Shown here: positions 1 through 16,034 of the stretch, one piece after another | Position numbering within the stretch: the first letter of the stretch is position 1 | Layout: the number at the start of each line of letters is the position of its first letter | Assembly (NCBI GenBank): GCA_039182715.1 | Contig: JBCDBY010000076.1 | Coordinates: 1-16,034 of the forward strand | DNA: 16,034 nucleotides | Direction of reading: 5' to 3' | From: Planctomycetota bacterium | Lineage (GTDB): Bacteria; Planctomycetota; PLA2 | The notes under the pieces: generated by a model | What the model saw: the letters and a program-made list of their open reading frames with translations, nothing else | The model's database searches: none | Told to the model about the DNA's origin: nothing | Position numbers and translations under genes: made by a program

Positions 1-1
1 T

Positions 2-571
2 CCCGTCCGGGCCCTCAACGACGATGGGATCGGCAGCACGTCCACCATCGCGCAGGGCATCTACTGGGCGGTCACACAGGGCGCGCGGGTGATCAACGTC
101 TCGATCGAGATGCAGGCCGAGACGATCGCCGTCCGGCGGGCGATCGAGTTCGCGACGGACAGCGGCGTGCTGGTCGTCGCCGCCGTCGGCAATGCGGGAC
201 GCGACGAGGTCGTCTTCCCCGCCCGCAACGGCGACGTGGTCGGCGTCGCGTCCGTTCGCGCCGACGGCGTGGCGGCGGGATTCACGAACACCGGAAGCGA
301 GGTCGACTTCGTGGCGCCGGGCGTGCAGGTCATCGGCGCGCTGCCGCTCGACCTCAATCCGACCGGCGCGGGTCGGTGGAGCGGGACGAGCTTCTCGACG
401 CCGATCGTCGCGGGCGTGTTCGCGCTCATGGCGGAACGGTTCCCCGACCAGGATCCGTCCCAATGGCGCGACCGCCTGCGGGATACCGCGCTCTCCGTGG
501 AGAGCCAGAATCCCGCCGTCGGCGGCGATCTGGGGAACGGGTGGGCACAGCCCGCTGCGGCCCTAAGATGA
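2..571 (+). CDS. S8/subtilisin-family serine peptidase, C-terminal portion; 5' end lies outside the window
   Basis: Frame 2 is open from the window edge. The translation reads ...ALNDDGIGSTSTIAQGIYWAVTQGARVINVSIEM... and contains the catalytic-Ser motif GTSFSTPIVAG typical of subtilases. Stop TGA at 569-571. Confidence 0.8.
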   Translation, partial: PVRALNDDGIGSTSTIAQGIYWAVTQGARVINVSIEMQAETIAVRRAIEFATDSGVLVVAAVGNAGRDEVVFPARNGDVVGVASVRADGVAAGFTNTGSEVDFVAPGVQVIGALPLDLNPTGAGRWSGTSFSTPIVAGVFALMAERFPDQDPSQWRDRLRDTALSVESQNPAVGGDLGNGWAQPAAALR

Positions 572-575
572 GCGC

Positions 576-1103
576 ATGAACTGGACCGAGCTCCTGAACG
601 CGGGGATCGAAGAGGCCTACCGCTCGACGGAAGGGCTTCTGCGCCACGTCGACGACACGATGCTGGCCTGGAAGCCCGACACCGGCGAGAACTGGATGAC
701 GGTCGGGCAGCTGCTCCGCCACCTGCCCGAAGCGTGCGGCTTTTGCATGCGCGGTTTCGTCACGGGCGAGTGGGGCATGCCCGAGGGCGTCGATCCCGCC
801 GACGCCGTGCCCGAATCCATGCTTCCGACGGCGGAGGAGATGAAGTCGGTCGAGTCGGTGGACGAAGCGAAGCGCCTGCTCGCCGAGGACAAGGAGCTCG
901 CCTACGCGATGGTGAAACAGGCGGGCGAGGATCGCCTCGAGAACCAGGCGACGACCGCGCCGTGGGACCCGATGGAGATGCCGCTCGGCCGCCGGCTGCT
1001 CGGCATGATCGAGCACCTCGCGATGCACCGGGCGCAGCTCTTCTACTACCTCAAGCTGATGGGCAAGCCGGTCAACACGCACTCGCTCTACGGCATGGAT
1101 TGA
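576..1103 (+). CDS. DinB/YfiT-like (DinB_2 superfamily) metal-dependent four-helix-bundle protein
   Basis: 175 aa, ATG 4 nt after the protease stop. His-containing helices (LLRHLPEAC ... IEHLAMHRAQLFYYL) match the DinB-like pattern. GC-rich third codon positions. Confidence 0.6.
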   Translation: MNWTELLNAGIEEAYRSTEGLLRHVDDTMLAWKPDTGENWMTVGQLLRHLPEACGFCMRGFVTGEWGMPEGVDPADAVPESMLPTAEEMKSVESVDEAKRLLAEDKELAYAMVKQAGEDRLENQATTAPWDPMEMPLGRRLLGMIEHLAMHRAQLFYYLKLMGKPVNTHSLYGMD

Positions 1104-1116
1104 ACTCCGAACCGGC

Positions 1117-2130
1117 CTACGAGCGCGCGACCGCTTCGGCGGGCGCCGGGGCGGGTCCCGTCGGCCACAGCGTGCGGTGTTCGTAGCCCTTGACGAAGTA
1201 GCCGTAGGTCAACTCCCACAGCGACCTTCGTTCGCGCACGCCCTGCTCCACCAGGTACGGGCGCAGCGTGTCGCACGCCTCGCCCATGCGGTACCAGGGG
1301 ATACCGGGGAAGACGTGATGCACCAGGTGGCAGTCGCCCGCGTCCCAGAAGAAGAGGGGGCGCGTGAGCCAGCCGGTGCGGTAGTAGGTCGCGCAGTGGA
1401 AGTTGTTCTGCTCGTTGGTCTCGGCGTGCTCCAGGATCAGCCGGAAAGTGTTGGCAATCGGGAGCACGAGCAGCGCCGGCAGCAGGAAGCCGTACTGCAC
1501 GGGGTCCTTCCAGGTGCGCCAGGCGAGGTAGATGCCGACGTACGCGAGCAGGATGATCGCCGTCTCGCGGACGATCAGCCAGCGGTTGGGCACCGGGCCG
1601 AACGAGCCCTCGGGCGCGGGCCACTTGGGCGGGAAGTTGCGGCGCAGGAAGCGCCAGAACGCGAGGAAGTATCCGATCGGCGTGAGGTAGAGGAAGCGCC
1701 GCACGCGCGTGTCGAGATCCTGCTTGTAGGCTTCGTCCTCGTCGGTGCCGGTGTAGTCGTGGTGGTCGTGGTGCGTATGGCCGTACTGCGAGTAGGGCTG
1801 GAACGAGAGGATGCCCGAGACGACACCGAGCCAGTAGGAGAACCGGCGCCCGCCGACGCGCCGGTGCACGCAGACGTCGTGCAGCAGGTAGCCGAACGCC
1901 ATGATGACGAAGCCCTGCAGCACGAAGGCGACCCACCAGAGCGGGTTGGCGCGGTCGTTCTGGCCGAGAAACCAGACGTTGAGCGCGAACAGACCGTAGA
2001 GGCCGACGATGCCGAAGAAGTCGATCCATCCGCTCTTGCGGTGGATACGAACGATCGTGTCGCGGCCGAGCGCACGGACGATGTCCTTGCGCGCCTGCGC
2101 GAAGTCGTACGGACCAACGGCAGCGCCCAT
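1117..2130 (-). CDS. membrane fatty-acid desaturase family protein (three His boxes)
   Basis: 337 aa. His boxes HDVCVH, HTHHDHH and HLVHH, plus hydrophobic TM segments. Convergent with the DinB-like gene, with only 13 bp between the stops. Confidence 0.8.
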   Translation of the reverse strand: MGAAVGPYDFAQARKDIVRALGRDTIVRIHRKSGWIDFFGIVGLYGLFALNVWFLGQNDRANPLWWVAFVLQGFVIMAFGYLLHDVCVHRRVGGRRFSYWLGVVSGILSFQPYSQYGHTHHDHHDYTGTDEDEAYKQDLDTRVRRFLYLTPIGYFLAFWRFLRRNFPPKWPAPEGSFGPVPNRWLIVRETAIILLAYVGIYLAWRTWKDPVQYGFLLPALLVLPIANTFRLILEHAETNEQNNFHCATYYRTGWLTRPLFFWDAGDCHLVHHVFPGIPWYRMGEACDTLRPYLVEQGVRERRSLWELTYGYFVKGYEHRTLWPTGPAPAPAEAVARS

Positions 2131-2192
2131 AAACGTAAGCTAACGCGGCCCTGCGACCTCCGCAACGAACGTGGCCGGGTATTCTCGGCGCC

Positions 2193-3131
2193 GTGCTGTG
2201 GGTCATCGTCAATCGGGGAAACCGAACGCCGTTGCGACGCATGCGCGCGTTTCGGGGCGGCGCGTTCGCGCGTCGCGTGCGACCGCTTCCGTTGGAGTCG
2301 ATTCGCCGCCGCCGGCGCCTGCCCGCGGGCGGCTACCTCTTCGTCGGTCACGAGACCTGGTCGTCGTCCGACCTGGCGCTCGGGGCCCGGCTCGCGCGCC
2401 GCATGCGGGAGGAAGGTGCGCCGGTCTGGAACGATCCGGGGCACGTGCTGCGCCGCTACGCGTTGCTGCGCATGCTGTTCGAGGACGGCACGAATTCGTT
2501 CAACGTCTACCGTGCCGACGAGCGGCGCGAGCCGACCCGGTGGCCGGTCTTCCTGCGCGGCGAACACGACCATCAGGGGCATCGCAGCGAGTTGCTGCCG
2601 GATCGGGCCGCCCTCGCCGCGGCGCTGCGCGAGGTCGAGGATCCGGCGAGCGCATTGATCGTCGAGTTCGTCGACACGCGCGGCGGCGACCGGCTCCACT
2701 CGAAGTGCGGCGCCTGCCGCGTCGGCGACGCGCTCTTCGCGCGCCACCGGATCTTCGGCGAGCACTGGATGGTCAAGGTGCAGGCCCACCCCGAGCCCGC
2801 GTGCGCGGAACGGGAACGGTCCTACGTGGCCTCGTTTCCCGATCGCGAGGCGGTCGCCTCCGTGTTCGAGCGGGCCGGCATCGACTACGGCCGCATCGAC
2901 TACACGCCGGTGGGGGATCGCATCGAGGTGTGGGAGATCAATACGAACCCGACGATCGTCGATCCGCCCACGCTCGCCATGAAGAGCCGCTGGGCCTTCA
3001 ACGAGCCGATCATCCACCGCCACTGCGATGCGCTGCTGGCGCTCGCCGAAACGGGCGAGGGCCGGAGCCCGGTGCCTTTGAAGGGCGTCGCGGGCGTTCG
3101 GCCGGGTTGGCGGTGGTGGGGGAAGCGTTGA
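2193..3131 (+). CDS. hypothetical protein with ATP-grasp-like motifs (TupA-like/sugar-transfer-associated ATP-grasp type)
   Basis: 312 aa from a GTG start. Motifs IVEFVDTRGGDRLHSKCGACRVGDALFARH and DYGRIDYTPVGDRIEVWEINTNPT resemble the central K/R and C-terminal E-x-N Mg-binding segments of ATP-grasp enzymes. Start codon uncertain; an alternative ATG lies at 2241. Confidence 0.55.
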   Translation: MLWVIVNRGNRTPLRRMRAFRGGAFARRVRPLPLESIRRRRRLPAGGYLFVGHETWSSSDLALGARLARRMREEGAPVWNDPGHVLRRYALLRMLFEDGTNSFNVYRADERREPTRWPVFLRGEHDHQGHRSELLPDRAALAAALREVEDPASALIVEFVDTRGGDRLHSKCGACRVGDALFARHRIFGEHWMVKVQAHPEPACAERERSYVASFPDREAVASVFERAGIDYGRIDYTPVGDRIEVWEINTNPTIVDPPTLAMKSRWAFNEPIIHRHCDALLALAETGEGRSPVPLKGVAGVRPGWRWWGKR

Positions 3132-3272
3132 ACGTTGAACGTTCGACGTTCAACGTTCGGGGTGGGAAGTCATCGGAGGTTTGGGTGGCTTGCACCGTGC
3201 CATCCAGGTTTTCGGCGGCTCCGATGACTTCCCGCGTTGAACGTCCCACGTCACACGTCGAACGTTCCACAT
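3122..3272. repeat. Heptamer-arm palindromic element, copy A
   Basis: Left arm 3129-3156 is TGAACGT TGAACGT TCGACGT TCAACGT, with the first unit containing the TGA stop of the upstream gene. The core is a perfect 15-bp inverted repeat, GGGAAGTCATCGGAG (3164-3178) and CTCCGATGACTTCCC (3219-3233), around a 40-nt loop. Right arm 3239-3266 is GAACGTC CCACGTC ACACGTC GAACGTT. It fills the whole gap between convergent stops (3131 and 3277). Confidence 0.7.
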
Positions 3273-3276
3273 TTCC

Positions 3277-4866
3277 CTAGGCCGCTTCCGGCTTCGGGTC
3301 GTCGTCCTTCTTCTTCTCGTTCCCGTCGTCGGCGCCCTTGAGCTTGCCGAAGTACTCCGGCATCTCGACGCCGCCGACGTCGCGCATCATCTGGAGCATG
3401 GGCGGCAGGGTGCCGCCGAGCCCGCGCAGGAAGTTCGCGGTGGCGTTGGAGCCGTTGCCGTCGCTGCCGCCGTCCCAGACGACGACCTTGTCGAACTTGA
3501 TGTTGCTGATCGCCTGCGCCGCGGTCTCCGACAGGTGGTCGAGGTGCTCGAGCATGAGCATCTGGAACGCCGCCTGCGCATCGCCGCACGCACTCACGAT
3601 CTCGGCGAAACCCTGACCCTTCTTCTGCAGGATCTCGAACTGGCCGCGCGCCTCCGCCTCGAGCCGGGCGTAGATCGCGGCCGCCTCGCCCTCCGCCTCG
3701 ATGCGGCGCTTGTCCGCCTCCGCCTCGGCGTCGACGACCATCTTCGCCTTCTCGGCGCGCGCAACCGCCTCGAGCGCGGCGCGCTGCTCCGCCTCGACCT
3801 TGGTCGCCTCGGCTTCGGCCGCCGTCGCCTGCGCCTCGTACTGCGCCTTGAGCACCTCCGCCTCGGCGACGCGCTTGCGCGTCTCGCCTCGCTGGTACGC
3901 CTCGGCGCGCTCGACCTGCAGCTCGGCATTGGCGCGCGCGACAATCGCCTGCGCCTCGTTCTCACCCTTGACCGCCTGCGCGTCCGCGTCCGCCACGGCG
4001 ACGCGCTTCTCGCGCTCCGCTTCGGCGACCTTCGCTTCCGTCTGGTTGCGGGCGGTCTCCTCGCCGACGCGCGCGTCGCGGTCGAGGTTGGCGACCTGGA
4101 TGACGCGCTCCTTCTCCGCCTCCTTCGTGCCGATGTCGCGGTTCTTCTGGGCGATCGCGACGTCGATGTCCTTCTCGCGGTTGGCGCGCGCGACGCCGAT
4201 CGCGCCCGACTTCTCCTGCTCCGCCACGTCGATCTCGGCCTGCTGGATGGCGGTCGCCGCCGCCTTGCGGCCGATCGCCTCGATGTAGCCGGAGTCGTCC
4301 GTGATGTCGGTGATGTTCACGTTGATCAGCGAAAGGCCGATCTTGCGCAGCTCCGGCTCGAGGGAGTCCTGGATCGAGTTGAGGAACGCGTCGCGGTCGC
4401 GGTTGATCTCCTCGATGCGCATGGATGCGATCACCTGGCGCAGCTGGCCGAAGATGATGTCGCGCGCCTGAGCCTCGATGTCGCCGGGACGCAGGTTGAG
4501 CAGGCGCACCGCGGCGTTGTTCATCGCGCCCGGGTCGGTGCCGACGGCGACCGTGAAGACCGAGGGCACGTTCACGCGGATGTTCTCCAGCGAGAGCGCG
4601 CCCTTGAGCGGAATCTCGATCTGCAGCGGTTCGAGGTCGAGGTAGGCGTAGTCCTGGATGAGCGGCCAGACGAATGCGCCGCCGCCGTGATGGCAGCGGG
4701 CGGCGTTCTGACCGCCGACCTTTCCGTAGACGACGAGCACCTTGTTGGACGGGCATCGCTTGTAGCGCTTGATCAGCAGGATCAGGAAGCTGAAGAACAG
4801 CAGCGCGAGAACGACGACCAACAGCACCGTCGGATCGGAGAGGTTGATCGCGAACAGGGACGGCAT
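3277..4866 (-). CDS. SPFH/band-7 flotillin-like protein (FloT/YuaG-like) with long EA-rich coiled coil
   Basis: 529 aa. N-terminal membrane hairpin (VLLVVVLALLFFSFLILLI), an SPFH domain, then an extended Ala/Glu coiled-coil region. An RBS AAGGAGAAG lies upstream of the ATG. Confidence 0.8.
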   Translation of the reverse strand: MPSLFAINLSDPTVLLVVVLALLFFSFLILLIKRYKRCPSNKVLVVYGKVGGQNAARCHHGGGAFVWPLIQDYAYLDLEPLQIEIPLKGALSLENIRVNVPSVFTVAVGTDPGAMNNAAVRLLNLRPGDIEAQARDIIFGQLRQVIASMRIEEINRDRDAFLNSIQDSLEPELRKIGLSLINVNITDITDDSGYIEAIGRKAAATAIQQAEIDVAEQEKSGAIGVARANREKDIDVAIAQKNRDIGTKEAEKERVIQVANLDRDARVGEETARNQTEAKVAEAEREKRVAVADADAQAVKGENEAQAIVARANAELQVERAEAYQRGETRKRVAEAEVLKAQYEAQATAAEAEATKVEAEQRAALEAVARAEKAKMVVDAEAEADKRRIEAEGEAAAIYARLEAEARGQFEILQKKGQGFAEIVSACGDAQAAFQMLMLEHLDHLSETAAQAISNIKFDKVVVWDGGSDGNGSNATANFLRGLGGTLPPMLQMMRDVGGVEMPEYFGKLKGADDGNEKKKDDDPKPEAA

Positions 4867-4872
4867 TTCTAT

Positions 4873-4881
4873 CTTCTCCTT
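4873..4881 (-). promoter_or_regulatory. Shine-Dalgarno for the flotillin gene (AAGGAGAAG on the minus strand)
   Basis: The reverse complement of cttctcctt is AAGGAGAAG, about 7-10 nt upstream of the ATG at 4866. It lies in the 26-bp nfeD-flotillin spacer. Confidence 0.4.
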
Positions 4882-4892
4882 CGTGGTTTGTT

Positions 4893-5453
4893 TCAGATGG
4901 CGATGACGTCGAGGGTCTGGTCGCCCTCGACCGACACGACGCGGATGCGCGCGCCGGACGGGATCTCGTCACCGTCGGTGCGCGCCGGGAACTCGAGCGA
5001 GCGCCCCTGGATCTCGATGGTCACCTTGCCCAGCCCCTCGTGCGCGCCGGGGATGCGCAGATAGCAGGTGCCGCTCTTGCCGACCGCGTTCTCGATGCGG
5101 ACGGTGCCGCTCGACTGCAGGTTGGCGAGCCCGCGCATGAGCAGGCCGACGGCGAACATGCCGGCGACACCGGACCCGGTCGCCACCGCGAGTCGTACGG
5201 GCATGGCGGGCGAGCGCTCCATCATGATGAGGCCGACCAGACCGAAGATCGCGGCGAAGGCGCAGAGCGCCTTGAACGAAAGCACGCCGAAGAAGACGTT
5301 GCCGTGGCCGACGGGATCGCCGTCGGTGTCGAGTTCCGGCCCGTCCATGTCGATGTCCGCTTCGCCGAACAGTCCCAGCGTCTGCAGGACGACCTGCACG
5401 AGCACGAGCACGCCGCCGCCGACGGCGCAGATGGTGTAGAGATTGGCTTCCAC
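4893..5453 (-). CDS. NfeD-family membrane protein (YuaF/YqiJ-like), partner of SPFH proteins
   Basis: 186 aa from a GTG start, with GAGGGAG 7 nt upstream. N-terminal TM segments plus a C-terminal OB-fold-like soluble part. Sits immediately upstream and co-directional with the flotillin gene, the classic nfeD-SPFH operon. Confidence 0.7.
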   Translation of the reverse strand: MEANLYTICAVGGGVLVLVQVVLQTLGLFGEADIDMDGPELDTDGDPVGHGNVFFGVLSFKALCAFAAIFGLVGLIMMERSPAMPVRLAVATGSGVAGMFAVGLLMRGLANLQSSGTVRIENAVGKSGTCYLRIPGAHEGLGKVTIEIQGRSLEFPARTDGDEIPSGARIRVVSVEGDQTLDVIAI

Positions 5454-5566
5454 TTCGTCTCCCTCACGTAATCGGTAACCTTTACTTCCGACAAACCGGC
5501 TCTATTCGCGGCTTTCCCCGCGCTTTTCCGCGCGCCCCGGCAAAGCGGGTATAAAGGTCTCACCGA
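5454..5566. promoter_or_regulatory. divergent promoter region between nfeD-flotillin operon and Kelch lipoprotein gene
   Basis: 113-bp gap between divergent start codons. It contains the AT-richer stretch ggtaacctttacttccgacaaa and a TATAAA hexamer (GGGTATAAAGG) about 13 bp upstream of the GTG at 5567. Confidence 0.35.
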
Positions 5567-7051
5567 GTGAGAGGACATGGCGGGGCGTTTCTCATCGCCC
5601 TCCTCGTCGCGTGCGGCGGCGGAGGTGGCGGAGGCGGTACGCCGTTTCGGGTGACGGGTTCGTCGCCGGAGACGGGCACCACCGAAGCGGACATCGACGT
5701 GCCGGTTCTGATCGTCTTCAATCGGCCGGCCGACGTCGCCACGCTCAACCAGGAGACGGTCCGCCTCGAGACGGCCGACGGTGTCCCGGTCGGCGCGCGG
5801 ATCCTCGTGCAGGGATTCAACTCCGCGGCGGTCAACGTCGAGCCGTTCGCGAATCTCGACGAGAACGTCGGCTATCGCGTCGTCCTCAGCGGGGTCCGCG
5901 CGACGGACGGCACCGCGCTGGCGACGCAGACCGTCTGTTTCGTGACGCGCAGCAGCACGCCGACGGTCCGGCCCGACCAGCTGCTCGATCTCGGCGACGC
6001 CCTGCAGGTTCCGCGCTTCCGCGGCGTCTCGATCCGGATGCGCGACGGCCGGACCGCGGTCATCGGCGGCTACTCCGACCCGCAGACCGCGACCGACACG
6101 ATCGAGATCTACGAGCCCACGACGCGCGGCTTCCGGCTGCTGACCGCGCGCCTCACCGTGCCGCGCGCCGAGTTCACGGTGACGCAGCTCAACGACCGGC
6201 GCATCGTCATCGCGGGCGGCGTCTCCGAGCCCGGCGGCGCGCCGCTGGCGTCGACCGACATCTTCGACCCGGGCAGCGAGACGGTCGCGCCCGGCCCGTC
6301 GATGAACATCGCGCGCCGCGAGCATGCCGCCAGCGGATTCTTCGGCAACGATCGCCTCGTCGTCTCGGGCGGCTTCGACGCCGACGGCGAAGCGCTGGAT
6401 AGCCTGGAGGAGCTGCGGGGGACGACCTGGGAGATCATGCCTCTCACGCTGCCCGAGCCGACCGCGCAGGGCATTCAGGTCGCGTCGCTCTTCGACCGCA
6501 TCTACTTCTCCGCCAGCAACCTGCTCGGCATCAGCGGCTACATCAATGCGGCGGGGGAGATGGTCACGCGTGCGGAGGGCGACATCCGCTTCCGCCCGGC
6601 GTACGCGACGCTCTCGAACGGCGACTTCCTGATCATCGGCGGCGATACACGTTCGATGGTCACCATCGACATGTCCTCGGGTTTGCCGTGGGGCGCCAGC
6701 AGCTTCCTCCGCGAACGGCGCGGCCTGCACTCCGTGACCGTGCGCGGCAACAACGGACGGCGCCTGCTGGTCGTCGGCGGCTTCAACCGCGCCGTGCAGG
6801 GAGAGCCTCCGCTCACGTCGATGGAGATCGTCGATGCGCTCGATCCGGGCCCGTTCGGCTTCCCCGACGCGGTCGCCTATCGTGTCGACCCGCTGCGTCT
6901 GCCCGTGCCGTTCGCCGGCCACGTCGGATTTAACGACAACAGCGGCCGCACGATCATCGCCGGCGGCGTCGGCGACGGCGTCGGTCCCCACTCGCGCCGC
7001 GCGATCATGATCGTCGACAACGCGAATTCGCTCACCGTCGACTGCGATTGA
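5567..7051 (+). CDS. Kelch-repeat beta-propeller lipoprotein with N-terminal Ig-like (SbsA/Big-like) domain
   Basis: 494 aa. Signal peptide with lipobox LLVAC followed by a Gly8 linker. Repeated Kelch-like blades (AVIGGYSD, IVIAGGVSEPGG, LVVSGGFDADG, FLIIGGDT, LLVVGGFN, TIIAGGVGDG). The TGA stop lies inside the first heptamer of repeat copy B. Confidence 0.7.
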   Translation: MRGHGGAFLIALLVACGGGGGGGGTPFRVTGSSPETGTTEADIDVPVLIVFNRPADVATLNQETVRLETADGVPVGARILVQGFNSAAVNVEPFANLDENVGYRVVLSGVRATDGTALATQTVCFVTRSSTPTVRPDQLLDLGDALQVPRFRGVSIRMRDGRTAVIGGYSDPQTATDTIEIYEPTTRGFRLLTARLTVPRAEFTVTQLNDRRIVIAGGVSEPGGAPLASTDIFDPGSETVAPGPSMNIARREHAASGFFGNDRLVVSGGFDADGEALDSLEELRGTTWEIMPLTLPEPTAQGIQVASLFDRIYFSASNLLGISGYINAAGEMVTRAEGDIRFRPAYATLSNGDFLIIGGDTRSMVTIDMSSGLPWGASSFLRERRGLHSVTVRGNNGRRLLVVGGFNRAVQGEPPLTSMEIVDALDPGPFGFPDAVAYRVDPLRLPVPFAGHVGFNDNSGRTIIAGGVGDGVGPHSRRAIMIVDNANSLTVDCD

Positions 7052-7249
7052 ACGTTCGATGTTCGACGTTCGACGCTCGACGTTCGACGCTCGACGCTCG
7101 ACGCTCGACGCTCGACGCTCGACGTCAGCGATGGAGAGGCATTGAGGGTGCGGGCGAAGGGACCAAGTTGGCGCGTTCTCGTCGCCGCATCCCTCCGTCG
7201 CCTTCCTTGGTGAGACGTCAAACGTCAAACGTCGAACGTCAAACGTTCA
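7049..7249. repeat. Heptamer-arm palindromic element, copy B (expanded left arm)
   Basis: Left arm 7049-7125 is 11 tandem 7-mers: TGAACGT, TCGATGT, then TCGACGT/TCGACGC units including 5 perfect consecutive TCGACGC. GC-rich core 7126-7212 with imperfect long-range complementarity (gcgatggagagg with ccctccgtcgc, cgaaggg with ccttcc). Right arm 7213-7247 is AGACGTC AAACGTC AAACGTC GAACGTC AAACGTT. Both flanking TGA stops (7049-7051 on plus, 7247-7249 on minus) lie inside the terminal units. Confidence 0.75.
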
Positions 7250-8371
7250 CAAGTCCCGCAGCGACGGATACTTGAACCGCATCCCGTCCTGGAACCAGCG
7301 CGGGTACTCGGACCAGCGGGCGGCGACGACTTCGATGTCCTCGCGGTCCGGGTCGACCTCGAACTGGCCGGGCACGCTCGCCTCCACCAGCAGGGGTACC
7401 TTCACCCATTCGCCGCGGCGCGAGGTGATCTTCCAGGCGCGGACGTCGTCGACCTCGTCCTCGGAGACGCGACGCTCGGCGACTTCGACGCCGGTCACGA
7501 CCTGGAAGAGGTAGGTGGAGATCGCGGCGATGTCGTCGGGGAAGGCGACGAAGGGCTCGTCGAACTCGTCCGCGAAGACGAACAGTCCCTCGTGGATCTT
7601 GCCGTAGACCTCCTCGCGCGGTTCCGCCTGGAAGAGCGCGAGGTCCTCCGCCTCGAGGCACTGCGGCAGCGTCTGCCGGTCGGTGCCGGTGAGCTCGACG
7701 CGCAGGTGGTAGCGCCAGATCGTGCGCGGGTAGTCCTCGCCGACCTCCTGCGGGACGGGCAGCGGCTCCGCCGCGAGCCGCTTCTCGCTCGGCTCGCGCG
7801 TCACCGTCAGCACGCGGCGTCCCAGCCGGCGCCGCTCGACGCGTCCCAGCCAGGCGAGGTTGAGTGCATTGACGGTGAAGTGGCAGGCGACGGCGGGCCA
7901 GAGCGAGCCGCTCTCCTCGCGCAGGACGCCCAGCGCGATGCCGGCGAGAAACGCGAAGATCGGATACCCCATCAGCGCGCGCGCCGGCACCGTGTGCAGG
8001 ATGCCGAAGAGAATCGCCGTGCCCATGAGGCCGAGGTGCGGCCAGAGCGCGCCGCGGAAGAAGAGCTCCTCGGCGAACCCGGAGAGGGCGGCGAGCAGCA
8101 GCGCCTGCGGGATCGTGATCGGGCCGAGCATGCGCGCCATCAGCATCGTGGCGCGCCGTACGGGCCGGAAGATCGCGTGGCCCGCGTGGCAGAGCGCGAC
8201 AATTGCCAATCCGATTGCGATGCCCTGCAGAATCGATTTCGTCGTCGCCGCCTGGTCGCCGAGCAGCAGTTCGGTGTGCCCGAAGACGCTCGCGTAGAGC
8301 ACCGATGCGACGATCACGCCCACGTAGAACGCGCTCGCGATCCGAATCAGTCGGTTGTTGCTCGTGCCCAC
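7247..8371 (-). CDS. CPBP-family (Abi/CAAX-type) intramembrane metalloprotease fused to a C-terminal soluble domain of unknown function
   Basis: All three CPBP motifs are present: FAEELFFRG, FGILH and HFTVNAL. A roughly 200-aa acidic, non-membrane C-terminal domain follows with no motif I recognise. The longest ORF runs to 8455 but would overlap the upstream gene by 77 bp. I place the start at the in-frame GTG at 8371, just after the upstream TAA and adjacent to AGGGG; the start is uncertain. Confidence 0.65.
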   Translation of the reverse strand: MGTSNNRLIRIASAFYVGVIVASVLYASVFGHTELLLGDQAATTKSILQGIAIGLAIVALCHAGHAIFRPVRRATMLMARMLGPITIPQALLLAALSGFAEELFFRGALWPHLGLMGTAILFGILHTVPARALMGYPIFAFLAGIALGVLREESGSLWPAVACHFTVNALNLAWLGRVERRRLGRRVLTVTREPSEKRLAAEPLPVPQEVGEDYPRTIWRYHLRVELTGTDRQTLPQCLEAEDLALFQAEPREEVYGKIHEGLFVFADEFDEPFVAFPDDIAAISTYLFQVVTGVEVAERRVSEDEVDDVRAWKITSRRGEWVKVPLLVEASVPGQFEVDPDREDIEVVAARWSEYPRWFQDGMRFKYPSLRDL

Positions 8372-8378
8372 GACCCCT

Positions 8379-9356
8379 TTACCTTCGCATGGACCAGACG
8401 AGCGGGTTCGGTGAGTTCTGCATGGACTCGAAGGAGTCGCGATCGACCAGTCCACGCCACCCTTCCGCGATCCCGATCTGCGCCACGATGGAGCCGAGCG
8501 AGTTGCCGGGGCCGGGGAGGTAGAGCAGATCGGGCGCGAATTCGCGGAGCGCCGTGAAGACCGACGCGGAGAAGTCGTAGGTCTCGGTCACCTGCGCCCC
8601 GAGCGTGTAATTGCGTAGCGCGGCGGGATCCGCGACGAACGGCGTATGCGTGTGCCCCGTACCGTCGATCAGCGGCGTGGCCGGCGCGCGCCAGTCGAGG
8701 GGCCCCAACTGCGCGGCGGCCTTGTCCGCAACGCCGGCGAGCAGCGGCGTGTGATACGGGCCGTGCTGCGCGAGCCGGATCGGGTAGCGACCCTTGCCGA
8801 GTTCCGCCGGGGGTAGATGGAAGTCGTCGAGTGCCTCGTCGGTGCCGGCGATGACGGCGAACCCGCCGAGCTTGATCGACACGAAGACGCCTTCCTCTTC
8901 GCAGTACAGGACCTGTCCGAAGCGGTCGTCGTCGAGCCGCCAGTCCTCGCCCACAATCGGATAGAGCACCTGGCCCCCGGCCGGCGCCTCCATCTGGAGC
9001 TGCGCCATCTCCTGGACGAGGCGGAATCCGTCGTCGAACGAGAGCGCCCCCGCGACCGTCAGCGCCGTGTACCAGCCCATGGAGTTGCCGGCCACCGCGA
9101 CGATCTCGTGTTCGGCGGCGGCGCGCTCCGCGTCGAGCAGGCTGTGCAGCCAGATGAGCGGGGAGACGTGGTCGGGACGCAGCTGCACGGCGGCGTCCCA
9201 CGGCGCGTCCCGGTCGAGCGAGACCAGCGACGGCAGGCCGCGCGCGGCGCGCAGCTCGTCGGCGCGCCGGACGAGCGGGTGGTTCGGATCGAGCGCGCCG
9301 CGCGTCTGCTTCGTGTAGGAGCCGCGACCGGGGCAGATCAGCACGATGCGGCTCAT
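8379..9356 (-). CDS. FabD-like acyltransferase (malonyl-CoA:ACP transacylase fold; nucleophile motif GNSMG)
   Basis: 326 aa from the ATG at 9356, overlapping the upstream TGA in ATGA. N-terminal CPGRGSY parallels the MCAT FPGQGSQ motif, and GNSMGWYTAL parallels GHSxGEYxAL. The 5'-extended ORF to 9869 is a low-complexity Arg-rich shadow overlapping the E1 gene. Confidence 0.7.
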   Translation of the reverse strand: MSRIVLICPGRGSYTKQTRGALDPNHPLVRRADELRAARGLPSLVSLDRDAPWDAAVQLRPDHVSPLIWLHSLLDAERAAAEHEIVAVAGNSMGWYTALTVAGALSFDDGFRLVQEMAQLQMEAPAGGQVLYPIVGEDWRLDDDRFGQVLYCEEEGVFVSIKLGGFAVIAGTDEALDDFHLPPAELGKGRYPIRLAQHGPYHTPLLAGVADKAAAQLGPLDWRAPATPLIDGTGHTHTPFVADPAALRNYTLGAQVTETYDFSASVFTALREFAPDLLYLPGPGNSLGSIVAQIGIAEGWRGLVDRDSFESMQNSPNPLVWSMRR

Positions 9357-11614
9357 GCGGTCACCTCGCGTGCGGCCGCCTCGATCTCCTCTTCGGAGAC
9401 GAGCACCATGGGGGCGGTGGGGCCGAGCGGGATGAACGTGTCGGCGCTCCGCACGGACCGCAGCTTGCCGTCGTATCCGCGCTCCGCCAGTCGGGCAAGG
9501 ATCGCGTCGGCCACGCCGCCGCTCGCGCGGCACTCGTCGACGACGACGATCGCCGCGGCGGTGCTCGCCTCGCGCTCGATCGCTTCCCACGGCAGGGGGT
9601 TGAGCCACCGCAAGTCGAGGACGCGCGCGTCGAGCCCGGCGCGCCGCGCCACGCGGCGACACATGCGCACGCCGTTGGCGTAGCTGATGAAGAGCAGCTT
9701 GCCTTCGCCGTGCACGCCGGCCTCGCCCGGTAGCAGCGCTTCGCCCTGTGCCGGGTAGTCGCTCAGCCAGCCCTGGTCGCCCGGCTCGTGCAGGTCCTTC
9801 TCGTGGTACAGCGCAATCGGCTCGAGGAACGCGATGACGCGGCCGTGCTCTTTCGCCATCGTCAGGCATCCGCGCAGCATGCGCACGGCGTCCTCGCCGC
9901 GTGACGGTGTCGCGACCACCATGCCGGGAATCTCGCGCAGCGCGGCGATCGCGTTGTCGTTGTGGAAGTGGCCGCCGAACCCGCGCTGGTAGGCAAACGA
10001 GGCAATGCGCACGACCATCGGATTGGTGAACTGGCCCACCGAGAAGAACGAGAGCGAGCTCGCCTCGCCGCGCAGCTGGTCGATCGCGTTGTGCAGGTAG
10101 GCGAGGTACTGGATCTCCGGGATGGGCAGCAGGCCCGCCTGCGCCGCGCCCTGCGCCACGCCGAGAATCGTGGTCTCGTCGAGCAGCGTGTCGAAGACGC
10201 GCGCCTGGCCGAATCGCTCCTGCAGCCCGGCCGTCACGTAGTAGACGCCGCCCTTGCGGCCGACGTCTTCGCCGAAGACGACGATCTCGGGGCGGCGGAG
10301 CATCTCGTCGGCCAGCGCCGCGTTGATGTGCGCCCCGAGCGTGCGCTTGGTCGGCGCGGTCGCGGCCTCCGGCAGTCGCCCGCGCCAGAGTTCCGCGCGC
10401 GCATCCACCTCGATCGGCTCACTCGCCTTGCTTCGACAGTCCGGGTCCAAGTCGAACGACAGCGGGATCATGACCCCCTCGCGGGAGGCGAGGTGACCAC
10501 GGCCGGCGGCTTCCGGCTCGCAGGCTTCGACGCGTGTCCGCGTGGTGCGCAGGAGCGTGGCGATCGCGCCCGGCGTCGCCGCTCCGCGCTCGATCAGGAA
10601 GCGCGCATTGCGCAGCAGCGGGTCCTGGTCCTCGACCGCCTCGATCTCCGGCAGCTCTCGGTAGGTCGTCTCCACGTCGGAGCCCGCGTGGCCCCAGAGG
10701 CGCACCGTGCGGAGGTGGAGGAAGACGGGGCCTTTGGTGGCGCGGCAGGTCTCGATGGCGAGACGCGTCGTCTCCCAGATCTCGTCCAGCTCGCCGTCCG
10801 CCTCGAAGTAGCGCAGGTGCCGCAGGCCGCTGAACGCGTCGTTGATCCAGCGGCGCGGCGTGCGCACCGAGATGCCGATGCCGTTGTCCTCGCAGACGAA
10901 GAGCACCGGCACCGGGTTGCCGCGGCGATGCGCGTAGCGGGCGGCGTTGATGCCGGCCAACGCGGTGGCGTGGTTCGCGGACGCGTCTCCGAAGCTGCAG
11001 CAGACGAGCGCGTCGTGCGGGTGGTCGTGGTCGATGCCCAGTCGCCGCGCGCGCCCGAGAGCGAACGCCATCCCGACCGCCTTGGGCAGGTGGGACGCGA
11101 TCGTGCTGGTCTGCGGCGGCACGCCGAGCGGTCGGCTTCCCCAGACCTTGTGGCGGCCCTGCGCGATGGGGTCGTCGCGACTCGCGCACAGCGAAAGCAG
11201 CGTATCGAACGTCGGCGTTACCGACCCCAAGTGGCGCGACCGCGCCATCATGAACCCGCCACTGCGGTAGTGCAGCAGCGCGGGGTCCGTCACGCGCAGC
11301 TGCGTGCCGAGCACGGCGTTCTGTTCGTGGCCGGCGCTGGCGATCGTGTAGTAGCCGACGCCGCGCGCCTTGAGCCGTCGCGCCGCCATGTCGAGCTGGC
11401 GGCTCAGCACCTGGTCCTCGAAGAGCGCGCGCGCCTGCGCCGCGGTCAGGGAGCTGCCGGGCCGCACCGGTTCGTGCGAGGCCAGCAGGTGCGCGGCGGG
11501 CCGCGCGGTGGCGAGGTAGTTCTCGAGGTTCTGCTCGACGACGGTGACGCGGTCCGGGGGCACGCGGCAATTATGCCGGGTGCGTCGAACAGTCGGCCGT
11601 ATAACCGGGGGCAT
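9353..11614 (-). CDS. TPP-dependent 2-oxoacid dehydrogenase E1 component, fused alpha and beta subunits
   Basis: 753 aa. The alpha half has TPP-binding GDASANH ... VLFVCEDNGIGIS. The beta half has a transketolase-like pyrimidine-binding region, EIVVFGEDVG...ILGVAQGAAQAGLLPIPEIQY, and a C-terminal domain. The TGA stop overlaps the acyltransferase ATG. Exact start uncertain: the ATG at 11614 overlaps the divergent YtoQ ATG within GCATGC. Confidence 0.8.
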   Translation of the reverse strand: MPPVIRPTVRRTRHNCRVPPDRVTVVEQNLENYLATARPAAHLLASHEPVRPGSSLTAAQARALFEDQVLSRQLDMAARRLKARGVGYYTIASAGHEQNAVLGTQLRVTDPALLHYRSGGFMMARSRHLGSVTPTFDTLLSLCASRDDPIAQGRHKVWGSRPLGVPPQTSTIASHLPKAVGMAFALGRARRLGIDHDHPHDALVCCSFGDASANHATALAGINAARYAHRRGNPVPVLFVCEDNGIGISVRTPRRWINDAFSGLRHLRYFEADGELDEIWETTRLAIETCRATKGPVFLHLRTVRLWGHAGSDVETTYRELPEIEAVEDQDPLLRNARFLIERGAATPGAIATLLRTTRTRVEACEPEAAGRGHLASREGVMIPLSFDLDPDCRSKASEPIEVDARAELWRGRLPEAATAPTKRTLGAHINAALADEMLRRPEIVVFGEDVGRKGGVYYVTAGLQERFGQARVFDTLLDETTILGVAQGAAQAGLLPIPEIQYLAYLHNAIDQLRGEASSLSFFSVGQFTNPMVVRIASFAYQRGFGGHFHNDNAIAALREIPGMVVATPSRGEDAVRMLRGCLTMAKEHGRVIAFLEPIALYHEKDLHEPGDQGWLSDYPAQGEALLPGEAGVHGEGKLLFISYANGVRMCRRVARRAGLDARVLDLRWLNPLPWEAIEREASTAAAIVVVDECRASGGVADAILARLAERGYDGKLRSVRSADTFIPLGPTAPMVLVSEEEIEAAAREVTA

Positions 11615-12056
11615 GCAGTGGCACGTCTACCTCTCCGGCGAGATCCACACCGACTGGCGCGATCGCATCGCGGAGGGCATTCGCGCCCGCGATCTGCCGG
11701 TCGTCCTGAGCGCGCCCGTGACCGACCATCCCGCCAGCGACGACTGTGGCGTGTCGATTCTTGGCGCGGAGGAGAAGGGCTTCTGGAAGGACAACAAGGG
11801 CGCCGGGGTCAACGCGATCCGCACGCGCACCCTGATCGAGAAGGCGGACGTCGTCGTCGTCCGATTCGGCGACAAGTACCGCCAGTGGAACGCCGCCTTC
11901 GACGCCGGCTACGCGTCGGCGCTCGGCAAGTCGATCATCACGCTGCACGGCGAGGAACTCACGCACGCCCTCAAGGAGGTCGACCGCTCGGCGCTTGCCG
12001 TCGCCTCGGAGCCGGAGCAGGTGGTGGACATCCTCGAGTACGTCATCCGGAAGTAG
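11613..12056 (+). CDS. YtoQ-family protein (nucleoside 2-deoxyribosyltransferase-like fold)
   Basis: 148 aa. MQWHVYLSGEIHTDWR ... VVVVRFGDKYRQWNAAFDAGYA matches my memory of the Bacillus YtoQ family, including size. The upstream in-frame GTG at 11544 would overlap the E1 gene and was not used. Confidence 0.6.
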   Translation: MQWHVYLSGEIHTDWRDRIAEGIRARDLPVVLSAPVTDHPASDDCGVSILGAEEKGFWKDNKGAGVNAIRTRTLIEKADVVVVRFGDKYRQWNAAFDAGYASALGKSIITLHGEELTHALKEVDRSALAVASEPEQVVDILEYVIRK

Positions 12057-12061
12057 GTGCG

Positions 12062-12201
12062 TGGGACGTTCGACGTTCGACGTTGGACGTTCGCGGCAGG
12101 AAGTCGGGCGGAGGGCTTCCTGGTTCTGGAACCCCGCGACCGGGGACGACTTCCGATCGCAGCCGAAAGTACGTCGAACGTCCAACGTCCAACGTGCGAA
12201 G
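12062..12201. repeat. Heptamer-arm palindromic element, copy C
   Basis: Left arm 12062-12096 is tGGGACGT TCGACGT TCGACGT TGGACGT TCGcgg. The core 12097-12168 carries nested inverted repeats: caggaag with cttcctg, ggttc with gaacc, ccccg with cgggg, and GGAAGTCG (12100-12107) with CGACTTCC (12147-12154). Right arm 12169-12196 is GTACGTC GAACGTC CAACGTC CAACGTG. It fills the gap between convergent stops (12056 and 12202). Confidence 0.7.
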
Positions 12202-12660
12202 TCAGGCCTCGGTGCCTTCGAAACTCCTCAGCCGGTGCATGTGCCCCATCAGCGAGGCGGTGCCGGCCATGCCGAGCCAGGCGAAGAAGTTCATGTTGCC
12301 GGAGAGGATCAGGCAGCCGGTGGCGATGATCGGATAGCTGATGCTTCCTGCTCTCGCCCGTGCGGCGACGACGCCGGTGATCGCGCCGCACGCGGCGGCC
12401 CAGACGAAGATCACGGGGCTGCGGAAGATCCCGAAGATGTGAATGAAGACGAAGCAGGCGACCATCTCGAAGACGAAGACCTTGTACGTGTAGTTCCGCC
12501 GCTCCGCGCGCTCGGAGCCCTGGCCCTCCTCCCGCCGCCACGCCTCGCGCATCTCCTCCTGTACGTGCGCCGGGAGCCCCTGGAAGAACTCGTTCTCCTC
12601 CCGCGGATCGTGGATCCGGTCCTCGGGGATCTCGTGCAGCGCCTTCTCCATGCATTCCAT
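12202..12660 (-). CDS. small two-TM membrane protein with charged N-terminal region
   Basis: The minus-strand frame is confirmed by codon-position GC: 20/20 G/C at third positions over 12241-12300, versus 10/20 for the overlapping plus-strand ORF. Start placed at the ATG at 12660 (MECMEKALHEIPEDRIHDP...). The next ATG at 12651 is equally possible. Upstream of 12660 the codon bias becomes ambiguous, so the 222-aa ORF to 12870 is not supported. Confidence 0.5.
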   Translation of the reverse strand: MECMEKALHEIPEDRIHDPREENEFFQGLPAHVQEEMREAWRREEGQGSERAERRNYTYKVFVFEMVACFVFIHIFGIFRSPVIFVWAAACGAITGVVAARARAGSISYPIIATGCLILSGNMNFFAWLGMAGTASLMGHMHRLRSFEGTEA

Positions 12661-12690
12661 ATCGGCATCCGGACGGCCGATAAGAAACCC

Positions 12691-13128
12691 GTGGATGAAC
12701 GGGTCGAACAGCTCCGGCAGGAGTGGCTCGCCGAACAGGCGCGCCGCGACGTCGCGGACGGGAAGCGGCAGCAGCGCAACCGCCGCAACGCCGTGCTCGC
12801 TGGGGCGATGATCGGCATCGTCTCGACGATGGTCACCGCGCAGGTGACGCGCCGCGCGATCTTCTGGCACTCGTTCCTGCTCGAGGCGCTCTTCGGCGCG
12901 ATCGCCGGCTACGTGCTCGTCCGCCGCGGCGCCGACCCGCTCAACGGCGTCGTCTGCTTCAGCGTCGCCTACTTCGCCGCCTGGCTGCTCCGCGCGCTCG
13001 GCCTCGACCCGTCCGTGCTCTTCGCCGCCGGCGACCTGCGCGGCGCGCTGATGATCCAGGGCAACTTCACGAGTCTCTGTCTCACCGTGGCCTGCGGCGC
13101 CGCGGTGGGGCAGGTCATGCGGGATTAG
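12691..13128 (+). CDS. small multi-TM membrane protein
   Basis: The plus-strand frame has 20/20 G/C at third positions over 12961-13020, and a hydrophobic C-terminus (AIFWHSFLLEALFGAIAGYVLV...VVCFSVAYFAAWLL). Start tentatively the GTG at 12691. An alternative ATG at 12808 is preceded by GGGG. The 5' part of the 377-aa ORF from 11995 is antisense to real genes and to repeat C and was rejected. Confidence 0.45.
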   Translation: MDERVEQLRQEWLAEQARRDVADGKRQQRNRRNAVLAGAMIGIVSTMVTAQVTRRAIFWHSFLLEALFGAIAGYVLVRRGADPLNGVVCFSVAYFAAWLLRALGLDPSVLFAAGDLRGALMIQGNFTSLCLTVACGAAVGQVMRD

Positions 13129-13360
13129 GCGGGGCCAGGAGCGAGGGGCCAGGGGCAGCGAGTGTCTTGTTGCCCACCTTCATTCACGAGTGCGCGCAGA
13201 CGCCCGTCGCTGCGCCACGCGGTCGCACTCCCGTCCACCGAAAGCTCTCCGCGAACTCCGCGGATCCTCCGCGCTCTCCGCGCTTAAACCCGACCGCAGC
13301 CGGAGGCCAACGACTCCGGCCCAGCAATCCGAGGCTGAGGGAGTCCTCCTCGCCCGCGAC

Positions 13361-15085
13361 CTACTTCGGCCTCCAGCCGTTCACGACCTTCTTGCTGAAC
13401 TCCTCGATCCGCTTCCCCAGCTCCTCCTCGCTCATGCCGAACGCCGCCTGGATGGACGTCTTGTCCTTCTGGCCGGTGTAGTAGTTCGTCACGTAGTCGA
13501 GCAGCGCGTCGCGGTACTTGCCGTTCTCGGCGTGATAGAGGTACGAGCACGCCGCACCCGACTGCTTGTAGAAGAGCAGCATCTCGCTCATGCCCATCGG
13601 GAACAGGTTCCACCGGCCCTTGTAGCGCGCCATCGGCTTCTGCGCGTCGACCTCGGTGTTCAGCTGCACCTTCGTGATGGTGAACAGCTTCTTCCAGTCC
13701 ATCAAGTTCTTCGCGCGCGCGATGGAGTCCACGGAGTCGAAGCTCATCATCTTCGGGTTGAAGTGCGCCCACTTGCCGCGATCGAGGTCGAAGCGCGTCT
13801 CCTGCAGGAAGACGGCCATGCCCTCGACGATCCAGACGCCCGGCGTCGTGACCGAGTCCTCGATCTTCGGCTGCTCCGGGCGCGACCAGCGGGGATTGCG
13901 CTCCTGGATCCAGTGGTGGGTCAGTTCGTGGACGAAGGTCTCCTTGACCGATTCCCACGCACCGGCCCGGTCGGGCCAGAAGAAGCGCGAGACGTTCTCG
14001 GACGGCACGTAGTGGCCCGCCGACATCGCGATCATCGGGTTCGGCGCCACGCCGCGTCCCATGCCCGAGAGCTCGATGTACTCCTTGCGATTCGCGTAAA
14101 GGTAGATGACGAGCGGATCGCTGTCCCCGCGCTTGGGGGCTTCCGTCTGCATCATCTTCGCCAGCGACTGCGCGGTGAAGCGCGCGATCGACACGCAGAG
14201 GCGCACGACGTCGGTCCGCTCCATCGGCGTGATGAAGACGATCTCGGATGTCTCCACGCCGAAGATCGGCTTCGACTCGAACTTGCCGGTGTCCGGGTTT
14301 CGCTGCGTCCAGAGCTGCTTGGCGCGCTCCATCTCCGGATGGCTCATGTCGAGCATGCGGATGCGGCCGAACTTCGACGGCAGCACGTCCACCTGCCAGT
14401 TGAGCCACACGCGCGTGCGCTCGCGCATCTTGGCGACCTGGTCCTTGCTGCGGCGGCGGCGCCGGCGGCGGCGACTGCCGGAGCGCGCGGCGCGACCCGA
14501 GGGGCCGACCTTGTCGAGCACCTTGAGGCCGTCCTCGTTCTCCGCGTCCGCGTTGAGCGCCTCGCGCAGCAGCTGCAGTCCGCGCTCCGACTCCTCGACG
14601 GCGCCGTTCGCCACGGCGCGGGTGGTGACGAACGAGGCGTACGCCTGGTCCGCGCCGAGGTCGAATTCGCCCTTCTTCTCGGCGTCGATCTTGGCGATCT
14701 TCGCCTTGAACGCGTCGAGCTCGTTCGGCTCGAGTCCGAGCCGGTCGCCCTGCTGCAGCAGCGCCCGCGCGGTGTCGCCCGCGCCGGCCTCGATCGCCTT
14801 CGTGATCAGCTCGCGGCAGCGCGTGCGCAGCTGGCGGTCGACGATGACGCGATAGGCGCGCAGCTGGTCGCGCAGCACCGGCTCGTTCTTGAGCTTGCCG
14901 GCGTCGTCCTCCCAGAGGAGCACGTCCGAGTTCGGCACGCTGCGGCCGGCCACCTGCAGGTTTTCGCCGCTTGCGGTTACCTCGCCCTCCAGGATCGTGC
15001 GGTCGCGCAGGACGACGGTGTCGCCGAGCGCGATCGAGGTGATCAGGAGCAGGCAGGTCAGTGAGTTCCGGTTTCTCGTCATCAT
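13361..15085 (-). CDS. secreted HEXXH zinc-metallopeptidase-like protein (gluzincin-type; signal peptide; internal Arg8 tract)
   Basis: 574 aa. N-terminal signal-like segment (LTCLLLITSIALG). HEXXH in FVHELTHHWI with a downstream Glu (VEGMAVF). Poly-Arg RRRRRRRR near residue 205. The ATG overlaps the upstream TGA in ATGA. Confidence 0.65.
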   Translation of the reverse strand: MMTRNRNSLTCLLLITSIALGDTVVLRDRTILEGEVTASGENLQVAGRSVPNSDVLLWEDDAGKLKNEPVLRDQLRAYRVIVDRQLRTRCRELITKAIEAGAGDTARALLQQGDRLGLEPNELDAFKAKIAKIDAEKKGEFDLGADQAYASFVTTRAVANGAVEESERGLQLLREALNADAENEDGLKVLDKVGPSGRAARSGSRRRRRRRRSKDQVAKMRERTRVWLNWQVDVLPSKFGRIRMLDMSHPEMERAKQLWTQRNPDTGKFESKPIFGVETSEIVFITPMERTDVVRLCVSIARFTAQSLAKMMQTEAPKRGDSDPLVIYLYANRKEYIELSGMGRGVAPNPMIAMSAGHYVPSENVSRFFWPDRAGAWESVKETFVHELTHHWIQERNPRWSRPEQPKIEDSVTTPGVWIVEGMAVFLQETRFDLDRGKWAHFNPKMMSFDSVDSIARAKNLMDWKKLFTITKVQLNTEVDAQKPMARYKGRWNLFPMGMSEMLLFYKQSGAACSYLYHAENGKYRDALLDYVTNYYTGQKDKTSIQAAFGMSEEELGKRIEEFSKKVVNGWRPK

Positions 15086-16034
15086 TGGCCGATCACCTCG
15101 GGCTGCAGGCAGAGAATCTTCTTCTTGTCTCTGGATACGACCATCAGCCGGTCGTTTTCAACCGGCACCGGGCGCAGGCTCACGCCTTTTTCCAGCAGCT
15201 TGCGCTCGGGCCGTTCGTGCAGATGCCAGAGAATGCGGTTGGCGTTGAGGTTGCCGCACCAGAGGCCGGGGCAGAACCACTCGCCCAGCGCGATCGGCAT
15301 GGCCGCGCCCCGCAGCAGGTCCTTGCGGTCGTCCGCGTTGACGAGCGGCCGCTTGTTGTTCTTGACGCCCTTCGACTTGGGCGGCGAGTGGTACCGGTAG
15401 AGCATGAAGGTGCGCTCCTTGTCCACGAAGCCCATGGCGCTGCGCGGGTAGAGCATCGGCTCTTCCGTGAAGGGAACCTCCCACGGGCGGGAGAGCGCGA
15501 GCTTGCCGTCCTCGACCGTGCGGCGCACCAGCACCCAGCGATCGCCGACCCGCACGCACGCCAGGTCGTTGTTGACCGCGACGAGTCCGTCCTTCGCACC
15601 GGCGCCGAGCTGCACGCGCGCGACTTCGCGGCCGTCGAGGCGGGCGCGGGCGACGAGGCTCGCCTTGTCGCCGCTCGTCTCGATCGAGTAGATCTCGTTG
15701 CCGTAGAGGGCGGGCGCGCCGAGGGCATTGCTGCCTTTCGACCAGGCGGGTTTGTCGCTGCCGGGCCGCAGCCGGAACAGCTGGCCGCCCTGGGTCAGGT
15801 AGAGCTCGCCGCGGAAGATGCAGGGCGCGCTCGCGTCGGGCTTCAGCTCGGTGCTCCAGCGCCGCACGAGCCCGCTGCCGCGTCGGCGCCACTGCACCAG
15901 GCGGTTGCCGAGGTGGAGGAAGGCGGCGCCGTCGTCGAGCGCGGCGCCGCGCACCGTGCCGACCTTCTCGCTTGCGAGCTTCTTGCCGGTCTCCCCGTCG
16001 AGCACGAAGAGCTGCTCGCCGACCTGCACCCAGA
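15082..16034 (-). CDS. PQQ-like/BamB-like beta-propeller repeat protein, C-terminal portion; 5' end outside window
   Basis: The frame is open to the window edge. It shows repeated beta-propeller-like blades (LYLTQGGQLF, IYSIETSGD, LVAVNNDLACVRVGDRWVLV). The stop overlaps the start of the metallopeptidase gene, so the two form an operon. Confidence 0.55.
   Translation of the reverse strand, partial: WVQVGEQLFVLDGETGKKLASEKVGTVRGAALDDGAAFLHLGNRLVQWRRRGSGLVRRWSTELKPDASAPCIFRGELYLTQGGQLFRLRPGSDKPAWSKGSNALGAPALYGNEIYSIETSGDKASLVARARLDGREVARVQLGAGAKDGLVAVNNDLACVRVGDRWVLVRRTVEDGKLALSRPWEVPFTEEPMLYPRSAMGFVDKERTFMLYRYHSPPKSKGVKNNKRPLVNADDRKDLLRGAAMPIALGEWFCPGLWCGNLNANRILWHLHERPERKLLEKGVSLRPVPVENDRLMVVSRDKKKILCLQPEVIGQ

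What the first reader, a model, noticed from the sequence alone, without database searches (positions are those of the whole stretch)
3122..12201. Undescribed family of heptamer-arm palindromic elements filling three convergent-gene junctions
Three non-coding elements (3122-3272, 7049-7249, 12062-12201) share one architecture. The left arm is a tandem array of 7-nt units T-NN-ACGT (4, 11 and about 5 units). The middle is a GC-rich core with strong inverted repeats. The right arm is the inverted array NN-ACGT-Y (4 to 5 units). ACGT is its own reverse complement, so the arms are mutually complementary apart from the variable dinucleotides. Each element can therefore fold into a hairpin of more than 100 nt capped by the core. 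All three lie exactly between convergent stop codons. In several cases the stop codon sits inside the terminal heptamer (TGAACGT). The fourth convergent junction in the window, 13129-13360, lacks the element, so it is not simply what terminators look like here. Three copies in 16 kb implies a high genomic copy number. I do not recognise the motif as a described REP/BIME/MITE, attC or riboswitch class. The 7-bp period does not match helical phase, which favours an RNA or cruciform-level function over a phased protein-binding array. The function may be bidirectional termination, mRNA 3'-end protection, or a target for a dedicated REP-associated transposase or binding protein.
Basis: seen in the sequence. 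Interest (0 to 1): 0.85.

Follow-up and report, generated by a model that had tools for sequence, protein, structure and literature searches.

The report
Heptamer-stem hairpin elements, IVS-like
Three real, related non-coding hairpin elements whose arms are runs of 7-base units were gained between convergent genes in one Planctomycetota lineage. The same kind of stem brackets the "23S rRNA intervening-sequence protein" genes in many phyla, which links two old puzzles: bacterial heptamer repeats and rRNA intervening sequences.

Summary
At 3122-3268, 7049-7249 and 12057-12198, inverted arrays of T-NN-ACGT heptamers flank a GC-rich inner hairpin. Each element exactly fills a convergent stop-to-stop junction.

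The three copies are one family. They share a box, GGAAGNC(N2-3)CGGAGG, 8 nt inside one arm (3 hits against 0.01 expected). Seven syntenic loci (five distinct relatives; 79-86% flotillin identity), each holding one to three of these junctions, have 0-45 nt (or overlapping genes) and no heptamers wherever the gene pair is kept, so the elements are lineage-specific gains.

The architecture is not unprecedented. Period-7 arrays in inverted pairs are common across many phyla, and Xanthomonas GGGAATC pairs are published.

New here: this kind of stem brackets PF05635 four-helix-bundle ("23S rRNA IVS protein", Avd-like) genes:
- every such gene found in about 1.5 Mb of fetched loci;
- 10 of 12 unselected plasmid genes;
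- a genuine Azospirillum 23S rRNA IVS.

In addition, 9 of 11 heptamer arrays in 150 kb of control sequence lie next to such genes.

The best reading is that these are cargo-less IVS-like RNA stem-loops, probably near-neutral. They likely form or protect 3' ends and are plausible RNase III substrates. They are not canonical terminators (no U-tract). No link to a REP-associated transposase was found, and the convergent-junction preference does not hold in other genomes. How they spread is unknown.

The parts
3122..3159 (+). E1 outer arm: a degenerate unit GAAGCGT, then TGAACGT TGAACGT TCGACGT TCAACGT, then TCG. The TGA at 3129-3131 is the stop codon of the 2193-3131(+) gene.
3160..3233 (+). E1 GC-rich inner hairpin (core). 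The family box GGAAGTCATCGGAGG lies at 3165-3179 and pairs with CTCCGATGACTTCC.
3234..3268 (+). E1 second arm (degenerate): GCGT-TGA, ACGT-CCC, ACGT-CAC, ACGT-CGA, ACGT-TCC. The flotillin stop codon (CTA on the + strand) follows at 3277-3279.
7049..7125 (+). E2 long arm: 11 heptamers (TGAACGT, TCGATGT, then TCGACGT/TCGACGC). The TGA at 7049-7051 is the stop codon of the Kelch/Big_5 gene.
7126..7214 (-). E2 core. The family box GGAAGGCGACGGAGG lies on the minus strand at 7192-7206, so E2 is inverted relative to E1 and E3.
7215..7249 (+). E2 short arm: ACGTCAA ACGTCAA ACGTCGA ACGTCAA ACGTTCA. TCA at 7247-7249 is the TGA stop of the CAAX-protease gene on the minus strand.
12057..12093 (+). E3 first arm: GTGCGTG GGACGT TCGACGT TCGACGT TGGACGT TCG. 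It starts 1 nt after the YtoQ stop (TAG, 12054-12056).
12094..12170 (+). E3 core hairpin, with the family box GGAAGTCGGGCGGAGG at 12099-12114.
12171..12198 (+). E3 second arm: ACGTCGA ACGTCCA ACGTCCA ACGTGCG. The stop codon (TCA) of the 12202-12705(-) gene follows at 12202-12204.

Best explanation
The three loci are copies of one lineage-specific family of non-coding foldback elements. Each has two inverted arrays of NN-AACGT heptamers around a 74-89-nt GC-rich inner hairpin. That hairpin carries a shared GGAAGNC(N2-3)CGGAGG box.

The elements were gained in this Planctomycetota lineage at three convergent 3' junctions. Those junctions are only 0-45 nt long in relatives.

They belong to a widespread class of inverted heptanucleotide-repeat stems. 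This is the same kind of stem that brackets PF05635 genes (the '23S rRNA intervening-sequence protein', also called S23p, a four-helix-bundle protein related to Avd). It is also the kind that forms the RNase III-cut stem of true 23S rRNA intervening sequences.

I read the window copies as cargo-less, IVS-like stem-loops. The proposed workings are:
- Both convergent transcripts must run into the element, because nothing else lies between the stop codons.
- The RNA folds into a long imperfect duplex.
- That duplex is where the 3' ends are made or protected, by exonuclease block and probably RNase III cleavage. It thereby separates the two genes.
- The arms lengthen and shorten by slipped-strand mispairing.
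- The arms are kept mirror-complementary by selection on pairing or by templated repair.

The elements are probably near-neutral passengers that survive where a hairpin does no harm.

Shown: the anatomy, the family relationship, the gain relative to other lineages, the class membership, and the association of the class with PF05635 genes and IVSs.

Inferred: the RNA-level role, RNase III processing, descent from (or dependence on) PF05635 cassettes, and the mode of spread.
For: Reality and family:
- Arms and folds are far beyond chance.
- The box occurs 3 times in the window, only in the elements and at the same 8-nt offset from an arm. Expectation is 0.01, and there are 0 matches in 125 other loci.

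Gain:
- Seven syntenic loci from relatives (five distinct sequences, since L122-L124 carry the same protein) keep the gene order, except that L121 has extra genes between CAAX and Kelch and L128 lacks the convergent partner of flotillin.
- Wherever one of these three gene pairs is kept, the junction is 0-45 nt or the genes overlap, and no locus has any ACGT-type heptamer array.
- Stop-codon positions are conserved to within one codon.

Class:
- Period 7 dominates the tandem repeats in those loci (420 TRF rows; the next period has 135).
- Same-unit arrays are inverted 61 times against 28 direct, mostly 3-100 nt apart.

Link to PF05635 and IVS:
- All PF05635 genes found in the fetched loci are bracketed by AACGT-type arrays. 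These are the L040/L100/L129/L130/L131 ortholog group, L071, L119, L158, L163 (two genes; the first runs off the locus end, so only its downstream array is seen) and L176.
- 116 of 120 homologs carry the translated array 'TSNV[QE]R' upstream of the domain.
- L049 (Planctomycetota) has only a 20-aa remnant of the gene left between the arms, which still fold.
- L163 holds gene-bearing and empty pairs with the same unit.
- Unselected test: 10 of 12 plasmid-borne PF05635 genes are bracketed by inverted arrays, 9 of period 7 and 1 of period 8.
- One of these is a genuine 23S rRNA IVS in Azospirillum.
- In 150 kb of control plasmid sequence, 9 of 11 period-7 arrays lie next to PF05635-family genes.
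- Arms co-vary: the unit type differs between orthologous loci but is mirrored in both arms of each locus.

RNA level:
- The box-sense strand folds better in all three copies and has 29 against 13 G.U pairs.

Literature:
- The Coxiella IVS stem contains tandem GACAGAT heptamers that vary in number between strains, and RNase III cuts at the first repeat (PMC4990558).
- Xanthomonas has 70-75 inverted GGGAATC pairs per genome (PMC4692102). One array overlaps the start codon of XCC0516, the crystallised S23p pentamer.
Against: - No PF05635 gene and no detectable remnant of one lies in the window or its cores. The link between these three copies and the gene-bearing cassettes therefore rests on shared architecture and arm type, not on homology of the cores.
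- No further copy with the same box was found in the metagenome scan, so there are only three copies to judge from.
- The G.U asymmetry (29 against 13) is modest. Part of it may simply reflect a G-rich strand inherited from one ancestor.
- No expression, 3'-end or RNase III data exist for this organism.
- Arm complementarity is imperfect (76-92%). In E1 the second arm has lost the flanking A/T rule, which fits decay as well as it fits function.
- The mechanism of insertion is unknown. No target-site duplication is visible.
Confidence: 0.5

Rival explanations
1. A MITE- or REPIN-like DNA element. On this view it is a non-autonomous transposon whose inverted heptamer arms are the ends recognised by a transposase encoded elsewhere in the genome (RAYT/IS200-like or other). 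It would insert preferentially, or survive only, in convergent 3' junctions.
For: - Presence in the window against absence in the relatives' loci that keep the same junctions.
- Three copies share arms and a core box.
- One copy is inverted relative to the others.
- The size, 140-200 nt, is typical of MITEs.
Against: - No target-site duplication is visible at any copy.
- The arms are variable-length tandem arrays (4 to 11 units), not fixed terminal repeats.
- There is no GTAG-type REP head.
- The window holds no transposase: its genes are all syntenic with relatives.
- The same arm architecture surrounds a PF05635 gene that has stayed at one locus through species with 78-100% protein identity. 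That is not how transposon ends behave.
- The unit sequence changes freely between orthologous loci, which argues against a sequence-specific transposase site.
Confidence: 0.2
2. A bidirectional transcription terminator selected as such. On this view the hairpin stops RNA polymerase coming from both convergent genes, and the heptamer build is only the way the stem grew.
For: - The elements lie exactly between convergent stops, with no other terminator in the gaps.
- The hairpins are very stable on both strands.
Against: - No T/U run follows the stem on either strand.
- A relative uses a canonical terminator with a T-run at one of these junctions (L122, GGGGCCGGCGCAAGCCGGCCCTTTTTATTT).
- Relatives manage with gaps of 0-7 nt, so no such device is required.
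- In other genomes the same kind of element lies mostly between co-directional genes, and even upstream of start codons.
Confidence: 0.15
3. Independent in-situ growth. On this view each junction separately expanded a heptamer microsatellite by polymerase slippage and copied it to the other side by template switching. There would be no common ancestor element and no function.
For: - Heptamers are the commonest long simple-sequence repeat in prokaryotes, and a slippage origin has been proposed (Mrazek 2007, as cited in PMC4679880 and PMC4692102).
- Unit number is unequal between arms (11 against 5 in E2).
- A relative has an unrelated (CCAGTCG)x3 at the same junction (L125).
Against: - All three copies share the same unit type and the same 15-16-nt box at the same offset (0.01 expected).
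- The 74-89-nt cores have no counterpart in the relatives' 0-45-nt junctions.
Confidence: 0.1
4. A DNA-level protein-binding array or cruciform. For example, it could be a binding platform for a nucleoid protein, or for a PF05635 pentamer acting on double-stranded DNA.
For: - A fixed 5-nt core is repeated at a strict 7-bp period, and three units equal two helical turns.
- The class is associated with a nucleic-acid-binding protein family.
Against: - The unit sequence is free to change between orthologous loci as long as the arms stay mirrored.
- There is a strand asymmetry in G.U pairs.
- True IVS stems of the same build act as RNA (PMC4990558).
Confidence: 0.05

Closest known systems
23S rRNA intervening sequences (IVS of helix 25/45; Salmonella, Leptospira, Coxiella, Azospirillum), with or without an S23p/PF05635 ORF
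   Same: - A long stem is formed by terminal inverted repeats around a loop that may or may not carry a gene.
- The stem is built of tandem heptamers (Coxiella GACAGAT, PMC4990558; Azospirillum L136).
- Unit number varies between strains.
- Presence among relatives is sporadic.
- The stem acts as RNA and is cut by RNase III (literature).
   Different: - The window copies are not in rRNA (no Rfam hit); they lie between protein genes.
- They carry no ORF.
- Their unit is NN-AACGT.
- RNase III cleavage is not shown for them.
Xanthomonas GGGAATC, (GGGANTN)n, heptameric repeats (Rehm et al. 2015, PMC4692102)
   Same: - The heptamer has five fixed and two variable positions.
- About four units is the commonest length.
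- There are 70-75 inverted 'convergent' pairs per genome that could form stem-loops.
- The repeats are intergenic.
- Length and sequence vary between close relatives.
- One array abuts the S23p gene XCC0516.
   Different: - The Xanthomonas unit is G-rich and quadruplex-forming, whereas the window's core ACGT is self-complementary.
- It occurs in Gammaproteobacteria.
- No conserved inner core is described.
- No preference for convergent junctions is reported.
Cyanobacterial STRR heptamers and Beggiatoaceae/Bacteroidetes TAACTGA direct repeats (MacGregor 2015, PMC4679880)
   Same: - Tandem heptanucleotide arrays fill intergenic space.
- The phylogenetic distribution is scattered.
- The function is unknown.
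   Different: - Those repeats are mostly direct arrays just upstream of start codons.
- Only one inverted set is reported in the Beggiatoa genome.
- The units are different.
REP/BIME/REPIN elements
   Same: - Extragenic, hairpin-forming and multi-copy.
- Often at the 3' ends of genes, where they protect mRNA.
- REPINs consist of two inverted repeats around a spacer.
   Different: - REPs are single 20-40-nt palindromes with a conserved GT[AG]G head and a partner RAYT gene.
- Here the arms are tandem 7-nt arrays of variable length, with no such head and no RAYT found.
MITEs and foldback elements
   Same: - Short and non-coding, with inverted ends.
- Presence/absence polymorphism.
- Eukaryotic foldback elements likewise have inverted arms made of short tandem repeats (my own knowledge).
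   Different: - No target-site duplication.
- No related IS or transposase.
- The arm sequence is not fixed.
Rho-independent terminators
   Same: A GC-rich hairpin directly after stop codons.
   Different: - No U-tract.
- The stem is five to ten times longer.
- The same build also occurs upstream of genes in other genomes.

Membership tests
Heptanucleotide long simple-sequence repeats (STRR-type arrays) | Head-to-tail repeats of a 7-nt unit, three or more copies, in intergenic DNA | tested here: met
   TRF finds period 7 at all six arms, with 2.7-10.6 copies. All arms are intergenic.
Inverted heptamer-repeat pairs (as described for Xanthomonas GGGAATC) | Two arrays of the same unit on opposite strands in close proximity, able to form a stem-loop | tested here: met
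   Inverted arms are 24-59 nt long and 76-92% complementary. Folds have z scores of -3.3 to -8.3.
Inverted heptamer-repeat pairs (as described for Xanthomonas GGGAATC) | The G-rich unit GGGANTN with quadruplex potential | tested here: not met
   The unit here is T-NN-ACGT.
23S rRNA intervening sequence (IVS) | Inserted in helix 25 or 45 of a 23S rRNA gene | tested here: not met
   No rRNA or any other Rfam match in the window. The flanking sequences are protein genes.
23S rRNA intervening sequence (IVS) | Terminal inverted repeats forming a long stem, built of tandem heptamers in Coxiella and Azospirillum | tested here: met
   Window. Comparison stems: L136 and PMC4990558.
23S rRNA intervening sequence (IVS) | Excision of the stem-loop from the transcript by RNase III | not testable with these tools
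   This needs RNA 3'/5'-end mapping or an in-vitro cleavage assay.
PF05635 (S23p / four-helix-bundle) cassette | A PF05635 ORF between the two arms | tested here: not met
   The cores are 74-89 nt. No profile hit beyond the translated heptamers was found.
REP/BIME/REPIN | A 20-40-nt imperfect palindrome with a conserved 5' GT[AG]G head | tested here: not met
   The arms are tandem heptamers, and no GTAG/GTGG head sits at the element ends.
REP/BIME/REPIN | A RAYT (TnpA-REP, Y1 transposase) gene in the genome | not testable with these tools
   Only this 16-kb contig of the MAG is reachable. The contig holds no such gene.
MITE | Fixed terminal inverted repeats flanked by a target-site duplication | tested here: not met
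   No direct repeat is visible at the borders of any of the three copies, and arm length varies from 4 to 11 units.
Rho-independent terminator | A GC-rich stem-loop followed by a U-tract | tested here: not met
   The terminator scan finds none at the elements, and no T-run follows on either strand.
Known RNA families (Rfam 15) | A match to any covariance model at E<=1 | tested here: not met
   0 matches in the whole window.

The most novel reading that the evidence does not exclude
On this reading, inverted heptamer-repeat stems are the cis-acting partner of PF05635 four-helix-bundle proteins (S23p, Avd-like pentamers). Together they would form a widespread, horizontally spreading 'IVS-type' cassette system that lodges in rRNA helices, within operons and in 3' junctions.

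The many gene-less heptamer hairpins, including the three in this window, would be its non-autonomous copies. They would be maintained or moved in trans by the protein, which would read the arrays in a 7-nt register.

If true, this would explain at once three things: why heptamers are the dominant long repeat in many bacterial phyla, what IVS ORFs are for, and where IVSs come from.
Probability: 0.25. Interest if true: 0.85.

Novelty: new variant of a known kind. Interest (0 to 1): 0.6.

Why it matters
Two puzzles have stood for decades.

First, heptanucleotide arrays have been known since 1990 in cyanobacteria, and since 2007 as the commonest long simple repeat in prokaryotes. No function or origin has been established for them.

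Second, 23S rRNA intervening sequences and their S23p ORFs have been equally unexplained since about 1990.

The window's elements are a clean, recently gained example of the gene-less form. Following them showed that the same kind of stem systematically brackets S23p/Avd-like genes in at least six bacterial phyla, on plasmids, on viral contigs and in a true IVS.

This turns two descriptive oddities into one testable system. The open questions become:
- Does the pentameric protein bind the 7-nt arrays?
- Does RNase III cut the stems?
- Do the empty copies depend on the gene-bearing ones?

For annotation, it also flags that gene callers translate these arrays as N-terminal extensions ('TSNVQRPTSNVQR').

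Tried and rejected
- Rfam at E<=1 on the whole window: nothing.
- Sigma-70 promoter and terminator scan: no site at the elements.
- Fetching more of the same genome: the window is the entire contig, and neither the CAAX protease nor the flotillin protein is in the contig index. Copy number and genome-wide orientation could therefore not be measured.
- Metagenome scan for arm plus core box: one hit (L126). It lies in a region with no arrays and no similarity to the window, so it is a chance match.
- Box search in 125 other loci: none. The core is private to this lineage.
- Search for a remnant of the four-helix-bundle gene in the three cores and in junction 4: only weak hits (<=9.5 bits). These are attributable to translated heptamers in a profile that still contained such flanks. 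blastn-short found only 8-10-nt chance words.
- An 8-nt identity (CCGATGAC) between the E1 core and the L049 remnant was judged to be at chance level.
- Convergent-junction specificity as a class property: rejected (gene calls were crude).
- A fixed polarity of the arms (ACGT-T arm first): rejected. Both orders are equally common in other genomes (8 against 8).
- The idea that the top 120 Chthoniobacterales homologs are a multi-copy mobile family: rejected. Every look-up (L129-L131), like L040 and L100, returned the same conserved locus.
- Whole-cassette fold of L130: the array-to-array stem appears in the minimum-energy structure, but the overall z score is not significant (-0.5). This is expected for a 500-nt coding RNA.

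Full report
**1. Observation**

- Tandem Repeats Finder reports period-7 arrays at exactly the six arms: 3126-3158, 3241-3259, 7052-7125, 7215-7246, 12065-12093 and 12171-12195.
- A four-unit pattern, ACGTTNNACGTTNNACGTTNNACGT, occurs five times in the window and never in 200 shuffles.
- All eleven matches to ACGTNNNACGTNNNACGT lie inside the three elements.
- The arms are inverted repeats of 24-59 nt, 76-92% complementary.
- Each element folds into one long hairpin on either strand. On the + strand the energies are -97.1, -104.0 and -77.4 kcal/mol (z -8.3, -3.3, -3.4). On the - strand they are -81.6, -116.4 and -75.6 (z -7.1, -5.9, -4.6).

**2. Gene context**

Pfam and synteny give this map:

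- ~300-aa protein 2193-3131(+) >< flotillin 3277-4866(-)
- Kelch/Big_5 5567-7051(+) >< CAAX protease 7247-8455(-)
- YtoQ 11613-12056(+) >< 12202-12705(-)
- 12763-13128(+) >< 13361-15085(-)

The elements fill the first three convergent gaps from stop codon to stop codon. Three of the six stops (3129-3131, 7049-7051, 7247-7249) are the TGA of a terminal TGAACGT unit.

The fourth gap has no heptamer hairpin and no significant fold (z -1.8).

**3. The three copies are one family**

Aligned with E2 reverse-complemented, all three show the same box eight bases after the last ACGT of one arm:

- GGAAGTCATCGGAGG in E1
- GGAAGTCGGGCGGAGG in E3
- GGAAGGCGACGGAGG in E2, on the minus strand

The pattern GGAAGNC(N2-3)CGGAGG occurs three times in the window, only there, against 0.01 expected. 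It is absent from 125 other loci. The elements therefore share an ancestor and have a polarity, with E2 inverted.

The strand that carries the box folds better as RNA in all three copies, by 15.5, 12.4 and 1.8 kcal/mol. It also forms 29 G.U pairs against 13 on the other strand. This is a modest sign that pairing matters on one strand, that is, in RNA.

**4. They are recent gains**

The window is a complete 16,034-bp contig of a Planctomycetota MAG. Relatives with 79-86% identical flotillin keep the gene order. These are L121, L122-124 (one sequence seen in three samples), L125, L127 and L128. Two depart from it locally: L121 has extra genes between CAAX and Kelch, and L128 has a co-directional gene after flotillin.

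Wherever the same convergent pairs are kept, the junctions are 0-45 nt or overlap. None of these loci contains a single ACGT-type heptamer array.

Stop-codon positions are conserved to within one codon. For example, CAAX ends ...LREL* in L121 and L125...LRELE* in L122, and ...LRDL* here. One relative has an ordinary terminator with a T-run at the flotillin junction.

The elements themselves have no T-run, and the terminator scan finds nothing at them.

I could not obtain more of this genome. A metagenome scan for arm plus box returned only a chance hit.

**5. The wider class**

The hits spread over Chloroflexota, Acidobacteriota, Verrucomicrobiota, Bacteroidota, Planctomycetota, Nitrospirota, Desulfobacterota and others.

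- In these loci period 7 is by far the commonest tandem-repeat period (420 rows; the next is period 9 with 135), with many different units.
- Same-unit arrays within 1.5 kb are inverted 61 times and direct 28 times, mostly 3-100 nt apart.
- 27 of the 120 loci have two AACGT arrays within 300 nt, and both arm orders are equally common.
- With crude gene calls, inverted pairs lie in 22 tandem, 7 convergent and 3 divergent junctions. The background is 375, 100 and 101.

The class therefore avoids pure promoter regions but is not specific to convergent junctions.

Published precedents exist:

- Xanthomonas (GGGANTN)n heptamers, with 70-75 inverted pairs per genome (PMC4692102).
- Beggiatoaceae and cyanobacterial TAACTGA arrays, together with the general excess of heptamers noted by Mrazek (PMC4679880).

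**6. A recurrent gene partner**

Between some inverted AACGT arrays lies a small gene of Pfam family PF05635. This is the '23S rRNA intervening-sequence protein', a four-helix-bundle protein and the family of DGR Avd.

Cases found:

- One conserved Chthoniobacterales locus (L040, L100, L129-131).
- A Nitrospirota locus (L071).
- A Bacteroidota locus (L119).
- Four genes on three viral contigs (L158, L163, L176). One L163 gene runs off the locus end, so only its downstream array is visible.
- A Planctomycetota locus (L049) where only 20 codons of the gene remain between arms that still fold.

Every PF05635 gene detected in about 1.5 Mb of fetched sequence is bracketed in this way. Of the 120 closest homologs of the Chthoniobacterales protein, 116 carry 'TSNV[QE]R', the translation of (CCAACGT/CGAACGT)n, about 15 residues before the domain.

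These homologs are orthologs at one locus, not a multi-copy family. The arrays have therefore persisted through long vertical descent. The unit type differs between species, but the predominant unit is mirrored in the two arms of a locus. In L130 even a single odd unit appears at the mirrored position.

**7. Unselected test**

Those loci were chosen for having AACGT arrays, so I repeated the test on an unselected sample. I took PF05635 genes from PLSDB plasmids by protein search and fetched twelve loci.

- Ten are directly bracketed by inverted short tandem arrays, nine of period 7 and one of period 8.
- Each has its own unit, for example CAGGAGT/TGACTCC, GGGTGTA/CTACACC, AGGTGAC/CTGTCAC and GGTTCAA/AACCTTG.
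- One of the ten, on Azospirillum lipoferum plasmid AZO_p2, is a genuine 23S rRNA IVS (LSU rRNA model, 1123 bits). Its stem is made of GAGGACG-type heptamers.

As a control I took three 50-kb plasmid stretches. They hold eleven period-7 arrays of at least 21 nt, and nine of these lie next to PF05635-family genes. One lies between a DGR reverse transcriptase and its avd gene.

The literature agrees in two places:

- The Coxiella IVS has tandem GACAGAT heptamers of strain-variable number, and RNase III cuts at the first repeat (PMC4990558).
- Xanthomonas array #15 overlaps the start codon of XCC0516, the S23p pentamer of PDB 2gsc.

I found no paper that states the general association. The library is incomplete, however.

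**8. Interpretation**

The window's elements are best filed as a new, lineage-private sequence family. They belong within a class of inverted heptamer-repeat stems that includes the stems of IVSs and of PF05635 cassettes.

They carry no gene and no detectable remnant of one. Loss of the cargo is nevertheless seen directly in another Planctomycetota genome (L049). Gene-bearing and empty pairs with the same unit also coexist on one contig (L163).

The most likely working is at the RNA level. Both convergent transcripts must enter the element and fold into a long imperfect duplex, and that duplex defines or protects the 3' ends. By analogy with IVS stems, it is probably an RNase III substrate.

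- Shown: the structure, the common ancestry, the gain, the class and its gene partner.
- Inferred: the RNA role, the RNase III step, any dependence on PF05635 proteins, and how copies spread.

Rival readings are scored lower, for reasons given in their entries. They are a transposase-driven MITE or REPIN, a selected bidirectional terminator, independent microsatellite growth, and a DNA-level binding array.

**9. Verdict**

- The element is a new variant of a known kind.
- Interest is moderate to high. This is less for the three copies themselves than because they lead to a general and testable link between bacterial heptamer repeats, IVSs and the S23p/Avd protein family.

Noticed in passing
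window 13129-13360: The fourth convergent junction is 232 nt here but 45 nt (L122) or 7 nt (L125) in relatives. It holds a weak (GGGGCCA)-type 7-nt repeat at 13131-13156 and CTCCGCG-type repeats (TRF period 9) at 13244-13284. It has no significant hairpin (z -1.8). It may be a different or decayed insertion.
   Followed up: partly
L125 7645-7679: A relative has an unrelated heptamer array, (CCAGTCG)x3, in the CAAX/Kelch junction, the junction that E2 occupies in the window.
   Followed up: no
L133 (Pseudanabaena pPg_01), L139/L144 (Anabaena 90 pANA02), L142 (Picosynechococcus PCC 7003 plasmid): PF05635 four-helix-bundle genes with their heptamer arrays sit inside CRISPR-cas operons, co-oriented with them. 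The arrangements are cas6-4HB-cas4 (twice) and cas10-4HB-cmr3.
   Followed up: no
L144 10106-10127: Outside the four-helix-bundle locus, the only period-7 array on 50 kb of Anabaena 90 pANA02 is (TAATTGG)x3. It lies between the DGR reverse transcriptase gene and its avd gene.
   Followed up: no
P0121-P0240; L129 3001-3513, L130 10001-10492: Gene callers start the Chthoniobacterales four-helix-bundle gene about 50 codons upstream. The heptamer array is therefore annotated as protein ('TSNVQRPTSNVQR'). A conserved 'GRVREEPG' stretch lies before it. Whether this extension is translated is open.
   Followed up: partly
L163 2162-2410 and 7824-8121: On a viral contig (IMGVR_UViG_3300042816_000144), empty inverted TTGAACG pairs enclose heptamer arrays of a second unit: GTCCTAT-type arrays in both, and an inverted (ATAGGAC)n/(GTCCTAT)n pair in 7824-8121. 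The same contig holds two tandem four-helix-bundle genes; TTGAACG arrays bracket the second and follow the first, whose start runs off the locus.
   Followed up: partly
L121 2270-7504: In GCA_054873895.1, a block of rhodanese, sulfur-transport and multihaem cytochrome genes lies between the CAAX protease and the Kelch gene. These two genes are neighbours in the window and in the other relatives.
   Followed up: no
L003 7682-7740 and 7880-7925; L112 999-1185: In two Holophagae genomes, AACGT arrays are preceded by the same GGAGCACGATGAAGAAAG leader (an RBS plus ATG, giving 'MKKVER*'). They are followed by a CCCTCCC...GGAGCGAGGTGGGCG core, which suggests another private family with its own core.
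   Followed up: no
L049 695-715: As in the window, the stop codon of the upstream gene is the TGA of the first TGAACGT unit of the array (…ATCCATTGAACGTCC).
   Followed up: no

Follow-up and report, generated by a model that had tools for sequence, protein, structure and literature searches.

A heptanucleotide repeat palindrome fills the spacer of a convergent gene pair in a Planctomycetota bacterium

The locus and its flanking genes

The element described here lies between two convergent genes in a stretch of 16,034 nucleotides, referred to as the window, from a Planctomycetota bacterium (GenBank assembly GCA_039182715.1, contig JBCDBY010000076.1, positions 1 to 16,034 of the forward strand). 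It is the middle one of three such elements in the window and is called copy B. On its left, the plus strand carries a kelch/Big_5 gene (5567-7051) with a product of 494 aa, which fits a lipoprotein given that its N-terminal cysteine (C16) is nearly invariant among homologues. On its right, the minus strand carries a gene for an Rce1-like (CPBP) protein with a C-terminal extension (7247-8371). The open reading frame (ORF) of this second gene extends to 8455, and comparison with the 377-aa orthologue in the syntenic relative L002 makes a GTG at 8371 its likely start. A protein search found no relative of the kelch gene above 59% identity, the nearest homologue being 59% identical.

The element reaches both genes. 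The TGA stop of the kelch gene (7049-7051) lies within the first repeat unit, TGAACGT, and the TCA that closes the last unit is the stop codon of the minus-strand Rce1-like gene (7247-7249). A preliminary description of this DNA stated that the element abuts both reading frames with zero spacer, its outermost triplets being the TGA stops, and the ORF coordinates verify this. The same description regarded the stops as embedded in the repeat. While they do coincide with the terminal units, both sit at the stop position of their orthologues, whose products end in ..VDCD and ..LRDL. Judged by this comparison, they are therefore native stops and were not supplied by the element. Copy B is outside coding sequence, its overlap with the genes amounting to the stop codons only, and both products share an orthologous C-terminus with their counterparts in L002. 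In agreement with what had been proposed, neither protein can be altered when the array grows or shrinks, since its interior units are not part of either ORF. A phase-variable contingency locus was also considered and rejected, as the array is located 3' of both genes and a change in interior units would shift neither a reading frame nor promoter spacing.

Anatomy of the palindrome

Direct reading of the sequence confirmed the basic arrangement first reported, with eleven units in the left arm, five in the right and a perfect run of five TCGACGC units at 7084-7118. The left arm (7049-7125) consists of tandem heptamers of the family ACGTTSR, here in the phase TCGACGY. Cut into 7-mers it reads TGAACGT, TCGATGT, TCGACGT, TCGACGC, TCGACGT, five times TCGACGC, and TCGACGT. 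The right arm (7215-7249) is made of the reverse complement of the same family, with the plus-strand units ACGTCAA, ACGTCAA, ACGTCGA, ACGTCAA and ACGTTCA in this order. Tandem Repeats Finder (TRF) delimits the left array as 7052-7125 (period 7, 10.6 copies, 91% matches) and the right one as 7215-7246 (period 7, 4.6 copies), with 91-92% matches over the two. The outer part of the left arm (7049-7083) is 86% complementary to the right arm (7215-7249) over 35 nt, with 131 nt separating them. The block of five TCGACGC units, a variant with C at unit position 7, sits inside a perfectly periodic tract of 41 nt (7084-7124) and has no mirror in the right arm. The asymmetry of the arms was earlier taken as a signature of slippage, and an unmirrored block of five identical variants is indeed what a recent one-sided expansion is expected to look like. 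Between the arms lies a private core of 89 nt (7126-7214; previously given as 87 nt), itself an imperfect hairpin with z scores of -2.1 on the plus strand and -2.5 on the minus strand.

In the window as a whole, the motif ACGYTSR repeated 2.7 times occurs 12 times, against 0.00 expected from 200 dinucleotide-preserving shuffles. Copy B has a 7-nt unit in at least three head-to-tail copies between genes, which makes it an intergenic heptanucleotide simple sequence repeat, and its two arrays on opposite strands close together make it an inverted heptamer pair. Initially treated as a local curiosity, it can be placed among the intergenic heptameric repeats, a class already described and known to include inverted pairs (PMC4692102).

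With tandem repeats there is the question of whether the unit count was created by the assembler, through collapse or expansion of the repeat. In favor of this, an independent k=31 unitig in Logan from run SRR22824305, the only hit of an exact-protein look-up of the kelch gene and from the same organism, terminates within the TCGACGC run. The unitig matches the window from 4723 to 7113 with one synonymous SNP, however, and is in agreement with the contig as far as it goes. The break is a k-mer effect with no sign of misassembly, because the only repeated 31-mers of the window fall there (7084-7094) and none are left at k=41. The entire left arm of 77 nt is below read length, and the flanking genes are intact and syntenic, so that an artefactual unit count is barely credible. 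Exact look-ups of the Rce1-like protein with two alternative starts returned no record.

Three copies with private cores

Copy A (3120-3277) has four to five units per arm and a private core that is strongly palindromic. Its neighbours are a plus-strand gene (2193-3131), whose TGA stop is inside the first unit, and a Band_7 gene on the minus strand (3277-4866). Copy C (12057-12200) has the architecture of the other two with four units per arm, and is flanked by a YtoQ-like gene (11544-12056, plus strand) and a minus-strand gene ending at 12202. All three copies share the ACGTTSR unit family in their arms, and each takes up the entire distance between the stop codons of two convergent genes. 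The window has five convergent spacers, of which three hold the element, and none of its tandem or divergent spacers does.

The cores are another matter. In pairwise local alignments judged against 500 shuffles, no pair of cores was significantly similar (p 0.06-0.73). Copies A and C are 81% alike over 47 nt at the left end, GGAAGTC included, but the sequence they have in common beside the arm is limited to GGAAGTC..CGGAG, and the 'A/C core' postulated earlier was not borne out. A proposed check, whether the arm motif recurs with other cores, turned out positively: the cores of A, B and C are dissimilar, and about 20 inverted pairs elsewhere surround unrelated cores.

The presence within 16 kb of three copies that agree in arm family and polarity brings to mind a non-autonomous mobile element of the MITE, REPIN or foldback-like kind, whose arrays would be terminal inverted repeats holding multiple transposase sites and which would have inserted at three convergent junctions where it is harmless. 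The likeness between the left ends of A and C points in this direction, as does the absence of all three copies from the syntenic relative L002, in which the corresponding spacers measure 9, 33 and 6 bp. The architecture also recalls that of eukaryotic foldback elements. Yet the lack of a significantly similar core pair speaks against mobility, and the cores of the window have no convincing similarity to those of elements in other genomes; the strongest match, copy C against L082 with a z of 5.5, is one short match among about 90 tests on short sequences. No target-site duplication is consistent across the boundaries of the three copies, and neither a transposase nor a RAYT gene is present within the 16-kb window. 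The family-specific A/C junction motif ACGTTSRACGTTCGSGGNNGGAAGTC gave 0 matches in the JGI metagenomes. Moreover, relatives show the same architecture built from different heptamers, which argues for a general local process. Taken with this evidence, a mobile origin is unlikely.

Folding of the element

All three copies are predicted to fold into stable stem-loops on both strands. For copy B, the fold has -104 kcal/mol (z -3.3) on the plus strand and -116.4 kcal/mol (z -5.9) on the minus strand, while the two strands reach -92.8 and -81.4 kcal/mol in copy A and -76.8 and -73.4 kcal/mol in copy C. Across copies and strands z ranges from -3.3 to -8.7, and the element folds as single-stranded DNA too (z -3.5). 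In the balance of G-U against A-C oppositions, copy B favors the minus strand, copy A the plus strand and copy C neither. Because B and A favor different strands, the pattern does not point consistently to selection on a single RNA.

A canonical intrinsic (Rho-independent) terminator was rejected: copy B does have a stem-loop, but a U-tract is missing behind it on both strands, and a scan with consensus terminators and promoters gave no match at the element. With Rfam covariance models, the entire window gave 0 matches at E<=1, and ARAGORN also found no tRNA or tmRNA genes in it.

Heptamer arrays in relatives and across phyla

L002 lacks the three copies, and the C-termini of all six flanking genes stop at the orthologous residue. 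Among relatives, the orthologous spacer between the kelch and Rce1 genes is hypervariable: its length ranges from 10 to about 240 bp, its content is not conserved, and ACGT arms are never found in it. Equivalent architectures made of other heptamers do occur in relatives, with (GTTTCCG)n/(GAAACGG)n in L128, a one-sided array of AGTTCCG x5.7 in L136 and GCGACTG x3 in L002. Together with the copies of the window, these loci suggest that gene-end hairpin structure and 7-nt periodicity recur while the unit sequence is lineage-specific.

Such variable and unconserved spacers are what would be expected of a neutral by-product without function, with heptamer slippage and palindrome extension building up in unselected spacers. 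That the elements are found only where both neighbours end, the least constrained type of spacer, is consistent with this, and a bias of polymerase slippage toward 7-nt units has been proposed, at least as the literature is cited in PMC4692102. On the other hand, arrays of the class persist at orthologous positions. In two orthologous comparisons, with flank identities of 77-78%, position was kept with roughly 5-6 units while the variants changed, and the arms were better conserved than the cores. Judged from these two comparisons, such arrays are persistent and not hypervariable. In Xanthomonas, 83% of heptamer repeats are retained in the same gene context (PMC4692102). A purely neutral origin is possible but, in our opinion, doubtful.

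The ACGTTSR family itself is not confined to this genome: its arrays number at least 120, spread over many phyla, and the PVC group accounts for 54 of these. About 20 of these loci are inverted pairs enclosing unrelated cores, and many other heptamer units stand side by side with ACGTTSR in the same loci. Several Verrucomicrobia and Planctomycetes are among the carriers of paired arrays. In about 14 loci, an ACGTTSR arm ends 9-12 nt before a start codon in the sense orientation, versus 1-2 in antisense, and seven of the eight paired elements between same-direction genes have the same order along transcription. Over 120 loci, a crude context test (ORFs filtered for GC1>GC2) nonetheless gave no overall gene polarity, the counts being 38, 39, 34 and 32. 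Two other ways of assigning gene context were set aside. Greedy calling of the longest ORF misclassified even the copies of the window, because arrays are without stop codons in some frames, and a G-C phase method broke down when applied to known genes.

A probable slippage-built palindrome with a putative role at gene ends

With somewhat more belief than doubt, we read copy B as an extragenic heptanucleotide simple-sequence palindrome with arms changed by slippage, a private core and a putative REP-like role as a 3' stem-loop. The arms would lengthen and shorten through slipped-strand mispairing, and the left arm of copy B would have recently gained about four to five copies of the variant TCGACGC. 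Changes in one arm may tend to be transferred to the other by template switching across the hairpin, which would also extend the stem outwards until growth halts on reaching sequence under coding constraint. As the stem would stop at this constraint, the proposal could account for the zero spacer to both stop codons. The element would form the 3' end of both convergent mRNAs. There, by analogy with REP/BIME sequences, the long stem-loop probably blocks 3' exonucleases, transcription reading through into the gene opposite, or both, and it may be a target of RNase III. Since the hairpin is without a U-tract, this role is not that of a canonical intrinsic terminator.

Independent local slippage does not account for the use of one unit family by three unlinked spacers; for this, either sequence must have been copied from locus to locus or a sequence-specific factor must be at work. 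The better conservation of arms than cores could mean that the sequence of the arm matters, and not only its structure. This brings up the model in which proteins bind to the heptads, on double-stranded DNA or on RNA, and the hairpin is incidental. Precedents would be the omega repressor of pSM19035, which binds co-operatively to 7-bp heptad operators, and cold-shock proteins, each of which takes up one heptamer. Binding of cold-shock proteins to heptamer repeats has been discussed (PMC4679880). The recurrence of one unit family at three loci of the window and in many phyla, the conserved arms, the sense bias ahead of start codons and the prevailing order of paired elements would all agree with it. 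Set against these are the want of a known candidate binding protein, the flat result of the crude context test, and the many other heptamers beside ACGTTSR, which argue for a process independent of unit sequence. We consider it very unlikely that the arrays are binding sites with an incidental hairpin.

A bolder reading, and quite an unlikely one, is that ACGTTSR heptad arrays constitute an undescribed, phylum-spanning and PVC-enriched cis-element of fixed gene polarity that is read by a conserved nucleic-acid-binding factor. The sense-strand array may then follow stops directly or lie 9-12 nt before starts, and paired elements may be ordered as stop, complementary arm, private core, ACGTTSR arm and start. 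If so, the three hairpins of the window would be back-to-back pairs of gene-end tags; and if the array sequence is the functional unit, it could help explain why bacteria prefer 7-nt repeats.

Under the preferred reading of copy B as a slippage-built palindrome, the locus provides a clean example of heptamer repeats from a little-studied phylum, with one unit family in both stems of three palindromes, private cores, ends at stop codons and a fresh one-sided expansion. Together with related loci, it offers a concrete system for the study of slippage, template switching and RNA function at 3' ends. For annotation, it is of practical relevance that such elements break short-k assemblies and yield spurious long read-through ORFs.

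Comparison with known systems

Eukaryotic foldback elements have arms of tandem short repeats with unequal lengths, variable loops and long hairpins, and pneumococcal BOX elements are modular with a variable number of boxB modules. Both differ from the copies described here in unit size and host, and the window holds no evidence of mobility. MITE membership was rejected as well: inverted arms are present, but no target-site duplication is consistent and the interiors cannot be aligned. Like bidirectional intrinsic terminators, copy B places one symmetric hairpin at the service of two convergent transcripts, but it is devoid of flanking A/U tracts and its stem, at 35-60 bp, is far longer than in a typical terminator. 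The REP/BIME and REPIN sequences of Enterobacteria and Pseudomonas are likewise extragenic imperfect palindromes at gene 3' ends and between cistrons. REP/BIME are transcribed into stem-loops that stabilise the upstream mRNA, and REPINs are inverted doublets. In contrast to these, the copies of the window have no conserved GTAG-type head, their stems are tandem heptamers and no core is common to the copies. Since they share a heptamer family only and not a conserved 20-40-nt palindrome with a head motif, membership in the REP/REPIN families was rejected.

Closer parallels come from bacterial heptamer repeats, which are over-represented in intergenic regions (PMC4692102). Recognition of this excess of heptanucleotides in many bacteria goes back to the cyanobacterial STRR sequences and to a genome survey published in PNAS in 2007 (via PMC4692102). 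The STRR sequences and the TAACTGA repeats of Beggiatoaceae, Cyanobacteria and Bacteroidetes (PMC4679880) are also lineage-specific intergenic tandem heptamers in distant phyla, missing from closely related genomes whose gene order is the same, and at times overlapping stop codons. They are, however, mostly single direct arrays just 5' of start codons, whereas the window has inverted pairs at 3' ends.

Among described cases, the GGGAATC heptamer arrays of Xanthomonas come nearest. They form 70-75 inverted pairs per genome, lie near the upstream ORF's 3' end, are for the most part transcribed and differ in length between species (Rehm et al., 2015; PMC4692102). No paper containing the repeat sequences of the window was found in the literature searched. 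With Xanthomonas GGGAATC and Nostoc GGGGAYT, the window shares 7-nt units arranged head to tail in about 3-14 copies between the genes of a GC-rich genome, two convergent arrays that are often near each other and able to form a stem-loop, and a location near the 3' end of the upstream ORF. Position in that group is kept while length varies between related species, as may also hold here. The window differs in its host, a member of the Planctomycetota, and in its unit ACGTTSR, which is not G-rich and, without a G-tract, has no G-quadruplex potential. A further difference is that the two arrays flank a private core, itself partly palindromic, and that the element exactly fills a convergent stop-to-stop spacer. 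Copy B is thus not a new type of system but a new example of the known intergenic heptamer repeats of bacteria.

Anatomy and Fold of Copy B

Copy B (7049-7249) is one of three heptamer-armed hairpins in the window, its arms being composed of units of an ACGTTSR family. In 7-mers counted from 7049, the left arm runs TGAACGT, TCGATGT, TCGACGT, TCGACGC, TCGACGT, five tandem TCGACGC (7084-7118) and TCGACGT, while the right arm (7215-7249) reads ACGTCAA, ACGTCAA, ACGTCGA, ACGTCAA and ACGTTCA. Direct reading, unit by unit, confirmed the sequence and arms given in the preliminary description; the core, put there at 87 nt, measures 89 nt. Period 7 was called for both arrays (TRF), the outer 35 nt of the arms are 86% complementary, and a degenerate pattern spanning three family units has 12 matches in the window vs 0 in 200 shuffles. 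The element is predicted to fold as a single long hairpin on the + strand (-104 kcal/mol, z -3.3) and on the - strand (-116.4 kcal/mol, z -5.9), and its single-stranded DNA form folds too.

The observations of the preliminary description thus stood, and its interpretation was supported in part. Its proposal of slipped-strand expansion in the left arm is favored by the five identical TCGACGC units, a variant that is absent from the right arm and embedded in a more heterogeneous array. A recent, one-sided slippage expansion would be the simplest explanation of this run, as read from a single sequence. In the organism's only other assembly, a k=31 unitig stops within the TCGACGC run, which is a trivial k-mer effect. 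That unitig (Logan, from the same run) and the MAG contig differ by one synonymous T/G at window position 6442 in the kelch gene, so the sample may hold more than one haplotype.

Stop Codons and Flanking Genes

The window is the entire 16,034-bp contig of a Planctomycetota MAG. Its gene map around copy B, drawn from GC3 analysis and Pfam, places a kelch/Big_5 gene on the + strand (5567-7051) and a C-terminally extended Rce1-like (CPBP) gene on the - strand (7247-8371). The latter reading frame is open to 8455, and its start was set by comparison with the orthologue in L002, a syntenic JGI relative. The outermost triplets of copy B are TGA 7049-7051 and the stop 7247-7249; the coordinates bear out the earlier claim that both convergent stops sit inside terminal units. 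Being mutually complementary, the two TGA stops lengthen the stem by three pairs. Both lie at the orthologous position; they are native and not provided by the repeat. Because the heptamer arms are stop-free in several frames, spurious ORFs read through copies B and C (5222-7228 on the - strand and 9962-12337 on the + strand, 668 and 791 aa), a pitfall for naive gene calling.

Three Elements at Convergent Junctions

Copies A (3120-3277) and C (12057-12200) have the same architecture as copy B. On the + strand all three run (ACGTTSR)n, G-rich inner stem, loop, C-rich inner stem and complementary array, so that each neighboring gene has a sense (ACGUUSR)n 0-9 nt past its stop. Convergent genes flank each copy (3/3), the element being present in three of the five convergent spacers of the window and in none of its tandem or divergent spacers. 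The remaining convergent spacers are one of 13 nt, which has no repeat element, and one of 232 nt (13129-13360), which has other short arrays and no ACGT arms: a GGGGCCA-like heptamer x3.7 (13131-13156) and the 9-mer GCTCTCCGC x4.3 (13244-13284). The + strand gene that ends at 13128 (12700-13128; GC 0.72/0.48/0.96 at the three codon positions) overlaps with the upstream portion of a long - strand ORF (12202-12870). The true gene within that ORF probably begins near 12690, like its L002 counterpart (162 aa).

For all three copies the predicted folds are much more stable than those of shuffles (A, z -8.7/-7.3; C, z -4.0/-5.3). Their cores show no significant similarity in any pair (p 0.06-0.73, local alignment vs 500 shuffles). 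The core of copy B, which had been proposed to differ, is not significantly similar to either of the others; the common A/C core also proposed is reduced to GGAAGTC..CGGAG beside the arm. The cores of A (z -6) and B (z about -2.3) are predicted hairpins by themselves, and that of C is not.

Gain of the Elements in the Window's Lineage

Gene order in L002 matches the window over most of its length (DinB_2 domain protein, fatty-acid desaturase, hypothetical, Band_7, NfeD-like, kelch, Rce1-like, hypothetical, E1 dehydrogenase, YtoQ-like). The L002 spacers that correspond to copies A, B, and C are 9, 33, and 6 bp, and the C-termini of all six flanking genes align with L002 to the last residue or two. 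This makes the elements gains in the window's lineage, acquired without damage to coding sequence. Among 18 loci encoding a kelch orthologue, the spacers of those keeping the convergent Rce1-like neighbor range from 10 to about 240 bp, their content is not conserved, and none has ACGT-type arms.

Other heptamers build the same kind of structure in relatives of the window organism. The 33-bp L002 spacer holds a perfect GCGACTG x3.1 array (9924-9945) without an inverted partner. In a second relative (L128, 4084-4174) the sequence directly upstream of the Rce1-like start holds an inverted pair, (GTTTCCG)n / (GAAACGG)n, with 16 nt between its arms; this is the architecture of copy B with a different unit and position. 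In a third (L136, 804-1085) the region downstream of the kelch orthologue contains an extended stem, GACGAACTACCTGCGCC / GGCGCAGGTAGTTC, that bears an AGTTCCG x5.7 array on one side only, an arm asymmetry resembling that of copy B; a fourth (L003) has GCTTCAC x3.3 at a different convergent junction. The recurring traits are arms made of a lineage-specific heptamer, a palindromic core private to each copy, and a length that exactly fills the space between stop codons. This architecture is consistent with stems that would grow outwards by slippage and by template switching across the hairpin, up to the point where coding constraint halts them.

Arrays in Other Genomes

One scan of species-representative genomes with the pattern ACGYTSR x3.7 gave at least 120 stretches in many phyla. 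By record title, these comprise at least 43 loci in Verrucomicrobiota, 4 in Planctomycetota, 7 in other PVC, 22 in Proteobacteria, 14 in Bacteroidota/Rhodothermota, 10 in Acidobacteriota, 7 in Chloroflexota, 3 in Gemmatimonadota, and 10 in others (each at least); the PVC group makes up 54 of the 120 matches listed. Among these, arrays of other heptamers adjoin many ACGYTSR arrays, and in about 20 listed loci an inverted counterpart lies no more than 400 nt away, giving long hairpins with unrelated cores and either arm order. Single arrays can be long, with about 50 perfect ACGCTGG units in Alcanivorax xiamenensis (L029, 5046-5393) and 11-20 units in Limnohabitans (L101, L102). Composite arrays, in which different heptamers (e.g., CGTCCTG, ACGTTCA, GCGGTCA) abut without a gap, occur at L011 1106-1184, L014 4334-4399, L019 704-796, and L009 6276-6410; in the last genome (Microcoleus) the ACGTTGG unit is intermixed with STRR-like GACAACT units.

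Two pairs of orthologous arrays could be aligned. In L005 (1150-1480) and L068 (860-1210), whose flanks are 78% identical, both arms are retained with 5-6 units each, and the core has a 40-nt indel and is not alignable. In L024 (3300-3900) and L065 (6200-6900; 77%), two arrays are in place with 5 units each and differing unit variants. These alignments indicate that ACGTTSR-class arrays persist at orthologous sites with arms kept better than cores, and that, in these two pairs, unit number is not wildly variable. Local slippage alone would not suffice for this retention of arms, nor for one unit family at three unlinked spacers of the window; both observations may reflect copying between loci, through mobility or conversion, or recognition of the heptads by some factor.

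A crude context test on rough gene calls found no overall polarity of arrays relative to genes. Post hoc, and on the same rough calls, about 14 listed loci have an array ending 9-12 nt from a downstream start codon in the sense orientation (vs 1-2 in antisense), with no Shine-Dalgarno-like sequence between array and start in those loci. Likewise post hoc and on rough calls, seven of eight paired elements between same-direction genes (L031, L063, L100, L064, L068, L107, L099 vs L085) have the constant order stop, (YSAACGT)n, private core, (ACGTTSR)n, start; the gap from array to start is about 9-16 nt, and 214 nt in L099.

Comparison With Known Repeat Elements

Between convergent genes, the element would supply a 3' stem-loop common to both transcripts, limiting read-through or exonuclease attack. 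Since copy B has no U-tract and copies A, B, and C share no consistent G-U strand bias, we infer a role like that of REP/BIME elements, as the most likely one, only from position and structure. The paired ACGT-heptamer hairpins found between co-directional genes sit between cistrons, where REP/BIME elements also occur.

As cited in PMC4692102, heptameric repeats are over-represented among bacterial SSRs, chiefly in intergenic DNA, and a polymerase-slippage bias for 7-nt units was proposed as the cause (Mrazek et al., 2007). Xanthomonas genomes have about 185 GGGAATC arrays each, including 70-75 inverted pairs with the potential to form stem-loops; the arrays, most of which are transcribed, lie near the 3' end of the upstream ORF and keep their position between species (83%) with variable length (PMC4692102). 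TAACTGA arrays, found in Beggiatoaceae, Cyanobacteria, and Bacteroidetes, are missing in close relatives with an identical gene neighborhood, and cold-shock proteins are one candidate binder (PMC4679880). No paper in the literature searched describes ACGTTSR arrays, and copy B is a new example of this known class of intergenic heptamer repeats.

Follow-up and report, generated by a model that had tools for sequence, protein, structure and literature searches.

A fused E1 dehydrogenase and a FabD-fold acyltransferase form a conserved gene pair and a candidate 2-oxoadipate to glutaryl-CoA module lacking an E2 core

The window, which is the whole 16,034-nt stretch of planctomycete DNA that was analysed, contains three tightly spaced genes on the reverse strand. 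The first gene (9353..11563) encodes a fused E1 alpha/beta thiamine diphosphate (ThDP) enzyme of 736 residues, the second (8379..9356) encodes a FabD-fold Ser-His acyltransferase (AT) of 325 residues, and the third (7247..8371) encodes a CPBP intramembrane glutamic protease fusion of 374 residues. Direct reading of the sequence revealed that the E1 stop codon (TGA, 9355-9353) and the AT start codon (ATG, 9356-9354) overlap in the ATGA at 9353..9356. The AT stop codon (TAA, 8381-8379) is followed by a 7-nt spacer, AGGGGTC (8378-8372), which is purine-rich and Shine-Dalgarno-like, and then by the GTG start codon of the CPBP gene at 8371, the stop codon of which lies at 7249-7247. All three reading frames showed GC3 values of 0.90-0.93, and the NCBI protein calls for AT (325 aa, P0001) and the CPBP fusion (374 aa, P0391) were the same as ours. 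The tight layout of the original prediction was therefore confirmed in the sequence. The longest E1 open reading frame extends to an ATG at 11614 (753 aa); however, because the homologue alignments start at residues 17-22 of this long frame and the NCBI call (P0121) has 736 residues, the GTG at 11563 is most likely the true start.

The unit is bounded at the 5' end by a divergent YtoQ-family gene on the forward strand (11613..12056; Pfam Nuc_deoxyri_tr3, E 1e-65; TIGR03646, above cut-off), which is separated from the E1 GTG start by 49 nt and for which the homologue alignment begins at residue 24 of the open reading frame (ATG 11613). The divergent orientation of this upstream neighbour excludes an operon that continues into E2 and E3 genes on that side. 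At the other end, TRF identified two heptamer repeat arrays (7052-7125 and 7210-7246, spanning 7052..7246), which pair as a stem of approximately 32 bp straight after the CPBP stop codon (RNA fold of -112 kcal/mol, z = -7.3). No comparable hairpin was found between the three genes. At its 3' side the transcription unit probably ends in the paired arrays, a boundary common to a convergent Kelch gene, and E1, AT and CPBP are probably carried on one transcript in this genome. No E2, E3, ACP or lipoyl gene was found anywhere in the window, as originally noted for E2 and E3. The window also contains a fatty-acid desaturase gene, 6 kb away.

The E1 chain is composed of an alpha part (approximately residues 1-365), a linker (approximately 366-410) and a beta part (approximately 411-736), and its E1_dh, Transket_pyr and Transketolase_C domains each scored over the Pfam cut-off. 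The best PDB relatives were the alpha and beta subunits of Thermus BCKDH E1 and the Pyrobaculum E1 beta subunit, and the JGI annotation reads '2-oxoisovalerate dehydrogenase E1 component' (branched-chain). In the family alignment, the motifs FGDAxxNH, CEDNGIGIS, DTLLDET, RLWGHAGxD and GFGGHFHND were invariant, as were both histidines used for the reductive acylation of lipoamide. Comparison with the BCKDH/PDH E1 enzymes of Thermus (1um9) and Geobacillus (1w85) revealed the same three domains, ThDP motif and activating Glu, together with both catalytic His residues (the alpha GH(S/A)xSD motif and the equivalent of beta His128). In contrast to these heterotetrameric enzymes, the window E1 combines alpha and beta in one chain and has no E2 or E3 operon partner; its scores fell far under the NCBIfam equivalog cut-offs (118 vs 454 and 74 vs 411), and its substrate loop reads GRHKVWGS, whereas canonical E1 alpha has GRQMPxH.

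AT matched the PDB structures of FabD in a phmmer search (E 1e-13), and its AF2 model (pLDDT 89.9) matched E. coli FabD (1mla) with a Foldseek E of 6e-18 and a TM-score of 0.73. The two proteins share a two-subdomain fold, the positions of the Ser-His dyad and a GPG..LG C-terminal motif, although their identity is only 20-26%. AT had no Pfam match, including Acyl_transf_1, and scored below the NCBIfam cut-offs for FabD (TIGR00128, 43.5 vs 260.9) and MdcH. The phmmer alignment to FabD and the family alignment placed the dyad at Ser92 (9083-9081, reverse strand) in GNSMGWY and His202 (8753-8751, reverse strand) in HGPYHTPL. In particular, the GHSLG of FabD is replaced by GNSMG, Gln11 by Arg11 (in PGRGSY), and the malonyl-binding Arg117 is lost, with Met117 (9008-9006, reverse strand) at its position; this Met would fit an acyl group without a carboxylate equally well. 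Unlike FabD, AT was always partnered with an E1 gene and never with fab genes in the loci examined.

Of 79 informative species-level GTDB loci from Planctomycetota and Chloroflexota, 78 have E1 as the gene immediately before AT, as do one Acidobacteria contig and all 62 informative sister-clade metagenome loci; a 4-bp gene overlap is present in 62 of 73 related loci. The flanking genes varied among loci. Among 278 flanking genes, no Pfam family that recurred was E2, E3, lipoyl or ACP; KS and FabH did not recur either, and ACP or KS was never nearby. One protein (P0338) joins the E1-beta C-terminus, a linker and AT in frame. Its contig carries septin, metacaspase and ART genes and two frame-shifting gaps that fit introns and, on this sequence evidence, encodes a eukaryotic multi-exon E1-alpha-beta-AT gene for one polypeptide; this fusion lacks a lipoyl domain and the space to accommodate one. 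The expectation that E1 and AT form a coupled pair lacking E2 and E3 was thus upheld by near-universal adjacency, the 4-bp overlap and the in-frame eukaryotic fusion, and E2 and E3 genes just upstream, the arrangement that would have spoken against it, were found neither here, where the upstream neighbour is YtoQ, nor among the recurrent flanking families. The pair represents a two-enzyme family that is widespread, uncharacterised and divided into two sister clades. The window and Ruegeria proteins are 48% (E1) and 44% (AT) identical and have the same signature motifs, those common to both clades being PGRGxY, GNSMGWY, GGQ..YP and HxxYH in AT and GRHKV.GS in E1. Close E1 orthologues (approximately 65% identity) were also found without an adjoining AT (L084, L088 and L090), which indicates that E1 can work without one, and an E3-like gene adjoins one of them.

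The sister clade (Ruegeria, Shewanella and metagenomes) provided a metabolic context, as its E1-AT pair adjoins a glutaryl-CoA dehydrogenase (GCDH). Two Ruegeria strains have a divergent LysR gene followed by an AspAT-type aminotransferase, an acyl-CoA dehydrogenase, E1 and AT, and Shewanella has the acyl-CoA dehydrogenase, E1 and AT. This dehydrogenase is a GCDH, with E-values of 4e-192 and 9e-182 to the Burkholderia enzyme and 3.5e-166 and 4e-178 to the human enzyme; a GCDH is also encoded by the gene that diverges from the eukaryotic fusion (E 1e-141). Of the 38 sister-clade loci whose upstream DNA was long enough, 18 have GCDH as the next gene upstream of E1 and in the same orientation. 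The aminotransferase belongs to the class Ib aspartate type, whose substrates are dicarboxylic amino acids, and in the sister clade and the eukaryotic contig the pair is often accompanied by an acidic-amino-acid aminotransferase and a LysR regulator. In contrast, no GCDH was present within 10 kb in any of approximately 90 window-type loci, and the AT tree shows two distinct sister clades, with the GCDH-linked members not bracketing the clade of the window.

We infer that the pair probably converts a 2-oxo acid into an acyl-CoA and tentatively favour, as the best reading, a 2-oxoadipate to glutaryl-CoA module in which AT replaces the E2 catalytic core, a conversion that a 2019 report described as not yet seen in bacteria. 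E1 would use ThDP to decarboxylate a 2-oxo acid, for which 2-oxoadipate is the likeliest candidate, and would reductively acylate the lipoyl arm of a housekeeping E2, borrowing it in the way that mammalian DHTKD1, the E1a of OADHc, borrows E2o and E3 (PMC8146983). AT would then move the glutaryl group from the lipoyl thioester onto Ser92 by means of the Ser92-His202 dyad and hand it to CoA, feeding GCDH. A borrowed lipoyl arm is likely because E1 retains both lipoyl-directed histidines, and CoA is suggested as the acceptor because the sister clade is wired to catabolism through GCDH, the aminotransferase and LysR. The earlier proposal of an ACP-bound primer for lipid or polyketide synthesis fits poorly with this catabolic context and with the lack of ACP or KS nearby. 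The sister-clade function is extended to the window's own clade by inference, and 2-oxoadipate as the substrate in this planctomycete is an equally tentative assignment.

The same E1-AT may act on a different 2-oxo acid, such as a branched-chain or other aliphatic one, in the window-type clade (Planctomycetota, Chloroflexota and Acidobacteriota), where a monocarboxylic acyl group loaded onto CoA or ACP would be catabolised or would prime fatty-acid synthesis. The JGI name, the BCKDH-type PDB matches, the Met in place of the carboxylate-binding Arg117, the lack of GCDH near window-type loci, the separation of the two AT clades and the desaturase gene in the window are consistent with this. However, the AT and E1 signature residues are common to both clades, identities of 48% and 44% are typical for isofunctional orthologues, and no ACP, KS or FabH recurred among the flanking genes; we consider a different substrate unlikely.

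Rather improbable is a role of AT as an editing thioesterase, with E1 using a complete housekeeping E2/E3, whose core makes the acyl-CoA, and AT clearing stalled glutaryl or other acyl groups from the shared lipoyl arms. FabD-fold acyl hydrolases occur in trans-AT PKS systems and offer a precedent, and the E1 orthologues without an adjoining AT suggest that AT may be accessory. Glutaryl-lipoyl adducts persist and otherwise inactivate OGDHc, and their removal needs the mammalian serine hydrolase ABHD11 (PMC12643935), of which AT would be an analogue. Nevertheless, the strict 1:1 translational coupling and the E1-AT fusion better suit a stoichiometric catalytic partner than a repair enzyme, and hydrolysis would waste the thioester, while the operon partner GCDH requires glutaryl-CoA.

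The original prediction dispensed with the lipoyl relay; in such a hand-off, the ThDP-bound acyl group of E1 would move straight onto Ser92 of AT and from there to a thiol. Phosphoketolase and the turnover of fluoropyruvate by PDH E1 provide examples of acyl-ThDP chemistry. Across more than 150 loci, the surroundings of the pair contain no lipoyl, E2 or E3 gene, the two genes are translationally coupled, and the fusion leaves no room for a lipoyl domain. This hand-off is unproven and appears improbable, since both lipoamide histidines are invariant and oxidative decarboxylation needs a two-electron acceptor, none of which is encoded, so that either a hitherto unknown oxidant or the non-oxidative formation of acyl-ThDP would be required. 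Moreover, one E1 orthologue without AT adjoins an E3-like gene, and mammalian E1a lives entirely on borrowed E2 and E3 (PMC8146983).

The third protein consists of an Rce1-like/CPBP protease domain (residues 1-186, approximately 7814-8371), a disordered linker (187-210) and a soluble C-terminal domain of approximately 165 residues (211-374, approximately 7250-7741). The latter had no Pfam or PDB relative, and this orphan cytoplasmic-side domain distinguishes the protein from the CPBP/Rce1 family (SpdC/LyrA, 6u0o; Rce1, 4cad). The CPBP gene follows AT in about nine of the loci examined, all in one planctomycete subclade and with equally tight spacing (L001-L003, L005, L038, L048, L051, L082 and L087). 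That all three genes form one pathway carrying 2-oxo-acid-derived acyl groups to a membrane step, as first suggested, would suit the shared strand, the 7-nt gap, the lack of a terminator before the strong hairpin past CPBP and this recurrent trio but is highly improbable, because CPBP is not beside AT in approximately 70 of 80 window-type loci and all sister-clade loci examined, is displaced by two genes in L023, belongs to a fusion family of only about 80 clusters, all from Planctomycetota, and, in L086, which largely refutes the idea, is retained in the orf15082, M9-like, YtoQ, CPBP and Kelch backbone with E1-AT missing. Conservation of the neighbourhood therefore held for E1-AT and failed for CPBP. 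The pair is very probably the functional unit, and CPBP is a positional neighbour, probably co-transcribed, outside the conserved module.

Several known systems resemble the pair in part. Two of them are precedents for a non-canonical transferase that takes over the acyl product of an E1-type ThDP enzyme. In acetoin dehydrogenase, an E1-type ThDP enzyme is combined with AcoC, an alpha/beta-hydrolase-fold E2 that handles the acyl product, and in the glycolyl-ACP system QncN/QncL/QncM an E2-like protein passes a C2 unit to ACP; AcoC and Qnc carry their own lipoyl domain, whereas the E1-AT pair has none. A functional parallel is the mammalian 2-oxoadipate dehydrogenase complex (E1a/DHTKD1, E2o/DLST and E3), which also has a dedicated E1 without its own E2 or E3 and feeds glutaryl-CoA to GCDH in lysine and tryptophan catabolism (PMC8146983), and the logic of this pathway matches the sister-clade context of aminotransferase, GCDH and E1. 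DHTKD1 is, however, a homodimeric SucA/OGDH-type E1 and works without a FabD-like partner, since transfer to CoA is the task of the E2o core, whereas the window E1 is a fused alpha-beta enzyme of the BCKDH/PDH type. ABHD11 likewise directs a serine nucleophile at glutaryl-lipoyl thioesters of the 2-oxoadipate pathway (PMC12643935), which is the task proposed for AT, but it has an alpha/beta-hydrolase fold rather than that of FabD, performs hydrolytic repair and is not genetically coupled to E1.

The Planctomycetota MAG contig was 16,034 bp long, with approximately 68% G+C. Gene calling was based on GC3 and agreed with the NCBI proteins for the window; clustering of six-frame ORFs proved unreliable, as the high GC content produced long spurious ones. 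As evident from the gene map, an S8 peptidase fragment (2–571) and DinB (576–1103) on the plus strand were followed by a fatty-acid desaturase (1117–2130, minus), an unknown protein (2193–3131, plus), flotillin (3277–4866) and NfeD (4893–5453) on the minus strand, and a Big_5/Kelch lipoprotein (5567–7051, plus). The three genes under study occupied the minus strand: the CPBP intramembrane protease fusion (7247–8371), the FabD-fold acyltransferase, AT (8379–9356), and the fused α/β thiamine-diphosphate (ThDP) enzyme, E1 (9353–11563). Beyond them lay YtoQ (11613–12056, plus), a small membrane protein (12202–12870, minus) and two unknown secreted proteins (13361–15085 and 15082–16032, minus). The gene of the small membrane protein overlapped a long ORF on the opposite strand (12061–13128, plus); neither had a significant Pfam match, and GC3 supported the minus-strand 222-aa protein over the plus-strand ORF (0.86 versus 0.76).

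Direct reading of the sequence reproduced the tight gene coupling of the original prediction exactly. In particular, the E1 stop and the AT start overlapped in ATGA at 9353–9356, and the AT stop codon (TAA, 8381–8379) was separated by 7 nt (AGGGGTC) from the CPBP start (GTG at 8371). The E1 start was most likely GTG 11563, giving a protein of 736 aa, rather than ATG 11614. The unit was limited on its 5′ side by the divergent YtoQ gene and on its 3′ side by a stem of approximately 32 bp, formed by two heptamer-repeat arrays just past the CPBP stop codon. The promoter/terminator scan found no terminator-like structure between the three genes, no sigma-70-like promoter, and three weak terminator-like sites where 1.4 were expected by chance. 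Since the unit is bounded and no terminator-like structure lies inside it, E1, AT and CPBP are likely to be co-transcribed. With E1 starting at GTG 11563, the divergent YtoQ/E1 intergenic region was only 49 nt, and one palindromic GCATGC held both the YtoQ ATG (11613–11615, plus) and the upstream ATG of the long E1 ORF (11614–11612, minus). Neither Rfam families, including the TPP riboswitch, nor tRNAs were matched in the window.

Paired arrays of ACGT-containing heptamers (ACGTTCG/ACGTCAA and variants) occupied all three convergent intergenic gaps, at 3126–3158 and 3241–3259, 7052–7125 and 7210–7246, and 12060–12093 and 12169–12195. RNA folding of the pair 3′ of the CPBP gene gave −112 kcal/mol for its stem (z = −7.3). 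Comparable arrays were found in none of 90 related loci, which suggests a REP-like or bidirectional-terminator element specific to this genome. We also observed that the arrays gave rise to the pseudo-peptides ERSTFNVER/TSNVERR in spurious ORFs.

The E1 protein matched the Pfam families E1_dh, Transket_pyr and Transketolase_C with 77.1, 72.9 and 51.0 bits (cut-offs of 22, 27 and 25.9), and among solved structures it stood nearest to heterotetrameric E1s, including both chains (α and β) of the Thermus BCKDH enzyme. Alignments at residue level with 1w85_B, 1um9 and 1dtw were read by the roles that the ThDP/Mg motif, the activating Glu and the catalytic His residues have in α2β2-type E1s. Four motifs were invariant among 21 family members: FGDAxxNH...CEDNG, the ThDP/Mg motif (canonically GDG...NN); DTLLDET, with the activating Glu in β; RLWGHAGxD, with an α histidine equivalent to that of GHSxSD; and GFGGHFHND, with a β histidine aligned with His128-β of 1w85 (Geobacillus). 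We take the two conserved histidines to be those that serve reductive acylation of lipoamide. E1 fell far below the cut-offs of the NCBIfam PDH/BCKDH equivalogs, with best scores of 118.6 against 454 for E1 β and 74 against 411 for E1 α. Additionally, the GRQMPxH loop of canonical E1 α was replaced by GRHKV.GS in both clades of E1–AT loci described below.

The AF2 model of AT (pLDDT 89.9) had the FabD α/β plus ferredoxin-like fold and matched 1mla in Foldseek with an E-value of 6e-18 and a TM score of 0.73; AT also aligned with FabD structures at the sequence level. Its Ser-His dyad, Ser92 (GNSMGWY) and His202 (HGPYHTPL), aligned with FabD Ser92 and His201 and was invariant in the family. The two proteins were not identical in other active-site positions. 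FabD Arg117, which binds the malonyl carboxylate, was Met117 in AT, Gln11 in the FabD motif GQGSQ was an invariant Arg11 in PGRGSY, and the nucleophile elbow was GNSMG instead of GHSLG. AT scored 43.5 against the FabD model TIGR00128 (cut-off 260.9), was also far below the MdcH cut-off, and matched no Pfam family, including Acyl_transf_1, at E ≤ 0.01. Of 1.84 billion representatives searched, a family profile recovered only 546 clusters at E ≤ 1e-10 and 174 at E ≤ 1e-30. Judged by these sequence scores, AT belongs to a discrete family that is not FabD. PADLOC found no defence-system match for E1, AT or CPBP.

AT was present in at least 364 species when a single genome from each GTDB species was scanned, and annotation errors are accordingly widespread. 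The AT family (P0001 and relatives) was uniformly labelled "ACP S-malonyltransferase" despite the absence of the malonyl-binding Arg; several E1 orthologues (among P0137, P0148 and P0207) were labelled "MFS transporter" in NCBI records, and the JGI label was 2-oxoisovalerate dehydrogenase E1. All of these names are probably wrong.

The 80 closest AT loci came from Planctomycetota and some Chloroflexota (Limnocylindria). E1 immediately preceded AT in 78 of the 79 that had upstream DNA, and the overlap was 4 bp in 62 of 73; the pair was also present on one Acidobacteria contig. The sole exception was L043 (342–3084), in which AT was preceded by a 533-aa protein with a weak chlorophyllase/α/β-hydrolase match. 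Outside the pair, the neighbouring genes of window-type loci differed between lineages. Across 278 flanking genes (positions ±1 to ±3), the Pfam families seen repeatedly included GHMP kinases, DUF2807, EamA, DinB and HD domain, which we considered as functional partners and attributed instead to lineage synteny. The families 2-oxoacid_dh, Biotin_lipoyl, Pyr_redox and PP-binding were not among them, and the window itself held no E2, E3 or lipoyl gene. Thus, the ordinary dehydrogenase complex that would arise from E2 and E3 genes just outside the window is not what these neighbourhoods show, and the non-textbook pairing of an E1 with a Ser-acyltransferase was borne out.

Close E1 orthologues (approximately 65% identity) with no adjoining AT were found in Gemmatimonadota and on two unclassified metagenome contigs (three proteins, one locus shown for each), and all nested within the AT-linked E1 tree. 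In L088 (2130–10866), several Amidohydro_2 and SnoaL-like genes came before such an E1, which faced an E3-like Pyr_redox_2/Pyr_redox_dim gene. AT needs E1, but a neighbouring AT is not always needed by E1.

The metabolic context of the pair was revealed by copies in cultured bacteria, which were found by tblastn of plasmids. In two Ruegeria chromids, a divergent LysR gene was followed by a PLP aminotransferase, an acyl-CoA dehydrogenase, E1 and AT, with 4-bp overlaps, while a Shewanella aestuarii plasmid carried the acyl-CoA dehydrogenase, E1 and AT. These operons contained no E2, E3 or lipoyl gene. The dehydrogenases matched glutaryl-CoA dehydrogenase (GCDH) from Burkholderia (E-values of 4e-192 and 9e-182) and human (3.5e-166 and 4e-178), and these matches unambiguously identify them as GCDHs. 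The aminotransferase belonged to the aspartate type of class Ib, which acts on dicarboxylic amino acids. Scanning metagenomes with the proteobacterial-type AT added 80 loci, in which E1 adjoined AT in all 62 informative cases. GCDH immediately preceded E1 in the same orientation in 18 of the 38 sister-clade loci with enough DNA; the aminotransferase was directly upstream in three metagenome loci and a divergent LysR was present in four. To our knowledge, 2-oxoadipate is the sole 2-oxo acid in established pathways that gives the GCDH substrate by oxidative decarboxylation. It is the transamination product of 2-aminoadipate, and its conversion to glutaryl-CoA is a familiar step of mammalian metabolism (DHTKD1, glutaric aciduria). 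Much as in L088, the Ruegeria operon (L093, 10141–12023) continued with genes of the Amidohydro_2 and SnoaL/NTF2-like types, neither of which turned up in the remaining sister-clade loci. Amidohydro_2 includes ACMSD, which belongs to the kynurenine pathway leading to 2-oxoadipate, and these neighbours may hint at tryptophan catabolism.

Linkage to GCDH was also found in a eukaryote. The profile search recovered P0338, in which the E1-β C-terminus ran in frame through a Pro/Ser/Ala linker into an AT with PGRGSY and GNSLGWY intact. Its gene lies on ENA metagenome contigs (L091, 6415–10096, plus, and L092) with 63% GC that carry septin, SAP-metacaspase and ART genes, and the E1 and AT matches were split by two frame-shifting gaps of approximately 250 nt, consistent with introns. 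We conclude that it looks like a eukaryotic multi-exon E1-α-β-AT gene; it could not accommodate a lipoyl or ACP domain, and the gene divergent from it was GCDH (E-value of 1e-141). A metagenome scan for the fusion yielded no further copies, so that the fusion is one gene on three contigs. Other fusion candidates were rejected: P0321 was a chimera or deletion joining mid-E1-β to mid-AT, P0387 had an out-of-frame, Arg-rich N-terminus, and P0343 and P0303 were frameshifted.

An AT tree rooted with E. coli FabD contained two sister clades, one GCDH-linked, with Proteobacteria-type sequences, Shewanella and the eukaryote, and the other holding the window with Planctomycetota, Chloroflexota and Acidobacteriota. 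The window proteins shared 48% (E1) and 44% (AT) identity with those of Ruegeria, and all signature motifs were common to both. Linkage of the pair to GCDH and a 2-aminoadipate-type aminotransferase, as expected of the proposed 2-oxoadipate to glutaryl-CoA module, was seen in the sister clade and on the eukaryotic contig and was absent locally in window-type loci, with no GCDH within 10 kb at the window or any locus of its clade. In seven related loci an AspAT-like gene lay on the opposite strand at a distance of 4–6 kb; it was considered as a partner and judged to be synteny. Because the GCDH linkage is missing in the window's clade while the motifs are shared, we rated the claims separately. 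The pair probably yields an acyl-CoA from a 2-oxo acid, and 2-oxoadipate is a tentative choice of substrate in this planctomycete. A different, monocarboxylic substrate throughout the window's clade would fit the missing GCDH; with the motifs held in common, we consider it unlikely.

In the mechanism that we propose, E1 would glutarylate a lipoyl arm borrowed from the host, AT would transfer the glutaryl group from this arm to CoA, and the host's E3 would reoxidise the arm. Borrowing of the arm would explain why the E1 histidines are conserved while E2 and E3 genes are missing, and unloading to CoA would explain the coupling of E1 to AT, their fusion, and the descent of AT from a dicarboxyl-thioester transferase. 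AT might instead be an editing enzyme, as glutaryl-lipoyl adducts persist and their removal needs the serine hydrolase ABHD11 (PMC12643935). The FabD descent and the coupling and fusion to E1 are what CoA transfer would explain, and an ABHD11-like role appears improbable. The lipoyl-free hand-off of the original prediction, taken here as direct passage of the acyl group from ThDP on the PDH/BCKDH-type E1 to the AT serine and on to CoA, would make the pair (one protein in the eukaryote) self-sufficient and, if true, a new route from a 2-oxo acid to acyl-CoA (glutaryl-CoA) that dispenses with E2, lipoate and E3. The fusion has space for no lipoyl domain, and E1 keeps both lipoamide-type histidines; we regard this route as quite improbable. 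The biosynthetic or ACP-dependent role also suggested was unsupported.

The third protein is a bona fide CPBP protease, with PF02517 above the cut-off, invariant EExxFRG, FGxxH and HxxxN motifs and an Rce1/SpdC fold; its C-domain was compared with folds in the PDB. A CPBP fusion gene 3′ of AT was confined to a small subclade of planctomycetes. L086, a relative of the window, retained its backbone of orf15082, M9-like, YtoQ, CPBP and Kelch genes (40–73% protein identity) and lacked E1 and AT; E1–AT therefore behaves as a two-gene cassette placed before a pre-existing CPBP gene. Of the predicted trio, E1 and AT are kept together and the three genes jointly are not, and the pair is very probably the unit, with CPBP as a neighbour outside it. 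A single three-gene pathway, which the 7-nt spacing and likely co-transcription would suit, is unlikely given the CPBP gene of L086.

The conserved E1–AT pair, next to GCDH and an acidic-amino-acid aminotransferase, is a candidate for a missing step in bacterial lysine/tryptophan catabolism, and the pair is cloneable and present in cultured Ruegeria and Shewanella. Full-text searches turned up no paper that pairs a fused E1 with a FabD-like protein; E1 and AT belong to known superfamilies, and the literature searched gave no description of a 2-oxo-acid dehydrogenase E1 whose E2 core is replaced by a FabD-fold transferase. Whereas α2β2-type E1s work in a complex with a cognate E2 (lipoyl, PSBD and catalytic core) and an E3, for the most part encoded in one operon with them, this E1 has no such partners beside it. 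If the proposal is true, AT would be the first FabD-fold transferase to substitute for the E2 catalytic core. A close parallel is the mammalian 2-oxoadipate E1a, which lacks a dedicated E2 or E3 and assembles into hybrid complexes with OGDHc (PMC8146983), and borrowing of lipoyl carriers by an E1 would then not be peculiar to mammals.

Follow-up and report, generated by a model that had tools for sequence, protein, structure and literature searches.

Copy C is the 145-nt stretch that separates a YtoQ-family gene from the convergent gene of a small hydrophobic protein, and one of three related palindromes in the complete 16,034-nt contig of a Planctomycetota MAG analysed here (the window). On balance, we think it probable that copy C is a dispersed REP/MITE-like palindromic repeat that was gained in this lineage and that gives a 3′-end hairpin to both convergent transcripts. 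This reading is built on the architecture of the three copies, the homology of their half-elements, their folding energies, their position between genes and their absence from relatives. The elements belong to a known but poorly understood kind, the intergenic inverted heptamer-repeat palindromes that resemble REPs and MITEs. Coordinates are collected in Table 1.

Table 1. Positions in the window of copies A, B and C, their parts and the genes that flank them.
Feature	Position	Strand	Remarks
312-aa gene	2193-3131	+	flanks copy A
Copy A	3120-3276		inverted repeat I1, 59-nt arms
Copy A inner stem, GGGAAGTCATCGGAG	3164-3178 with 3219-3233		perfect 15 bp
Band_7 gene	3277-4866	-	flanks copy A
Kelch/Big_5 gene	5567-7051	+	flanks copy B
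Copy B	7049-7249		TRF, fold, half-element alignment
CAAX-protease gene	7247-8380	-	flanks copy B
YtoQ-family gene	11613-12056	+	147 aa from M24; stop TAG 12054-12056; Pfam PF11071, E = 1.2e-65
Copy C, whole element	12057-12201		between YtoQ stop and convergent-gene stop
Copy C left arm	12057-12093		GTGCGTG, then GGGACGT TCGACGT TCGACGT TGGACGT TCG; TRF and sequence reading
caggaag/cttcctg	12097-12103 with 12116-12122		inverted-repeat pair of the core
H4 stem, 5′ strand, GGAAGTCG	12099-12106		inner conserved part of half-element, 7 nt past last ACGTT
Copy C centre	12107-12146		non-conserved, 40 nt; holds 3′ half of caggaag/cttcctg, ggttc/gaacc and ccccg/cgggg
ggttc/gaacc	12122-12126 with 12129-12133		inverted-repeat pair of the core
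ccccg/cgggg	12132-12136 with 12141-12145		inverted-repeat pair of the core
H4 stem, 3′ strand, CGACTTCC	12147-12154		exact reverse complement of 12099-12106
Copy C right arm	12171-12201		ACGTCGA ACGTCCA ACGTCCA ACGT, then GCGAAG; inverted complement of left arm
Small hydrophobic-protein gene	12202-12747	-	convergent, ~181 aa; stop read as TCA on + strand at 12202-12204, directly after copy C

The YtoQ stop codon ends 1 nt short of copy C. The gene context given in the first-pass annotation was borne out on both sides. The YtoQ-family protein matches P0001 ('MAG: YtoQ family protein [Planctomycetota bacterium]') at 100% identity. Inspection of the translated minus-strand gene shows a protein whose C-terminal half is hydrophobic; it finds no match in Pfam and is 49% identical to its ortholog in the relative L121 in an alignment that reaches the last residue. 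Direct reading of the left arm located ACGT at 12066, 12073, 12080 and 12087, and TRF detected a period of 7 on both sides, with 4.1 copies at 12065-12093 and 3.6 copies at 12171-12195. CGGCA separates the left arm from GGAAGTCG, and 16 nt lie between CGACTTCC and the right array. The core of copy C had been described as holding four inverted-repeat pairs, and a direct check found all four as exact reverse complements. The three shorter pairs lie where they had been placed. For the fourth, long-range pair (H4, GGAAGTCG with CGACTTCC), the 3′ partner had been located correctly and the 5′ partner was off by one nucleotide, starting at 12099 instead of 12100 (and ending at 12106 instead of 12107). 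The ggttc/gaacc pair cannot form as a 5-bp hairpin, since it leaves only two unpaired bases (12127-12128).

For the alignment, the left halves of copies A, B and C were set against the reverse-complemented right halves. The six half-elements all aligned through the heptamers, a 7-nt linker and GGAAGTC(A/G)..TCG..GAGG, in agreement with the earlier view that this heptamer-armed stretch is a copy of a repeat found elsewhere in the contig. Each element, 145-205 nt in size, consists of two inverted half-elements around a variable centre of ~40-67 nt. The half-element, of ~50 nt, comprises an array of 4-11 ACGTTSR units, a 7-nt linker and the inner motif GGAAGTC(R)TCGGAGG, or, written as a profile, (ACGTTSR)n-N7-GGAAGTCRTCGGAGG. 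ACGT is invariant in the units; the 3-nt spacers differ from unit to unit and also between arms and between copies. Period-7 arrays were detected by TRF in copies A and B as well, 7 occurrences of ACGTTNNACGTTNNACGTT were counted in the window (0.00 expected), and the inverted repeats I1, I4 and I14 show that each array has a complementary array nearby on the opposite strand. Exact GGAAGTC is present in A_left, A_right, C_left and C_right (4/6 half-elements), as expected from the annotated GGAAGTC core stem common to copies A and C, and B_right carries a 6/7 match (GGAAGGC) at the 7-nt offset. GGAAGTC begins 7 nt after the array in three half-elements and 16 nt past the last ACGT in C_right. 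Such a common inner motif at a mostly constant 7-nt offset is too specific for an independent origin of the copies and argues for dispersal.

The copies differ in how well they are preserved. In copy A the inner stem is a perfect 15 bp, and the arms are 76% complementary, with the mismatches in the arm spacers. H4 corresponds to the conserved inner end of the inverted half-elements, of which 8 bp survive in copy C. The inner motif is decayed in copies C and B relative to A; in copy B it is degenerate on the right (GGAAGGC) and decayed on the left. The arrays of copy B are of unequal size by TRF, 10.6 units on the left, including (ACGCTCG)x6, and 4.6 units on the right, which points to later slippage in 7-nt steps. 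The centres between the inner motifs measure 54 nt in A, 42 nt in C and ~67 nt in B, and local alignment detected no homology among them above shuffles (p = 0.2-0.99). The first-pass annotation had proposed covariation across copies as the means of judging the pairings. Among copies A-C, H4 was conserved in 4/6 half-elements, with one mismatch in a fifth, and showed a single compensatory change: its 8th base pair is A-T in A and G-C in C, B being unpaired there. The other three pairings failed, because the centre that contains them shows no detectable homology between copies. In the alignment, 21 columns are Watson-Crick paired in all three copies and none of these is variable; column 51, which is A-T in A and G-C in C and B, is the sole compensatory arm column across copies. 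With mismatched arm spacers and so few compensatory changes in three copies, selection for pairing is not demonstrated.

Folding of the whole elements gave predicted structures well below those of shuffled sequences. On the + strand, copy A reached an MFE of -92.8 kcal/mol (z -8.4), copy B -103.2 kcal/mol (z -3.9) and copy C -76.9 kcal/mol (z -4.5), and copy C on the - strand reached -73.4 kcal/mol (z -5.0). In the MFE structure of copy C the two arms pair with each other in helices of 6, 7 and 12 bp. The core of copy C folded alone gave z = -0.46 on the + strand and -1.24 on the - strand, and its inner 40 nt gave z = +0.06 and -0.71 respectively. These calculations indicate that the significant predicted structure is the long inter-arm hairpin rather than the core. 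Single half-elements were also folded for five arms. A_left folded better than shuffles (z = -4.5), and the other four were no better than shuffles (z = 0.11 for C_left, -0.77 for C_right, -1.41 for A_right and -0.80 for B_right). The arrays can also pair with themselves locally, ACGT on ACGT together with wobble pairs.

The first-pass annotation had read the core as four nested or alternative hairpins, some mutually exclusive, between which the RNA or DNA could switch. In the partition function of the full copy C, H4 formed with P = 0.99, caggaag/cttcctg and ggttc/gaacc with P ~0 and ccccg/cgggg with P = 0.01, and forcing the alternative pairings carried a penalty of 2.6-4.8 kcal/mol. The structure prediction suggested in that annotation, run here on the ensemble of the full element, thus spoke against a switch. 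The 72-nt core (12094-12165) was further compared with dinucleotide shuffles, counting perfect inverted repeats with arms of ≥5 nt and loops of ≥3 nt. Three were observed against 3.04 +/- 1.6 in shuffles (P = 0.61); the longest core arm is 8 nt (P = 0.05), and two arms reach 7 nt or more (P = 0.02), which have the GGAAG motif in common. The three small hairpins of the core are no more than chance and lie in its non-conserved centre. What appeared to be a new switching RNA is an ordinary repeat element with small hairpins that arose by chance, and a false lead is prevented.

All three copies fill the junctions between convergent genes flush with both stop codons, the arrays beginning 0-9 nt from them. 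At the left of copy A and on both sides of copy B, that is for 3/6 flanking genes, a terminal TGAACGT unit supplies the stop codon with its TGA. The stop of the 312-aa gene lies inside the first heptamer of copy A, in a frame backed by an ortholog, and both stop codons flanking copy B fall within terminal TGAACGT heptamers. The gene ends are confirmed by orthologous proteins whose alignments extend to the last residue, among them the Kelch/Big_5 and CAAX-protease orthologs, which align to their C-termini.

We then compared these junctions with those on syntenic contigs of relatives that have the same gene order and a YtoQ protein 83-88% identical. Such an element is absent from five syntenic related lineages, in which the junctions measure 0-45 nt. 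At site C, where the window has 145 nt between the YtoQ gene and the next gene, the gap is 0 nt in L121-L125 and L140 and 6 nt in L128, the genes overlap in L126, and L135-L139 carry a pseudogene remnant of the next gene. At site B, the Kelch/CAAX gap is 195 nt in the window, 44 nt in L121 and 33 nt in L128. At site A, the gap is 145 nt in the window and 45 nt in L121, where it holds an ordinary GC-rich hairpin, AAAAAGGGCCGGCttgcGCCGGCCC. The same gene order without the element in relatives indicates that the elements are lineage-specific insertions, placed precisely between stop codons. With empty orthologous sites seen in five related lineages, they are a clear case of heptamer-armed palindromes that spread in a burst within one lineage; they were inserted exactly between convergent stop codons and in some cases supply the stop codons themselves. 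Heptamers of other sequence are found at equivalent junctions, GCGACTG in L128 and GGGGCCA at 13131-13156 in the window.

In the reading that we favour, a common element would have been dispersed by copy-and-insert, followed by slippage in 7-nt steps within the arms. If transcribed from either side, copy C would fold into one long interrupted hairpin with ~25 bp of paired heptamers and an 8-bp GGAAGUCG stem, of which H4 would form the inner end. Both convergent transcripts would stop within, or continue into, a hairpin beginning 1 nt past the stop codon. By analogy with REP elements, this hairpin may mark and protect the 3′ ends of both mRNAs and limit read-through into the opposite gene, with a possible effect on termination or RNA stability. 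No U-tract follows the hairpin on either strand, and no terminator-like or promoter-like sites were called at A, B or C; the terminator scan reported 7 sites in the window, no more than in shuffles. Since a U-tract and a terminator call are both lacking at the three copies, the hairpin is not a canonical intrinsic terminator. The family could allow a test of palindromes as 3′-end hairpins in high-GC bacteria without U-tract terminators. As for known structured RNAs, Rfam 15 gave 0 matches at gathering score, and at E <= 5 the only match was a spurious one to a plant miRNA precursor on copy B (23 bits, where the gathering score is 79). No tRNA genes were found, which sets aside tRNA and tmRNA, and retron and CRISPR were likewise rejected.

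A serious though less probable alternative is that the elements are purely selfish or neutral MITE/REPIN-like insertions without host function, for which convergent junctions buffered by stop-rich heptamers are the places of least harm. Their lineage-specific presence fits this, as do the imperfect arms, the inner motif of C and B decayed compared with that of A, and the TGA-bearing terminal units that supply stops for half of the flanking genes. Moreover, relatives with 0-6 nt at the YtoQ junction show that the hairpin is not needed at site C, and where no spacer is needed a tolerated selfish insertion fits equally well. The missing U-tract and the mismatched arm spacers also speak against a needed function. 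However, no transposase or RAYT gene was found in the 16-kb window, the contig from which the three copies are known, and no integrase domain among the proteins of the window. There is no clear terminal inverted-repeat end or unambiguous target-site duplication either. The only direct repeat is the 5-bp GTGCG at the ends of copy C (12057-12061 and 12194-12198), which may be chance and has no comparable counterpart at the ends of copy A or B. The centres are unrelated between copies, whereas typical MITEs copy the whole element, and a selfish hairpin could still act on RNA as well. Dispersal, by whatever mobilising mechanism, is in turn denied by the very improbable reading that each element arose in place, through local heptamer slippage and template-switch palindrome formation. 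In its favour, an over-representation of heptamer SSRs has been reported for many bacterial genomes, with polymerase slippage as a possible cause (PMC4692102), the two arms of copy B have very different unit numbers, and the centres are unrelated. Against this stands the non-repetitive GGAAGTC(R)TCGGAGG common to A, C and B_right, mostly at the 7-nt offset; an exact 7-mer at a fixed offset is expected by chance at ~6e-5 per comparison.

We give least credence to the core as an RNA or DNA that switches between mutually exclusive hairpins in the manner of a riboswitch or attenuator. The caggaag/cttcctg and GGAAGTCG/CGACTTCC pairs do compete for one GGAAG, two arms of that length in 72 nt are uncommon in shuffles, and the local pair could form first during transcription. 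Nonetheless, the core folds at chance on both strands, the alternatives are rare and costly in the ensemble, one of them would close on a loop of 2 nt, copies A and B do not conserve the centre, the element sits at 3′ ends rather than in a leader, and no Rfam match supports a structured RNA. Somewhat less remote, though still improbable, is that the 7-nt-periodic ACGT array is primarily an array of protein-binding sites, on DNA (for a regulator, nucleoid protein or recombinase) or on single-stranded RNA (for a cold-shock, S1 or CsrA-type protein, which has been proposed for TAACTGA repeats), the hairpin being secondary. The constancy of ACGT while the spacers vary would suit this, as would the occurrence of ACGT heptamers in many phyla, ~2/3 of them without an inverted partner among the matches listed, and protein binding has been proposed for other heptamer arrays, including the TAACTGA repeats (PMC4679880; PMC2700814). 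However, no candidate protein emerged, and the genes of the window are conserved in relatives without arrays. The search pattern itself required ACGT, so the cross-phylum invariance is partly circular, and the GCGACTG and GGGGCCA heptamers at equivalent junctions point to a general process of heptamer slippage.

The elements were compared with several known systems. Copies of bacterial MITEs such as Correia, ERIC and RUP are normally alike along their whole sequence, and a Porphyromonas gingivalis MITE reportedly contains a minisatellite, to judge from the title of a paper. Like MITEs, the elements described here are 145-205 nt long with terminal inverted repeats, multiple copies and internal tandem repeats, and they are present in one lineage with empty sites in five related ones. 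They differ from MITEs in that the centres of A, B and C are unrelated and in that neither a clear target-site duplication nor a parent IS element is seen here. Integron attC sites are imperfect palindromes of 57-141 nt directly after the gene stop, with 7-nt core sites RYYYAAC and GTTRRRY, and some units of the elements match these core sites (GTCCAAC, GTTGGAC, GTTGAAC). An attC identity was rejected: the order is reversed, with GTTRRRY-like units to the left and RYYYAAC-like units to the right; the units stand in tandem, the flanking genes are syntenic chromosomal genes rather than cassettes, and the window contains no integrase. Bidirectional intrinsic terminators are GC-rich hairpins that separate convergent genes and are able to fold on either strand; the site A hairpin of L121 is an ordinary example. 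In contrast, the hairpin of copy C is ~5 times longer, interrupted, built of repeats and without flanking A or U tracts.

Closer parallels exist among REPs and paired heptamer arrays. A bioRxiv preprint, by its title, is said to present REPs as 3′UTR regulators. The elements here are extragenic, palindromic inverted dimers at the 3′ ends of convergent genes, with three copies in 16 kb, and share these traits with REPs, BIMEs and REPINs. Conv-REPs have a flanking ORF 3′ end within <20 bp on each side and are mostly inverted (head-to-head) dimers that can form larger hairpins, and transcript-end protection or termination have been proposed as REP roles (PMC3733652). A REP unit forms a compact stem-loop of 20-40 bp (stem 5-13 bp, loop 2-20 nt) and carries a GTAG or CGTC tag that stays unpaired (PMC3733652). 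The unit here is ~50 nt of tandem heptamers, of which A_left alone folds better than shuffles among the arms tested. No such terminal tag is present: CGTC occurs only within every right-arm heptamer, and the GTAG seen at 12053-12056 comes from the YtoQ stop codon, with no counterpart at copies A and B. The 16-kb contig also differs in having no RAYT gene.

Descriptions of paired heptamer arrays go back to about 2007-2015, and such arrays are still unexplained. In Xanthomonas there are ~186 GGGAATC arrays per genome, with 70-75 inverted pairs of neighbouring arrays that could form stem-loops near upstream ORF ends, and paired intergenic arrays are formed by GGGAATC in Xanthomonas campestris and X. 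axonopodis and by GGGGAYT in Nostoc (PMC4692102). These heptamer SSRs most often have ~4 units, although the number varies, are mostly intergenic at a mean of 28 nt from the 3′ end of the upstream ORF, and are poorly conserved in position between related species (PMC4692102). Period-7 arrays, a complementary array nearby and an intergenic position close to an ORF 3′ end are all seen here too. Our elements differ from the Xanthomonas type in that the unit is centred on ACGT and cannot form G-quadruplexes, in the non-repetitive inner motif GGAAGTC..TCGGAGG that accompanies the arrays, and in position, 3/3 copies lying at convergent junctions against 16% in Xanthomonas (PMC4692102). A recognisable inner motif together with datable insertions could help to tell slippage from dispersal. 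Other heptamers include the TAACTGA arrays of Beggiatoaceae, Cyanobacteria and Bacteroidetes, which are direct repeats just upstream of start codons (PMC4679880), and the GGGACCG x4 and paired MTYCTGA x5 heptanucleotide elements of Geobacter metallireducens (PMC2700814). Both resemble the present arrays in being short (2-6 heptamers), present at many intergenic sites, rich in stop codons and suspected of regulation. The TAACTGA arrays are not inverted pairs at 3′ ends, and the sequences of these other heptamers are unrelated to ACGT heptamers. The ACGT-heptamer strings of this element were not found in the literature searched by exact string.

Finally, we scanned one genome per species with ACGTTNN x4 and found at least 120 arrays in many phyla. 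Among the matches listed, these include Planctomycetota, Holophagae/Acidobacteriota, Chloroflexota, Verrucomicrobiota, Desulfobacterota, Nitrospirota and Bacteroidota. An inverted partner (at least 15/18 bases, within 350 nt) accompanied 30 of the 94 non-self-complementary arrays among the matches listed, for example in L006, L016, L046, L083, L086 and L105. The GGAAGTC inner motif was carried by none of the arrays among the matches listed, and a metagenome scan for three ACGTT units, N5-9 and GGAAGTC returned 6 loci, all unrelated and of lower GC with GGAAGTC as a chance match, and no further copies of the family. A doubtful, broader idea is that ACGT-heptamer arrays, often inverted pairs around an arbitrary centre, might form a cross-phylum class written or read by some unrecognised machinery that measures a 7-nt register on the ACGT core (a transposase, recombinase, or RNA- or ssDNA-binding protein), with the GGAAGTC..TCGGAGG elements of the window as one active family. 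Strands at high GC were called with a GC-phase test, which in validation gave 58 correct, 0 wrong and 4 no-calls. By this test, gene flanks of ACGT arrays in other phyla were 3′-adjacent in 34 cases and 5′-adjacent in 21 among the matches listed, a weak excess which indicates that the convergent-junction rule is local to this contig. No consistent arm order was found among the ACGT arrays listed. An arrangement suggested by L046, in which ACGTT would always run in the direction of the neighbouring gene, was rejected as L016, L006, L129 and L132 are reversed, and the L046 junction itself is co-directional, not divergent, by GC-phase.

The fourth convergent junction of the window is 232 nt long, compared with 45 nt in L121, a syntenic contig of a related lineage, and contains a heptamer array and a 9-mer array whose repeats differ from those of the heptamer-armed palindromic copies A, B and C. 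Folding of this junction was not significant (z = -1.5). Counting this one, every one of the contig's four convergent junctions is enlarged by repeats. In L128, a contig of the related MAG GCA_054873975.1, the Kelch/CAAX junction orthologous to the site of copy B also holds an array, built on a heptamer that differs from that of copy B. Unrelated heptamer repeats are drawn to this one junction in two lineages.

Coordinates of repeats, junctions and stop codons in the window and in other loci
Feature	Locus	Positions	Remarks
Fourth convergent junction	window	13129-13360	133-aa gene (ends 13128) vs 574-aa gene (ends 13361)
GGGGCCA x3.7	window	13131-13156	inside fourth junction
9-mer GCTCTCCGC x4.3	window	13244-13284	inside fourth junction
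GTGCG direct repeat	window	12057-12061; 12194-12198	ends of copy C
TGA from terminal TGAACGT	window	3129-3131; 7049-7051; 7247-7249	
(GCGACTG)x3	L128	5436-5459	between both stop codons, Kelch/CAAX junction
YtoQ / 577-aa gene interval with hydrophobic-protein gene remnant	L135	5767-6020	likewise L136-L139
Inverted arms (AAAGCGT)n / (ACGTTTT)n	L062	2668-2818	
Mixed arrays (examples)	L070	7467-7720	
	L043	1190-1300	
	L034	6520-6660	
	L061	3029-3095	
Alternating stop spacers	L003	7712-7736	Holophagae
	L104	1029-1053	Holophagae
GC-rich motif	L003	7737-7800	Holophagae
	L104	1054-1200	Holophagae

Copy C is bounded at both ends by the 5-bp direct repeat GTGCG. Taken as a target-site duplication, it would imply TAG-GTGCGAAG-TCA as the empty site, comparable in size to the 6-nt spacer of L128. 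No counterpart of the terminal repeat was seen at copies A and B, and for that reason GTGCG at the ends of copy C may be due to chance. With only a non-coding remnant left of the small hydrophobic-protein gene downstream of YtoQ, and with no 133-aa gene, YtoQ in the related lineage L135-L139 stands opposite a 577-aa gene, 254 nt away in L135.

The terminal TGAACGT heptamer supplies the stop codon of three of the six flanking genes and, because seven is not a multiple of three, a run of such units provides a stop in all three frames. At two Holophagae loci, the array spacers alternate TGA, TAG and TAA. Right after these ACGT-heptamer arrays, both MAGs share a GC-rich motif (..CCCACCCGGAGCGAGGTGGGCGCG.ATGGCGGGCGTGCC..), present as two repeats in L104, which looks like another family-specific inner motif joined to heptamer arrays.

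Many intergenic regions of unrelated MAGs carry several different heptamer arrays, adjacent or nested in inverted order. In L070 an ACGTT array is flanked by GGGACCA / CCCTGAN, and in L061 the units grade from GACGTTC through GACGTGC to GGCGTGC. The inverted arms of L062 pair fully in plus-strand RNA, with one G-U wobble per unit, and leave one A-C mismatch per unit on the minus strand. This asymmetry could be a strand-specific signature at the RNA level, or could reflect a transition that spread along one arm via slippage. Copy B of the window is the mirror case, through its ACGCTCG units.
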